From NCBI GenBank assembly GCA_963759765.1, contig CAVXAL010000003.1, positions 423,804-487,803 on the forward strand: a stretch of 64,000 nucleotides of DNA. The letters run 5' to 3'. The translations under genes were made by a program, and so were the position numbers. The DNA is from Candidatus Aminicenantes bacterium. Its GTDB lineage: Bacteria; Acidobacteriota; Aminicenantia; UBA2199. The first letter of the stretch is position 1. Every line of letters starts with the position of its first letter. Positions 1 through 64,000 of this stretch are shown here, piece after piece. The notes beneath the pieces are model-generated. The model worked only from the letters and a program-made list of their open reading frames with translations. It was not told the origin of the DNA and did no database searches.

Positions 1-810
1 AACCCCGAAAACCGCTCGCAGTCTGCCACCTGCACGTTCCGCGTGCACGGCAAACAGCCGGAACTGTGGGATGCGGTCAGCGGCGATATCCGCGACCTTC
101 CCGAGTTCACGATGAAAGGCGGTCGCACGACCGTGCCCCTGGACTTCGAACCGCTTCAGTCGTTTTTCATCGTTTTCCGGAAGCCGGCGGTCGGAACGAA
201 AATATCGAGCCCGAATTTTACCCCGCTCGAAATTTCAACCGAACTGAGCGGTCCCTGGGAAGTCTCGTTCGACCCGGCCTGGGGAGGACCGGATGAGGTC
301 ACCTTCGCCGGCCTTGAAGACTGGAGCCGCCGGCCGGAACCGGGCATCCGCTATTATTCAGGCCTGGCGACCTACCGCAAAACATTTGACCTGACGGTTC
401 CGCTGGTCGTGAAATCCCGCTCCGGCGCCAGCCCTCGCCTCTGGCTCGACCTGGGAACCGTGAAAAACATTGCCCGGGTGCGCCTCAACGGTCAAGACAT
501 CGGTGTGGTCTGGTGCGCGCCGTGGCGGGTGGATGTCACCGGCCGGATCGAGCCGAAGGGCAACTGCCTCAAGATCGAGGTGGCGAACCTCTGGCCCAAC
601 CGGCTCATCGGCGACGAACAGCTGCCGGCCGACTGCGAATACGGCAGAGGCGGCAACCTGGCCCGCTGGCCGGATTGGTTCCTCCGCGGCGAGCCGCGCC
701 CGTCGCGGGGTCGCTACACCTTCACGACCTGGAAGCATTTCAACAAGGATTCGCCGCTGCTGCCCTCGGGCCTGCTGGGGCCGGTCCGCTTCCTGCGGCA
801 GGCAAGGTGA
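1..810 (+). CDS. Glycoside hydrolase, C-terminal fragment (5' end lies outside the window); paralog of the enzyme at 59622..62990
   Basis: Frame 1 is open from base 1 to the stop at 808-810 (the ORF track lists 43..810). The translation aligns with the C-terminus of the 1144-aa ORF at 59556..62990. Shared strings include 'GRTTVPL', 'LWLDLG.VKN.A.V..NG', 'NLW.NRLIGD' and 'SPLLPSGLLGPVR'. Confidence 0.8.
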   Translation, partial: NPENRSQSATCTFRVHGKQPELWDAVSGDIRDLPEFTMKGGRTTVPLDFEPLQSFFIVFRKPAVGTKISSPNFTPLEISTELSGPWEVSFDPAWGGPDEVTFAGLEDWSRRPEPGIRYYSGLATYRKTFDLTVPLVVKSRSGASPRLWLDLGTVKNIARVRLNGQDIGVVWCAPWRVDVTGRIEPKGNCLKIEVANLWPNRLIGDEQLPADCEYGRGGNLARWPDWFLRGEPRPSRGRYTFTTWKHFNKDSPLLPSGLLGPVRFLRQAR

Positions 811-826
811 GCGTGTCGCCGCCGGA

Positions 827-2230
827 TTAAATTCCCATGCTTAAATATTCATGCATTGAACGGGCCGCGATGCGGCCGGCGCCCATGGCCAGGATGACGG
901 TGGCCGCCCCGGACACGATATCGCCGCCGGCCCATACCCGGTCTTTGGAGGTTTTTCCCGTTTTTTCGTCAACCATGATGGTGCCGCGCTTGCTGATTTG
1001 AAGATCGGGCGTACTTTTGGGGATCAAGGGATTGGGACTGTTGCCGATGGCCACAATGCAGGCATCGAAGGGTGTGACAAATTCAGAACCTTCGATGGGA
1101 ATCGGTCTGGGTCGGCCGGATTGATCCGGTTCTCCCAGCTTCATGCGTTGGCATTCGATTTCTTTCAGCCAGCCCTGGATGTCCGCGATCAGCTTGACCG
1201 GCAGGGTGAGCATTTGGAAAATGATCCCTTCCTCCTCGGCGTTTTCGACTTCCTCCAAGCGGGCCGGCAGTTCTTGCCGCGAGCGGCGGTAAATGATGTG
1301 CACCTCTTCGGCGCCCAGGCGCATGGCGGTCCTGGCGCAGTCCATGGCCACGTTGCCCCCGCCCACGACGGCGACTCGGCGATGTTTCTTGATCGGCGTG
1401 GAGGAGTCGGGAAAGAGAAAACCGCCCATCAGATTCATCCGCGTCAGATATTCGTTGGCCGAATAGACCCCGTTAAAATTCTCGCCGGTCACATTCATGA
1501 ACCAGGGGAGACCGGCTCCGGACCCGATGAAAACGGCGGCGAATTGTTCCAACAGCTGATCCAGTGATCTGATCTTCCCGACCACATAATCGGTAACCAG
1601 TTTCACTCCCAGTTTCTGGATGTAATTGATCTCGCGGCGCACCACGGCTTTGGGCAGACGAAATTCAGGGATGCCGTAGGTCAAGACCCCTCCGGCTTCG
1701 TGCAATGCCTCGAAAATGGTCACGTCGTGACCCAGCAGGGCCAGATCTCCGGCCACTGTAATACCGGCGGGCCCCGATCCCACCACGGCGATTTTTTTCC
1801 CGGTCCTGTTTGCCAGCGGCGGGATTTCGATCTGGCCCTGAGTGGCTTCCCATTCAGCGGCGAACCGTTCCAGCCGTCCGATGGCCACCGCAGCCCCTTT
1901 TTTACTAAGGATGCAGATTTTTTCGCACTGCTCCTCCTGGGGGCAGACCCGGCCGCAAATGGCCGGCAAGCAATTTTTTCCTTTCAGGATGCGAATCGAA
2001 CCGGCGAAATCCTGCTCGGCGATTTTTTTAATGAAAGCGGGAATGTTGATTTCCACCGGGCAGCCTTCCACGCAAATCGGTTTTTTACACTGCAGGCAGC
2101 GCCGGGCCTCCGCCACAGCCAAATCCGCCGTATAGCCCAGCGCGACTTCCCGAAAATTCCGCCTGCGGATGTGAGGCGGCTGCTTGGGCATCTCGCGGCG
2201 CTGCACATCCAGCTTTTTGATCTCGCTCAT
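827..2230 (-). CDS. nfnB: NfnB / GltD-like NADPH-dependent FAD oxidoreductase (glutamate synthase small-chain family, 2x[4Fe-4S])
   Basis: ORF 827..2248. The N-terminal Cys clusters are 'CLQCKKPICVEGCP' and 'CGRVCPQEEQCEKIC'. There are two dinucleotide folds, 'VVGSGPAGITVAGDLA' and 'VVGGGNVAMDCART'. I prefer the ATG at 2230 ('MSEIKK') because it forms an ATGA overlap with the stop of the upstream gene (2227-2229). Confidence 0.8.
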   Translation of the reverse strand: MSEIKKLDVQRREMPKQPPHIRRRNFREVALGYTADLAVAEARRCLQCKKPICVEGCPVEINIPAFIKKIAEQDFAGSIRILKGKNCLPAICGRVCPQEEQCEKICILSKKGAAVAIGRLERFAAEWEATQGQIEIPPLANRTGKKIAVVGSGPAGITVAGDLALLGHDVTIFEALHEAGGVLTYGIPEFRLPKAVVRREINYIQKLGVKLVTDYVVGKIRSLDQLLEQFAAVFIGSGAGLPWFMNVTGENFNGVYSANEYLTRMNLMGGFLFPDSSTPIKKHRRVAVVGGGNVAMDCARTAMRLGAEEVHIIYRRSRQELPARLEEVENAEEEGIIFQMLTLPVKLIADIQGWLKEIECQRMKLGEPDQSGRPRPIPIEGSEFVTPFDACIVAIGNSPNPLIPKSTPDLQISKRGTIMVDEKTGKTSKDRVWAGGDIVSGAATVILAMGAGRIAARSMHEYLSMGI

Positions 2231-3063
2231 AGTTCCCTGCTCCCGCAACCGGCATTATGAACCAGAAAGGCTTCCTCGTTTACATACTGTTTCCGCCTTT
2301 TTAACAGTTCTTCCCAATCCACTTGGCGGCCGTCAAAATCCGGGCCATCCACGCAGGCGAAACACATCCGGCCGTTGACGGTCACCCGGCAGACGCCGCA
2401 CATCCCCGTTCCGTCGATCATGATCGGGTTGAGACTGACGATGACCGGGACATTGAAACGAGCCAGTTCGCTGGACACTTTGTAAATCAGAAACGTGCAG
2501 CCGTTGGCGAAGATGCGCTGCGGGACAATGGCCTCTTCCCTTAAGATGTCGGCAATCCGTCCGGCATGCCCTCGGGCTCCGGAACTGCCGTCCCGGGTAA
2601 TCGTGAATAAGCGCTGGCAGTAGGGGGCGATTTTTTCCTGCCAGTACAAAAGATAGCCGCTGCGGGCCTCCATGAAGACTATGACTTTGTTCCCCCGCTC
2701 ATGAAGGGATTTGATTGTCGGAAACAGGGAGCCGATGCCGTAGCAGCCACCAATGCAGACCACCGTTCCGAATGTTTCTATTTCAGTGGGTCTCCCCAAT
2801 GGCCCCACCACGGTGGGGATGATGTCCCCGGCCTTCAATGCTGCCAGCTTTCCCGTGGAGGCTCCCACTTCCATGAAGATGATCGACAGCGTGCCCGCCG
2901 TACGATCCCAATCCGCTACCGATAACGGCAACCGTTCCGAACGGGGATCGGAGCGGACAATGACGAATTGGCCCGGCTGGATCGCCTGGGCGATCTCCGG
3001 TGCCTGGACGGTCAGGAGGTGCAGGTTGGGAACAATCATCTTTCTTTCCGTTACCTCAAACAT
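2227..3063 (-). CDS. nfnA: NfnA / PyrK-like ferredoxin-NADP(+) reductase subunit (FAD plus [2Fe-2S])
   Basis: This is the part of ORF 2227..3207 that starts at the internal ATG at 3063 ('MFEVTERK'). That ATG follows a GGAGG (reverse complement of 3067-3072). The fold looks PyrK/SudB-like ('RLPLSVADW', 'CIGGCYGIGSL'), with a C-terminal cluster 'GMCGVCRVTVNGRMCFACVDGP'. The 48 codons upstream of this ATG are Arg/Ser-rich junk that overlaps the preceding gene. Confidence 0.8.
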   Translation of the reverse strand: MFEVTERKMIVPNLHLLTVQAPEIAQAIQPGQFVIVRSDPRSERLPLSVADWDRTAGTLSIIFMEVGASTGKLAALKAGDIIPTVVGPLGRPTEIETFGTVVCIGGCYGIGSLFPTIKSLHERGNKVIVFMEARSGYLLYWQEKIAPYCQRLFTITRDGSSGARGHAGRIADILREEAIVPQRIFANGCTFLIYKVSSELARFNVPVIVSLNPIMIDGTGMCGVCRVTVNGRMCFACVDGPDFDGRQVDWEELLKRRKQYVNEEAFLVHNAGCGSREL

Positions 3064-5425
3064 GATTCCTCCCTGACCGGGAATTTTCCTTTTTTTTACG
3101 GGCGAGCGGAACGATCTGGATCGGGTGCGGGTTGGGTGTAAACGCGAACGTTCTGGCTGACGAGGAAAGATACGCCATTCCCCGCGGGATGAATTTCCGG
3201 ATGTCAACGGGGAGTGTTTTTGATTGTTGTTTGGATTTTATTTCCACGGTATCGCCGCTGGCAATGCCCATTTCATCGGCATCCCCGGGGCTGAGGATAA
3301 GGGTGTCTTCGGGAGCGATTTCGTTCATACCCGGGATGATCCGGCTCAGGCTGAGCTGATGATACAAGTGCCCCGTTTTTCCCTGGATCAAGACGAAATC
3401 GGAGTTCATTTTCATTTGTTTGATTTTTCCAGTTGCGGCTCGCTGCCGAACGCGTGCCGGCCGGATGATGCTGGCCTGTTCCGGAATGAGCCGGGATATT
3501 TCTGCCGGGTCGAATGAGATATCTTCACGGCCCATGGCCTGGGCAATCTGCGAAAATATCGCTTGCTGAGTCCGCACCGTGTCGGGGGGAGTGACGGCGG
3601 CGGCAAACTTTTTCCGGATTCCCGATCCGGTATAATAGGAGCCCGAGATTTCGCCGAATGTGGCGGCGGGAAGGATCAGGTCTGCCGCCAGAGAATCTCC
3701 GGGCGGGAACACATTCTGATAAATGAGCGATTTTACCGCGGGCCTGGTTTCGAAAGGGCTGTCACAAACAAGATAAAGGGTATCAATCTTCCCTGCGGCG
3801 ATGAGCCGGCCGACCTCCTCGTTCGTTTGCCAGGGGATCAGAGAAAGCAATCCGGCCAGATTGCCGTAGGGATGGACGGTGAACAGCCGGGCTCGGGTCA
3901 TGTCCATGATTCTTTCAAGCAGCGGCAGGAGCTGGTCGGCTGCACTCAGATTCAATATCTCGGTCCCCAGGATGATCAGCGGAGAGGATGCGGCTTTCAG
4001 ATAGTCGGCGATTTTTTTTATTTCCCGAGACCCGCCTTTCCCTTTTTCAACATGGCGCAGGAGGTCTTCGAAAAATTGCTTCTCTCGTCCGGCCGGGGGT
4101 ACGTGTTGAAGGGTGGCCCAGCGCGACGTCGTGTCTTTGATCCAGCCGATCTGCAGGTAAGGGATGCCCTTTTCGGCAGCGCGTTTGCTGGCCAGAGTAA
4201 GAGGCGCATACCCGTGGTTCCCGTTGACAAAGATTGAAATCAGCAAATCGGACTTTTCTATTTCTTCCAGGGCAAGGCTTTTACTGGCGAGGGATAAGAA
4301 AGAGATCAATTTTTGATCGAGGGCCGAGGACGTAAAACGGGGTGGGGCACTGCAGACCTTTTGAAAAAATTGTTTGGCCGCGGCCATCTCTTCCAGCGTC
4401 AGGTCCGGAGAGAGATAAACAGCCATTTTATTGGCCGCGGTGTCTTTCAATATCTGGCTGGCTTTCTGGAAAGCTTCCGGCCAGGAAACGATTCCCATTC
4501 CTTCCGGGAAACGGAATCGGGGTTCCTGAAGGCGCCGGGGATGGTTCGTCCACTCGCTCAGACAAAAACGACCTTTAACACACAATTCTCCTCCCGCTTG
4601 ATGGGGATCTCCTGGCGGCAGTGTGCCGACAATCTGGTTTTCTTTGCGGGCAATCTGGATGTCACAATTCAGGCTGCACAACGGGCACACCGAGGGTTGG
4701 AATTCCTTGGCCACGCCCTGCCACTTTCTGCTTTTTTCCGCCATCGCTCCGCTCGGACAGACCGTCACGCAGGCGCCGCAAAATTCACAGTTGGCCTGCA
4801 CATGGGTTTGCTCAAACGCCGGTCCGATGGAGGTATAGCGGCCCCTCTTTTTCAGGGTGATAACGGCGCTCTTGCGCTGTTCCTGGCAGATGCGCACGCA
4901 GCGGCCGCAATAGATGCACAGGTTGTAATCACGGTCAAAAAAGGGATCGGCGGTTTCCACCGGCAATTGGCGATAATATACCGGGAACGTGATCTCCTCT
5001 ATTTTGAGCGAGCGGACCAGTTTTTGTATTTCGCAATCGTCATCCTTTGGACACCAGCGGCAGCCGGTGGATACGCCCACCTTGCGGATGGTTTGCTGAA
5101 AATCAAGGCACTCGTCGGCTTCCGAGCAGATCAGGCAGGCTGACGGGTGTTCGCTTAAAATGAGCTGGAGGATCTCCAGGCGCATTTCCTGGAGTGTCTT
5201 GGTCTGGGTGCGGACGACCATTCCTTCCTCGGCCAGGGTGGTGCAGGCGGTGGGATAGCCGCGCATCCCTTCCACTTCCACGATGCATAGCCGGCAACCG
5301 CCGTAGGGAGTTAATTCCGGATGAGAGCACAGGTGAGGGATATAGACATCGTGTGCCTCGGCGGCCTGCAGAATCGTGCTGTTTTTTTCTATTTCCAGCA
5401 AGCGATTATCGATGGTGATGGTCAT
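3056..5425 (-). CDS. NuoG-like Fe-S subunit: [2Fe-2S], a His-ligated [4Fe-4S], 2x[4Fe-4S] and a molybdopterin-oxidoreductase-fold domain with no recognisable catalytic residues
   Basis: Intact 789-aa ORF. Motifs are 'CSHPELTPYGGCRLCIVEV', 'HPSACLICSEADEC', 'CIYCGRCVRIC', 'CEFCGACVTVCP' and the Mo-Fe4S4-type 'CPLCSLNCDI...CVKGRF'. The C-terminal barrel reads 'LILSPGDADEMGIASGDTVEI'. I saw neither H-cluster motifs nor an FdhA-like Cys/Sec-His active-site motif. Confidence 0.75.
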   Translation of the reverse strand: MTITIDNRLLEIEKNSTILQAAEAHDVYIPHLCSHPELTPYGGCRLCIVEVEGMRGYPTACTTLAEEGMVVRTQTKTLQEMRLEILQLILSEHPSACLICSEADECLDFQQTIRKVGVSTGCRWCPKDDDCEIQKLVRSLKIEEITFPVYYRQLPVETADPFFDRDYNLCIYCGRCVRICQEQRKSAVITLKKRGRYTSIGPAFEQTHVQANCEFCGACVTVCPSGAMAEKSRKWQGVAKEFQPSVCPLCSLNCDIQIARKENQIVGTLPPGDPHQAGGELCVKGRFCLSEWTNHPRRLQEPRFRFPEGMGIVSWPEAFQKASQILKDTAANKMAVYLSPDLTLEEMAAAKQFFQKVCSAPPRFTSSALDQKLISFLSLASKSLALEEIEKSDLLISIFVNGNHGYAPLTLASKRAAEKGIPYLQIGWIKDTTSRWATLQHVPPAGREKQFFEDLLRHVEKGKGGSREIKKIADYLKAASSPLIILGTEILNLSAADQLLPLLERIMDMTRARLFTVHPYGNLAGLLSLIPWQTNEEVGRLIAAGKIDTLYLVCDSPFETRPAVKSLIYQNVFPPGDSLAADLILPAATFGEISGSYYTGSGIRKKFAAAVTPPDTVRTQQAIFSQIAQAMGREDISFDPAEISRLIPEQASIIRPARVRQRAATGKIKQMKMNSDFVLIQGKTGHLYHQLSLSRIIPGMNEIAPEDTLILSPGDADEMGIASGDTVEIKSKQQSKTLPVDIRKFIPRGMAYLSSSARTFAFTPNPHPIQIVPLARKKKENSRSGRNHV

Positions 5426-7297
5426 TTGCCCTCCCGGGTGCGGATCACGATGGCATTGCCGGCGATGGCGTCAAAACGGCAAATTTCAAGGCAGGCGCGG
5501 CATTTGATGCATTTGAAAATGTCCAGGTTATGGGGTTCGGATCGCGGTCCGGAAATTGCTCCGGTGGGGCAGACACTGACACAGCGTTGGCAGCCGGTGC
5601 ATTTTTCGGGGATGACGTAGTATTCAATGAGCGAACGGCAGACCAAAGCCGGGCAGTACTTGTTGAGCACATGCTCGACGTATTCATTTCTGAAGTAACG
5701 CAGGGTGGTGATGACCGGGTTGGGAGCGGTCTGCCCCAGGCCGCACAGGGAGGTCGATTGGATGGTCTTGGCCAGGGATTCCAGTCGTTTCAGGTCATCG
5801 ATCTCCCCCTGGCCGTTGCAGATCTTTTCCAGTATTTCCACCATATGGCGGGTGCCGACCCGGCAGGGGGTGCATTTCCCGCAGGATTCTTTCTGAATAA
5901 AATTCAAAAAATACCTGGCTATGTCAACCACACAGGTATCGGCGTCCATGACGATCAATCCTCCCGACCCCATGATAGAACCAGCCTGGGCGAGAGTTTC
6001 ATAGGTCAACGGTGTCTCTAGAAATTCTTCGGGGAGGCAGCCGCCGGACGGGCCGCCGGTTTGCACGGCTTTAAATGCCTTTTGGGTCCCGCCACCGATA
6101 TCGTGAATGATTTTTTTTAAAGGCGTGCCGAGGGGGACTTCGATGAGTCCGGTGCGGCGCACCTTGCCCACCAGAGAAAACGTCTTGGTTCCGGGATTTC
6201 CGTCGCTGCCGTACTGCCTAAACCAGGCCGAGCCGTTTCGGAGAATAGGGGGATGGTCCCAGGGTCTCCACGTTGTTGATGACGGTGGGATTGCCGAAGA
6301 GTCCGGATGTGGCCGGAAAGGGGGGTTTGGTCCGCGGCATGCCGCGTTTTCCCTCGATCGATTGGATCAATGCTGTCTCCTCGCCGCACACAAATGCGCC
6401 CGCCCCTTCTTTGATTTTCATATTAAATGAGAAACATGACCCCAGAATGTTTTTCCCCAGCAAGCCGGTTTCTTTCATTTGCCTGATGGCGATTTTCAAG
6501 CGCTGGATGGCCAGTGGGTATTCGGCGCGGATATAGATGTAGCCCAGTGAAGCCCCGATGGCATAGCCGGCGATCAGCATACCTTCCAGAACGGCGTGGG
6601 GATCTCCTTCCAGCAGGGAACGGTTCATGAACGCCCCGGGGTCCCCCTCGTCGGCATTGCAAATGATCTGTTTCGGGCTGCCGCTGGCATTTCTGCAGAT
6701 CTGCCATTTTTTCCCGGTGGGAAAACCGGCGCCGCCGCGCCCCCGCAACCCGGACCTGGTTATCTCGTCGATGACCTCTTGCGGAGAAAGAGAAAGGGCT
6801 TTCTGCAAACCGCTGTAGCCGTCCTGGGCCAGGTAATGGTTGATGTTTTCGGGGTCGATGAAACCGCAATTTTTCAAAACGATGCGCACCTGGTTTTGGA
6901 ACATGGGCTGGTCGAAAAAATGGGGGAGATTGTCAAACGGTTTGTCGCCAAAATGTCCCACCGCATACGCAGGTGTGTATTCGCCTTTGAGCAGGTGCTT
7001 TTCGATAATTATTTTGGCCTTGACCGGATTCACATTGGCATAGGAAATACGGGGATTTCCCCGAGCGGCGACATCCATCAATGGTTCCAGGTAACAGGGC
7101 CCGATGCAACCCACTTCCATTAACCGGGCAGGCACCTTGTGCTTTTTAAGGGTGGAGATAATCGCATTCTTGACTTCCTCACTACCCGCCGCCCTGCCGC
7201 AAGAGGCCGTGCCGAGATAGATCAGGGGAACATCTTGACGATGCAGGTCTTCCCACTCCGCCTTGCTCTTATTTATCCATTGCTGCAAGTTAGTCAT
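5422..7297 (-). CDS. NuoF/HydB-like flavoprotein subunit (N-terminal thioredoxin-like [2Fe-2S], FMN/NADH site, [4Fe-4S], C-terminal 2x[4Fe-4S]); one frameshift near 6250
   Basis: The fragments are 6218..7297 and 5422..6171. The first carries '[13 protein letters not shown]' and '[10 protein letters not shown]' and ends '...NNVETL'. The second carries '[10 protein letters not shown]', '[12 protein letters not shown]' and '[11 protein letters not shown]'. Reading 6250-6170 in the third frame gives '[43 protein letters not shown]', which bridges the two fragments. A single indel near 'ETLG' therefore splits the gene. Confidence 0.8.
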
Positions 7298-7754
7298 ATT
7301 TCTCCAACAGCTCCTTTAGTTTGATCACAGCCATATTGCCGTAAATGCGCTCATCCACCTTGACCACCGGGGCCAGGGCGCAGCAACCGAGGCAGGCGAC
7401 CGCGTCCAGATCAAATTTCCGGTCAAGGGTGCATTCCCCGCTTTTGATTTCCAAATGCCTTTCCAGGGCCTCCAGAAGAATGTTTCCTCTGCGCACATGG
7501 CAGGCTGTTCCCAGGCAAACCGTGACGGTATGACGCCCCTTGGGGACGAAACGGAACTGGGCATAAAAAGAGGCCACCCCATAAATTTCATTTTCGGTCA
7601 TCTTCAGATAACCGGCGATTTCATCAACCAGCGTTGGGGAAAGGTAGCCGAATTCCTCCTGAACTTTCTGCAGAATGGGGATTAAACTTCCCGGTTCGAT
7701 CGGGAATTCTTGGAATATTTTATCCAGTTGCAGCCGCTCGTTTTCCATGTCCAC
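7290..7754 (-). CDS. NuoE/HydC-like thioredoxin-like [2Fe-2S] ferredoxin subunit
   Basis: 154 aa. The cluster ligands lie in '[12 protein letters not shown]' and '[12 protein letters not shown]'. Its stop overlaps the start of the HydB-like gene by 8 nt. Confidence 0.85.
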
Positions 7755-7778
7755 GCTCCGTTGGTCATTGTTGCTTAT

Positions 7779-9041
7779 CTATTTTGAAAAAAAGATACAT
7801 TCCGTCACGTCGGCTTCTCCCCGGGCGCAATCTTCGGCGAACGTGGCGCAGTCGGGCGAACCGCACAGGCCGCAATCTTTCTGGGGAAGTTTCATCAGGA
7901 TCCGTTCTTTTTGTCTCAATTTCTTAATGGCAACCGCGATATCGCCATCGATGGCCCGGGTGGGACGGGGAAGAATGGGATGTTCCATGAAATAGTATTT
8001 GCGCTGATATTTCTTGTATATGGCCTTTTGGTCCAGTTTTTTGGGAATAGCATAGGTTTTTTCCATCAAAATGGAATTGTACCGGGCGATATAAGGATTT
8101 TCCACGCAGTAGGCGCCAGCCACGCATCCCTGCATGCAGGCCAGTGCTTCAATGAAATCGACGCTGCGCAGTTTGGAATTTTCGATGTCGTCGAAGATTT
8201 TTTTGACATGACTGATGCCCGCCACCGACAGGCAACGCTCCGGGCCCAGCACCCGAGACAGATTACCCAGTATCCCCCAGTCTTTGTCATAATAAAACGT
8301 TTTTCCCGGGGGTGGGCCGGTGTTTTTCTGAATTTTGAAAATTTCCGGTAAGAGAACATTAAAAATTTCTTTGATGGGAATGGCCCCGTCAATCCAGGAG
8401 CGCTCTTTTTCAGCCGGTTGCTTGATGGAAACTATTTTGGCTGGGCACTGGGAGATATAGATGATCCCAATTTTATCTTTTTTGATGCCTTTCTTTTTGG
8501 CAAATAATTGCTTGGCTTCTTTGGCCGCTATTTCAAGCGGCACATCAAAAGGTTCGATGAGATTGACCAGGTTGGGGTACTTCACCTGCAGATAGCGAAC
8601 GATGGTCGGGCAGTATGAACTGATCAACGGCCGGACTTTGTTTTGAGTTTTCAGGTGGTGACGCATGACGAATCCCAGTTCATGGGTGACGTCGGTGTAA
8701 TCCACCACCTCGTCGAAGCCGATGTTTTTTAGCGCCTGATGAATAATTTGCGGGCGGATGTCCTGCCCGAATTGGGTATACAGGATGGGGGAAGGAAGGG
8801 CAATTTGATAGGAGAACACATTGAAATCCTCTTTTTCATCACTCTTGGGAACAAAAACCTGTTGCCGGCACGCATTGATGCATTCACCACAGTCAATGCA
8901 GAGGTCATTGAGGAACGTGACTTTTCCCTGCTTGACCCGGATGGCCCCGGTGGGGCAGACACGCAGGCACTTCATCCTGGCCTGGCATCGTTCTTCGATT
9001 ATCTGATGGGCGTGATAAAAAAAATGGGTCGTCGCACTCAT
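7779..9041 (-). CDS. [FeFe]-hydrogenase-like (HydS-like, putative sensory) Fe-S protein
   Basis: 420 aa with an N-terminal 2x[4Fe-4S] ferredoxin ('CLRVCPTGAI', 'CIDCGECINAC'). The H-cluster-like motifs are 'SSYCPTIV' (L1 with a single Cys), 'SQCPAK' (L2) and 'EALACMQGCVAG' (L3). The C-terminus carries 'CGLCGSPDCATFAEDCARGEADVTEC'. Its start forms an ATGA overlap with the upstream stop (9038-9041). Confidence 0.7.
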   Translation of the reverse strand: MSATTHFFYHAHQIIEERCQARMKCLRVCPTGAIRVKQGKVTFLNDLCIDCGECINACRQQVFVPKSDEKEDFNVFSYQIALPSPILYTQFGQDIRPQIIHQALKNIGFDEVVDYTDVTHELGFVMRHHLKTQNKVRPLISSYCPTIVRYLQVKYPNLVNLIEPFDVPLEIAAKEAKQLFAKKKGIKKDKIGIIYISQCPAKIVSIKQPAEKERSWIDGAIPIKEIFNVLLPEIFKIQKNTGPPPGKTFYYDKDWGILGNLSRVLGPERCLSVAGISHVKKIFDDIENSKLRSVDFIEALACMQGCVAGAYCVENPYIARYNSILMEKTYAIPKKLDQKAIYKKYQRKYYFMEHPILPRPTRAIDGDIAVAIKKLRQKERILMKLPQKDCGLCGSPDCATFAEDCARGEADVTECIFFSK

Positions 9042-9865
9042 GGCTTGACGAAAAATTTCATCTCCACGTGGGTTCCCTTGCCCACTTCCGAGGTGATGTG
9101 GAGAATATCCGAATTCTTTTTGATGTTGGGGAGCCCCATGCCTGAGCCAAATCCAAGGGATTGCTGCTCTTCTGTGGCCGTGGAGAAGCCTTCTTGCATC
9201 GCCTTTTCAATATCGGGTATGCCTTTGCCTTCATCATCGATGGTGATGGCGATTTCCTGATCGCTGGCTTTCAGCACGACCACCCCTCGCTGGGCATGCA
9301 TCACCACGTTCATTTCGCCCTCGTAGGTGGAGATGGCCACCCGTCGGACCATCAAGTGGTGGTAGCCGATAGAATTCAAGATACTTTTGATTTCGGTCGA
9401 AATCATGCCCGCTTTGGTAAAATCGCCGCCTTCGATTTTGAATTGATGGGTGGCTACATCCTCTTCTTCTTTTTTTAGGCTGAGGACTGTTTCGGAGTCG
9501 GGGAGCAGTTGCCCGTCGATCTGGGCAATTTTTATGCAGGCTTCGTACATGTCCGCCTTGGTGGTTAAAATGATCAAACCTTTTTCCTGGGCAAACTTCC
9601 GGATGTCCTCCGTGGGTTTTTTCCCCCTCAGGAAAATAATGGCTTTGAATTCGGCCATGTAGGACGATATGGCCGTTTGGATGGCATTCATGCCGGTTAA
9701 TAAAACCGATCCGGTTTTACCGTAAGCCAGCACATCGCTCATTAAATCGGAAGCATAAATGCCGGTGACATGGGTTCCCAGCAGGTTTTCGCCCACAATG
9801 ATCTGGGCCTGCAGGGATTCCTGGATGCGTTGAATGGTCAGTTGATGAAGATGCTTTTCAGGCAT
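9038..9865 (-). CDS. DRTGG-domain protein fused to a GHKL ATPase (RsbW-like Ser/Thr kinase/anti-sigma-type)
   Basis: 275 aa. The N-terminus is DRTGG-like ('ASDLMSDVLAYGKTGSVLLTG'). The C-terminus has ATPase boxes 'EMNVVMHA', 'DDEGKGIPD' and 'GFGSGMGLPN'. Confidence 0.7.
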   Translation of the reverse strand: MPEKHLHQLTIQRIQESLQAQIIVGENLLGTHVTGIYASDLMSDVLAYGKTGSVLLTGMNAIQTAISSYMAEFKAIIFLRGKKPTEDIRKFAQEKGLIILTTKADMYEACIKIAQIDGQLLPDSETVLSLKKEEEDVATHQFKIEGGDFTKAGMISTEIKSILNSIGYHHLMVRRVAISTYEGEMNVVMHAQRGVVVLKASDQEIAITIDDEGKGIPDIEKAMQEGFSTATEEQQSLGFGSGMGLPNIKKNSDILHITSEVGKGTHVEMKFFVKP

Positions 9866-9878
9866 GGACCGAATTTGT

Positions 9879-10214
9879 TTATTGATTTTTTAGACCCAGC
9901 GCATTGAGTTCTGAAGCGATGTCAAAGGTTGTTTTGGGGGTGGAAAGCAAGATGACGTGATAGCGGTTTGCCAATTCGATGGTTTTTTCCGGAACTTTTT
10001 TGTTGTGGGTGATGACCACCGCTGCTGCATCCACCAGGTTGGCGACTGAAATAACATTGGTATGGGTTTGAACGGTGAGCCACAAGTCTCCGGATTTGCC
10101 GCTGGTCATGACATCCGAGAGCAAATCGGAGATGAACACCCCCAGGACATCTCTTTCTTCCAGTTTGGTCAACGTTTTCAAATTTAGTTTTTCAATGATT
10201 TTCTGAAGCTTCAT
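9879..10214 (-). CDS. DRTGG-domain protein
   Basis: 111 aa. 'ISDLLSDVMTSGKSGDLWLTVQTH' resembles the N-terminus of the neighbouring DRTGG-ATPase. It is co-directional and lies 13 nt from the next gene. Confidence 0.65.
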   Translation of the reverse strand: MKLQKIIEKLNLKTLTKLEERDVLGVFISDLLSDVMTSGKSGDLWLTVQTHTNVISVANLVDAAAVVITHNKKVPEKTIELANRYHVILLSTPKTTFDIASELNALGLKNQ

Positions 10215-10241
10215 CCCTTTCCTCCTGGCCGTTTTGGTCTT

Positions 10242-10817
10242 TCATCCTTCTTCTTCGGGTGCGGTTAAGGAAAGCATGTTCACATCCTTGATGACCTCTC
10301 CGTAACACGTGACGAAATTCTTCACCAGCTCTTGCGACACAATTTTAATCCGCGTGCGCGAGGATTTCCGCCGCTGATTGAAAAAATCCTCCAATATGGC
10401 AATCTGTTTCTTGGTCAGCTGCTTGTGTTCGTCGTTGGGTAAATAACCAAAAGCAACATAAACCCAGGTCCTCTCTTTTTCAAGTTTTTTCCTGACCTTT
10501 TCCACCTGGCAATTTTCATCGCAGCCGGTGCACATCGCCAGTCCCATCAATTCGTTGAAACTGACCAGCTGGCCGCAATGCCTGCATTTGAAATCAAAGC
10601 GGAAGGATTGCGCGCTTTCCATCACATTCCAGAAATGGTCCCCTTCGCGATATTCTTCCAGTGGCGGCCGATCTTCAAATGTGAAGTAGGTGGATATCAT
10701 TTCACATTTGGAACACTTCTCGGTAATCAGAAAGCCATAGGCGATATTGGCCATTTCCCAGATGTGATTGCATGTTGCCTCAGGCATGGAATTCACCAGT
10801 CCTTTTGGAGAGTTCAT
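10242..10817 (-). CDS. Cys-rich hypothetical protein (putative zinc-ribbon pairs); first gene of the operon
   Basis: 191-aa ORF with 'CSKC...CRHC' and 'CTGCDENC'. I recognise no family. The start is uncertain (M1 or M11, 'MPEATC'). Confidence 0.45.
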   Translation of the reverse strand: MNSPKGLVNSMPEATCNHIWEMANIAYGFLITEKCSKCEMISTYFTFEDRPPLEEYREGDHFWNVMESAQSFRFDFKCRHCGQLVSFNELMGLAMCTGCDENCQVEKVRKKLEKERTWVYVAFGYLPNDEHKQLTKKQIAILEDFFNQRRKSSRTRIKIVSQELVKNFVTCYGEVIKDVNMLSLTAPEEEG

Positions 10818-10924
10818 TTTAGTTAATAATCTAAAAAAATGTCAAGCAAAATCCGGGGGGGCGTATACTCTTTTAACAGTCGATGATTAATTTTTTAACA
10901 CCGCACATCCTTTTCCATGTGGAA

Positions 10925-11049
10925 TCATTCCCACTCAATGGTTCCCGGCGGCTTGGAAGTGATGTCCAGGCAGAGGCCGGATATGTCGGGCAGGGCCAGG
11001 GCTGAGAGCGTCAAAAACTGCATGAAATCGCGGCGGGAATCATGGGCAT
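10925..11049 (-). pseudogene. Truncated, frameshifted duplicate of the Tat-signal 5' end of the aminotransferase gene
   Basis: The reverse strand reads 'ATGcccATGattcccgccgcgatttcatgcag', against 'ATGcctATGatttcccgccgcgatttcatgcag' in the intact copy at 12603. One T of the TTT run is missing, so 'SRRDFMQFLTLSALALP' is out of frame with its ATG. Similarity fades after about 22 codons and a stop follows at 10922-10924. Confidence 0.6.
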
Positions 11050-11315
11050 TTCTCCTTGGGCAATGGCTGCGAACGGTTTTCCCGAAGAGCCAAACCAATT
11101 TTATATAACCTCTTGGCGAAATATTCAAGCCAGCGCGGTTTCCTGTCTTTTACTCTTCATGATTTATTTTTGCATTTTTTTTTTGGATTAAGATACAATA
11201 CCCGTGCGAGGTGGATCCATGGGAAAGCCCATTCGGGTTTTAATTATCGGGGATTCTGAAAAGGATTCCCGTTTGTATCTTCAATGCGTGAAAAACGCCG
11301 GTTTCAAGCCGAGGC
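10988..11315. repeat. Copy A of a ~330 bp imperfect direct repeat (duplicated divergent promoter region plus both gene starts)
   Basis: It aligns base for base, with scattered mismatches and small indels, to 12541..12871. Examples are 'gggcagggccaggg.tgagagcgtcaaaaactgcatgaaatcgcggcggga', 'tcaagcca.gcgcggtttc' and 'cattcgggttttaattatcggggattc.gaaaa.gattcccgtttgtatcttcaatg.gtgaaaaacgccggtttcaagccgaggc'. Confidence 0.9.
11219..11315 (+). pseudogene. Truncated duplicate of the first 32 codons of the receiver/PAS kinase gene
   Basis: 'MGKPIRVLIIGDSEKDSRLYLQCVKNAGFKPR' compares with 'MGTPIRVLIIGDSEKDSRLYLQCVKNAGFKPR' at 12775. After 11315 the frame runs antisense into the 3' end of the aminotransferase gene (ORF 11204..11485). 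Confidence 0.6.
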
Positions 11316-11342
11316 ACAATCGTTTTCGATTTAGTGCTGCAC

Positions 11343-12603
11343 TTACCTGCCGGCAAGTTCGCGCACGCAGGCCAGCGTGGCCTCGATTTCTTCCGGGCTG
11401 TTGTAGATATGAATTGATTGCCGGTTGCCGCGGATGCGTATTTTCTTGCGCTTCCATAATCCGTCTTGCAGCTCGCTGCCTTTGAGGTTTTGACCTCGTA
11501 ATGGGTGATGCCGGCGCACATAGCCGGATGCAGGGAAGTGTTGATCTGGACCCCCTTTATTTTTTTTAATCCCTCGCGCAGGTAATCGCCGAGATATTTG
11601 ATATCGTTGAAAAACTCTTGGCGGGCCGATTTGGTTGTGGAAGTCGATGGCCGTGTTGAGCCCGATGAGGAGCGAGAGGTTGCCGGTTCCGCGCTGGTGA
11701 GCCGGTAGCCGTCGTCCTGGTGGTTGTTCCACTGGCCGCTGGCCAGCGTGATCCAGATTTCCCTGATGCGTTCCTTGCGGATGTAGAGGAATCCGGTGCT
11801 GGCGGCGCCAGGAACCACTTATGCAGGCTGGCGTAACAGGCGTCGCGAGCCCAATTCACGTCCGTCGGGATATGGCCGAACGCCTGGGCGCCGTCGATGA
11901 CGGTGAAAATTCCGCGCTGCGCCCCCTCGCTGCACAGCTCCTTAATCGGCAGAATGGTGCCGGTTAACGAGATCATATGGGGAATGGCCAGCACCTTGGT
12001 CCGGATGCCGATGGCGTTGCGAAAAAGGTCAACAATTTCTTCGGGGGAACGTGGCGGCTTGGGCAGGGTAACCGGCGTGTAGTTCAAATTTTCCCGCTTG
12101 GCTTTCACCTCCCAGCCGCAGCGGCCGCCCGGATGCTCCATGTCTGTGGCCAGGATCTCGTCACCGGCGTTCAGCTCCAGGCCGTGGGCGACGGTGTTCA
12201 TGCCCATGGTCGCATTTTCGGTCAGGGCGATCTCTTCCGGGCTGGCGTTGATCAGTTTGGCCAGCTTGCCGCGCAGGGGCAGGTAGGCTCCGTACCCGGA
12301 GATCCAGTCGTCGCCCTTGTAGTCCCACTGGGCGATGTCCGCGGCCACTTGGCGCATGTGTTCGACCACGGCTTCGACCACGACCCGCGGCGGCGAGCCC
12401 AGGGTGCTGGTGTTGAAAAAGGCCTGGTCGACGGGCATGGTGAACAGAGCGCGTAGTTTTTTCCAATAGTCGGCCGCACCGGCGGCTGGGAATTCCATTT
12501 CGCTGACCTTACTCTTTTCGAAGTTCCACTGCGGAAAAGCGGGCAGGGCCAGGGTTGAGAGCGTCAAAAACTGCATGAAATCGCGGCGGGAAATCATAGG
12601 CAT
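11343..12603 (-). CDS. Class V-fold PLP-dependent aminotransferase (CefD/cysteine-desulfurase-like) with a twin-arginine signal; about 4 frameshifts
   Basis: The fragments are 11566..12603, 11240..11818 and 11343..11732. The first holds the Tat motif 'MISRRDFMQFLTLSTLALPA', 'ENATMGMN' and 'ASLHKWF'. The second reads 'GAASTGFLYIRKERI...'. The third is the C-terminus, 'IHIYNSPEEIEATLACVRELAGR'. Confidence 0.65.
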
Positions 12604-12871
12604 TTCTCCTTGGGCAATGGCTGTGAATGGTTTTTACGAAGAGCCAAGCCAATTATATATAACCTCATTATTGAAATATTCAAGCCACGCGCGGTTTCTT
12701 GTTTGTTGATCTTCATGATATTTTTGTATTTTTTTTATTCGGATTAAAATACAATACCAGTGTGAGGTGGACCTATGGGAACGCCCATTCGGGTTTTAAT
12801 TATCGGGGATTCGGAAAAAGATTCCCGTTTGTATCTTCAATGTGTGAAAAACGCCGGTTTCAAGCCGAGGC
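12541..12871. repeat. Copy B of the ~330 bp direct repeat (the functional divergent promoter region)
   Basis: See copy A. The offset between the copies is about 1553 bp. Confidence 0.9.
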
Positions 12872-15800
12872 TCAGCCGCATAGGAAGCGCCGGTGAACTG
12901 AAAAAAGCCCTGAAACAGCCGTGGGACCTGATCATTTTTGCTGAGCGGCGGCGACGATTCGCTGTTGATCGGGCGCTGAAAATCATCAACCAAAAGGGGC
13001 TGGATGTCCCGTTCATCGTTGTGGCCGAAACCCTCAGTGAAGAGAGTTTCAGCGCGTGTCTGAAAAGCGGGCGAACGATTGCTTGGGCAAAAACGACCTG
13101 GCCCGTTTGGCGCCGATCGTTCAGCGGGAAATGCGCGCGGTTAGTGAACGTCGCGAACGCCAGCGGGCGGATGCGGCACTGCATGAAAGCGAAGCGAAAT
13201 ATCGGGCTCTTTTCGAATCCGCCAATGACGCGATTTGCCTGCTGGAAGGCGAGCGATTCAGCGAGTGCAATTCCCTGGCCCTTTCCCTGTTCGGCTGCAG
13301 GAAAAAAAGCGATCTGCTCGGTCGTTCACCGCTCGATTTTTCTCCCAACAAACAGCCGGATGGAAAAAAATCAAGGAGATGGCCCGGGTCCATATCGCTG
13401 CCGCGCTGAGAGGAAAGCCGCAGAGATTCGACTGGCAACACCAGCGCCGGGACGGTACCCTTTTTGCTGCCGAGGTATCGTTGAGCAAACTGACGTGGGG
13501 TGAGAAACCAATTCTTCTGGGAATTGTTGAGAAACGTATCCGAACGCGAGCGTATCGAGAAAGAATTGCGGGATTCGGAGGAGCGGCTGAAGCTCCTGTT
13601 CGAGAATGTGCCGGATGCGTTTACCTGAGCGATCTGAAAGGTTGTTTCATTGACGGGAGCAGGGAGGCGGAAAGATATCTGGGTTATAAACGAGAGGAGT
13701 TAATAGGAAAAAGTTTTTTCGAAGCTTAAATTGTTATCCCCCCGGCAAATTCCGCGAGCCGCTGCGTTGCTGGCAAAAAATGCGTTGGGGAAAGCCACCG
13801 GCCCGGATGAATTCACCTTGAACCGGAAAGATGGAGGTCAGATTGTTGTGGATATTCGCACCTATCCGGTTAGGATCAAAGGTCAAACGGTGGTGCTGGG
13901 AATTGCCCGAGACATCACCGAACGCAAGCGGGGGGAGGAGGTGCTGCGGGAGAGCGAAGAGAGATATCGTGGGTTGGTCGAACAGTCCCTGGTGGGAATT
14001 GGCATCTCTCAGGGGAATCGGGTCTTTTTTGCCAATCCGGCCCTGCTGGACATTTTTGGTTACGATGATCTTGAAGAATTTGCCAAGATATCCCTTCAAG
14101 GTGATCATGTGGCGCCCGCCTCCCGTGAATATATTGTCAACCGGATGAGAAATGCCGCCAGCGAGGGAGCCCTGCAAGCCGATTTTGAATACGACATCCT
14201 GCGCAAGGATGGGCAAATCAGAACGTTGCATGCTTTTTCGGCCCGCTCTGGCTGGCGAGATACCCAGACTGTCTTCCAGGACATCACCAAGCACAATTCG
14301 GAAAAACGTTTTCGAGGGGATCTACAGAAGCACGCAGGGAGGAAAGCTGATCATGGCAAACCCCGCGCTGGTGCGCATGCTCGGTTATGTCTCCGAGGAG
14401 GAGCTGCTTTCTGTCGAACTCCGTCAGCACTACGTCAATGCGGACGACCGGAAGCGCATGACGGGCCTCCTGGAGAAAGAAGGGGAGCTACGCAACTATA
14501 CACTCAACTTGAAACGCAAAAACGGGCAGATCATAACCGCGCTCGAGAATGCGAGGGCGGTACGTGACGGTCAGGGCAATCTTCTGTATTACGAAGGGAC
14601 TCTCACGGACATCACGGAGCGCCAGCGAACGGAGACGGAACTCTTTAATTCCCGTCAGATGTTGCAGCTGGTCCTGGATACGATTCCGCAGCGCGTGTTT
14701 TGGAAGGCCCGCGACTTCTCCTATCTCGGTTGCAACAAACTGTTTGCCCATGATGCCGGACTTGACCATCCGGATACCGTTGTCGGCAAGGATGACTTCG
14801 AACTTTCCTGGAAGGATACCGCCCAGTTGTATCGCGACGACGACCGCTGGGTGATGGAAAACAACATCGCCAAACTCAACTTTGAGGAACCGCAGACCCG
14901 GCCCGACGGCAGCCAATTGTGGCTGCGGACCAGCAAGGTACCGTTGAACGACGCCGAGGGGAAGGTGATCGGCGTTCCGGGAACCTACGAGGACATCACC
15001 GAGCGCAAGCAAATGGAAAGCCGGCTGCTGGAGTCGGAAGAATATTACCGGACGCTGGTGGAGACCTCGCCCGACGCCATCATCATTGTCGATGCCGGCG
15101 GTCGTCTGTTGTTCGGTTCCCGGAAAGCCTACGAGTTGTTTGTCATACCTCCGGACCTGCCCGTTCGCGGAATGCCGATTCTGAACTGGATTGCAGCCGA
15201 GGATCAGGGCAAAATAGAGGAACGGATGGTGCAAATCCTCTCCGGCCAAGCGAAGCCGGGCACGCGGGAATACAGGCTCCTCAAGAATGATCGCACGCCC
15301 TTCTGGGGAGAATTGTCGGCGTCACCGTTGCTGGATGCGCGGGGTCAGACCATGGGGCTGTTGATTGTCATCCGCGACATCACCGAGCGCAAGCGGGCGG
15401 AGGAGGCCCTGCGGGCCAGCGAAGAGAAGCACCGCACCCTGTTCGAGGAATCCAAGGACGCCGTGTTCAGTTTTTCCATTGCCGGTGAATGGCTGGACCT
15501 CAATCCTGCCGGTTGGGAATTGTTCGGATTTTCCGGCAAGGAGCTGGGGCAGCAGAAGAGTGTCCGGGATACATTTCTTGATCGCGAGGATTTCGACAGG
15601 TTAAAAAAAAGCATCGAAAAACAGGGATTTGTCAAGGATTACGAATTGTCACTGAAGGGGAGCCGGGGCCAGCGGCTGGATGCGCTGATCACCGCTTCCA
15701 CGGTCCGTGATCCGGCGGGTGGTATCCGGGCGTTTCGTGGCATCATCCGCGACGTGACCGAACAGCGGCAGCTGGAAGAACAGTTCCTCCATTCGCAGAA

Positions 15801-16914
15801 AATGGAGGCCATCGGTCGGTTGGCCGGCGGCGTGGCTCACGATTTCAACAACCTCTTGACCACCATCATGGGCAATGCCGAGCTGAGTCTTCTCAAGGTG
15901 GCAGAGAATCATCCGCTCAAGGAATCGTTGAAACAGATCAGCGGGGCCGCCGAGCGGGCGGCGCAGTTGACCCGCCAGCTCCTTTCGTTCAGCCGCAAGG
16001 AAATCACCCAGCCCCAGTTGTTCAATCTGAATGAATCGTTGATTAAATTGCGCAAAATCCTTTCCCGTTTACTTGGCGAGGATATTGATTGCCAGTACCA
16101 GCTCGCCCCTGACCTGAAATGGCTCCATGCCGATCCGACGCAAATCGAGCAGGTGATTCTCAACTTGGTGGTCAATGCCCGGGATGCCATGCCGCGGGGA
16201 GGAAAGCTGGGTATCCGCACCGAAAACCTCATTCTGGATGAAGAATTCCAGAGCCGGCATCGCGGGGTGCGCCCCGGCCACTACATCAAACTCACTGTTA
16301 GTGATAATGGCGTGGGCATGGATCCGGACCTTGCGGCCAGGATTTTTGAGCCGTTTTACACCACCAAACCGGAGGGAACCGGGTTGGGACTGTCAACCGT
16401 ATACGGGATCGTCAAGCAATTGGCCGGACAAATTGAACTCCACAGCCAAAAGGGGAAAGGCACCACGTTTGAGATTTATTTTCCCACAGCCGGGGAACAG
16501 ATCACTGCGGGTGAAAAAGAGCCGAGCCGAGAGCAGGGCCAGTTGCCTGGAGGGAAGGAGACCATCCTCGTTCTGGAAGATGAGGGGGCAATCCGGATGC
16601 TCATCAAAGGGGTTTTGGGAGAGCTGGGATATCGCCTGTTAACCGCCGGCAACGGCGAGGAGGCGGTGCAGCAAGCCCTGACCGGGGCCATCGATCTGTT
16701 GATCACCGACGTGGTGCTGCCGGGCGAGAAGGGGCCCAGCGTGGCCAGGAAACTGGAAAATATGTATCCGAAAATGAAGGTGATCTACATGTCCGGTTAC
16801 ACCTACGACCGCATCGACAGCGCGGAGATTCTCGAAGGGAAGGTCCATTTCCTCACCAAACCTTTCAGCCCGGTTACGCTGGCCCGCAAAGTTCGGGATG
16901 TGTTGGACAGCTGA
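12775..16914 (+). CDS. Multi-PAS hybrid sensor histidine kinase (N-terminal receiver-like domain, at least 6 PAS, HisKA, HATPase, C-terminal receiver); about 6 frameshifts in the first 1.5 kb
   Basis: The fragments are 12775..13503, 13056..13409, 13235..13729, 13731..14567 and the intact 14152..16914. The repeated PAS linker signature is 'DITERK(R/Q)'. The H-box is 'AHDFNNLLTTIMGNAEL', the N and G boxes are 'VNARDAMP', 'DNGVGMD' and 'GTGLGLS', and the receiver reads 'ILVLEDE...DLLITDVVLPG'. Confidence 0.8.
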
Positions 16915-17112
16915 ATCCGCATCGTTTTTGATGTGCCTGAATGGCTGCGGTTTTGTTAAACGGAGTCAGGGTCCCAGTCGTATAGGCGGTTGACATGGAA
17001 ACCGATGACCGGATTTTCGTCAACAAAAGATGAGGGTGCGGCCGTTTACGGAGTCTCTGCTGCCCCGTTGAACCCAGTGTTTCACTGGATTACAATGAGA
17101 TGAAGGGCGGCG

Positions 17113-18423
17113 ATGAAAATCAAACTGGCTTACGGTAAAAAGGGACTGACGGTCGAGCTGCCCGATACCTGGAACATCACGCTGCTCGAGCCCGATTACG
17201 AGCCCGGTCTACCCGATCCCCGCCAGGCCCTCCGCGCGGCACTGCGCCGGCCGAGTGGCTGCCCGCCGCTCGGCGAGTTGCTCAGAGCCGGCGATAAAAT
17301 CGGCATTGTGTTCAGCGACATGACTCGGCCCACCCCCAACCACATCCTTATCCCGGTCCTGCTGCAGGAACTGGCCCGGGTGCCCAGAGAGAACATCACC
17401 TTGTTCAATTCTCTGGGAACGCACCGCTCCAACAGCGAGGCCGAGCTGCGGCGGATACTGGGTGACCCCGTGGTCGATGGTTACCGCATCGTGCAGAATG
17501 ATGCCTTCCGGTCGGAAACCCAAGCCTGTCTGGGCCGGACCGGCCGGGGCCATGAGCTCTGGCTCAACCGCGAGCTGCTGGCCTGCGATTTCAAGATCCT
17601 GACCGGCTTTATCGAACCCCATTTTTTTGCCGGATTTTCCGGTGGCGGCAAGGCCGTGCTGCCCGGCATGGCCGGCTTGCAGACGGTGCTGGGCAATCAC
17701 GACGCCGGCATGATTGACCATCCGCGGGCAATGTGGGGGGTCACGGAGGGCAATCCCATCTGGGAGGAGTCGCACGAGGCGGCCGCAGGCATTCAGCATC
17801 GGCCAGACGGAAGTCAGGGTTTGTTCCTGCTGAACGTGGCCCTCAACCGTGACCAGGAGATAACCGGCGTGTTCGCCGGCGACTTGGACCTGGCTCATCG
17901 CCGCGGCTGCGATTTCGTCCGGGCCAGGGCCATGAAGCCCGTTTCCGAACCGTTTGCGATCGTGGTCACCACCAATTCCGGTTACCCTCTCGACCTTAAT
18001 CTCTACCAAACGGTCAAGGGCATGAGCGCGGCCGCCCAGGTGGTTCAATCCGGCGGTGCCATCCTCGCCGTGTCCGAATGCAGCGAAGGCATCCCGGAAC
18101 ATGGGCTCTATGGGAAGCTGCTGCGCGAGGCGGAAACCCCCCAACAAGTGCTGGAGCGCATCCGCCAGCCCGGTTTCCTGGCCCAGGACCAGTGGGAAGC
18201 CCATGTCCAGGCGCTGGTGCAGCTCAAGGCCGATGTCTACTTGTACAGCGACGGCTTGAGCGATTCGCAAATTCGGGGGGCGCTGTTGCGACCGTGCCGG
18301 GACATCCCAGCCCTGTTGGACCGTTTGCGCCAGCGCTTCGGTGCTTCGGCGCGTATGGCTGTCCTGCCGCAGGGACCGCAGACCGTGGGCTTTGTTCAAG
18401 GCAGCCGTTCCGGTGGCCGCTGA
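17113..18423 (+). CDS. larA: LarA-family (DUF2088) nickel-pincer-cofactor-dependent racemase/epimerase homolog
   Basis: Intact 436-aa ORF with 'FSDMTRPTP', 'FNSLGTHR', 'GFIEPHFFAGFSGGGKAVLPG' and 'LGNHD'. The order and spacing are those I recall for lactate racemase. Confidence 0.7.
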   Translation: MKIKLAYGKKGLTVELPDTWNITLLEPDYEPGLPDPRQALRAALRRPSGCPPLGELLRAGDKIGIVFSDMTRPTPNHILIPVLLQELARVPRENITLFNSLGTHRSNSEAELRRILGDPVVDGYRIVQNDAFRSETQACLGRTGRGHELWLNRELLACDFKILTGFIEPHFFAGFSGGGKAVLPGMAGLQTVLGNHDAGMIDHPRAMWGVTEGNPIWEESHEAAAGIQHRPDGSQGLFLLNVALNRDQEITGVFAGDLDLAHRRGCDFVRARAMKPVSEPFAIVVTTNSGYPLDLNLYQTVKGMSAAAQVVQSGGAILAVSECSEGIPEHGLYGKLLREAETPQQVLERIRQPGFLAQDQWEAHVQALVQLKADVYLYSDGLSDSQIRGALLRPCRDIPALLDRLRQRFGASARMAVLPQGPQTVGFVQGSRSGGR

Positions 18424-18428
18424 TACTA

Positions 18429-21400
18429 TTAAGATTTTTCAGAAGGAGTGAAAATCCTTTCCAGTGCAGCGCTGAGCAGCCGCATGTCCACCGGTTTCTT
18501 CAACACCTCGCGGAATCCCTGCCGCTGAAGGTCGCCCATGCCGTCTTCGCTGTAGGCGGTCATGGCGATCACCTTGTCGCTCAGATGAGCATGGCTGGTC
18601 TGAACGATTTTCAACAGGTCTGACCCGCTCATCTCCGGCATCTTGATGTCGCTGATCACCAGGGCGATCTTTTTTTTGTTCAACAGGTTGAGGGCTTGTT
18701 TGGCGGTGGCGGCGCCGATGGCATCGTATTGCAGGGTTTGCAGCATCTCCAGCATGATCGTGCGCACCGATTCTTCGTCTTCCACCACCAGTATCACCTG
18801 GCCTTTGCCGGTGGGAATTTTGCCTTTGATCTTCTTTTCGCCGGCTTCGGCGGCTGTCGTTTCTTGATGGCGGGGAATGAGGATGGTAAAGCAGGTGCCC
18901 AGGGATGGCCGGCTCTCCACGGTGATATATCCGTTCAGCTGTTCAACGATTCGCTTGACCGTGGAGAGTCCCAAACCGGTGCCTTTGCCCTTCCCCTTGG
19001 TGGTGAAGAAGGGTTCGAAAATCTTGCCGACGTAGTCGCTGGAAATACCGTGACCGGAATCTTTGACTGCCAGGCAGGCATAGGTGCCCGCCTTGACCAG
19101 CACATTTTGGATGATCTGACTCTCGCGCAGGTCGACGTTGAAGGTCTCGATCAGAATATCGCCACCCTCGGGCATGGCGTCGCGGGCGTTGATGATCAGG
19201 TTCATCAGGATCTGCTTGATCTTGCCCTGGTCGACCTTGACCGGGTAGACGTCCGGAGCAAGACGGGTGGAGAGCTGGATATGTTCTTCGACCGCCCGGC
19301 GCAGGATCTCGTTCCAGTCTGAAATCAGCGAACTCAGACTGAGTATTTCCAGGTACGGCTCGTCGCGGCGGCTGAAGGTGAGGAGCTGCTGCACCATACC
19401 TGCCGCGCTTTCGGATGCGCTGATGATCGCCTGGACATGCTTGGACAGGGGAGTCGGTTTGCTGCCGATTTTGTATTCCAGCAGTTGGGCGTTGCCCATG
19501 ATCGAGGTCAGGATGTTGTTGTAATCATGGGCGATGCTGCCCACCAGTGTGCCGATGGTTTCAATCTTCTGCAGCTGCTGGAACTGCTCTTCGGTCTGGC
19601 GCAGGTCCTCTTCGGCCTGTTTGCGCTGGATGGCGGCCGCGATCTGGTGGGAGACGAAGACCAGGATGTCTTTGTCCTTTTCGTTGTGGCGCACGCTCGG
19701 ATCGTAGCTCTGGGTGACCATCACGCCGATCGTCTCCTGGTCGGCTGTTTTCAAAGGCACGCCCACCCAGTCGACCGAATCGGTACCGATCAATTCGATC
19801 TCTTTTTTCTGTTCCAGGTCGCGAAACACCGAACCGTCTGCCAGCAGTGGTTGGCCGGTGCGCAGCACGTATTCGGTCAGGCCGTTGCGCAGGCCGCGGG
19901 TCTTCTGAGGGGGTCGAACTGGTCGATGAAGTAGGGGAAACTGATGAGCTGGTTCTTCTTGTCGTAGAGGGCGATGTAGAAATTGCGGGTATCCATCAGC
20001 TCGCCGACGATGCGGTGGATGGAACGGTAGAGCTCTTTCATGTCCTTGGCGCTGCTCGCCGTTTCGGCGATTTGAAACAGAGCCGATTGCAGGCTTTCGG
20101 CATCCTTGTGCTCGTTGATGTCCCGGGAGGTCGTCACAATGCCGCGGATGCCCGGCTGGTCGAGGAGATTGACCGAGATCGATTCCAGCCAGATCCAGGT
20201 GCCGTCGGCGCGGCGCAGGCGGTACTGGTTGGGTTTGCCCGGTTGTTTGCTGGTGGCCACTTTGGCAAACTCGGAGCTGATATAGGCCAGGTCGTCGGGA
20301 TGGACGAGATCGAATGGGCTTTTGCCCAGCATGAGGCCGGGCTTGTACCCCAGGATTCTGGCTGCCGAGGGCGATTCGTAGAGGATTTTCCCCTCGCTGT
20401 CGTGGATGGTAATGATGTCGGAGGCGTTCTGGATCAGCGTGCGGAAACGCTCCTCGCTGGCGCGCAGCTCTTCTTCCGTTTTTTTTCGCTCGCTGATGTC
20501 GGTGTGGATTCCGATCATGCGCAGCGGCCGTCCGTCCGGCAGAAGCGAGATGACCTTGCCCCGGTCCAGGATCCACTTGTATGAGCCGTCCTGGCAGCGC
20601 AGCCGGTATTCGCTGACATAAACCGCTGTTTTCTTCTCCAGGTGCTTCTGGATCTCTTCCATGACCCGGCCGCTGTCGTCGGGATGGACCCGATTTTTCC
20701 ATTCGTCGAAATGGTTGCCAATTTCCTTTTCGGAATATCCCAGCATCTCCTTCCAGCGCCGGGAAAAAAAGGTTTCGTTTGTTTCCAGGTTCCAGTCCCA
20801 CACGCCGTCGCCGCTCCCCTCCAGGGCGAATTCCCACCGTTCCTGGCTGCGCCGCAGGATCTCCCCGGCCCCTTTGATGTCGGTGAGGTTGAGAATGACC
20901 CCTCTCAAGCCGGCCGATTTTTTTTCCTTGAAAATGATGGAAGAATAAATAGCTATCGGGAAGAATGTTCCGTCCTTGCGCACGGCCGTGTAAAGGTTTC
21001 CTGTCGGTTCGCCGGCGATCATCTTCAGCATGTTCTCCCGGGCCAACTCCGATTCCACCACCATGGAGAAGATGTTCAGTCCCTGGCTCAGGTCTTCATT
21101 CGAGTACTTGAACTCCTGAAAGGCGAATTGGTTGGCGAAGGTGATGCGCCCATCCCCCGCGCACTCGAAGACGGGCTGCGGCAACAAATTGGCCAGGTCC
21201 CTGAACCGCTTCTCGCTCTCGCGCAGCGCCTCTTCGGTTTTTCGGCGCTGGAGGTTGTTGATGACCAGCACCAGGACCGTGGCCAGCAGCAGGATGATGG
21301 TGCTCCCCACCAGCCAGACCAACGGCTTGTTCCGGGAATAGAGGGAGGGCTGGCTCTTGGCAAAACCGAAAAGAGGGGTCAGGCAGCCGGTCAGCAATTC

Positions 21401-21430
21401 CCCGCTCAACCCCAAAAAAATCTTTTTCAT
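18429..21430 (-). CDS. Membrane-anchored PAS/GAF hybrid sensor histidine kinase; one frameshift near 19905
   Basis: The fragments are 19877..21430 and the C-terminal part of 18429..20837. The first has a TM helix, PAS domains and the start of a GAF domain ('NFYIALYDKKNQLISFPYFIDQFDP'). The second has 'GLTEYVLRTGQPLLADG', the H-box 'IAHDYNNILTSIMGNAQL', 'INARDAMPEGG', 'GTGLGLS' and the receiver 'ILVVEDEE...LVISDIKMPEMSG'. Confidence 0.8.
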
Positions 21431-21647
21431 TTTAACCTGCGTTGAATGGAATTTTATGAAACGCCAGATTCATTGTCAAGAAAAAAAGGACGGGATACGC
21501 CAAAAAACGCGAAAAATTGTTTTGATTTAAAAAATTGTCTAGGTTTGTCTCAAGAGAATGAGAGGATTTTTACTTATTGAATAAGAGATAAGACCGCAAA
21601 CAAGTTAATGAAAAGAGATTTGATCGTGTTGAAATAGGGGATCATGG

Positions 21648-21676
21648 TTGACACATGAGGAAAATCGTATTAATAT
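21648..21676 (+). promoter_or_regulatory. Candidate sigma70-type promoter upstream of nrdR
   Basis: TTGACA (21648-21653), a 17-nt spacer and TAATAT (21671-21676). It sits about 90 nt upstream of the nrdR ATG in an AT-rich 330 bp intergenic region. Confidence 0.4.
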
Positions 21677-21764
21677 TGCTCACAATGTCATCGAAAAAGC
21701 AGAACCTCGGGCTGTTTCATTTTTTCTTCCAGAGGTTTTGCCCTTTTACCCTGGGAGATGAAGT

Positions 21765-22220
21765 ATGAATTGTCCTGATTGTCGCCGTCTGGAAGACAAG
21801 GTCATCGAAACAAGGGAAAGCAAAGACGGCCGTTACATCCGCCGTCGCCGTCAATGCTTGCGTTGCGGCAAGCGCTTCACCACCTACGAAAAAGTGGAGG
21901 ATATTCCCCTGATGGTGGTGAAAAAGGACGGTCGCCGGGAAAAATTCGATATCGACAAGATCCGCAAAGGTCTTTATCGGGCTGTGGAAAAGAGGCCGAT
22001 TCCCTCCAAGCACATCGAGCAGATTGCCCTGCAAATCGAGGATTATGTTTCCCGAGCGGAGCGCGAAGTGAACACCACCACCATCGGAGAGATGATTATG
22101 GACAGATTGAAACGCCTGGACAAGGTGGCTTACGTTCGCTTCGCATCGGTTTACTTGGAGTTCAAAAGCCTGGAGGAATTCATGGCTGAATTGCACCGTC
22201 TGCTGAAAAAGGAGGAGTAG
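21765..22220 (+). CDS. nrdR: Transcriptional repressor NrdR (zinc ribbon plus ATP-cone)
   Basis: 'MNCPDCRRLEDKVIETRESKDGRYIRRRRQCLRCGKRFTTYE' followed by an ATP-cone ('VVKKDGRREKFDIDKIRKGL'). Confidence 0.9.
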   Translation: MNCPDCRRLEDKVIETRESKDGRYIRRRRQCLRCGKRFTTYEKVEDIPLMVVKKDGRREKFDIDKIRKGLYRAVEKRPIPSKHIEQIALQIEDYVSRAEREVNTTTIGEMIMDRLKRLDKVAYVRFASVYLEFKSLEEFMAELHRLLKKEE

Positions 22221-22622
22221 ATGGGCAAACGAGATTATCCGTTCTTTGAGATTGAAATCGGGAAGAATTTCCCCGGGGGGATCAGCACCCATATCGACTG
22301 GAAACCACCGGCCAACATCATCGAGACCCGCGATACGCTGGTCATCGAAATGGAACTGGCCGGGGTGGAGAAAGACGATGTGACCATTACCCTGTTGAAC
22401 AACCAGGAGCTGATCATCAAGGGAGTGAAGAAGCAGCCGCCCCTTGAGACCGAACGGGTGGCCTATTACCTGTTCGAAAGGGAATACGGCACCTTCTACA
22501 AGCGAATCGTTATCGACTTCCCCCTGGATGCGACCAAGATCAAATCGCACATGGAGAACGGCGTGCTGTTTGTCGAGATTCCCAAAAAGAAGGTTCAAAA
22601 GATCTCCGTCGAAATCAAGTGA
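22221..22622 (+). CDS. Hsp20/alpha-crystallin small heat-shock protein
   Basis: 133 aa with 'ETRDTLVIEMELAGVEKDDVTI' and 'ENGVLFVEIPKK'. The ATG directly abuts the nrdR stop. Confidence 0.85.
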   Translation: MGKRDYPFFEIEIGKNFPGGISTHIDWKPPANIIETRDTLVIEMELAGVEKDDVTITLLNNQELIIKGVKKQPPLETERVAYYLFEREYGTFYKRIVIDFPLDATKIKSHMENGVLFVEIPKKKVQKISVEIK

Positions 22623-22630
22623 GGTAGGTT

Positions 22631-25016
<2,386 letters not shown>

Positions 25017-25020
<4 letters not shown>

Positions 25021-25973
25021 ATGAAGACCGCTTCGTCCGTTTTCTGAAAAAAAAATTTTCTTTCCGCCAGGGTGTTGGCATCGGCGATGACGCCGCGGTG
25101 ATCCGCGGCCTCAACGGCACACAACTGGTCACCACCGATCTGTTGATCGAGGATATCCACTTCCGCTTGGCCGACATGACCCCCCGGGAATTGGCCCGCA
25201 AGTCCCTGGCGGTCAACCTCAGTGATATCGCTGCCATGGGCGGGCGGCCGCTCCATTTCTATCTCGGGCTGGGCTTTCCCGACCGTCTGGGTCTGGACTA
25301 CCTGAAGCGCTTTTTTAGCGGCCTGGCCGGCGGCTGCAAGCGCTGGCGGGTGGAACTGGCCGGAGGTGACTACTCCCGCTCGCGCCAGTTGGTGATTGCC
25401 ATCACTGTGATCGGTTGTGCCGACCGTCCCGTGCTGCGCAGCGGAGCGCGGCCCGGCGACTGGCTGGCCGTCAGCCGGTCCCGACCGGGGAATCGGCCCT
25501 GGGATTGCGCCTGCTGCTTGCCGGAGTCTCCGGCGGTTATTTCGTCAACCGCCACAAACGAGTGGAACCGGCGCTGGAGCAGGGGCGGACTCTGGCGCGT
25601 TACGCCAGCGCCATGATCGACGTCTCGGACGGGCTGTTGCTCGATCTGCGGAGAATCCTGGCGGCCTCGGGGGTGGGGGCGGAGGTGGAGGCCGAGGCTT
25701 TGCCGGTCTCGGCTCGGATGGAAGCCCTCTGCCGCCGTCACGGCTGGAATCTGCGCGAGCTGCAACTAACCGGCGGAGAAGATTACGTATTGCTTTTCAC
25801 GGTTTCGGCAAAAAACGAACTGCGCCTGAGAAAGGAACCCATTGACTATTTCCGCATCGGCCGGGTCGACCCGCAGCCGGCGGCTGGTCGTCCGCCATCG
25901 TGGCCGGATCCTTTCCCTGCCGCGCTTGGGGTTTGACCATTTCCTTCAGGCCGGCAAGGAGGAGGCAGAATGA
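25017..25973 (+). CDS. thiL: Thiamine-monophosphate kinase ThiL; 2-3 frameshifts
   Basis: The fragments are 25017..25616 ('GIGDDAAV', 'TTDLLIEDIHF', 'AVNLSDIAAMGG') and 25415..25936 ('MIDVSDGLLLDL', 'TGGEDYVLLFT'). The terminal frame reads 'RRLVVRHRGRILSLPRLGFDHF...' ending at TGA 25971-25973. The start forms an ATGA-type overlap with the lon stop. Confidence 0.8.
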
Positions 25974-27413
25974 GAATCAGCAAGAAAAGGGTTTTCCAGC
26001 CCCATCGTTACCCGGCCATTGTGCTGCCCTTTTTTCGCCGCGCCGGTGCCGGAGGCCTGGTGCGGGAGTTTCCCGAATTGGCCGAGGGGCTGAAGCGCTT
26101 CAAAATCCGCGGGCTGCCCGGTCATGATCTCGTTTTTTATTCCGCCGAGCGTCAGCAGTGGCTGGCTGTGATCGGCGCCGGTGAGCCGGGCAGCCTGAAC
26201 GAGGCCCGCAAGCTGGCTAAGCGGATCGCCGGCTGTCTGAGGGAGAACCGCCTGGCCCGGGCCCTGGTCGGATTCCCTCCAAAAGGTGGCTCTCGACCGC
26301 GATTACCTGATCAACCTGGTCGATTACCTTCTGCTCAACGATTACCGCTTTGATCGGTATCGCAAGAAAAAGGAGAAGGGCCTGCAGCAGCTCGACCTGT
26401 TTTCCCGCCACCAGACCGCCATCTCCTCCCTGGAGCTGCGGCAACGCGAGATGCTCGATCCGCCGGTGCGCCTGGTGCGCGACCTGGTCAACGAGACGCC
26501 GGCCAAGGTCAATCCCGACTCCCTGGTGGCCGCGCTGGCAGAGGTAGCCGGACGGAATCGGTCGCGGATTCAGGTGCTGCGTCGGAGGGAACTTGAAAAG
26601 CGTGGCTACCGCGGCCTGCTGGCTGTGGGCGGAGCCGGATGCTGCGAGCCAGCCCTGGTCACGCTGACTTATGCGCCGACCGGATTCCGCAGGACCGTGG
26701 CCCTGGTGGGCAAAGGGATCACCTTCGATTCCGGCGGCCTGAACATCAAAATCGGCAAAGCCATGGAGGAGATGAAGTGCGACATGGCCGGCGCCGCGCT
26801 GGTGGCCGGGGTGCTGCAGGCCGTTGCCCAGCTGCGTCTGCCCATCCGGCTGATCGGCCTGGCAGCCATTGCCGAAAATATGCCGGGCCGGGCCGCCTAC
26901 AAGCCCGGCGACGTCATCACCTATGCCAACGGCAAGACGGTGGAAATCGTCAACACCGACGCCGAGGGTCGCCTAATTCTGGCGGATGCCCTGATCGAAG
27001 CCAGCCGTTTGAAACCGGACTGTATCGTCGAATTTTCCACCCTGACCGGCGCCATTGTCACGGCGTTGGGTGACAGTTTTGCCGGCCTGATGACCCGTAA
27101 CCGGCGCCTGGCATCCCAGCTGCTTGCCGCGGGCGAACGCTGCGGTGAGTTTCTCTGGGAGCTGCCCCTGTTCGAGGAGTATCGCGAGAATATCGGCTCC
27201 ACCATCGCCGACCTGAAAAACGCCAATTACGAGGGAGCCTCCTCTTTGAAGGCGGGGCTCTTTCTCGCTGAATTTACCGGCCGCGTGCCTTTCGCCCATA
27301 TCGACATTGCCGGTACCGCCTTTTTGAGCAAAGCCAACCACTACTTTTCCGCTACCGGGGCCACCGGCTTCGGCGTCCGGCTGATGATTGAATTCTTACG
27401 TTCCCTTCTCTGA
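25970..27413 (+). CDS. pepA: Leucyl aminopeptidase (M17); one frameshift near 26285
   Basis: The fragments are 25970..26353 and 26286..27413. The second has 'GKGITFDSGGLNIK', 'MKCDMAGAA' and 'NTDAEGRLILADAL'. ATG 25970 overlaps the thiL stop. Confidence 0.85.
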
Positions 27414-27488
27414 ACTGGTCAGGCCCTGAACGAAGCGGAAAAGTGATTATCGGCATCCGCGCGGACAGGGGCTTGCATGGGGCGGAGC

Positions 27489-28262
27489 TCAGCCGGGTTT
27501 TTCAGCGGCCTGCCGCAAGCCCTGCTGCAGCTTAAGCATGGTGAGCCGGCATCCCTCGGTCAGTTCGCGGCGCCGATCGCCGGAAAGCCCGCTCGTGGGA
27601 ATGGGCGCGCCGATAACGGCGCGAACCAGCCCCGGACGCAGCTGCAACGTGCCGGGAGGCAGGATGGCCGCCGTTCCCTCAACGACCACCGGCACGATCT
27701 CCACTCCGGCCAGAATGGCGGCCATGAAGGCCCCGCTCTTGAACGATTTGATTTCTCCATCCGGGCTGCGTGTCCCCTCGGGAAAGGCGATGAGTGATTT
27801 TCCTGTGCCGATGGTTGCCACGGCTTTTTGGAAGCTGTCCAAGGAGCGGCTGCGGCTACGGCGATCGATGAAAATCATGCCGCTGGCTGCAATGACCCAG
27901 CCGAGTAGCGGCACATGGCGCAGTTCGGCTTTGGCCAGAAAATGCAGGTTAACCGGAAGCACGGTGCAGGCCACGAGGATATCCAACGCCGACTGGTGGT
28001 TCATGACATAGACGTGGGGTTTGGAAAAGTCCACCTGCGGATGGCCGCTGACCTGCAGACGGACTCCGGCCAACTTGAGAAGGTAGGGCGCCCAAACGAT
28101 GTGCGCCACGCGCAGCGGGAAACCGCGCTTGCCGGTGAGCAACACCCCCAGCAGGCTGATCGAGATCCAGAAAAACGACCAGAGGAGTGCGGCCAATACC
28201 TGCAGTGCATTGAGCGGTATCCGCCACAGGCGGTTGACCATTCTTTCGCTCCTCGGTTCCAC
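27489..28262 (-). CDS. plsC: 1-acyl-sn-glycerol-3-phosphate acyltransferase
   Basis: 257 aa with an N-terminal TM helix, the HX4D motif 'NHQSALD' and 'FPEGTRS'. Confidence 0.8.
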   Translation of the reverse strand: MEPRSERMVNRLWRIPLNALQVLAALLWSFFWISISLLGVLLTGKRGFPLRVAHIVWAPYLLKLAGVRLQVSGHPQVDFSKPHVYVMNHQSALDILVACTVLPVNLHFLAKAELRHVPLLGWVIAASGMIFIDRRSRSRSLDSFQKAVATIGTGKSLIAFPEGTRSPDGEIKSFKSGAFMAAILAGVEIVPVVVEGTAAILPPGTLQLRPGLVRAVIGAPIPTSGLSGDRRRELTEGCRLTMLKLQQGLRQAAEKPG

Positions 28263-28324
28263 GTCTGGGCCCTACGGGCTTCTGATTTTATGACAGTTTA
28301 CGGGCATTGACAAGAGCCCGCGAA

Positions 28325-28353
28325 TTGACAAATCCGGGTTTTAATAATATATA
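28325..28353 (+). promoter_or_regulatory. Candidate sigma70-type promoter placed so that the BFN-gene transcript would be leaderless or nearly so
   Basis: TTGACA (28325-28330), a 17-nt spacer and TATATA (28348-28353). The ATG lies at 28362, only 8 nt after the -10 element, with no Shine-Dalgarno in between. Confidence 0.35.
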
Positions 28354-28361
28354 AGTACCTT

Positions 28362-28856
28362 ATGCAGAAGATGTATGAAGTGCATGTGGTGGGCCTGATC
28401 ATGGACCCGGTGTCCAAGTGCCCGGTGATGATCCTGGAGCCCCTCAACCGGAAAAAGGTGATCCCCATCTGGATTGGCCTATCCGAGGCCAATGCCATCG
28501 CCCTGGAGCTGGAGAATGTGGCCCCGCCGCGGCCCTTGACCCACGACCTGATCAAGAACCTGATGGAGCTGTTCCGGGCCAATGTGGACAAGGTGATCAT
28601 CACCGATCTCATTGACAACACCTATTACGCCGAGCTGTACGTCAAAAAAGGGAACGATGTGCAGATCATCGACTGCCGGCCTTCGGACGCGGTGGCCATG
28701 GCCCTGAAGAACAAGGCCAAGATCTTCGTCACCGAGCAGGTGCTGGAGACCTCGCTGGTCAACGATTTCTTCTCCAACCTGCTGGACAGCCCGGAAAAGA
28801 TCGATTCCTGGTTCAATTCGCTCACCCCCGACGATTTCGGCAAGGTCGAGCAATAA
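28362..28856 (+). CDS. Bifunctional nuclease (BFN/DUF151) family protein
   Basis: 164 aa. 'PVMILEPLNRKKVIPIWIGLSEANAIALELE' and 'RPLTHDL' are typical of DUF151. Confidence 0.65.
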   Translation: MQKMYEVHVVGLIMDPVSKCPVMILEPLNRKKVIPIWIGLSEANAIALELENVAPPRPLTHDLIKNLMELFRANVDKVIITDLIDNTYYAELYVKKGNDVQIIDCRPSDAVAMALKNKAKIFVTEQVLETSLVNDFFSNLLDSPEKIDSWFNSLTPDDFGKVEQ

Positions 28857-28901
28857 TTTTCTGAAATTCTCTTTCTGAAACTAAGCCTTGATTAAGAAAG
28901 T

Positions 28902-29666
28902 TCAATTTTTTTTCGACTGCTGCCAGAGAGCTTCCATCTCCTGGAGGGTGGAATGGCGGATGTCTTTGCCCCGCTTCTTCAGCTCTTTTTCGATGAAGCG
29001 AAAACGCTGCCCAAATTTCTTGTTGGTCTGATTCAGGGCGAATTCGGGGTTGATTTTGAGCAGCCGGGCCACATTGGCCACGGCAAAAAGCAGGTCACCG
29101 ATTTCCTGTTCGGCGCGGTCGCTCCTTCTCTTTTTCAATTCAAGTTCGAGCTCGGCGATCTCCTCTTCGACCTTGGCCAGCGCCTGCCGGGCGTCGTCCC
29201 AGTCGAAGCCGACGCTGCCCGCCTGGGAGGCCAGCCGGTGGGCGGTGAGCAGGGCCGGCATGTGCTCTGGGTAGTCGGAAAGGATGCTTGTCTTCTCCTT
29301 TTCGACCATCTTGATCCGCTCCCAGTTGGCCTTGACCTCTTCGGGGGTGTGTGCCTTGGCTCTACCGAAGATGTGGGGATGGCGGTTGACCAGTTTTCTG
29401 TTGATGGTGGCGATCACGTCGCGGATGCCAAACTGTTTTTTTTCCTGGGCGATTCGTGCCAGGAAAACGATCTGCAGCAGCAGATCGCCCAGTTCCTCCT
29501 TGATCCGCTCCGGCGCTCGGCTTTCAATGGCTTCCAGAAGCTCGTGGGCCTCTTCCAGGATATATTCCTTCAGCGTATTCTCCGTCTGCTTCAGATCCCA
29601 AGGGCAACCTGTGCGCGGCCGACGCAGGCGGGCCATCAGTCGGACCAGGCGGCTGAATGCGTTCAT
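28902..29666 (-). CDS. mazG: Nucleoside triphosphate pyrophosphohydrolase MazG
   Basis: This is ORF 28902..29828 taken from the internal ATG at 29666 ('MNAFSRLVRLMARLRRPRTGCPWDLKQT'). It has tandem MazG repeats with 'EEAHELLEAI' and 'EIGDLLF'. Confidence 0.8.
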   Translation of the reverse strand: MNAFSRLVRLMARLRRPRTGCPWDLKQTENTLKEYILEEAHELLEAIESRAPERIKEELGDLLLQIVFLARIAQEKKQFGIRDVIATINRKLVNRHPHIFGRAKAHTPEEVKANWERIKMVEKEKTSILSDYPEHMPALLTAHRLASQAGSVGFDWDDARQALAKVEEEIAELELELKKRRSDRAEQEIGDLLFAVANVARLLKINPEFALNQTNKKFGQRFRFIEKELKKRGKDIRHSTLQEMEALWQQSKKN

Positions 29667-29810
29667 CTTTTTCTCTCTGCTCGGCTTGCCGAACGCCCTA
29701 TCATATCCCCGGCACCGGCCCAGTGCAACTCCGGTTTGAATATCTTTTTTGTTTATGTTATATTTTACTGAAGGTATGGGCCTGCAAGGCGACAAGGCGA
29801 TAGGTAAGCG

Positions 29811-30044
29811 ATGAAAGCGGATTTTCATTCCCTGGTGACGTTGTTGGCCACCCAGTGCATGATCAATCTGGGCGAAATTCCCGACCCGCTGGGCAAGCAG
29901 ACAAATTCCAATCGGCCGGGGGCCGCGCTGTTCATCGATTTGCTGGCTGTCCTGCAGAAAAAGAGCCAGGGGAATCTGGATGAGCGGGAAGAGAAGTTTC
30001 TGCTGGACGTGATCGATAATCTGAAGGCGATCTATACCAAATAA
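29811..30044 (+). CDS. DUF1844-domain protein
   Basis: 77 aa. 'LLATQCMINLGEIPDP' and 'AALFIDLLAVLQKKSQGNL' match my recollection of DUF1844. Confidence 0.55.
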   Translation: MKADFHSLVTLLATQCMINLGEIPDPLGKQTNSNRPGAALFIDLLAVLQKKSQGNLDEREEKFLLDVIDNLKAIYTK

Positions 30045-30053
30045 GGTTGACGC

Positions 30054-31812
30054 ATGGCAAAAAAATCGTTGACGGGTTTGCTGCTACTGGCGGTCACGGC
30101 GTCCCTGTGGGGATCCGGCAATCCCTGGGGGAATTTGAAGAAGATGTATTTTTACAGCTCCGTGAACAACCTGGAGCAGGTGCGGCGGAATTTGGCCGAG
30201 TTAAGTTCAGAATCGACCAGCCGCAGGGAGAAGGAGGAAATCGCGGGCCAGTTGCTGCAACTGGCCGACCACTATTTTCAGACAAAGAACTACGCTCTGG
30301 CCCGGGAGTTCTATCAGAAGATTCTGGTTCTCTCTCCGGATGCCTGGGCGGTTTTCAATAGTTTGGAAATGATCGAACGGGCCCAGGGCCGGAAGCTGAT
30401 CAATCCCGTGTATGCCTGGCAGCAGCTGCATCACAGTCTGAGGAATTTTGATAGCTCTTATTTGCTGGTCAGCAATTTTTTCAACGTTCTTTTCTTTGCC
30501 TGGCTGTTGGTCTTTTTTTTATTCACGATGGTCGAGTTTGTGAAGTACTTCAAACTGGCCATCAACGACTGCGCCCTGAACCGGAAACGCGAGTTTTCCC
30601 TGCTCCGGCTGTTTCTGGTCATCGTTTTTTTCCTCTGGCCGATCGTGGTGGTCGGGGGCTGGGGCATCTATCCTTTCTTGATCGCCGGTTTCCTCTGGGG
30701 GTACTTGAACGGCTACGAAAAAACCGTTTGCCGGTGGATTTTGGGCTTGCTGCTGTTTTTCTCGCTGCTGCTGGCGTTCAACCGTTATCTGGCCCGCAGT
30801 GTGACCAGCGAACCGTTCGATTTAGCCCGGCGCATTTACGAAGGCGAGCTGCTGGCCGAGAAGTCTTCCCATCCTCCACTGGATAACCAGCTGAAGGTGC
30901 TGCAAGCCTACACGCTCTACGAACACCGCCAGTTTGCCGGCGCGCTGGAGCTGCTCAACACCGTGGACAAGAATTACCGCAGCATTCTGAAGTTTAACCT
31001 GCTGGGCAGTATCTTTTTCGAGAACGGCAATATCGGCCAGAGCATGCAATATTTCCGAGAAGCCCTGGGGATCAACGACAAGGATCCGACTACGCTGAAA
31101 AATTTTACCCTGGCGCTGCTCAAGAGCAATGATCCCAAGATGCTGGATTCCTACCGCGGCCGGTATCCCCAGATCGGGCTTTACAAACAGAGCGTGCAGA
31201 GCCTGGAGAAGCTCTCCATTCCCGAGCGTTTTCTTTGGAAACGGGCACTCAGCTTCGGACAGCCCACCTTCCCGGCCTGGGATTTTTTCAGAGATCTTAG
31301 TACTGGAGTTCGTCAAACTGCCCGTCCTGGCCTGCCTGCTGCTTTTGGGAGTTTATATCGGCCTGTTTAAAAAGGGTTTCCCGCGCATGGGGCAGAGCAC
31401 GTTTTGCGGAAAATGTTCGAAAATCATAAAGAAAGCGGCGTTCGAACAGGTCCATGTCCTGTGCGACGAATGTTATCAGCTTTTCCTGATCAAAGACCCG
31501 ATCTTTTATGAGGCCAAAGTGATCAAGGAAAAGGAGATCAACCGCCAGTGGCGGCGCCGGTTTGCCCTCCAGCTAGCCATTTCCCTGCTCATCCCGGGTT
31601 TCTATCTGAATTTCCGGGAGAAGACCAAACTGTTTGTCTTTCTTAGCGGCCTGTTCTTCTTGCTCGGCGGCTATTTTGTGTTCACCTCCCTGCTTTTTCA
31701 CCGTTATTTCGGCACGGTGCCGCTGTTCCTGAACCTAATGGGCATGGCCACTTTTTTCTGGTATTTGCTTGTCAATATCTATGCGGTGAGCGGAGACGAA
31801 AATGGCTTTTAA
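30054..31812 (+). CDS. TPR-repeat polytopic membrane protein with a zinc-ribbon segment; one frameshift near 31290
   Basis: The fragments are 30054..31370 (signal/TM, TPR-like repeats, several TM helices) and 31129..31812. The second holds 'CGKCSKIIKK...CDECYQLF' and more TM helices. Confidence 0.55.
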
Positions 31813-32786
31813 AGGAACGTTGAAAGAGTTTAAGGTTCCCGATATCCTGCAGCTCGATTTCCATGCAGAAGAAGACCGGCATTCTCACCTTCAACAGCAG
31901 CGACGGTTTCATCACCATCATCTTCGAAGATGGCTACATCGTCGGCATGGACGCTTTCCCCAAGAAACTGGAACTGCGGGTGGGCAGCGTGCTGGCTAAG
32001 CAGGAGATTATCAGCGAAGAGATGTTGCAGCGCGCTCTTTCCATCCAGAAACGGACCGGGCAGAAGGTGGGTGAAATCCTCATCGCCATGGGTCTGATCG
32101 ATGAGGAAAATCATCCCCGAGGCGCTGAAGACCCAGGCCACGCAAATCGTCCTCTCGCTCTTCACCTGGAAAAAGGGGGAGTACAACTTCAAGGTGATGG
32201 AGTATATCGAGGACGGCATGAAGTCCCTCAAACCACTGTCGGCCGACAACCTGATCATGGAAGGCGTGCAGATGCTCGACGAGTGGCCGCTGATCAAGAA
32301 GGTCATCCCCGCCGAGGGTTTGGTTTTCGGGCCGATTTTCCTGGGCAGCAAGAAAATCGAGGTTATCTCGGAAAGCAGCGACGAGCCGCCGGTGAGCAAC
32401 GACAAGGTCCTTTACATGACCGAAACCGAGGTCAACCTGCTCAAATATATCAACGGGCAGGAATTCGGTCACGCGATCTCGTGGAAATGGGAATGTTCAC
32501 CGAATACAGGATTTACAAGAATCTCTATAATTTGGTGAACAAACGGCTTATCCAGAAAAGGGAAAAGAGCGAAAGCGAAGAAAATTATGAGAAAAAAATA
32601 GAGGAGGAGTACCGCAAAACGGTCCAGGGCCGTATCAACACCCTTTTTCGCCTGCTGCTGCTGGCCCTGATCCTGCTCTTCCTTTTCACTTTCCTCCGTC
32701 CTTTTCGCCCCTTTGCACCCGACTCCCTCCTTTTCCCGGACAGCGTCTATCAGCTGCTGTTGCAAGCGGATAGGGACAGGCGCTGA
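31802..32786 (+). CDS. DUF4388 (PatA-N-like) plus MshEN/T2SSE_N-type domain protein; about 3 frameshifts
   Basis: The fragments are 31802..31999, 31863..32786 and 32101..32538. The N-terminus reads 'GTLKEFKVPDILQL' then 'KKTGILTFNSSDGFITIIFEDGYIVG'. 'RVGSVLAKQEIISEEMLQRALSIQ-KRTGQ-KVGEILIAMGLIDEE' fits the tandem 24-residue MshEN motif. There is a C-terminal TM helix. Confidence 0.55.
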
Positions 32787-32793
32787 CGGCTGG

Positions 32794-33715
32794 ATGCAGG
32801 TTTTCTCCACTCTTCAAAAACTGGGGCGCGACAGTGCCGTTGCCATCGGTAATTTTGACGGTTTTCATATCGGCCACCGCCGGATTGTGGCTGAACTGGC
32901 CGCCAGCGCTCGCCGCCACAACCTGTTTTCGATACTACTGACCTTTTTCCCCCATCCCCGCATCTTTTTTCACCAGGACGTTCAGCTGATCCACACCGAC
33001 GCCCAACGCCGGGATATTCTGAGCCCAGCAGCCGGTGGACAGCCTCTTTTTCGTGCCTTTCGCCGATGTGGTCGAACGGCGGGCCGGAGCCTTTTTGGAA
33101 GAGGTGCTGCTCAGCCGACTGGGGATGAAGGCGCTGGTTGTTTCCGACGATTTCCGTTTCGGTCGGGGCCGCGAAGGCAACCTGGAATACCTGCTCCGCA
33201 AAGCGCAAGAAATGGAGTTCGCTCTCTATCCGGTAGCCGCCGTGGAGGTTGCCGGTGTACGTGTTTCCAGCTCCCTGATCCGCAAGCGGCTGGCCCGGGG
33301 TGAGATAGAAGAGGCCAACCGCATGCTGGGGAGCTGGTACTTCATTGACGGTCTGGTGCAGCCCGGTGTCGGTCGCGGCCGGCTGCTCGGGTTTCCCACC
33401 CTCAACATCCAGACCGACAACCCGCTGCTCCCGGAGGGAGTTTTTCACACCCGGGTGGCTGTGGCTGGCCGCCAGATCCGCTCGCTGACCAATATCGGGC
33501 ATACCCCGACCTTTTCAGGCGAAGGGCCGCTGCCAAAAAAAGTTGAGTGCCATCTGCTCGATTTTCAGGGGGCGCTCTACGGTGAACGGGTGCGGGTTTT
33601 TTTCCTGCGCAAGCTGCGCGACGAGATCCGCTTCGACTCGCCGGAAGCCCTGCAGAATCAGATTCGTCGGGATATTGAGGCGGTCAACCGATTTGACAAA
33701 GAGTCGCTTATCTGA
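32794..33715 (+). CDS. ribF: Bifunctional riboflavin kinase / FMN adenylyltransferase; one frameshift near 33025
   Basis: The fragments are 32713..33303 (from ATG 32794; 'AIGNFDGFHIGHRRI') and 33035..33715. The second has 'VVSDDFRFGRGREGN', 'SSSLIRKRL', 'GRGRLLGFPTLN' and 'ECHLLDFQGALYG'. Confidence 0.85.
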
Positions 33716-33759
33716 TAAAGTTGCTACCAAGACCGCCGTTTTACTGAGGAGCCAACCCG

Positions 33760-35079
33760 ATGAATCCAGAAGCCGCACCCGGGCAGCCAGCCAACGCCAA
33801 TCCGCCGGACCAACCAGAGGCGGCCAATGTGCTGCTGCGTCGTTTTGAAGTGCGGATGCCCAAAGAGCAACTGACCAAGGAGCTGGACGAGCTGGCCGCC
33901 CGTACCAGCCGGGAAGCCAAACTCCCCGGTTTTCGCCAGGGCAAGGTTCCCGTCGAGGTCGTCAAGAAGGTGTACAAAAAAGCACTTGAGGAGGAGATCG
34001 TCAGCCAGACCTTGGGCCGTCTGGCCTCTCAGCATATCCGGAGCCAGAACCTGCAGATCATCGGCCAACCGCTGGCCGAGAAGGTTGATTATCAGGAAGG
34101 CCAGGACCTGCGCGCCGATATCGTGGTCGAGGTTTTCCCCGATTTTGAATTCCCGGCCCTGTCAACGCTGGAGGTGCCGGTCCCGAAGGCGGACTGGCTG
34201 AAGCCAGCGAAGCCTACGATGAGGCCAAGCAAATCGAACGGGTTTTGGAGGGCAACAAGAAACGGGTGCCGGTCAAAGAGCGGGAAATTCGAGAAAAGGA
34301 TCTGATCCACTTTCGGGTGCAGTCGCGAACCCTGGACAGCAAAAAGATGTCGCCCGGCCGCGACATGTACGCTTTGATGGACCGGACGGCGGGCTCGGAA
34401 ATCCTCGGCCTCGTTGAGGAGCTGCTGGGCAAACACCCCGGTGAGCACCTGACTCTGAAACGGACTTACCCGTCCGAGCATCCCAAAAAAGCCTGGGCCG
34501 GCCGCGAGGTGGAGCATCGGATCGAAATCAAGGCCGTTTTCGAGTTCGTCAAGCCGGCGCTGGACGGAGAGTTTCTGCAATCGCTGGGCATCCAGAACGA
34601 GGAGGAATTCAGACGCAAACTCAAGGACGATTATGAGCATCAGCAAGAGCATCGCCGCGAGGATCTCATTCTGGAGCACATTTTTAAGACCTTCCAGCAG
34701 CTGGCGCAGTTCCCGCTCCCCCAGACCCTGATCCGCCAGGGAGCTGAGCCGCCGTCTCGCCCAGAACCGCACGCCCCTCCATTTCCGGGATGAGGAAGAG
34801 AAGAAAAAGTTCCAGCAGACGCTGCTCGAGAGCGCGCAAAAATCGGTGCAACTTTCGCTGATCCTTGATAAAATCCGCAGGAGCGAAGGCATCGACGTGA
34901 CCGCCGACGATCTGCAGAAGGAGTACCAGCAGTTGGCGGCCCAGTATGGCTTGCCGGAACGGGAAGTGAAGCGTTATTATGAAGAAGATGAGGCGCGCCT
35001 GGAGCCGTTCAAGGACCAGCTGCTGGATGCCAAGGTGATCGCCTTCGTTAAGGAAAAAGTCAAGGTGAAAGAGGTTTAA
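33760..35079 (+). CDS. tig: Trigger factor; 2-3 frameshifts
   Basis: The fragments are 33760..34305, 34245..34793 and 34846..35079. The first carries the ribosome-binding signature '[10 protein letters not shown]'. The gene sits immediately upstream of clpP-clpX-lon, the classical arrangement. Confidence 0.8.
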
Positions 35080-35080
35080 C

Positions 35081-35687
35081 ATGTCCCTGATCCCGATCGT
35101 CATCGAACAGACCGGCAATGTGGAAAGGGCCTACGATATCTATTCCCGCCTCCTCAAGGACGGGGTGATTTTTCTCGGCTCGGCCATCGACGACAACATC
35201 GCCAACCTCATCATTGCCCAGCTGCTTGTTTTTGGAGGCCGAAGACCCGGAAAAAGACGTGTCGCTCTACATCAATTCGCCCGGCGGGGTCATCAGCCCG
35301 GGAATGGCCATCTACGACACCATGCGTTTCATCAAGAACGACGTGGTGACCATCTGCATCGGCCAGGCCTCCTCGATGGCCGCCATCCTGTTGGCCGCCG
35401 GCACCAAGGGCAAGCGCTTCGCCCTGCCCAACTCCAAGATCATCATCCATCAGCCGCTGGGCGGTTTCGAAGGCCAGGCCACCGATATGCTGATCCAGGC
35501 CGAGGAGATGCGGCGGAGTCAAGGAGAAGACCATTGAAATCCTCGCCGGCATACCGGCCAGAAACGGGAACGCGTCGCCGCCGACATCGAGAGGGATTTC
35601 ATCATGTCCGCCGACGAGGCCCTGAAGTATGGTATCATCGATTCGGTCATCAGCGAGCGCAAGAGGGAGAAGAAAGGCGGTCGATGA
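35081..35687 (+). CDS. clpP: ATP-dependent Clp protease proteolytic subunit; two frameshifts (about 35225 and 35520)
   Basis: The translation reads '[33 protein letters not shown]' then '[32 protein letters not shown]'. The catalytic residues lie in 'GQASSMAA' and 'IIIHQPLGG'. The tail '[19 protein letters not shown]' ends at TGA 35685-35687. Confidence 0.9.
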
Positions 35688-36909
35688 AGGAAGAAAAAGA
35701 AGCCCGTTGCAGCTTTTGCGGCATTCCCCAGTCCCGGGCCATGCAAGCTGATCGCCGGCCCCGGCGTATATATCTGCGACGAGTGCACCAAAACCGCTTA
35801 CAACCTGATTTTCAGTGCCGCCGAGACGAGCGAAATCGCCCGTCAGCCGCAAAAAGACTCAAGCTGCTGACCCCGGCCGAGATTAAAGGCAAGCTGGACG
35901 AATACATCATCTCCCAGGAGGCGGCCAAGAAGAAGCTGGCCGTGGCCGTGTACAACCACTACAAGCGCATCAGCCACAGCCAGCATCTCCCAGGTCGAGA
36001 TCAAGCAAGAGCAACGTCCTGCTGATCGGCCCCACCGGTACGGGCAAGACCCTGCTGGCCGAGACACTGGCCAAAATCCTGGACGTGCCGTTCGCCATGG
36101 CCGATGCCACCACCCTGACCGAAGCCGGCTATGTCGGCGAGGACGTGGAAAACATTCTGCTCGAAACTGTACCAGGCGGCGGGGGAAAACAAGGAACTGA
36201 CCGAGAAGGGGATCGTCTATATCGACGAGCTTGGACAAGATTTCGCGCAAGAGTGAAAATCCGTCGATCACCCGCGACGTCTCGGGCGAAGGTGTACAGC
36301 AGGCGCTGCTCAAGATCGTCGAAGGCACAGTGGCCAACGTTCCGCCCCTGGGCGGTCGCAAGCATCCCTACCAGGAATTTTTGAAGATCGACACCAAGAA
36401 TATCCTGTTCATCGCCGGCGGTGCCTTCGTCGGGCTGGAGAAGATCATCCGCAGCGGATGAAAAAGAACCTAATTGGTTTCAGCGCCGGCAGCAAAGAGA
36501 AGGGCACGCCATTGCAGAGCCGACCTCTTTGCCCACGTGCAGACCGAAGACCTGATCAAGTACGGCCTGATCCCGGAACTGGTCGGCCGTTTTTCGGTCA
36601 TGGGCGTGCTCAACGAGCTGAGCAAGGAGCAGCTCTACCGGATTCTGGTGGCTCCCAAGGACGCCATCACCAAGCAATACAAGGCCCTGTTCCAGATGGA
36701 CGGCGTGGAGCTGGAATTCTCGCAGCGAAGCCCTGGAGAAAATCACCGAATACGCCATTGCCCGCGGCGTGGGGGCGCGTGGATTGCGCGCCATTTTTGA
36801 AGAGATCATGCTCGATCTGATGTTCGACATCCCCTCCAAGAAGGAGGAGAAGAAGCAAAATGCGTCATCGATCGCAATTTTCTCAACAGACAAAAAATGG
36901 ATCGCCTGA
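35684..36909 (+). CDS. clpX: ATP-dependent Clp protease ATP-binding subunit ClpX; many frameshifts; 3' end uncertain
   Basis: ATG 35684 forms an ATGA overlap with clpP. Pieces in three frames give the zinc finger 'CSFCG...YICDECT', '[34 protein letters not shown]' and Walker A '[15 protein letters not shown]'. Further pieces give '[14 protein letters not shown]', 'IVYIDELDKI', '[19 protein letters not shown]' and 'FIAGGAF'. Confidence 0.85.
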
Positions 36910-39244
36910 ACGTCAAAGAGGTCACCCTGCCCCTGATTCCCCTGCGCGAGCTGGTGATCTTCCCCTCGGTCATCATGCCCATCCTGGTCGGTCGGGACAA
37001 ATCGATCCAGGCCCTGAAAATCGCCTTGAGCCAGCATGACGGCTCATCTTTCTGGCGGCCCAGAAGAACCAGACCAGCGAGGCTCCCGAGGCTGACGAGA
37101 TCTACAGCGTGGGCACCATCGCCCGCATCGAAAAGTCGGCGGAACAGAATAACGGCAGCTATCGGATCGTCGTCCAAGGCCTGAAGCGGGCGCAGATCAC
37201 CGCAGTTATTGGACCGGGGCGATTATTTCCTGGTGCGGCTGGCGGTCCTGGAAGAGATCTTCGAAGCGGAAAAGAACATGCTCGAACTGTCCCAAAACCT
37301 AATCGCCTTGTTCGACGAGTATATCAACATCAAGAAGGTCAGACTGCCCGGGGTGGTGGCCAAGCTGAAGCCGAGCCAGCTCGCGGACGTGGCCGATATC
37401 ATTGTCTCGATCATCAACCTGCCGCTCAAGGTCAAGCAGACCCTGCTCGAGGAGCTGAACGTCTACCTGCGCGCGGTGCGCGTGCTCAACATCCTGAAAA
37501 AGGAGATGCTGCGGCTCAAGGGCCAGCGGGAGACCGGGGAGATCAAGCCCCGGCGGGACGAGCCGCAGGAGAACGATTACGAGGAATATCGCCGCAAGAT
37601 CGAAGCCGCCGACCTGCCCGATTACGTCCGAAGTCGGGCCGAGGAGGAGCTGGAGCGGCTGGCGGCCATGCCGCCTTTTTCGGCCGAAAGCACGGTCTCC
37701 CGGTACTACCTGGACTGGCTGTTGGCTATTCCCTGGAACAAACAGCAAAAAGGAGAACCAGCGATATCAAGCGGGCGGCTAAAATCCTCGACGAGGACCA
37801 CTACGGCCTGGAAAGGTCAAGGAACGCATCCTGGATTATCTGGCCGTGCGCCTGCTGGTCAAGCAAGCCGGCAGGCGAGATCCTCTGCTTCGTCGGCCCG
37901 CCCGGAGTCGGCAAGAGTTCGCTGTCCAAGTCGATCGCCCGGGCGCTGGACCGCAAATTCGTCCGGGTCTCTCTGGGCGGGGTGCAAGCGACGAGGCGGA
38001 GATCCGCGGTCACCGCCGCACCTATATCGGTTCTTACCCGGGACAGATCATCAAGGGCCTGAAAAAGGCTGGCAGCATGAACCCGGTCTTCCTGCTCGAC
38101 GAGATCGACAAACTCAACTCGGATTTCCGCGGCGACCCGGCGTCGGCGCTGCTGGAGGCCCTGGACCCCGAACAGAACAACGAGTTCAACGATCACTACC
38201 TCGACCTGGAAGTGGACCTCTCCCAGGTTTTCTTCATCACCACCGCCAATTTTCCGGAACCCATCCCGCCCGCCCTCATAGACCGCATGGAGGTGATCGA
38301 GCTGTCCGGCTACACCGAGCGGGAGAAACTGCAAATCGCCAAGAAATTCTTGCTGAAAAAGCAGGCCGAAAAGAACGGTTGTCGGATGTCGAGCAACTCG
38401 ACATCGGCGACGACATCATCCTTAAAATCATCAACGAATACACGCGCGAAGCCGGCGTGCGCAACCTGGAGCGGGAGATCGCCATCATCATGCGCAAGGT
38501 GGCCCGCGTCCATCGTCGAGGAAGGCAAGGCTAGCAAGGACAAGAAACGCAGGCTGGTGGTCGAGGCGCCGCTGCTGGAGAAATACCTGGGGGTCCCCAA
38601 GTTCAATCCACCAGAAGATGTTTCACCGCGGCGAGATCGGCGTGGCCATCGGCCTGGCCTGGACCTCGGCCGGAGGCGACATCCTGATGGTGGAGGCCCG
38701 CATGCTGCAACGGCAAGGGCGAGTTGATCCTGACCGGGCGTCTGGGCGAGGTGATGAAGGAGTCCTCCTCGGCGGCTTTCAGCTACACCAAACTGAAGCT
38801 GTTCGACTTGGAGATGGATACCGAGCGAACTGAAAAATTATGATATCCACCTGCATATCCCCGAGGGCGCGGTGCCCAAGGAGGGTCCGTCGGCCGGCGT
38901 CACCCTGGCCGTGTCGATGATTTCTCTGCTGACCGGCATTCCCGGTCCGGGCCAATTACGCCATGACCGGTGAGATCACCCTGCGCGGCAAGATCCTGCC
39001 GGTCGGCGGCATCAAGGAAAAAATCATCGCCGCCCACCGCTACGGCATAAAAAACATTCTGATCCCCTCGGAGAACGAGAAGGATTTCCAGGAAGATATC
39101 CCCGATGAGGTCAAGAAGGACATCCGTATCTACCCCGTCGGACACCATGGACGAGCGCTGGACATCGTTCTGGAAAATCCGATCAAGATAAAAAACATCA
39201 AGAGCAAGATCATCCGGCCCATGCAAGAGGCGAATCTGCAGTAA
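36897..39244 (+). CDS. lon: ATP-dependent Lon protease (copy 2); at least 8 frameshifts
   Basis: Pieces include 36897..37184 ('[23 protein letters not shown]'), 37209..38534, 37846..38727 and 38963..39244. The third has '[15 protein letters not shown]' and 'DEIDKL'. Walker A '[15 protein letters not shown]' lies in another frame. The last has '[26 protein letters not shown]'. 'EGPSAGV' occurs near 38880. Confidence 0.85.
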
Positions 39245-39260
39245 GCGATTGTCTTCGCCG

Positions 39261-39841
39261 ATGAACATAAGCGAAGCCAAACTGCCGGGACCCTTTCTTC
39301 CAGCCGTCGCAACTGCCCAGCGACGATCTGCCCAAGGTGGTCTTCTGGGGCCGTTCCAATGTGGGCAAGTCATCGATGATCAACCCGCTGGTGGGCCGCA
39401 AAGGGCTGGCCAAGACCAGTTCCCGGCCGGGCAAAACGCTGAGCATCAACTATTATCGGCTCGACGGGCAGTTGCTTTTCGTCGATTTGCCCGGCTACGG
39501 CTATGCCACGCCTGCCGCAGGGCGAGCAACGTCGGATCGAGGGACTGATTGACGCCTTTTTCCGCACCGCCGACAACCTGCGTCTGGTGGTGCTGCTATT
39601 GGATTGCCGGCGGGAGGTGCTGACCGCCGATGCCTGAGATCATTCGGCTAGATGCTGGAAAAAAAATTTCCCATCTTGACAATCCTGACGAAAAGTGATA
39701 AATTATCATTCTTCAAGCTTCAGAGTCATCTGGACCAACTTCACCGACAATTTCGGGGTGCAGGCCATTTCCTTTTCCATTAAATCCAATGCCTCCCGAG
39801 ACATGGTCTGGCATTACCTGGATGAAGCCATTAAGGAGTAA
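39261..39841 (+). CDS. engB: Ribosome-biogenesis GTPase EngB/YihA (YsxC); about 3 frameshifts
   Basis: G1 '[12 protein letters not shown]', G3 'DLPGYGYA' and G4 'TKSDKL' are found in different frames between 39337 and 39700. The terminal frame ends 'DEAIKE' with TAA at 39839-39841. The lon-engB order is conserved in many bacteria. Confidence 0.75.
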
Positions 39842-39843
39842 AT

Positions 39844-41116
39844 ATGTATTCATTGAAAGATCTGCAAGTGCATGAAGCCGCTGGAACTCAAGAAACTCGT
39901 CAAAGAGCTGACCATCGAGGATACGGACATCAACGACAAGAACTCCCTGTTTTTCAAGATCCTGGACGCCCAGGCCCGCGCCAACGGCAAGCTGTTCGCC
40001 GAAGGGGTCATCGAGGTGCACAGCGAAGGCTACGGATTCCTGCGTTTCCAGGAATACGCCTATCTGACCAGCCCCGAAGACATCTACGTCTCTCCCTCGC
40101 AGGTGAACAAGTTCGACATGCGTACCGGTGACACCGTCTCCGGTTCGGTGCGCCCGCCCAAGACCGGCGAAAAATATTTTGCCCTGCTCACCGTGGAGGC
40201 GGTCAACTCCGAGGACCCCGAAACCGTGACTCGAGAAGCGCCAGCAATGTCAGGTTCGAAAAGTTGACCCCGCTCTATCCCAACGAGAAAATCAACCTGG
40301 AAACCAGCGCCGGAAAATATCACCGGCCGGGTGATGAACTTGCTGACCCCCATCGGCAAGGGGCAGCGCGGCCTGATCGTCGCCGCCCCGCGCACCGGGC
40401 AAGACCATGATCCTGCAGAGCATTGCCAAGTCCATCGAGGTCAACCACCCGGAAATCATTCTCATCGTTCTGCTGATCGACGAGCGGCCGGAAGAGGTAA
40501 CCGACATGAGCCGCAACGTCAAGGGCGAAGTCATCGCCTCCACCTTCGACGAGATTCCCGCTGCGCCATACCAAGGTGGCCGACATCGTGCTGGAGAAAG
40601 CCAAGCGCATGGTGGAGATGGGCAAGGACGTGGTGATCCTGCTCGATTCCATCACCCGCCTGGCCCGGGCCCACAACGCCATTACCCCGGCCTCGGGCAA
40701 GGTTCTCTCCGGCGGCATTGACGCCAATGCCTTGAACAAGCCCAAGAAGTTTTTCGGCGCCGCCCGCAACATTGAGGGCGGCGGTAGCCTGACCATCGTG
40801 GCCACGGCCCTGATCGACACCGGCAGCCGCATGGACGACGTCATTTTCGAGGAGTTCAAGGGCACCGGCAACATGCGAAATCAACCTCGACCGCCGGCTG
40901 GTAGACAAGCGGGTCTTCCCGGCCATCGACCTCTTCCGCTCCGGCACGCGCAAGGAAGAGCTGCTGATCGATCGCGAGGAGCTGAGCAAGATCTGGGTGC
41001 TGCGCAAGGTCCTGGCCCAGATGTCCGAGGTGGAAGCGATGGAACTGCTGGTGGACAAGCTCTCCAAGACCAAGTCCAACCAGGAATTCATGAACATGAT
41101 GTCCAAGGGGATGTAA
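39844..41116 (+). CDS. rho: Transcription termination factor Rho; about 5 frameshifts
   Basis: The fragments are 39844.., 39872..40267, 40331.., 40407.. and 40576..41145. They carry the RNA-binding '[14 protein letters not shown]' and '[18 protein letters not shown]'. Further motifs are '[17 protein letters not shown]', '[12 protein letters not shown]', '[14 protein letters not shown]' and '[24 protein letters not shown]'. The gene ends '...MMSKGM' with TAA at 41114-41116. Confidence 0.9.
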
Positions 41117-41352
41117 TCCGCATCCCTGCTAACTATGTCCAATAAGGGATTTCTCAACCAGTTTAAAAACACCCGCCGGCAAAACCGGCCGCCCCGCTGG
41201 AAGCTGCCGGCGCGGCCCGATTCCCGGCGCCGGCTCTCAACGGAGTCCGCGCCCGGCCGCAAAAAAAGCGGTCCACCCAGCAAGACCTAGATTCCCGCCG
41301 CTGTTGTCCCGCCTCCTTTTTTGTGGTATGGTAGTCGCTGGCTCTGACGCGC

Positions 41353-42636
41353 ATGAGAACCCTCAAAGACAGACTGAAAGATCTGGACAAAAAAGATATT
41401 CAGAAAAAGTGGGACCGGCTGGATTCCAAAGACGGTTTGAGCACCAAAGAGAAATTGGAGAAGCTGGTCCAGTTGAGTCTGAAACGGAAAGAGCAGCCGC
41501 AGCCCGCGAGCAGGAAAAAAGCAGCGTCCTCTGAACCTTACATCTGCAAGGATTATTATTATCCGCTGACGGGACGCTATGGCAAGGTGCGACTGGCCGA
41601 ATGGGATGAGGTGAAGTCGGATTCGCTGGTCGTCATCGCCGGCAGGGAGGAATTCCAGGACGTGGCGCCGCGCCAGCTGCTTTTTCTGGACACCGAGACC
41701 ACCGGCCTGGCGGGCGGAACGGGCACCATCCCCTTCATGCTGGGTTTTGGCTTTTTTGCCGACGACCTGTTTCAGGTCAAGGTGTTTATCCTCAAAGATC
41801 TGGATCGGGAGGGACTTTTTTTGGAGGCGGTCGATGCCTTTCTGGCCAGCCGTTCCTTTTCGGCGCTGGTCACCTTTAACGGCAAGGCCTTTGATATGCC
41901 TCTGCTGGAAACCCGCTACATCCTCTACCATCGGCGCTGCCCGCTGCTCGGTTTGCCGCATCTGGATTTTCTGTTTCCGGCGCGCACCCTCTGGAAGAAC
42001 ACCTACGATTCACGCAAGCTGGGGTATCTGGGTGAAATATTGCTGGGCATATCCCGTTCCGAGGATATCGATCCCAGCACCATTCCCGCCCTCTATTTCA
42101 GTTTTTTGCGCAGCGAATCGTTTGCGCTGCTGGAGTGCGTGGTCGAGCACAACGCCCTGGATATTGTCGGCCTGGCTGCCATGCTGTTGCTGGCAGTACG
42201 CTATGTCGAGGACGAATCGCTGCCCGCCGACGAGGGGGAGATGCTCGGCCTGGCCATTCTCTATGAGAAGGCCGGCTGGCTGGAAGAGGCGGGCCGCTAT
42301 TACCGGCAGGCCAAGGAGATGGCGCGGCGCGACGACGTTTTCGCTCAATCCGTCAAGCGGCTCTCCCTCCTGCTCAAGAGACAGAAACTGTATGAAGAAG
42401 CGCTGGGCCTGTGGCAGATCCTTAGCCAGCAGCGCGAGCATTCCGCCTTCCGCGAGCTCTCCATCCACTACGAGCACCGCGAGCGGAACTACGCCCAGGC
42501 GCTGGAGGTGGTGGAAAAAGCGCTGGCCGACTTGGAGCTCAGCGATCGTCTGCGTCAGGATTTGGAAAAACGGTTGCACCGGCTGCGCCGCAAACTGGAA
42601 AAGCTGGACAGCGACGCCGAAGGGGCGGAGACCTGA
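41353..42636 (+). CDS. YprB-like RNase H-fold (3'-5' exonuclease-like) protein with C-terminal TPR-like repeats
   Basis: Intact 427-aa ORF with 'LLFLDTETTGL', 'TFNGKAFDMPLLETR' and 'HNALDIVGLA'. The helical repeat tail reads 'LAILYEKAGWLEEAGRYYRQA...'. Confidence 0.6.
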   Translation: MRTLKDRLKDLDKKDIQKKWDRLDSKDGLSTKEKLEKLVQLSLKRKEQPQPASRKKAASSEPYICKDYYYPLTGRYGKVRLAEWDEVKSDSLVVIAGREEFQDVAPRQLLFLDTETTGLAGGTGTIPFMLGFGFFADDLFQVKVFILKDLDREGLFLEAVDAFLASRSFSALVTFNGKAFDMPLLETRYILYHRRCPLLGLPHLDFLFPARTLWKNTYDSRKLGYLGEILLGISRSEDIDPSTIPALYFSFLRSESFALLECVVEHNALDIVGLAAMLLLAVRYVEDESLPADEGEMLGLAILYEKAGWLEEAGRYYRQAKEMARRDDVFAQSVKRLSLLLKRQKLYEEALGLWQILSQQREHSAFRELSIHYEHRERNYAQALEVVEKALADLELSDRLRQDLEKRLHRLRRKLEKLDSDAEGAET

Positions 42637-42648
42637 AGCCATCCGTCG

Positions 42649-44892
42649 ATGGAACGGAAACGGATCGCGCTGAAGGGGATTGTCCAGGGTGTCGGGTTCC
42701 GGCCTTTCGTCTACCGCACCGCCTTGCGGCACGGACTGAGCGGCTTCGTCCAGAACAACCCGCAGGGTGTGATCATCGAGGTTGAGGGCGAGAATCTGGC
42801 GCCCTTTCTGGAAAGCCTGCGCCAGGAGCTACCGCCCCTGTCGCACATTGACGAGTGGCAGATCGAAAACCTTCCTCTGGCGTTCTCCCGGATTTTTGAA
42901 ATCCGCCACAGTGACAGCCAAGGCCAGGCGCAGACGCTGATCTCCCCCGATGTTGCCCTTTGCCGGTCGTGCGCGGCGGAGCTGGCCGATCCGGCCAACC
43001 GCCGTTACCGCTATCCGTTCATTAATTGCACCGATTGCGGCCCGCGCTTCACCATCATCGAAGGCCTGCCCTACGATCGCTCTCAGACCACCATGAAGGG
43101 ATTCGCCCTCTGCCCCCGCTGCCGCCGCGAATACTCCGATCCGGCCAACCGCCGTTACCATGCCCAACCGGTTTCCTGTTTCGGCTGCGGTGCCGACCCT
43201 GGCCCTCCTCGATCGGCGGTGTGGCCGGCGGGCCTCGCCTCTGAGCTCGGCCGCCCGAGAAATCAAGCGGGGCGCCATCGTGGCGGTGAAAGGGCTTGGC
43301 GGCTATCATCTGGCCTGTCTGGCCCGTTCGCCCCAGGCCATCCGGAAACTGCGTCGCAGGAAAAAGAGGGAAAGCAAGCCCTTCGCCCTGATGGGCACCT
43401 TGGGAATGATCGAGGCGTGCTGCCAGGTGTCGCCGGCGGAGCGCGAGCTGTTGCAGGTTCCGGCCGCTCCCATCGTGCTTTTGAAAAAGCGGCGGGGCGC
43501 GCGTCTGCCTTCCCTGATCGCGCGGGGTCTGAACCGCGTCGGCTTCCTGCTGCCCTATACACCGCTGCACCAGTTGCTGGTGCAGAAGGTGGGGGAACCA
43601 CTGGTCATGACCAGCGCCAATCTGTCAGATGATCCCATCCTGTTTTCCGATGAGGATGATGCCCTCAAAGAATTCGCCGATTTCATCCTTACCCATGACC
43701 GCCCGATCCAGGCCTTCTGCGATGATTCCCTGGTGCAGGCGGACGATAAAGGGCAGGTTCATTTTCTGCGCCGCAGCCGCGGTTACGTGCCGCTGCCGCT
43801 GGATGCCTCTCCTTTGCCAGCCCGCGCGTCATCCTGGGTGTTGGCGGATTGTTCAAGGCCACCTTCACACTTTTGACCGGGAACAAAGCCTGGGTCAGCC
43901 AGTACATCGGCACCCTGGAGTCCCCCCGGGCGCTGGCGGCTGAACGTCGGTCCGTTGCCCATTTTGTGGATCTGTTCGGACTGGAGCCCGAGGTAGTTGT
44001 CCTGGACAAGCATCCGCTCTATCCCAGCCGCCTGCTGGCTGCTGATTTTCCCCATTGCCAGGTGCTCGAGGTGCAGCACCACCGGGCGCATCTGGCCGCT
44101 TTGCTGGCAGAAAACGGTGATCCCGGCCCGATCATCGGCATGACCATGGACGGCACCGGTTACGGTGATGACGGCCGCATCTGGGGCGGGGAGTTTTTCG
44201 TCGGCGACCTGCGGCAATTGCGTCGGGCCGGTCATTTGCGCTACCTGTTCCTGCCCGGTGGCGATCAGGGAGTCCGCCAGGCTTGGCGTTTTGCCCTGTC
44301 GCTGCTCTATGAGCTATTCGGGGACACAGCACCGACCCGGCGCTGGGCCGGCCGCTTCGGCCGCCGTGGAGAAGCGGTCTTGGAAGCCGTTGCCCGGCGT
44401 CAAGCCGGCGTGCTGACCTCGAGTTGCGGCCGCCTGTTTGACGGCGCGGCAGCGTTGCTGGGTCTCGGCCAGCACAATGGCTACGACGGCCAGCTGCCCA
44501 TGCTGCTTCAAGCCAGAGCCGAGCGGAGCCGGGCGGGAATTCCCGCCTACGGTTTTTCGCTGCGCCGCGAGCAGTCGCTGCTGGTGCTGGATTTCCTGCC
44601 GGCGCTGGCCGAGATGCTCGACGATCGCCGGCCCGTGGCCGACAAGGCCTGGGGCTTCCAGCGTACGCTGGCCGATGGTTTTCTGGCAACCGCCAAACGG
44701 CTGAGGCAGGAGTGCGGCATCGCCAAGGTCGGCCTGAGCGGCGGGGTGTTCCAGAACCTGCTGCTGCTGCGACTGACCGTTCAGCGGTTGGAGGAGAACG
44801 GTTTCCAGGTGCTGCTGCACCGCCGCCTGCCGGCCAACGACGGTTGTATTTCCCTGGGCCAGGCGGCGCTGGCGGCCCAGACGGTTGTTTGA
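42649..44892 (+). CDS. hypF: [NiFe]-hydrogenase maturation carbamoyltransferase HypF; at least 2 frameshifts (about 43190 and 43830)
   Basis: The fragments are 42649..43632, 43160..43876 and 43849..44892. The first has the acylphosphatase domain 'IALKGIVQGVGFRPFVYR'. Its zinc fingers are 'CRSCAAELADPANRRYRYPFINCTDCGPRF' and 'CPRCRREYSDPANRRYHAQPVSCFGCG'. The second is the YrdC-like part ('VAVKGLGGYHLAC', 'MTSANLSDDPI') and the third the Kae1-like part. Confidence 0.9.
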
Positions 44893-44902
44893 GAGGTGGA
44901 GC

Positions 44903-45892
44903 ATGGATGGTGTCGTGTTGCTGGCTCACGGCAGCGGCGGGCGTAAAACCGCCGAGCTGCTGGAGTCCCTGTTTTGGAAATATTTCGACGACCCGGCGCT
45001 GGCCGAACACAGCGACGGCGCGGTCCTTGACGATCTGGTCTTCAGCACGGACAGCTTTGTCGTTCAGCCCCTGTTTTTCGCTGGCGGCGACATCGGCAAG
45101 CTGGCGGTCAGCGGCACGGCCAATGACGTGGCGGTCATGGGTGCCGAGCCGCTCTATCTGGCCGCCGCCTTTGTCATCGAAGAGGGCTTTCCGCTGGCCG
45201 ATCTGGAACGGATTGTTCGCTCGATGCGCGAGACGGCCGACGGCTGCGGGCTGCGGATCGTGGCCGGCGATACCAAGGTGGTGGAAAAGGGGAAGGGCGA
45301 CGGCCTCTACATCACCACCACCGGCATCGGCCGGCGGGTGTTTGCCCAGCCGCTGTCGCCCGCGCGCATCGAGCCCGGCGATGCGCTGCTGCTGAGCGGT
45401 TCGCTGGGTGAACACAGCCTCGCTGTGCTGACGGCCCGCGGCGAGTACGGCCTGACGGCCCCGCTGGCCAGCGATGCGACCCCCCTCTGGCCGCTGATCC
45501 GCACCTTCTCCGCCTGCGCGGTCAAATTCATGCGCGACCCCACCCGCGGCGGCCTGGCGCAAATCCTCCATGAAGCCGCGGCCGGCCGCTCCTTTGCTCT
45601 GGAGGTGTGGGAGAAGGAGATACCGCTGGAGCGCCCTGTCCGAACCATGTGCGATATCCTCGGTTTCGATCCCCTCTATCTGGCCAACGAGGGCAAGGTG
45701 CTGGTGGTGGTGGCCGAAACAGACGCCGAACGCTTGCTGGCCCGGATGCGCCGCCACCCCTTGGGCAAGAAGGCGGCGCGCATCGGCCGGGTCACGGCCG
45801 CTGCCAAAGGCCAGGTGGTGCTGCGCACCGTCCTGGGCACGGAGAGGCTGCTGATGCCGGCGGCGGGAGAACTTTTGCCGCGCATCTGCTGA
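44903..45892 (+). CDS. hypE: Hydrogenase maturation protein HypE
   Basis: This is ORF 44885..45892 from ATG 44903, which follows GGTGGAG. It has the AIR-synthase/PurM-like fold ('FVVQPLFFAGGDIGKLAVSGTANDVAVMGA') and the canonical C-terminus '...LPRIC'. Confidence 0.85.
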   Translation: MDGVVLLAHGSGGRKTAELLESLFWKYFDDPALAEHSDGAVLDDLVFSTDSFVVQPLFFAGGDIGKLAVSGTANDVAVMGAEPLYLAAAFVIEEGFPLADLERIVRSMRETADGCGLRIVAGDTKVVEKGKGDGLYITTTGIGRRVFAQPLSPARIEPGDALLLSGSLGEHSLAVLTARGEYGLTAPLASDATPLWPLIRTFSACAVKFMRDPTRGGLAQILHEAAAGRSFALEVWEKEIPLERPVRTMCDILGFDPLYLANEGKVLVVVAETDAERLLARMRRHPLGKKAARIGRVTAAAKGQVVLRTVLGTERLLMPAAGELLPRIC

Positions 45893-45969
45893 ATCCCTGC
45901 TCGTCTCTGTTGACTTTAAAATTTGTCTGCAGAGGAGTACACTTCCGAAAGCAGAGCAGAGGAGGGTGC

Positions 45970-47403
45970 ATGAAAAAAACCATCGTATTGCTGATCGTCA
46001 TGGGCGTGTGTCTGGGCCGGCCTCTGGCCGCTCAGGAAACTTTGAAATATCTCAAGATGGAGGAACCCGCCGAGGGCAAGGGAAAGAACCGGCTCTGGGT
46101 GGATGCCCGGCAGGTGGAGGCCATCGTGGCGGAAGTGAACCGCGAGAACCTGGCCGCGGTGATCGAGATCGCCGGCCTGGACGGAACTCCGCTGGCCGTT
46201 CTGGGCAAGGTGGAAAAGGGCAACATCAAATGGGAGCACAAACTGGTCAATGAGCACTTCCTGCCCACGGAGTTCGCCAAGGAAAATTTCGCTGACATCG
46301 CTGAGAAGTTGAAAAACAAGGCGGCCCGGCCCGGTTTGCTGCTGCAGGTGAGCGACAACCTGACCCGGGCGCTGGTGAAACGGTTCGAGATCTCGTTCGT
46401 CGAGCTGCCGGATCTGGAAATCAGCATGCAGTATCCGACCCGCTTGGTGCTTGGCCAAGAGATCCGCCAGGCCATTTCCCTGAAAATCAGCAACAAGGGA
46501 ACCCAGACGGCACGCGACATCTCGCTGGATCTCGCTCTCTCCAGCGACAACCAGGTGCCCCTGAAATCGCCGCCCGCCAGCGAGAATTTCCAGGAAGACA
46601 TGGCGCTCGCAGGAGGCCGGCAGCGCCTGGCGGAACTGGCGCCGGGCCAGAGCCAGACCGTTGTCCTGGATGCGGTCACTCTGGCGGCCGATATTCCGCC
46701 CGGCAAGTATTACCTGGTCGCTCTGGTTGATGCCGATAACAAGGTCAGTGAAATCAGCAAGGATAACAACATGGACCTGGGCATGGTGCTGATCTCCGTT
46801 CCCGAACCCAAGTCTCTGGCTGTCGACCTGCCCGACACGCGGCTGGTCTTCGAACCGGCCAATTTGCCGACCAGTTTCCTGTTCAGAATTTTCTGCGGGG
46901 ACCTGGCGCTGTCCGATGGCAAGGACTGGAAATTCTGCCGCATGAAACCCTATGTCTATCAGCTGCGGCACGTGCAATGGAAGGATATGCATTGGGAAGT
47001 GAACACGCTGGACGGCAAGGTTTGGGAAATTCACAGTGTCCAGTTCTGCAAAGGCGGAGGAACGGAGAAGGATCTGAAAATCAAGGTGGAGGTCAGGGGC
47101 GGTTCGGAAACCATGCCACCCACGCAGGTCACACTACGGCTGGTCAAGACCCAGCTGGTTTACCATCCGCCCGAACGCAAGTTCAATCTCGTCTCCTACG
47201 ATCAAGCCATCGATTACCCTCTCTTCTGGCGGGTCTGCAAGCTGGAGTCCCACCTCTACCAGTTCCGCTACGTGCTTTGGAGCGATTTTTTCTGGCAGGT
47301 GGACACGTTCAAGAAGCAGGTCAGCCGGATGAGCGGTGTTGAACTCTGCAAGGTCGGTGGCACGGCTTCGCCTTTGCCCTTTACCGTGCAGGTGGAAAAA
47401 TAG
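45970..47403 (+). CDS. Secreted hypothetical protein with a CARDB-like middle domain and two repeated Cys-containing C-terminal modules
   Basis: This is ORF 45607..47403 from ATG 45970, which follows GGAGGG. The signal peptide is 'MKKTIVLLIVMGVCLGRPLAAQ'. The internal repeat is 'C(R/K).....YQ(L/F)R(H/Y)V.W.D..W(E/Q)V(N/D)T......C(K)(G/V)GGT', present twice. Confidence 0.6.
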   Translation: MKKTIVLLIVMGVCLGRPLAAQETLKYLKMEEPAEGKGKNRLWVDARQVEAIVAEVNRENLAAVIEIAGLDGTPLAVLGKVEKGNIKWEHKLVNEHFLPTEFAKENFADIAEKLKNKAARPGLLLQVSDNLTRALVKRFEISFVELPDLEISMQYPTRLVLGQEIRQAISLKISNKGTQTARDISLDLALSSDNQVPLKSPPASENFQEDMALAGGRQRLAELAPGQSQTVVLDAVTLAADIPPGKYYLVALVDADNKVSEISKDNNMDLGMVLISVPEPKSLAVDLPDTRLVFEPANLPTSFLFRIFCGDLALSDGKDWKFCRMKPYVYQLRHVQWKDMHWEVNTLDGKVWEIHSVQFCKGGGTEKDLKIKVEVRGGSETMPPTQVTLRLVKTQLVYHPPERKFNLVSYDQAIDYPLFWRVCKLESHLYQFRYVLWSDFFWQVDTFKKQVSRMSGVELCKVGGTASPLPFTVQVEK

Positions 47404-47417
47404 GCGCGCGGAGTCTA

Positions 47418-47825
47418 TCAGACGGTCTTCTTCTTTTTTTCTTTCAGCTCTTGCACATATTGGATATATTCGTCAGGCGCTTCCAGGATCTTGATGCCCA
47501 TGCCGCTGTTGATGTTTTCCGTGAACTGTTCGGCCTGGGTCACATTCCAGCGCACTTCGCCTTTGAGCCTGAACAGGTGATCGCCGGCGGCCAGCATGAT
47601 GATGATTTCGTGGCACGAGGGAAAGACTTCCGGCGCAGCTACGAACAGGCCCTTCTTGGAGATGTTGGCAGTCAGCCCCAGTTCTTCGAAGCCGCGCTCG
47701 CTCAGATTGGCCAACAAGTTTTTCTTGATTCTTTTTTCCCTTCTTTGCCTTTGACCAATTTTTGGCTTGCGCGGAGAGTTCTGCCCGGCCGCTCGGTACG
47801 CTTTTTTGCTCTTTGGCCTGCTCAT
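47418..47825 (-). CDS. PilZ-domain protein (c-di-GMP receptor type)
   Basis: 135 aa with the 'RQRREKR' (RxxxR) and 'ANISKKG' ((D/N)xSxxG) signatures in the correct order and spacing. Confidence 0.65.
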   Translation of the reverse strand: MSRPKSKKAYRAAGQNSPRKPKIGQRQRREKRIKKNLLANLSERGFEELGLTANISKKGLFVAAPEVFPSCHEIIIMLAAGDHLFRLKGEVRWNVTQAEQFTENINSGMGIKILEAPDEYIQYVQELKEKKKKTV

Positions 47826-48069
47826 TGTATAAGTATCCTTTTTAAATTAAGCAAGTTATCTGCCATTTTATACCCATTGCCGATAATCTGCAAACAGTCA
47901 ACCATTTTGTGAAACCTTTTCCAATGCAGGTCTTCGGGAAATCTGTCCATTTTCCCTGATTCCGGATTTGGAGGAAATTGAAACGGCTGGATTTAGTCTG
48001 ACAACCAATGTATAAAAATTCCACAACTGTTACTCCATTTGCTTGCCCTGGACTTTTCCATCCGGAAAC

Positions 48070-49203
48070 TCATTTTATTACCGAAAACTTGTATACCGTG
48101 AGATGATGGTAGATTTTTCCGGGAAAAAGAATGGTTGAGGGGAAATTGGCATGATGGGGGGAGTCGGGAAAGTGCTGAGTCTCCAGGCAGTAACCGTCAT
48201 GCTGGTTGTAAATTTTCCCGCCTTTGCCTTTGAGGGTGCCGTCCAGGAAGTTACCGGAATAGAATTGCAGGCCCGGCTCGGTCGTGTAGACTTCCAGCAC
48301 GCGGCCGCTGGTCGGCTCAATGACCCGGGCGGCCGGACTGAGGCGATTGCCGTGGCGGTTCAGCACGTAATTGTGGTCATAGCCTCCCTCCACCTGGGCG
48401 ATGCGTTCGCCGATGGTGTGGGGCGAGGCGAAGTCGAGCGGCGTTCCCGCGACCGGTTTGATCACACCGGTGGGAATCAACTCCGCGTCAACCGCCGTGT
48501 AGCTGTCGGCGTTGATCTGCAGCAGTTCCCCCAGGATGTCGCCGCTGCCCGCGCCCTTCAGATTGAAGTAGCTGTGGTGGGTGAGGTTGACCGGGGTGGG
48601 CCTGTCCGTGCGGGCTTCGTAGCGGATGCGCAGCCCGTTGTCCTCGGTCAGCAGGTAGGTCACTCGCACCGCCAGGTTCCCCGGATAGCCTTCTTCGCCG
48701 TCGGGTGAATGATAGGTCAGGTGCAGAGCCGGGCCCTGCGGGGTCTCGCTTTCTCGGGCGTTCCAGAGCACCTTGTCGAAGCCCTTCAGGCCGCCGTGCA
48801 GGTGGTTGCGTCCGTTGTTGGTGGCCAGCCGGTACTCGCGGCCGTCGACCGCAAAAAGGCCGCGGGCAATGCGGTTGCCGTAGCGGCCGATCAGGGCGCC
48901 GAAATAGGGGTGGGTGCCCTCGTAGTCCTTTAGGCTGTCGAATCCCAGCACCACATCGGCCAGCTGGCCGTTTTTATCCGGGACCCAGAGCGAGGTGACA
49001 ATGCCGCCGTAATTGGTGATGGTCGCGCGCATTCCCTGGCGGTTGGTCAGGGTATAGAGATACACCGGCCGGCCGTCGGCCGTTTTCCCGAACAGTTCCT
49101 TTTTTATGCCCATCGGCTTTCCCACCTCCTTGGCGCGAATCGTGCCGCCGGCCAGGCTGAGCGCCAGCCCGGCCCATAAGACAATGGCCCATCTGCTCTT
49201 CAT
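48070..49203 (-). CDS. galM: Aldose 1-epimerase (galactose mutarotase) with a Sec signal peptide
   Basis: This is ORF 48070..49560 from the internal ATG at 49203 ('MKSRWAIVLWAGLALSLAGG'), which follows GGAGG. It has 'GALIGRYGNRIA', 'NNGRNHLHGG' and 'THHSYFNL'. The upstream 118 codons look non-coding. Confidence 0.8.
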   Translation of the reverse strand: MKSRWAIVLWAGLALSLAGGTIRAKEVGKPMGIKKELFGKTADGRPVYLYTLTNRQGMRATITNYGGIVTSLWVPDKNGQLADVVLGFDSLKDYEGTHPYFGALIGRYGNRIARGLFAVDGREYRLATNNGRNHLHGGLKGFDKVLWNARESETPQGPALHLTYHSPDGEEGYPGNLAVRVTYLLTEDNGLRIRYEARTDRPTPVNLTHHSYFNLKGAGSGDILGELLQINADSYTAVDAELIPTGVIKPVAGTPLDFASPHTIGERIAQVEGGYDHNYVLNRHGNRLSPAARVIEPTSGRVLEVYTTEPGLQFYSGNFLDGTLKGKGGKIYNQHDGYCLETQHFPDSPHHANFPSTILFPGKIYHHLTVYKFSVIK

Positions 49204-49321
49204 GTCCGGCCTCCTGTAACAATCCGGAAAAAAAGTAGCACAATTGCGAGACAAATTCAAACCGCTTTTGTTCTCTTTCCCTCTCTGTGATAAGATGGGG
49301 TTTCCGCAATAGGAGTTTTTC

Positions 49322-50593
49322 ATGCCCATCAACCGCCGAACGTTTTGCCAGCGCTCGGGCACGGCCGCGCTGGCGGCCTTGGCCGTTTCCAGCCAGCGGC
49401 TGCCCGCCCAATCGCAACCGGCCGATCTCCTGGCTGATTTGCGGCCGCTGCCGGGCCGCGTTGAACCCATCATCCGGACCGATTTTGAAAACCGCCACGA
49501 GAAGGCCCGCGGCCTGATGCGCCGGCAGGGCATCGACGCCCTGTTTCTCAGCGGCAGCAACAGCCTCTACTATTTTTCCGGCATCAACATGGGAGCCAGC
49601 GACCGGCTCTTCGCCCTGATCCTGCCCCAGACGGGCGCGCCCGCGGCGGTCTGTCCCGCCTTCGAACTGGAGCGGGTCAAGGAGCGCATGCTCTACGGCC
49701 GTGAAGATATCCGCATCTGGCAGGAGGACGAGGATCCCTTCGCGCTCAGTGCAGCCATCTTCAAGGAACGGGGGATCGGTCGGGGAGTGATCGGCATCGA
49801 CGGCAACATGCCCTTCTGGTATTACCGGCGTTTGGCCGACGCGCTGCCCGAGGCGCACTTTGGCAACGCCGATGCGGTCGCTCTGGAACTGCGCCTGATC
49901 AAGGAGCCCAAAGAGATCGCCCTGACCCGGCGTGCGGTCGAGATCACCGAGCTGGCTTACGCGGCGGCCTTCCGCACCCTGCGGGCCGGCATGAGCGAAG
50001 GGGACCTGGGCCAGACCATAGCCCGGGCCTGCGCCAAGCTCGGTGCCGGCGGAGGGGCCGGGGTCAGCTTCGGGCAATCGTCGGGCCAGCCCCACGGCAG
50101 TGTGGCCCAGCGGAATCTCGAAGAAGGCACGGTGGTGCTGGTGGACGGCGGCTGCCGGGTGGAAAACTATCCTTCCGATATCACCCGTACGATCGTTTTC
50201 GGCAAGCCCGGCGATGAGGTGCGGCGGGTCTGGGAAACGGTGCGCCGGGCGCAGCTGGCTGCCATCCGCGCCATCCGGCCGGGCCTGGCCTGCCAGGAGG
50301 TGGACCGGGCCGCCCGGCAGGTGATCGAGGAGGCCGGTTTCGGACCGGGCTACCGTTATTTTGCCCACCGCCTGGGCCACGGCCTGGGCCTGGACGGACA
50401 TGACGGTTCGTGCCACCTGGTGCGCGGCAACACCCGCCCGATGCAGCCGGGCATGCTCTTCACCGTGGAACCGGGCATCTACATCCCGGACAAGTTCGGC
50501 GTGCGCCTGGAAGATAACGTGCTGGTCACCGCGGAGGGCTGCGAGGTGTTGGGCAACCGCCTGGCCAAGACCATTGACCAACCTTTCGGCTGA
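49322..50593 (+). CDS. M24-family Xaa-Pro peptidase/creatinase-fold protein with a twin-arginine signal
   Basis: 423 aa with the Tat motif 'INRRTFCQRSGTAALAALAV'. The metal-ligand contexts are 'VDGGCRVENYPSDITRT', 'HRLGHGLG', 'FTVEPGIY' and 'VRLEDNV'. Confidence 0.75.
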   Translation: MPINRRTFCQRSGTAALAALAVSSQRLPAQSQPADLLADLRPLPGRVEPIIRTDFENRHEKARGLMRRQGIDALFLSGSNSLYYFSGINMGASDRLFALILPQTGAPAAVCPAFELERVKERMLYGREDIRIWQEDEDPFALSAAIFKERGIGRGVIGIDGNMPFWYYRRLADALPEAHFGNADAVALELRLIKEPKEIALTRRAVEITELAYAAAFRTLRAGMSEGDLGQTIARACAKLGAGGGAGVSFGQSSGQPHGSVAQRNLEEGTVVLVDGGCRVENYPSDITRTIVFGKPGDEVRRVWETVRRAQLAAIRAIRPGLACQEVDRAARQVIEEAGFGPGYRYFAHRLGHGLGLDGHDGSCHLVRGNTRPMQPGMLFTVEPGIYIPDKFGVRLEDNVLVTAEGCEVLGNRLAKTIDQPFG

Positions 50594-50663
50594 ACCGGAT
50601 TTTTACGTTAAAGTCAAAACTCAGAGACCGATTTTTCGTATTTATTGGTAATAGGAGGTCTTC

Positions 50664-52958
50664 ATGAAGCGGCAAGTAAAATTCGTTGTCTTTTTTGCGT
50701 TTTTATTCTTCTTAACGCTGACGGCGTGGCCCCGTTCGGCCAACACCATCCAGGGGCAGGTTAAAGACATTTACGGCCGGGCTCTGGCCCGGGTGACCAT
50801 TGTGCTGCAGGAGACCGGCAGCCGTTATTATTCGGACGCGCAGGGGCGTTTTGCCGTGGCGCTGCCCGAGGGGGCGGCTCAGGCGCACCTCATCTTTGAA
50901 CACCCCGATTTTCACGCGGAAACCCGGGCTCTGGCGGAAGCCGACTTTGTCGCTTCTCTTGAGATTTTTCTCACGCCCCTGAAAATGATCAAGGAGGACG
51001 TGACGGTCGCCGCCCCGCGCCTGCAGGTGCTGCTGGCCGAAACCCCGGCCGCCGCTTCGGTGGTCGACCAGCAGACCATGCAGCAGATGCCGCGGGCCGT
51101 GGCCGCCGACGAGGCGCTGAAAACGGTTCCCGGCATCAAGGTGGACAACCAGGCCGACGGCGAGCGCGTGCACATCTCGATCCGCGGCCAGGGCATCCTG
51201 AGCGAGCGCGGCATCCGCGGCATCCAGGTGCTGCTCGACGGCATCCCGCTCAACGACCCGTCCGGCTTCGCCCCCGACCTCTTTGATGTGGATTGGACGA
51301 CGGTGGACAAGATCGACGTGCTGCGCGGCCCCATGGCTTTCCTTTACGGCGGCGGTTCTTCGGCCGGCCTGATCAACATCAGCACCCGCGACGGCGGCGC
51401 GCTGCCGGTCGCGGGGAACGTCTGGACTTCGGGCGGCTCGTATGGTTTCTGGAAGGGCCTGACCGAAGTGGGCGGCACCATCGGCAAGTTCAATTACCGG
51501 GTATCCGCCTCGCACAACAACGGTGACGGGTACCGCGACCACACCGCTTTCTGGTCCAACAACCTCTACGGCAAGTTCAATTTGAACGTTTCCGCTAAGT
51601 TCCGCCTGACCGCCATTGTGGCCGGAACCGGCTTTTTTAACGAAAATGCCGAGGGGTTGAACCTCACCTGGCTGAGCCAGAACCGGCGCCAGGCCAACCC
51701 CGATGCCAACACCTACAACGAGTTCCAGAAGACGCGGCGCGTCACCGCCGGCGTGCACGGCCAGTGGCTGCTTTCGGCCAACCAGCAGCTCAATTTCACT
51801 CTCTATGCGCGTAACACCCTTTACCTGGAATCGGTTCCCTCGTCGGTCCAGCACCGGAGGCTGACCGCGCCCGGAGGCCTGCTGCAGTACAGCCTGCAGC
51901 TCAGCCAGGGGAGCCTGCGCCACCATCTGAGCGCCGGCGTGGACCTGGGCAGCCAGGATATTTACGACTTTCGCCATCCCAACCTGGGAGGGGCAGTGGA
52001 GGGACCGGCTCTGGTCGCCGACCAGGATATTGGCCAGCGTCAGTACGGCCTGTATGCCATGGATCGCATCGAGTTCAGTCCCAACTGGTCGGCGCTGCTG
52101 GGCGTCCGCTACGACCATATCGGCAATGAATTGACCGATCATCTGCAGGCCGGCGGCCTGGACCTTTCGGGCAGCCGCGCCTTTAACCGCGCCACCGGCC
52201 GCGTCGGCCTGACCTGGAATCCCCGCAAGGATCTGGGCTTTTATGCCAGCTGGGGCCAGGGTTTCCTGCCGCCGGCCACCGAGGAGCTCTACGCCAATCC
52301 CGACGCGCTGGGCGGCTTCAACGCCTCTCTGGTGGCGGCCACCTCTTACGGCGAGGAGATCGGCGTGCGCGGCTACGTGCACGAACGTTTTTTCTACGAT
52401 GTGGCGCTGTTCCGCCTCGATACGCACAACGATTTCGAGCGCTACCGGGTCGCCCTGCGGCCCCTGGAAACCTTCTACCGCAACGCCGGCAACAGCAGGC
52501 GCTACGGCCTGGAAACCTCGCTGCGCTGGTTCCCGCTGGAGCCGCTCTCCTTCCTGCTGGCCTACACCTATTCCGATTTCACCTACACCAGCTACCAGAG
52601 CGTGACCTACGGGTCCGATCTGGCCGGCAAGCGGCTGCCCAATGCACCGATGCACCAGGCTTACCTGGATGCGGAATACCGCTTCAACCGCAACTGGTTT
52701 GCCGGTCTGAGTGGCGAATACCAGAGCCGCGCCTACATTGATGCCACCAACGCCACCTGGATTGACGGCTACGCGTTGCTCAACGCCCGCGTCGGCTTTC
52801 GCTGGCAGGGGCGCAGGTTCCATGGCGAGATTTTCCTGACCGGCAAAAATCTGACCAACACGGAGTATATCGCTTTTACTGAACCCGACCCCGATGGGAA
52901 CTCCTACCAGCCGGGGCCGACGCGGGAGTTTTTCGCCACCTTGCAGCTCAGCTTTTAA
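50664..52958 (+). CDS. TonB-dependent outer-membrane receptor (CarboxypepD_reg-like N-domain, plug, beta-barrel)
   Basis: 764 aa with a signal peptide and 'IQGQVKDIYGRALARVTIVL'. The plug region reads 'ALKTVPGIKVDNQADG...ISIRG'. The C-terminus is aromatic ('ATLQLSF'). Confidence 0.85.
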   Translation: MKRQVKFVVFFAFLFFLTLTAWPRSANTIQGQVKDIYGRALARVTIVLQETGSRYYSDAQGRFAVALPEGAAQAHLIFEHPDFHAETRALAEADFVASLEIFLTPLKMIKEDVTVAAPRLQVLLAETPAAASVVDQQTMQQMPRAVAADEALKTVPGIKVDNQADGERVHISIRGQGILSERGIRGIQVLLDGIPLNDPSGFAPDLFDVDWTTVDKIDVLRGPMAFLYGGGSSAGLINISTRDGGALPVAGNVWTSGGSYGFWKGLTEVGGTIGKFNYRVSASHNNGDGYRDHTAFWSNNLYGKFNLNVSAKFRLTAIVAGTGFFNENAEGLNLTWLSQNRRQANPDANTYNEFQKTRRVTAGVHGQWLLSANQQLNFTLYARNTLYLESVPSSVQHRRLTAPGGLLQYSLQLSQGSLRHHLSAGVDLGSQDIYDFRHPNLGGAVEGPALVADQDIGQRQYGLYAMDRIEFSPNWSALLGVRYDHIGNELTDHLQAGGLDLSGSRAFNRATGRVGLTWNPRKDLGFYASWGQGFLPPATEELYANPDALGGFNASLVAATSYGEEIGVRGYVHERFFYDVALFRLDTHNDFERYRVALRPLETFYRNAGNSRRYGLETSLRWFPLEPLSFLLAYTYSDFTYTSYQSVTYGSDLAGKRLPNAPMHQAYLDAEYRFNRNWFAGLSGEYQSRAYIDATNATWIDGYALLNARVGFRWQGRRFHGEIFLTGKNLTNTEYIAFTEPDPDGNSYQPGPTREFFATLQLSF

Positions 52959-53069
52959 CCGCGACTGGATTAACTGATAGCTAAATCCAATATCCGGAGA
53001 CCCTTTGCTGTTAAGGTTCCGCGTGTCTTCATTCACGGAAAAGAGCAATTTCTATTTTTTCCCGGTGGT

Positions 53070-55562
53070 TTATAACTTAATTTCCAGCTTTTTGAGCAGG
53101 TCGGTAAATGGAGCTTCGAGATAACGGGGAAGTTCTCCGCGGGAACGGACCTGCGCCAGGACCTTCATAATATCCACGAAATCCTCGCGGAAATTCTCGA
53201 GAATCGGCTTGAAGCGATCATCCCGCCGCAGGGGCTCCAAGCGTGGGTCGAGAGCGAGCGCATCGTAAATTGGAAAGAACCCCGCTTCCTGGTTGCGTTT
53301 AAGAATGTAGAGCGCCGTCTCCATTTTGCCTTGGCGCACTAGAAAAGGCAGGAGATTCAAACTGGCCATATTGAGTTCCATTGAACTAGTCTTGGGATCG
53401 TCAATTCTATTGAGAATCTTCGTCAGCAGAGGATCAGCTGCCTTAGAATCATGCTGTTGGAGCGCGAGCACATACTGTGCCCATAGAATCCATGGTGCAA
53501 ATGTGCTGCCTTTAGAAATTTGTTTCTCCGTCTTCCTGAGCGCATCAGCCGCTTCCGCTGTGCGACCCAAGTCGGCGAGTATGAAAGACTTAACCAACAA
53601 ACCAAACGCAAACCCAGGCTCGATGCCTAAAACTTGATCGACGTAAGGCAATCCTTCCGCCGACCGTCCTAGGGAATAAAGCGTCAACCCTATGCCGGCC
53701 TCGTCACCCAAAGCGAGTGCATCCAGCCGATAAGCTTCGTGATTCGCTTCTAGGGTTAGCACAATAGGAATCGGGGCGTTACTCAATGCATTGTGCGATC
53801 CAGGGCTGTAAGGATCAAAATAAACAGCTTTCAGAGCGTATTCCAAGGCTTTTTTTCTATCAGGATGAGGAGCAAACAATTCAGTACGTAACATTTCCGC
53901 CCAGCCGGAGCTGCATCGTGGATCGATCTCTATTGCCCGGCGTGCCCAAGATTCGGCTTCGGCCAGTGCCTCCTGAGCAGATCCTCCAAATAAGGCCTTA
54001 TCTATAAAAAGTTTAGCTATTTGTGCAGCGGCATCAGCCAGCCTGGGGTCCAGTTCCAGCGCGCGTTTCAGGCCGGAAAATGCGCGGTCGAAGTCCGCTT
54101 GCCGAAGGCGGAAGTTGTACTGCTTATAATAGTACTTGGCTTGTCGGAACAAAAGCTCGGCCTCCGAATTCGTAGCCAGCCCTGCTGTGGAACCCATTGG
54201 TTTTGAGTCCGGCAGAAGTTTCTGGCGAAGGTCCTCGGCTAACGCATGGACCATTTCAAGATAGTTGCCGCGGCGGCCTGGATACTCCTTGCTCCACAGG
54301 ATCCGCCGAGTCTTTGAATCGAGCAACTCGACGTTGAGCGTCATCTGATCCGACTCAGTCGTGACGAAAGGCTGGATGAAACGCTGCACCTGATAGAGCG
54401 CTGCGGCTTTGCCGAGATCGCCCCGGATGCTTTCAAATTCGGAATTGGTAATCGGCGCCTTTATCTCCAGACCTTCCACGTTCACGAGCAATGTGGAAAG
54501 GGAGCCGGGTATCGCCTCGCTCAGATATTCCGCGTCCTTGGCTCCATATACCTTGCACGGCAGGACCACGATGCTGTTGGCTGCGGTGAGTGAAACGTTG
54601 TCACTGCGCCAGGGCTTAAAAAGCAAGGCGGCGGCTAAAATAATTAAGACTATTCCGAATACTGCAAGCAGGCGCAGCCAGTGTGCGGCCGGTCGCTTTG
54701 AAATCCCCGGCTTCGCTGCGACTTCACCTGATTCGGTGTCGCGCTTCAGACGCTTCAAATCAACAAGTATATCTTTGGCCGACTGGTAGCGCTCTTCTCG
54801 GTTTTTCTCAAGGGCCTTCTGGATGATGCGCTCCAGCTCCATGGGAATCCCGCTCCTGAGTGCGGTCACGGGCTCCGGGTTCTCGTTCATGATAGCGTAC
54901 ATGATGGACTGGTCATATTCGCCCTTGAAAGGAAGCTGACCGCACAGCATCTCGTATAAAACCACTCCCATTGACCAAATATCGGTTCTCTGATCCACAT
55001 CCTTTCCCAGAGCCTGCTCAGGCGACATGTATGCCACAGTGCCCATGGTCGTTCCTTCCCGTGTCACCTTGGTCTGCCCTTTCAGCTTGGCCAGACCAAA
55101 ATCCATGATCTTGACCTGGCTCTTGTCCGTGAGCATGATGTTGGCGCTCTTGACATCGCGGTGCACGATCCCATTCTCATGGGCTAGCGCTAGCCCCTCC
55201 CCGATTTGAATTGCTGTATCAATCGCTTCGTTGAGGGGCAGAGGAGCGGCGTGCTTTTCGCTTTTGTATATTCTGTCCTTCAGCGTCCGGCCTTCCACGC
55301 AGTTCATGGCAATGAAGATCTGACCTTCGGCTTCCGCTATTTCAAAAACAGTGGCTATGTTGGGATGCTCCAGGCCGGCCGCGGCCCGGGCTTCGTGGAA
55401 AAAGCGGCCCTTGGCTTCCTCATCGCGGGAATATTCGGGAGGCAGAAATTTGAGTGCTACCAGCCGCTTGAGTGTGGTGTCTTCGGCCTTGTAGACCACT
55501 CCCATGCCGCCCTCGCCGAGCTTCTCGATGATATGGTAATGGGAAACGGTCTTGCCGATCAT
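53070..55562 (-). CDS. Ser/Thr protein kinase with a TM helix and an extracytoplasmic TPR-rich domain
   Basis: 830 aa with 'GEGGMGVVYKA', 'HRDVKSANIML', 'DFGLAK' and 'GTVAYMSPEQ'. The TM helix is 'LLAVFGIVLIILAAALLF', followed by long TPR-like helical repeats. Confidence 0.85.
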   Translation of the reverse strand: MIGKTVSHYHIIEKLGEGGMGVVYKAEDTTLKRLVALKFLPPEYSRDEEAKGRFFHEARAAAGLEHPNIATVFEIAEAEGQIFIAMNCVEGRTLKDRIYKSEKHAAPLPLNEAIDTAIQIGEGLALAHENGIVHRDVKSANIMLTDKSQVKIMDFGLAKLKGQTKVTREGTTMGTVAYMSPEQALGKDVDQRTDIWSMGVVLYEMLCGQLPFKGEYDQSIMYAIMNENPEPVTALRSGIPMELERIIQKALEKNREERYQSAKDILVDLKRLKRDTESGEVAAKPGISKRPAAHWLRLLAVFGIVLIILAAALLFKPWRSDNVSLTAANSIVVLPCKVYGAKDAEYLSEAIPGSLSTLLVNVEGLEIKAPITNSEFESIRGDLGKAAALYQVQRFIQPFVTTESDQMTLNVELLDSKTRRILWSKEYPGRRGNYLEMVHALAEDLRQKLLPDSKPMGSTAGLATNSEAELLFRQAKYYYKQYNFRLRQADFDRAFSGLKRALELDPRLADAAAQIAKLFIDKALFGGSAQEALAEAESWARRAIEIDPRCSSGWAEMLRTELFAPHPDRKKALEYALKAVYFDPYSPGSHNALSNAPIPIVLTLEANHEAYRLDALALGDEAGIGLTLYSLGRSAEGLPYVDQVLGIEPGFAFGLLVKSFILADLGRTAEAADALRKTEKQISKGSTFAPWILWAQYVLALQQHDSKAADPLLTKILNRIDDPKTSSMELNMASLNLLPFLVRQGKMETALYILKRNQEAGFFPIYDALALDPRLEPLRRDDRFKPILENFREDFVDIMKVLAQVRSRGELPRYLEAPFTDLLKKLEIKL

Positions 55563-55763
55563 GACTCGATTCCTTCGGCCAACTTTTTCTCCCGGGAGAT
55601 TGGGGCGCTGGTTTTCCCTCCCATGGCGGGCTCTCAGATAAACGAATTCTACTTGCCGGGGAGAATCAAGTCAAGGTGAAGAGCCGGTTCCTGTCTCTAT
55701 TGACATTCCAATACAACTCTCTTAATGTAATAAATTAAATGATTTCTTTTAGGAGGTGTGTGG

Positions 55764-58131
55764 ATGAGCACAAAAAATTTTTTTATCATGAAGGTTATGA
55801 GAGTGGGGCTTCTTCTTATCTGTCTGGCAATTTGTTTTTCGATGACAGGATGTTCATTGGAGAAGGTAGCCGGCTTCATGGCACCCAAGGTTGACAGCGT
55901 TCTTACAATGAAGGAAAGGCTTCCTGAACTTACACAGGGTCAGCCCAAACCAATCTGGCAGACGGCGATGAAAGCTCAGGAAACGGATTTCATTGAGTTC
56001 CTCTCAAAAGACCGTGTTCTGATTGGAACCATCGAAGCAGTAGGGCTCGCCTGGGAGCCCAAACAAAAAGAGATCATGCTGTTGAATGCCGTGAATGGAG
56101 AGATAGTTTGGGTCTCACCCCGTAACTCGTTCGGAAATCATCAGAAGCTCCTTCTCACGGCCCCAGTGATTCTCCTGCAGGGCGATAAAAAATGTGCTGC
56201 GATCAATCCCAAGGATGGCACTCTGATCTGGGAGCGACCCCCGGGAGATGTAAACTCTCTTATACTGCCCGATGGTGAACACATCGTTCTGTTTTCGCAA
56301 GGCAAATCCTCCGTTTCATTGAGCGCGGTGAATATGAAGGACGGCGGCGCAACCTGGAGTGCCTCAGTCGAGAATTTTAAAGAGGCGAAGGACATAGCAC
56401 TCGAGGCCAACACAGTAGGTGCGGCCGTGCTTCTTATCGGACCTGAGGTCGTTGCAATCTCGGGAAAGACCGGTCAACTCCTTTGGAGAAAGCCATTCCC
56501 CGGAACATTCGGGGAGACTGCCGCGACGATTGTGTTGGGAGAGGATCTGTACTTTACAGACGGCTCGTCGATCGCGAGAAGCGATCCCGCATCTGGAAGC
56601 ATTGTATGGCGAGAAGAGTTCCAGGGTAACATGGTTCGGAACATGACAGCAAGCGATAGCACCGTTTTTGTCATCTTGAGGGAAGCCGGAAAAGACAGCT
56701 CGCCGGATGCAATCCAGGCACTGGTCCGCAAAACTGGAAAACCGCTTTGGAAATACAATCTCCTCGAGCAGGTGCAGAGTGCGATAATGGTCGAGGCTCA
56801 ACGCATCTACTTGGCCACGGAGAGCAAATTAATCGCCGTAGACGCCTCAAGAGGATCAATTGTTTTCCAAGCAGCAATACCCCCGAATCTGCAAGCACCA
56901 AAACTGCTGCCTGACATGCTTCGCATTACCAATGACGGGATCGTCTTGGCAAGGGAAATCGGCGTGATGGCGGTGCAAAAAATGGATGGAAGGCTCCTGT
57001 ATGCCCAGTCCATCACAGACGGAGCACCCTTCACTTTCAACTACACTACGCACAACATGAACAACGCTTTCAAGAGCGTGACCCCTACCAATAAGCGGGA
57101 ACAGTTAAATATACAGAACACTGCAATGACTAACAATTTAATCTACCAAATGGTGCTATCCAACCAGCAATTCATGAATGCACAGCAAGCACAGCTCACA
57201 AGAATAGTTGCGCAGTATGACAAAATCGGAGCCATTAATATGCAGATGAAATATGAGAGACAGGCCGCAAATCTCGCACTGGTCGCTGCCGGCGTCAATG
57301 CTTTTGCAAGTTTCATGGGGGCAATTGGAACAGCGGCAATGGAGGAGTGGAGGATAGGCAGGGTGGCGGTTATGAAAGCGGAGGTGAACCAGTCACACCA
57401 GACCCATACGATATCATTGCAGAAGGACTTTTACATCAGACCGCGCTACGTGCAGGATCGCGGATGGTTTCTTTCACTAGTGAACCTAAAAACGGGGAAG
57501 CGTGCCGATATTCTCCTGTCGCCATACAATAAACCTCTGTCCCAGGCTGCTCCGAACCTGCCTGCGTTTTCCATCGATCCATCAGGCTCCCGGATCCTGT
57601 CCAAAGGACTCAGCCTCAATATTGATCAATCTGAAAAGTATCAAAAAGTGGCTAGCGGAAAAGAAAGTCAACGGACCGCCATATCAAACTGGAATATTCC
57701 CTATCCTTATATCCTCGCCTTTGATCTTACATCGCTTCGCTTTGGGCAGACATCCGAGAACCAAACGTTCTTGCCGAAACCAATTGATCCGGAAAAAAAG
57801 AAATTGAATGATCAGCTCATTAGCGCAGCTTTTGATAATAATCTTGATACAGTGAAGAAGATGCTGGATGCTGGAGCCGATGTAAACGCCGTTGACGAGT
57901 ACGGCCAGACCGCTCTGATGCTTGCAGCCGAATCCTTGAAGCTATATGGCAAGAATAAAATCGTCAAAATTCTTCTTGAACGAGGTGCGGACATTTCAAT
58001 CAAGGGATCCTAATGGATGGACAGCAGTTGACCATTTCGGCATCATGGGATTTGGAACCCAAAGTCCCGGCTCAGCCAAGGGTATGATATTACTTAAGAA
58101 TGCACAAAGAAAAGTAACACACAATCTCTAA
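55764..58131 (+). CDS. Lipoprotein with a PQQ-like (BamB-like) beta-propeller and C-terminal ankyrin repeats; one frameshift at the GGG run 58004-58006
   Basis: This is ORF 55758..58013 from ATG 55764, after AGGAGG at 55751-55756. The lipobox is 'FSMTGC'. The propeller blades recur as 'G..(I/L)W'. The ankyrin part reads 'LDAGADVNAVDEYGQTALMLAA...LLERGADISIK'. The repeat continues in ORF 57946..58131 ('DPNGWTAVDHF...'). Confidence 0.65.
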
Positions 58132-58355
58132 TAGTTTTTACTAGGATTTAGTAAATCTTGATGTCAGGGGTACCAATATATATAGATCCGCTCCCTTCAT
58201 CTTGTCCTAATAACTTCAGGTATAACATGACTGATTGAATTGCTTTAAGCCGTTTCCGCGCCTCCACGATTTCAGGCAGGCCCGGGGCGTCGGGCACCTG
58301 TTGGAGTGGTGTCGGCAATTCGAACGGAAAGTGTGGGATAGGAGAGGTGGGGATT

Positions 58356-59309
58356 TTATACGCCTTCTTTATTGACCGTGGGACGCGCCAACTGCAATAG
58401 CTTCTTGGCAATGTCGGCAGGCATTGGTGGAAGTTTATCGCTTTCCAATGCTAGAGCATCCAGGCATTCAAACTCGAACCATCGCTTCCCATCGGTGAAA
58501 TCCGCAAATTTTGCCGTTTTCTCTAGCGAATGGAATTCGTCCAAGACTTCTTTTTTGAGCCCCTTTAGCTTGTTCAGATGCGCGAAACGCAATACACCCC
58601 ATAGCACCTCGGCTCCTTCTGCGGCTACACCTATATCTTGAAGGAACTTAGCTGCATCGTGCGCCATATCCGAACCTATGCTGACTGCTTGTTGAAGTAG
58701 CGCAATGTCTTTCTTTTTCGGTTTCGTCCTGGCGGTTCTCACGAGACTAAAAATGGGGAGTACGGATTTAGTAAGGTTTGCAACCATGCAAGCAACATTA
58801 TATGTCATACCCATTCTAGTCTCGCTGGCCAAGTTGCTTAATGTATTAAGGAATTCTGTTCGTGATTCATATCCGTATCGAAAGTCGGTGTACGGATTGA
58901 GTAACTTGAGCAACTGTAATTTCTCGCCCCAATTCGCTTCCATCAAATCAGAATGTACCTTTCGGATTTCATGAACTGCGAGGGTTTCCAGCATTGCCTC
59001 ATGAGGAAGTTTACTTCTAACAGCCGTAGGGCTTGCGCGACGGAATCTGACCTGTTGTAGCCAATCGTCCCTAAACTTTCTAACCAGGCGGGGGGTAAGG
59101 GCATGACTAAGGCTGGATCGCTTATGGGCCTCGTCATGACATTCATGGCAGAGTACTGCGAGGTTCCGAAGGTTGTTGTTGCTAGGATCACTATTGATAT
59201 GATGAAGCACGAGTGACCTTCCCGGTTTTTGACAAATACAGCAAGTCCTATGGGTCTCAAAAAGCAGTTGCTCTTCGACGCGCGGAGGAATGCTCTGGCG
59301 TTTTCTCAT
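58356..59309 (-). CDS. HNH-nuclease-domain protein with an uncharacterised ~240-aa helical C-terminal domain
   Basis: 317 aa. The N-terminal HNH signature is 'CCICQKPGRSLVLHHINSDPSNNNLRNLAVLCHECHDEAH'. I recognise nothing in the remainder. The local sequence is AT-rich. Confidence 0.6.
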   Translation of the reverse strand: MRKRQSIPPRVEEQLLFETHRTCCICQKPGRSLVLHHINSDPSNNNLRNLAVLCHECHDEAHKRSSLSHALTPRLVRKFRDDWLQQVRFRRASPTAVRSKLPHEAMLETLAVHEIRKVHSDLMEANWGEKLQLLKLLNPYTDFRYGYESRTEFLNTLSNLASETRMGMTYNVACMVANLTKSVLPIFSLVRTARTKPKKKDIALLQQAVSIGSDMAHDAAKFLQDIGVAAEGAEVLWGVLRFAHLNKLKGLKKEVLDEFHSLEKTAKFADFTDGKRWFEFECLDALALESDKLPPMPADIAKKLLQLARPTVNKEGV

Positions 59310-59621
59310 GGCTACGGATTCCTATAGGAGTCCATCTAACTTGCCCCAATTTATTATACCATATGCAATGTTAGAGTTTGAGGCATGATTGCCTCTGGAG
59401 CGGAAGGTTGGCAAAATTTAATTGATAGCTGAATCCAAGATAGGGGAACCATTTTACCCAACTGCGGGAATCTGCTCGTTATTGACATAGCTCCTCGGCT
59501 GGATATATCATGACTCCGGAATCCCTGCAGAATCCGGCCCTATGGCCAAAACGCCATGACGGCACAGCCCCATGATCAAGCGGGCGGGAAAGTTGAAGCC
59601 GTGGCGAAAGGAGACACGCCG

Positions 59622-62600
59622 ATGAGGACGAAGATTAAAACAAATTGGATAGGCTGGGTCGCCGTTTTCATGACTCTTCTGGGAACATGGGCCGGGGGAG
59701 CCCAGAACTCCGGCGATGCCCTCGAGCGCGGCTTCAAGAACCCGCCGGATAGCGCCAAACCGCGCGTTTGGTGGCACTGGATGAACGGCAACATCACCAA
59801 GGACGGAATCAAGGCCGATCTGGAATGGATGAAGCGCGCCGGTATCGGCGGCTTCCAGAACTTCGACGCCGCGCTCGATACGCCGAAGGTCGTTGAGAAA
59901 CGTCTGGTCTACATGACGCCGGAGTGGAAGGACGCGTTCAAGTACGCCACGACGCTGGCCGACCAATTGGGTCTGGAAATGGCCATCGCGGGATCGCCCG
60001 GCTGGAGTGAGACGGGAGGCCCTTGGGTGCCGCCCGCCCAGGCGATGAAGAAGCTGGTCTGGAGTGAAACCCGTCTTGAAGGCAGGCGGCCGTTCAAAGG
60101 CGTTCTGCCCAAGCCGCCATCAACGACCGGACCGTTCCAGAACATCGGACGCCGAAGATCCGAGGGTGAGAAATCCGCGCCCCCTCCCCAATATTATGGC
60201 GACAGCGCCGTGATCGCGTATCGCCTGCCGGACAGCGACCTCTCGCTGGCCGAGTTGCAGCCGAAAGTCTCATCCAGCGGCGGTCAATTCGACCTGGCGG
60301 GGCTGACCGACGGAGACCTGGCAAAAACCTTCTTTCTGCCGGCCGCCCCAGTTGATCAGAAGGCCTGGATCCAGTTCGAGTTCGAGAAACCTCAGGCCGT
60401 TCGGGGTCTCAGCATCGTGGCCAGCACCGAAAGGAGAGGCTACGGGAGCAGAGGCGAAAGCAGCCAGGCATTGGAAGCCAGTGACGACGGCCGGCAATTT
60501 CAGAGGATCGAAACGATTCCCGTCGGTGAAACGCCCCAACGAACCATTGCCTTTCCCGCCGTCACGGCCAAATATTTCCGTTTGACGTTCAAGACGCCGC
60601 AGCCCCCCGCACCCGATCGGGGTGAACCGGGCAGCGGCGCGCCCGGGGCCCCGGCTGGGACGCAAATCGCCGAGATCGTTCTGCACACCGGAGCGCGGGT
60701 GAACCGGTTCGAAGAGAAGGCGGCTTTTTCGGCGGCGACCAACCTGGACAGCCTCGCGACGCCTCCCTTTCCGATCCGGGACGCCGTGCGCAAAGCCGAC
60801 GTCGTCGACGTGACGGCGAAAATGCGCCCGGACGGCAGGCTGGACTGGACGCCGCCGGCCGGCCGCTGGATCGTGCTGCGGCTGGGCTACTCGCTCACCG
60901 GCGCCCGCAACGCCCCGGCTTCGCCCGAAGCCACCGGTCTGGAGGTGGATAAGCTCAATCGCGGCCATGTCGAGGCCTATCTCAACAATTATCTGGGCCG
61001 GTACAAAAACATGCTGGGCGCTCTGATGGGCAAGCGCGGCCTGCAATACGTGATCACGGACAGCTGGGAAGCCGGCGTTCAGAATTGGACCGAAGATATG
61101 ATCGTGGAATTCACCAGGCGCCGCGGCTATGATCCGCGTCCCTGGCTGCCGGTTCTCACCGGCCACGTGGTGGAGAGCGCGGAATCGAGCGACCGCTTTC
61201 TCTGGGACTTTCGCAAGACCATCGGCGACCTGACGACGGAATATCACTACGACCAGATCAGCGCCTCCTTGCACAAGCTGGGGATGGGCCGCTACAGCGA
61301 ATCTCACGAAGGCGGCCGGGCTTTCATCGGAGACGGGATGGACGTGAAGCGAAACGCCGAGATCCCCATGAGCGCGTTGTGGACGCCGGAAACCCCCAGC
61401 GCCGAGCCGCCCGGGTACGGAGTCGACATCCGTGAGTCGGCTTCCGTGGCTCACCTCTACGGCCAGAATCTCGTGGCCGCGGAATCGCTGACGGCCTACG
61501 GCGGCGAACGGGGCGCATGGAGCTGGTCTCCCGAGACGCTGAAACCGACCGCGGACACGGAGCTGGCGATGGGGCTGAACCGCTTCGTGATCCACACCTC
61601 GGTTCATCAGCCGGTATCGGACAAGGTCCCCGGCCTCTCGCTCGGGCCGTTCGGTCAGTGGTTTACGCGGCACGAAACCTGGGCCGAGCTGGCCAAGCCC
61701 TGGACCACCTATCTGGCCCGAAGCTCCTACATGCTTCAGCAGGGAAAGTTCGTCGCCGACGTGCTTTACTTCTACGGCGAGGACTCCAATATCACGGCCC
61801 TCTTTGGAGCGAAGCCCCCGGACATCCCCGCCGGCTACGATTTCGACTTCGTTAACGCCGATGCGATCCTGCACCGCCTGTCCACGGAAGGCGGACGGAT
61901 CACGACGCCCAGCGGCATGAGCTACGCCGTGCTGGCCCTCGATGCCAACAGCCTGCATATGACGCTACCCATCCTGCGCAAGGTTCGCGAACTGGTCAAT
62001 GCGGGCGCCGTTGTCGTAGGTCCCAAACCCACCGACGCGCCGAGCTTGAGCGACAATCAAGCGGAGTTCCATTCCATCGCCGATCAGCTCTGGGGTTCGG
62101 GTGAGGGCGAACGCGCTTACGGCCAGGGCAAGGTTTATGCAGGGCAGACGATCGAACAGGCGTTGGCCGCCCTGCGGGTGGAACCTGACTTCGAATACAC
62201 CAAGCCGCGGGCGGACACGAAGCTCCTGTTCGTGCACCGCAAGCTGGTCGACGGCGACGTCTTCTGGGTCAACAACCGCAACAAACGCGCGGAGACGCTG
62301 GAAGCGAGCTTCCGGGTCCAGGGGAAGAATGTGGAGCTTTGGCACGCTGACACCGGCGAAGTGGAGCCGGCCCCTTACCTGATCGCGAACGGACGCACGA
62401 CCGTACCGCTGCGCCTCGATCCTTATGACGCGGTGTTCGTTGTGTTCCTCAAGCCAGCCACGATGCAGGCGAGGGCGCAGCCGCGGGGGATCGAAACGCC
62501 GCTCGGCACGGTCGAGGGTCCCTGGACGGTCCGTTTCCAGGCCGAGCGCGGGGCGCCCGCCGAGGTCACGCTCGACGCGCTGATCTCGTGGAGCGAGAGC

Positions 62601-62990
62601 GCCGACGCTGGCGTCAGGTATTTCTCCGGCACGGGAACCTACACCAAGACCTTCCAGGCGCCGGCCAACTGGATGAAGTCCGGCGCAAAGCTGTGGCTTG
62701 ATCTCGGCGACGTGAAAAACCTGGCCGAGGTGTCCGTCAACGGTCGGCCGCTGGGCATCGTCTGGAAAGCGCCTTTCCGGGTCGAGGTGACCGGAGCGAT
62801 GAAACCAGGCCCGAACGAGCTGCAGATCAAAGTGACGAACCTGTGGGTAAACCGGCTGATCGGCGACCAGCAGCCCGACGCGGCCAAGAAGTTCACATAC
62901 ACAACCCAGCCGTTCTATCGGGCTGACTCGCCGCTTTTGCCATCAGGGCTTCTGGGACCCGTGCGGATCTTGAGGTCCGAGACGGAGTAG
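59622..62990 (+). CDS. Large secreted glycoside hydrolase (GH106-like / 'GH2 sugar-binding domain'-type family; family assignment tentative)
   Basis: This is ORF 59556..62990 from ATG 59622, after GGAG at 59610-59613. The signal peptide is 'WIGWVAVFMTLLGTWAGGA'. The N-terminal signature 'KPRVWWHWMNGNITKDGIKADLEWMKRAGIGGFQNFDA' is followed by a galactose-binding-like region. The C-terminus is shared with the fragment at 1..810. Confidence 0.7.
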   Translation: MRTKIKTNWIGWVAVFMTLLGTWAGGAQNSGDALERGFKNPPDSAKPRVWWHWMNGNITKDGIKADLEWMKRAGIGGFQNFDAALDTPKVVEKRLVYMTPEWKDAFKYATTLADQLGLEMAIAGSPGWSETGGPWVPPAQAMKKLVWSETRLEGRRPFKGVLPKPPSTTGPFQNIGRRRSEGEKSAPPPQYYGDSAVIAYRLPDSDLSLAELQPKVSSSGGQFDLAGLTDGDLAKTFFLPAAPVDQKAWIQFEFEKPQAVRGLSIVASTERRGYGSRGESSQALEASDDGRQFQRIETIPVGETPQRTIAFPAVTAKYFRLTFKTPQPPAPDRGEPGSGAPGAPAGTQIAEIVLHTGARVNRFEEKAAFSAATNLDSLATPPFPIRDAVRKADVVDVTAKMRPDGRLDWTPPAGRWIVLRLGYSLTGARNAPASPEATGLEVDKLNRGHVEAYLNNYLGRYKNMLGALMGKRGLQYVITDSWEAGVQNWTEDMIVEFTRRRGYDPRPWLPVLTGHVVESAESSDRFLWDFRKTIGDLTTEYHYDQISASLHKLGMGRYSESHEGGRAFIGDGMDVKRNAEIPMSALWTPETPSAEPPGYGVDIRESASVAHLYGQNLVAAESLTAYGGERGAWSWSPETLKPTADTELAMGLNRFVIHTSVHQPVSDKVPGLSLGPFGQWFTRHETWAELAKPWTTYLARSSYMLQQGKFVADVLYFYGEDSNITALFGAKPPDIPAGYDFDFVNADAILHRLSTEGGRITTPSGMSYAVLALDANSLHMTLPILRKVRELVNAGAVVVGPKPTDAPSLSDNQAEFHSIADQLWGSGEGERAYGQGKVYAGQTIEQALAALRVEPDFEYTKPRADTKLLFVHRKLVDGDVFWVNNRNKRAETLEASFRVQGKNVELWHADTGEVEPAPYLIANGRTTVPLRLDPYDAVFVVFLKPATMQARAQPRGIETPLGTVEGPWTVRFQAERGAPAEVTLDALISWSESADAGVRYFSGTGTYTKTFQAPANWMKSGAKLWLDLGDVKNLAEVSVNGRPLGIVWKAPFRVEVTGAMKPGPNELQIKVTNLWVNRLIGDQQPDAAKKFTYTTQPFYRADSPLLPSGLLGPVRILRSETE

Positions 62991-63165
62991 AAAAATGCAC
63001 CATCACGGGCTGCGTCAGACTCTTTCTAAAATAGACGCAAGTTTGCATTTCAAAAGTTGTGAAATTCGTAATACAAATTTTTGTTTGTCTTTGAGAGTTG
63101 AGCTCTGACCGACGTTGGTTTTTTTGCTAATAAGGTGGATGTGTCGTCAGCCGTTCCCACCCACA

Positions 63166-64000
63166 TTAAAAGATCAGCCGCAGTTGCACCGGCAGCCAGA
63201 CCTTGACCTTGGCGGTGCCCTTCTGGGCCGGGTTGTATTTCCACTTGAGCAGAGTCTCGGAAACCAGCGAACGGATGTCGTCCGGCGTTGCTGTGCCCAG
63301 CAAGTTCGCCTTGCTGACGGTGCCTTTCTCGTCGATCAGCAGCAGGGTGTTCACCGTCATGGCCATGCCTCCGTACTTGCCGCGCAAGTCAACCGGGATG
63401 ACCGGCGGATTGCCCGACACCTTGACCGGCCGCTGCGTCACATCGCCCAGAGCCACCAGATCGCCCTCTTTGAGTTTGGTCTGTTCCAGTTCTCCCTGCA
63501 CCAATCCTTTGAGGTTGGCAAGCTCTGGCGTGGTCTTCACGATCTCGGCCAGTTTGATGCTGCGCAGGGCGTTCTCAAACTGACCGGATTGATACTGGCT
63601 TTTCGCCTGATCAACAAGCTGCTGGTAACTGGTATCCTTTTTTTTCTCCTCCTCCACGGCATTCTTTTGCTTTTCTTGATCCTCTTTGTACTTATCCCAA
63701 TCCTTTTTCACCACAGCCTCAAAATCCGCAAGCTCCTTTGTGTTCTTTTCAATTCTGGCCAGTTCAATGCTGTGCCAGGCGTTCTCATACTGACCGGATT
63801 GATATTGGCTTTTCGCTTGATCGAAATGTTGCTGGTAATTGATATCCTTTCTCTTCTCCGCCTCCAGGGCATTCTTCTGCTTCTCTTGATCCTCCTTGTA
63901 CTTATCCCAATCTCTTTTCGCCAGAGTCTCAAATTCCGTGAGCTCCGTTGTGCTCTTCTCAATCCTGGCCAGATCAACACTGTGCAAGGCGTTCTCATAC
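63166..64000 (-). CDS. TonB C-terminal-domain protein with 70-aa tandem repeats (5' end outside the window)
   Basis: ORF 63166..63987 stays open to base 64000. The C-terminus reads 'PVKVSGNPPVIPVDLRGKYGGMAMTVNTLLLIDEKGTVSKANLL...KWKYNPAQKGTAKVKVWLPV', which is TonB_C-like. It is preceded by charged repeats. Confidence 0.65.
   Translation of the reverse strand, partial: YENALHSVDLARIEKSTTELTEFETLAKRDWDKYKEDQEKQKNALEAEKRKDINYQQHFDQAKSQYQSGQYENAWHSIELARIEKNTKELADFEAVVKKDWDKYKEDQEKQKNAVEEEKKKDTSYQQLVDQAKSQYQSGQFENALRSIKLAEIVKTTPELANLKGLVQGELEQTKLKEGDLVALGDVTQRPVKVSGNPPVIPVDLRGKYGGMAMTVNTLLLIDEKGTVSKANLLGTATPDDIRSLVSETLLKWKYNPAQKGTAKVKVWLPVQLRLIF
63545..64000. repeat. 210 bp tandem coding repeats (at least 2.2 units, continuing beyond the window)
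   Basis: 'gcgttctca(a/t)actgaccggattgata' recurs at 63569, 63779 and 63989. The encoded units read 'YENA.HS(I/V)(E/D)LARIEK.T.EL..FE......DWDKYKEDQEKQKNA.E.EK.KD..YQQ..DQAKSQYQSGQ'. Confidence 0.9.

Follow-up and report, generated by a model that had tools for sequence, protein, structure and literature searches.

The window, a stretch of 64,000 nucleotides from Candidatus Aminicenantes bacterium, carries a widely conserved and apparently undescribed redox operon. We think it somewhat probable that the products of its five downstream genes form a soluble NAD(H)/NADP(H)/ferredoxin oxidoreductase, a five-subunit member of the Bfu family. In it, a non-catalytic NuoG-like subunit would link two different electron-bifurcating modules, a HydBC/Stn-like NADH-ferredoxin core and a complete NfnAB. 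This enzyme would be an unfused relative of Stn that also has NfnA, since a separate NfnAB pair would do the job of the GltD/NfnB-like domain fused into BfuA in Stn. It would probably balance the NADH, NADPH and ferredoxin pools in anaerobes. The upstream genes g0-g3 are a movable, facultative accessory cassette.

Layout and conservation of the operon

The ORF list and a reading of the sequence place all ORFs of the block 827-10817 on the minus strand, confirming the nine same-strand genes described in an earlier note. The overlaps listed there are each exact on the sequence: ATGA stop/start overlaps at 9038-9041, 5422-5425 and 2227-2230, and 8-nt overlaps at 7290-7297 (ATGACTAA) and 3056-3063 (ATGTTTGA). 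The remaining junctions are gaps of 27, 13 and 24 nt, the last separating g3 from nuoE downstream of it. Pfam and NCBIfam profile searches agree with the domain assignments of the earlier note for all subunits. Promoter-like matches in the region are no more frequent than in shuffled sequence; one of them, at 10845-10816, has its -10 hexamer overlapping the ATG at 10817. The first gene, previously taken to begin at this ATG, most likely starts at 10787, because the resulting protein of 181 aa then equals database protein P0121 and the relatives in length.

Table 1. Features of the operon and its surroundings in the window
Feature	Coordinates	Strand	Basis or remark
Promoter-like site TTGACA-18 nt-TAAAAT	10816..10845	-	11/12 consensus match only, just 5' of first gene
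g0, conserved Cys-rich protein, ~181 aa	10242..10787	-	First cassette gene; ORF extendable to 10817
g1, single-domain DRTGG / HprK-N-like	9879..10214	-	Pfam DRTGG 1.9e-6, Hpr_kinase_N 2.7e-7
g2, DRTGG + GHKL ATPase, SpoIIAB/RsbW type	9038..9865	-	Pfam HATPase_c 3.9e-9, HATPase_c_2, DRTGG
g3, group-D (M2e) HydS-like [FeFe]-hydrogenase	7779..9041	-	Pfam Fer4 x2, Fe_hyd_lg_C 1.4e-25, FeS 1.8e-10
g4, NuoE/HydC/StnA-like [2Fe-2S] subunit (BfuC)	7290..7754	-	Pfam 2Fe-2S_thioredx 1.6e-46
g5, HydB/StnB-like flavoprotein (BfuB)	5422..7297	-	Pfam Complex1_51K, NADH_4Fe-4S, 2x Fer4
g5 frameshift site	6247..6262	-	GGG...CCCCC context; C5 run 6248-6252
g6, NuoG-like Fe-S 'wire' subunit (BfuA)	3056..5425	-	Pfam Fer2_4, NADH-G_4Fe-4S_3, Fer4, Molybdop_Fe4S4, Molybdopterin, Molydop_binding
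g7, NfnA (NfnS), FAD/NAD(H) domains, Asp+3Cys [2Fe-2S] motif	2227..3063	-	NF004862 315 bits, cut-off 220
g8, NfnB (NfnL), two [4Fe-4S] clusters, FAD/NADPH sites	827..2230	-	TIGR01316 580 bits, cut-off 472

The earlier note had made its idea depend on conservation of the nine-gene order in relatives. A relative at 63% identity is colinear over all ten ORFs and has HydB intact at 625 aa, and the core nuoE-hydB-nuoG-like-nfnA-nfnB is syntenic in 68/68 loci, counted over those whose downstream flank is 2.6 kb or longer. In most loci nfnA and nfnB overlap the gene before them or lie very close to it; the estimated gap at the nuoG-nfnA junction is 0 nt or less in 55/74 loci. The five-gene core spans more than a dozen phyla, with carriers in Aminicenantes, Bacteroidota, Chlorobiota, Acidobacteriota, Planctomycetota, Chloroflexota, Actinomycetes, Desulfobacterota, Zixibacteria, Armatimonadota and Cloacimonadota and in one Bathyarchaeia MAG. 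The genes flanking the operon are not conserved among relatives, and NfnAB is the only candidate substrate module always present beside BfuABC.

The proposed five-subunit enzyme and its relatives

BfuC matches the NuoE, HoxE and FdsG models of NCBIfam (~1e-38 to 1e-40). BfuB has an FMN/NADH site, a B1 cluster, a Zn-site motif and the extended HydB architecture described earlier, with its N-terminal Trx-like domain and C-terminal 2x[4Fe-4S]. The features taken from PMC12018979 and PMC11829005 are all present: the GGPSG loop, B1, B3/B4 at the C-terminus and the Zn-site motif H...CPAxxC. Among solved structures, BfuB is closest to the B subunits of Csac and Tsib Nfn-Bfu, NiFe-Bfu, Stn and HydABC, at 714-746 bits. 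With its frame repaired to give 625 aa, it reaches 746 bits with Csac NfnB (9bov_B), 741 with Tsib NfnB, 733 with NiFe-Bfu B and 714 with StnB, whereas the non-bifurcating FdsB and Nqo1 give only ~400-420 bits. Judged by sequence, BfuB and BfuC look bifurcation-type. In two loci (L039 and L030), a GltD-like module stands in place of the C-terminal ferredoxin domain of BfuB within the same operon.

NfnA keeps the motif DGTGMCGxCRV...FACVDGP and scores 233 bits against Pfu NfnS (5jca_S) and 210 bits against Tma NfnA. NfnB scores 563 bits against Tma NfnB (4ylf_B) and keeps CGRVCPQExQCE as well as an Arg, within PEFRLP, that corresponds to Pfu R201; its identity to the T. maritima protein, which stands alone, is 57%, compared with a median of ~71% to operon-linked orthologues. 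The pair retains the Arg protecting FAD N5, the Glu-cluster motif and all cofactor ligands, and no extra docking domain was found in either subunit. NfnA and NfnB thus appear fully canonical, and NfnAB could act as an independent Nfn.

We infer that NfnAB physically associates with BfuABC. BfuC and the FMN-bearing BfuB would form a bifurcating core of the HydBC/StnAB type, BfuA would be a non-catalytic iron-sulfur wire, and the NfnA/NfnB pair would provide the NADP(H) site. NADPH might be oxidised at the NfnB FAD, with electrons leaving via the NfnB [4Fe-4S] clusters and passing along the BfuA cluster chain to BfuBC and its B1-FMN-C1 site, where NAD+ and ferredoxin would be reduced; run in reverse, the reaction would yield NADPH. 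NfnA may provide another port for NAD(H).

The closest solved relatives of BfuB and of the Mo-like part of BfuA are the Stn/Nfn-Bfu enzymes (S. ovata StnABC 8OH5; C. saccharolyticus NfnABC 9BOV; T. sibiricus NfnABC 9N5U), which have the same type of HydBC-like core. Common to them and the present operon are a NuoG/FdhF-like domain without an active site and an NfnB/GltD-type NADP(H) module. The resemblance to Stn drawn in the earlier note is correct and closer than stated there, since StnC is itself NuoG-like and carries a GltD/NfnB-like domain as an insert (PMC10482914). In StnC and Csac/Tsib NfnA, the NfnB-like domain is inserted after about residue 113-125 of the NuoG-like protein. BfuA has only a 25-residue Cys-rich insert at this point, exactly where the invariant extra CxxCx5C motif of its family stands. 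The Stn/Nfn-Bfu enzymes have three genes, the GltD domain inside BfuA and no NfnA, whereas the present operon has five genes, with separate NfnB and NfnA. Their FAD has lost its bifurcating character (PMC10482914), unlike the present NfnB, which keeps the bifurcation-associated Arg and Glu-cluster motif.

Like NfnAB/NfnSL (T. maritima 4YLF, P. furiosus NfnI 5JCA), g7 and g8 pass the NCBIfam cut-offs with all ligands kept. However, known NfnAB is a stand-alone heterodimer and Nfn has no HydBC homologue (PMC10482914), whereas the present nfnAB is invariably preceded by nuoE-hydB-nuoG-like, with stop/start overlaps in most loci. The type 2/3 Bfu enzymes (NiFe-HydABCSL 7T2R, Wor-Bfu, Bam-Bfu) likewise have a BfuBC core, a BfuA wire of clusters A1-A5 and separate third-substrate subunits. 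For Bam-Bfu, it has been proposed that HdrA, itself bifurcating, is joined to the Bfu module (Schut et al. 2022, PMC9304861); in the present operon the second module is NfnSL. No type with separate NfnA/NfnB subunits was found in the text of the Bfu classification (PMC9304861). The Bfu, Stn and Nfn literature examined yielded no description of an architecture with a HydBC core, a NuoG-like subunit and NfnAB. Geobacter SfrAB combines SfrA, a NuoG/FdhA-like protein (molybdopterin-like Fe-S) without FDH function, with the GltD-like NADPH flavoprotein SfrB. In contrast to the present operon, SfrAB has, to our knowledge, no NuoE/NuoF core and no NfnA.

By the Rosetta-stone argument, the NfnB-like insert in StnC and Csac/Tsib NfnA suggests a link between NfnB and BfuA. 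Against the five-subunit reading, two NAD(H) sites and two bifurcation-competent centres in one complex would be unprecedented, the stoichiometry is not obvious, and the BfuB gene is disrupted in the present assembly. Alternatively, and with a smaller though appreciable chance of being right, the operon encodes two enzymes: an ordinary stand-alone NfnAB and an 'orphan' BfuABC, the latter either with its third partner at another locus or acting as a simple NADH-ferredoxin electron shuttle. The two would be co-transcribed because both serve redox balancing. NfnAB is indeed canonical in all features examined, with no additional domains, and gene adjacency is no proof of a complex, a caveat that the Bfu authors raise for Codh-Bfu. 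However, BfuA lacks a substrate site, so BfuABC alone would be without a third reaction, the defining trait of all Bfu enzymes described. Also against two enzymes are the synteny, which holds in all 68 loci from more than 12 phyla and comes with stop/start overlaps, and the fact that NfnB-like modules occur fused to NuoG-like or HydB-like proteins.

The break in the BfuB gene and the upstream cassette

The HydB-like gene, treated in the earlier note as a single ORF, is split between two frames, with one ORF at 6218-7297 (359 aa) and the other at 5422-6171 (249 aa); this frameshift had been overlooked. The NNVET...GTK spacing is invariant, at 32 residues in 68 relatives. To fit this value, the window must be short of 2 nt (or have 1 extra nt) near the C5 run. 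The break is most likely an assembly error rather than biology, since at least five other genes in the 64 kb are split alike (Lon, HypF, aminotransferase V, Clp and a second Lon-like gene). The two frames in the given sequence could also mean that the operon is decaying in the source organism, with a genuine frameshift and an inactive enzyme. This is unlikely, as the two parts show no other damage and share 76-88% identity with relatives, only 1-2 nt at a homopolymer are inserted or deleted at the break, and the similar splitting of housekeeping genes is a pattern typical of error-prone long-read assembly (contig 1.34 Mb).

The cassette (g0, DRTGG, DRTGG-GHKL and HydS-like genes) is present in 26/36 loci with large flanks, lying upstream of the core in 18 and downstream in 8. 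It is missing in the other 10, which makes it accessory. G0 has no Pfam or NCBIfam match. Its homologues (n=260) are all hypothetical, 55-78% identical and share 8 invariant Cys; its AF2 model (pLDDT 82) has no PDB fold match at E<0.07. It occurs in every locus that has the HydS-like gene, and the adjoining g1 is conserved in relatives. The top NCBIfam match of g2, below its cut-off, is anti-sigma F factor, and g2 is likely a serine-kinase-like signalling protein.

The motifs of g3 are SSYCP, SQCPAK, EALACMQGC and a C-terminal Cx2Cx4Cx16C. Its four H-cluster Cys are invariant in 59/59 relatives, the position of the proton-transfer Cys299 is never Cys (0/59), and that of Met353 is Ser/Thr (59/59). 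These features match those of M2e/group-D putative sensory hydrogenases, among them TamHydS with its adjacent GHKL ATPase (PMC8163306); g3 shares the domain order, the signature substitutions and the adjoining GHKL ATPase gene of TamHydS. Described M2e genes lie upstream of a catalytic HydABC hydrogenase, whereas g3 adjoins the five-gene core, in which no H-cluster gene was seen either here or in the 26 cassette-bearing relatives. We regard g3 as a putative H2 sensor, and the cassette as regulatory, probably tuning the enzyme to the H2 or redox state.

It is quite improbable that g3 is instead a catalytic subunit and the whole set a split H2-linked Bfu hydrogenase coupling H2 to NAD(P)(H) and ferredoxin. 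In the HytA-E/FdhA complex the H-cluster subunit is likewise apart from BfuA, the H-cluster Cys of g3 are kept, TamHydS turns over H2/H+ reversibly, though slowly (PMC8163306), and g3 is only 24 nt from nuoE. However, the five-gene core occurs without g3 in those 10 of the 36 loci, and g3 travels with GHKL, DRTGG and g0, moving with the GHKL gene as a pair to the far operon end in 8 loci. Moreover, the proton-transfer Cys is always absent, and a non-exhaustive search of the window found no HydE/F/G.

The NuoG-like subunit

BfuA has clusters A1-A5 and the family-specific extra motif (C122/C125/C131). Its AF2 model is unreliable over the cluster-binding region (pLDDT 35-55, residues 100-236) and gives no dependable geometry for the extra motif. 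It has no Fe_hyd_lg_C domain by Pfam search and no H-cluster. Mo/W active-site residues are also absent. In profile alignment, Sec140-His141 and Arg333 of E. coli FdhH fall in deletions of BfuA, and the FdsA alignment ends before Cys386/His387. Across 79 sequences, the stretch equivalent to the FDH catalytic pair is I-[T/D]-[S/T]-[S/T], and no Cys beyond C282/C288 is conserved. The earlier claim of a large subunit with neither H-cluster nor FDH site therefore stands; on proper alignment it is neither an ordinary FdhA nor a HydA. As far as its sequence tells, BfuA is without a third-substrate site of its own. That it is the formate dehydrogenase of the 'FdhA-HydBC' electron-confurcating FDH frequently met in MAG annotations, with NfnAB merely adjacent, is scarcely credible: its Molybdopterin, Molybdop_Fe4S4 and Molydop_binding matches, the label 'formate dehydrogenase major subunit' given by one source to homologue P0005, and FdsA-type FDHs among the top Foldseek matches (TM ~0.67-0.70) point that way, but the deleted catalytic Sec/Cys-His pair and Arg, together with a TIGR01591 (Fdh-alpha) score of 84 bits against a cut-off of 666, effectively refute it, as does the Cys-free stretch, and among the best-scoring PDB matches it is StnC and Csac NfnA, with their catalytically inactive domains, that align over the greatest length of the Mo-like domain.

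The gene block and its conservation

The dense row of open reading frames (ORFs) on the minus strand of the window at 827-10817 comprises genes g0 to g8, numbered in transcription order. Reading of the sequence placed the ATGA overlaps (9038-9041, 5422-5425 and 2227-2230) and the 8-nt overlaps at 7290-7297 (ATGACTAA) and 3056-3063 (ATGTTTGA) exactly where the earlier note had put them, and the remaining junction gaps are 27, 13 and 24 nt. Its domain assignments are each upheld by Pfam and NCBIfam with E-values far past chance. The start of g0 at 10817 should be revised: 10787 is likelier, giving a protein of 181 aa, as in the matching database protein P0121 and its relatives, and the upstream ATG (10817) partly coincides with the -10 hexamer of a promoter-like match scoring 11/12. 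Intrinsic terminators show no excess in the operon (18 matches vs. 16.8 in shuffled sequence), and all the minus-strand matches fall within coding regions. Rfam scans at the gathering threshold and tRNA scans of the whole 64 kb window returned no family and no tRNA gene.

Features of the operon and of other parts of the window
Feature	Position (nt)	Strand	Basis
Cys-rich protein (g0)	10242-10787	-	
DRTGG (g1)	9879-10214	-	Pfam/NCBIfam
DRTGG + GHKL ATPase (g2)	9038-9865	-	Pfam/NCBIfam
2x Fer4 + Fe_hyd_lg_C + C-terminal FeS, HydS-like (g3)	7779-9041	-	Pfam/NCBIfam
NuoE-type [2Fe-2S], BfuC (g4)	7290-7754	-	2Fe-2S_thioredx, E 1.6e-46
NuoF-type FMN domain + NADH_4Fe-4S + 2x Fer4, HydB-like, BfuB (g5)	5422-7297	-	Pfam/NCBIfam
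NuoG-type Fe-S domains + weak molybdopterin domains, BfuA (g6)	3056-5425	-	Pfam/NCBIfam
NfnA (g7)	2227-3063	-	NF004862, 315 bits vs. cut-off 220
NfnB (g8)	827-2230	-	TIGR01316, 580 bits vs. cut-off 472
ORF convergent with nfnB	1-810	+	
Class-V aminotransferase (split)	11240-12603		
PAS ORF	13731-14567		
PAS-rich hybrid kinase	14152-16914	+	
LarA-like (lactate racemase family)	17113-18423		
GAF-containing hybrid kinase	18429-20837	-	
Lon (split)	22631-25016		
Clp protease fragment (split)	35081-36025		
Second Lon-like (split)	37209-38534		
HypF (split)	42649-44892	+	
HypF (split) and HypE together	42649-45892	+	
GH106 alpha-L-rhamnosidase	59556-62990	+	

The gene block as a whole is borne out, except that the earlier note overlooked a frameshift. 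The HydB-like gene g5, taken there as one ORF, is two ORFs in different frames (6218-7297 and 5422-6171). The site lies at 6247-6262 of the minus strand in a GGG...CCCCC context, with a C5 run at 6248-6252. The spacing between the NNVET and GTK motifs of the HydB-like protein is 32 residues in 68/68 relatives; in the window, this spacing returns only with 2 nt more or 1 nt fewer near the C5 run. Apart from the break, both halves are intact, with 76-88% identity to relatives. At least five other genes of the window are broken into adjacent ORFs of differing frames, including the class-V aminotransferase (11566-12603 / 11240-11818, one G missing), Lon (22631-24445 and 24408-25016) and HypF (42649-43632 and 43849-44892). 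Since splits of the same type occur in several other genes of the same 64 kb, the frameshift is very probably indel noise of a long-read assembly rather than biology, and the splits suggest that indel errors are pervasive in this assembly. The source contig is 1.34 Mb long, and the NuoG-like protein is the only member of its 90% cluster, from a single contig. Long spurious antisense ORFs arise in high-GC stretches (e.g. 44132-45757).

The NuoG-like family is large: of the candidates scored, 3769 proteins reach E <=1e-30. When GTDB species representatives were scanned with a motif, 553 relatives emerged, of whose loci the best 80 were analysed. Among these best 80, nfnA and nfnB follow the NuoG-like gene in all 68 loci with at least 2.6 kb of downstream sequence. 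The NuoG-like gene is preceded by nuoE and hydB in 62 of the 68; of the remaining six, L008, L009, L015 and L034 have nuoE at a more distant upstream position, and the rest showed no nuoE within the locus. Most core junctions overlap or span less than 30 nt, and the genes flanking the block differ from locus to locus. Gene order is conserved in GCA_040961665.1 (63% identity), where the ten ORFs recur in unchanged order and HydB is intact at 625 aa. The best 80 loci spread over more than 12 phyla, with Aminicenantes (closest to the window), Bacteroidota, Chlorobiota, Acidobacteriota, Armatimonadota, Cloacimonadota, Zixibacteria, Desulfobacterota, Planctomycetota, Chloroflexota, Actinomycetes, Eisenbacteria, one Eubacteriales MAG and one Bathyarchaeia MAG. 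As all the loci come from MAGs, single taxonomic assignments need caution. MAG annotations label these genes NuoEFG, 'formate dehydrogenase', 'YjgC' or glutamate synthase.

Two of the loci, belonging to different phyla, L039 (Bacteroidales; 6835-9978) and L030 (Acidobacteriaceae; 6879-9998), encode a HydB-like fusion of ~1040 aa, in which a GltD/NfnB-like module (Fer4_20 + Pyr_redox_2) replaces the C-terminal 2x[4Fe-4S] ferredoxin domain. The NuoG-like gene, nfnA and nfnB still lie downstream of the fusion in both. Another locus, L033, carries a separate, divergently oriented pair of nuoE and nuoF-GltD.

Subunits of the conserved core

Repair of the g5 frame gave a 625-aa protein (BfuB), which was used for the structure-sequence comparisons. 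Among solved structures, it is closest to B subunits of bifurcating Bfu enzymes, namely NfnB of C. saccharolyticus (9BOV, 746 bits), NfnB of T. sibiricus (9N5U, 741 bits), NiFe-HydB (7T2R, 733 bits), StnB (8OH5, 714 bits) and A. woodii HydB (702 bits), whereas the non-bifurcating FdsB and Nqo1 score about 400-420 bits. BfuB aligns end to end with the BfuB structures. The FMN/NADH site and the B1 [4Fe-4S] cluster are present (Complex1_51K 2.2e-46, NADH_4Fe-4S 3.1e-35), the B2 Zn-site motif H...CPAxxC is kept in a 12-residue stretch that aligns with HIRDKKCPAKQC, and the conserved GGPSG loop is kept as QTGGPSGGC. The C-terminal 2x[4Fe-4S] domain of the ferredoxin site (B3/B4), which the non-bifurcating NuoF and FdsB lack, is present in Fer4 motifs at C567-C577 and C597-C607, and the alignment to 9bov_B, 8oh5_B and 7t2r_B extends to residue 612. 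The N-terminal Trx-like domain (B5 site) and its Cys33, Cys64 and Cys68 can be aligned both with Csac NfnB and with StnB, the site being occupied by Zn in the former and by [2Fe-2S] in the latter. The partner subunit BfuC carries its [2Fe-2S] domain. A Complex I N-module (NuoEFG) was rejected: the NuoG model TIGR01973 scores 254 bits vs. a cut-off of 470, nuoF_fam fragments stay below the cut-off, and the neighbourhood of the block contains no membrane-arm nuo genes in either the window or the related locus L001.

The ligands of clusters A1-A5 in the NuoG-like subunit BfuA are invariant in 79/79 NuoG-like sequences. Alignment confirms that this subunit is neither FdhA nor HydA, the formate dehydrogenase site and the H-cluster both being missing. 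As a catalytic [FeFe]-hydrogenase HydA it fails to match Fe_hyd_lg_C, and only residues 1-240 align with HydA structures. As a formate dehydrogenase it scores 84 bits with TIGR01591 vs. a cut-off of 666, and the alignment to FdsA ends at residue 379, short of Cys386-His387. U140-H141 and R333 of E. coli FdhH fall in deletions of the family (hhalign), and the equivalent stretch, I-[T/D]-[S/T]-[S/T], has no conserved Cys in the 79 sequences. Of the best-scoring PDB hits, those that align with the Mo-like domain over the greatest length are StnC and Csac NfnA, through their catalytically inactive domains, and the AF2 model has the generic FdsA/NuoG fold by Foldseek.

Residues 93-131 of BfuA form an internal duplication, H-x3-C-x2-C-x5-C followed by C-x2-C-x5-C. 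The second copy (CxxCx5C; C122/C125/C131) is invariant in 79/79 sequences and family-specific, being absent from FdsA and NiFe-Bfu HydA, and it may bind an extra cluster; the pLDDT of 35-55 in the Fe-S region of the AF2 model is too low to place it. This Cys-rich insert sits exactly where StnC and Nfn-BfuA carry an inserted GltD domain. The fused GltD/NfnL-like domain of Stn/Nfn-Bfu (Type 1 Bfu) is missing from BfuA, which matches neither Pyr_redox nor Fer4_20; StnC residues 121-568 have no counterpart, and the 25-aa CxxCx5C insert stands in their place.

Genes g7 and g8 belong to the NfnAB (NfnSL) family. NfnB scores 563 bits vs. T. maritima NfnB and has the two [4Fe-4S] clusters (one with a Glu ligand) and the FAD and NADPH folds. 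Aligned with 4ylf_B and 5jca_L, it shows conservation of CGRVCPQEEQCE and of the motif PEFRLP, which contains the Arg at FAD N5 (Pfu R201). NfnA has an FAD/NAD(H) domain and an Asp+3Cys [2Fe-2S] site, in which DGTGMCGVCRV...FACVDGP aligns with 5jca_S and 4ylf_A.

A proposed five-subunit enzyme and its rivals

In all Bfu enzymes described so far, the BfuBC core, acting on NAD(H) and ferredoxin, is coupled to a third reaction, carried by a BfuA domain or by extra subunits (PMC9304861). Because BfuA of the operon has no third-substrate domain and NfnA and NfnB are the sole invariant extra subunits, we propose a five-subunit Bfu enzyme in which NADP(H), bound by NfnB, would be the third substrate. 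Such an enzyme would be an unfused counterpart of Stn/Nfn-Bfu with NfnA added. Stn/Nfn-Bfu has a core in common with g4-g6 but consists of three subunits with a fused NADPH module and no NfnA, whereas the operon encodes its NADPH module separately, as NfnB, and has NfnA as well. The concept is shared with the Type 2/3 Bfu enzymes, which have accessory substrate subunits. Support for the proposal comes from two independent kinds of fusion, in which an NfnB-like module is joined to BfuA in Stn and Nfn-Bfu and to BfuB in L039 and L030, and from the Cys-rich insert at the Stn insertion point. The earlier interpretation had been a transhydrogenase supercomplex resembling Stn and under H2 or redox sensing; the conservation and the relationship to Stn now stand, and the supercomplex and the sensing role are retained as proposals.

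NfnAB and BfuABC may alternatively be two separate co-transcribed enzymes, a reading that we judge rather unlikely. Its weight comes from NfnA and NfnB themselves, both of which are canonical, with motifs indistinguishable from those of free-standing Nfn. The identity of NfnAB to its operon-linked orthologues (median 71%) is only modestly higher than that to T. maritima NfnB (57%). For these reasons the two-enzyme reading stays a serious rival; the gene context argues for, but does not prove, coupling of NfnAB to BfuABC over a free heterodimer with soluble ferredoxin.

A tandem arrangement, in which the NfnB FAD and the Bfu flavobicluster work in series via the NuoG-like subunit and the facultative M2e hydrogenase-like cassette gates the machine by H2, is speculation and improbable. 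It is conceivable because both bifurcation sites look intact, unlike in Stn, where the GltD FAD is no longer of the bifurcating kind (PMC10482914). The low-potential electron produced by Nfn would undergo a second bifurcation. For E' of -380, -280 and -500 mV, the arithmetic would yield 4 NADPH : 3 NAD+ : 1 ferredoxin or, as another outcome, an acceptor as low as about -680 mV, comparable to the proposal for Bam-Bfu.

Nfn-type and Stn/Bfu-type transhydrogenases are currently presented as alternative solutions to one problem: the majority of species carry either Nfn or Stn, and a HydBC homologue is lacking in Nfn (PMC10482914). The present operon, of constant gene order, combines the two kinds of module. 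A BfuABC-plus-NfnAB operon is not described in the main text of the Bfu classification or in the available text of the Stn/Nfn-Bfu structure papers and the Nfn distribution review, nor are nuoEFG-like genes followed by nfnAB described in the literature on M2e hydrogenases, Hydrogenedentota, Ignavibacterium and Syntrophobacter; the lack of a description in the literature examined is no proof of absence from the literature. If the operon encodes the proposed five-subunit enzyme, it would be a new Bfu type, an unfused comparison for thinking on the origin of StnC and a natural test case for the coupling of two bifurcation sites. The NADH/NADPH/ferredoxin balance would then be modelled differently in the carrier organisms, which include abundant uncultured anaerobes (Aminicenantes, Bacteroidales, Phycisphaerae and Anaerolineae).

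The upstream cassette and neighbouring genes

[quoted passage not shown] Its N-terminus carries 2x[4Fe-4S], and Pfam detects no PAS domain. In 59/59 relatives, the four H-cluster Cys and the C-terminal Cx2Cx4Cx16C are invariant; Ser/Thr stands in place of Met353, and a residue other than Cys at the Cys299 position. No HydE/F/G, the maturases that a working HydS needs, was found among the ORFs scanned in the 64 kb window; the [NiFe]-hydrogenase maturation genes HypF and HypE lie on the plus strand. The g0 protein represents a conserved Cys-rich family of about 180 aa with eight invariant cysteines, which always co-occurs with the HydS-like cassette and matches no Pfam or NCBIfam model. Its AF2 model (pLDDT 82) gave only weak OB/Zn-ribbon-like Foldseek matches in the PDB (E >=0.077, TM <=0.28).

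The g0-g3 cassette is facultative. Of the 36 loci with large flanks, 18 have the cassette upstream, 8 have it split (g0-g1 upstream, g2-g3 downstream) and 10 lack it. This absence and the mobility of the cassette argue that g3 is not a catalytic subunit. The HydS-like/GHKL/DRTGG/g0 cassette, in which no DNA-binding domain was detected, probably serves H2- or redox-dependent control. When alternative regulators (e.g. Rex) were sought in the cassette-less loci, the genes upstream proved unrelated and variable. A second divergent GHKL/HydS-like/DRTGG copy (28-48% identity) occurs between nuoE and the HydB-like gene in L008, L009, L015 and L034 (at about 3.9-6.4 kb of each locus). The occurrence of the cassette beside this operon associates group-D HydS-like proteins with a non-hydrogenase target, which bears on what such putative sensors regulate.

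Elsewhere in the window, two hybrid sensor kinases with receiver domains flank the LarA-like gene (14152-20837), and the PAS ORF upstream of the PAS-rich kinase may be a further split piece. The stop codons of nfnB and of the ORF convergent with it are 16 nt apart. This ORF matches nothing in Pfam; on visual inspection, it looks like the C-terminal portion of a glycoside hydrolase similar to the GH106 alpha-L-rhamnosidase of the window.
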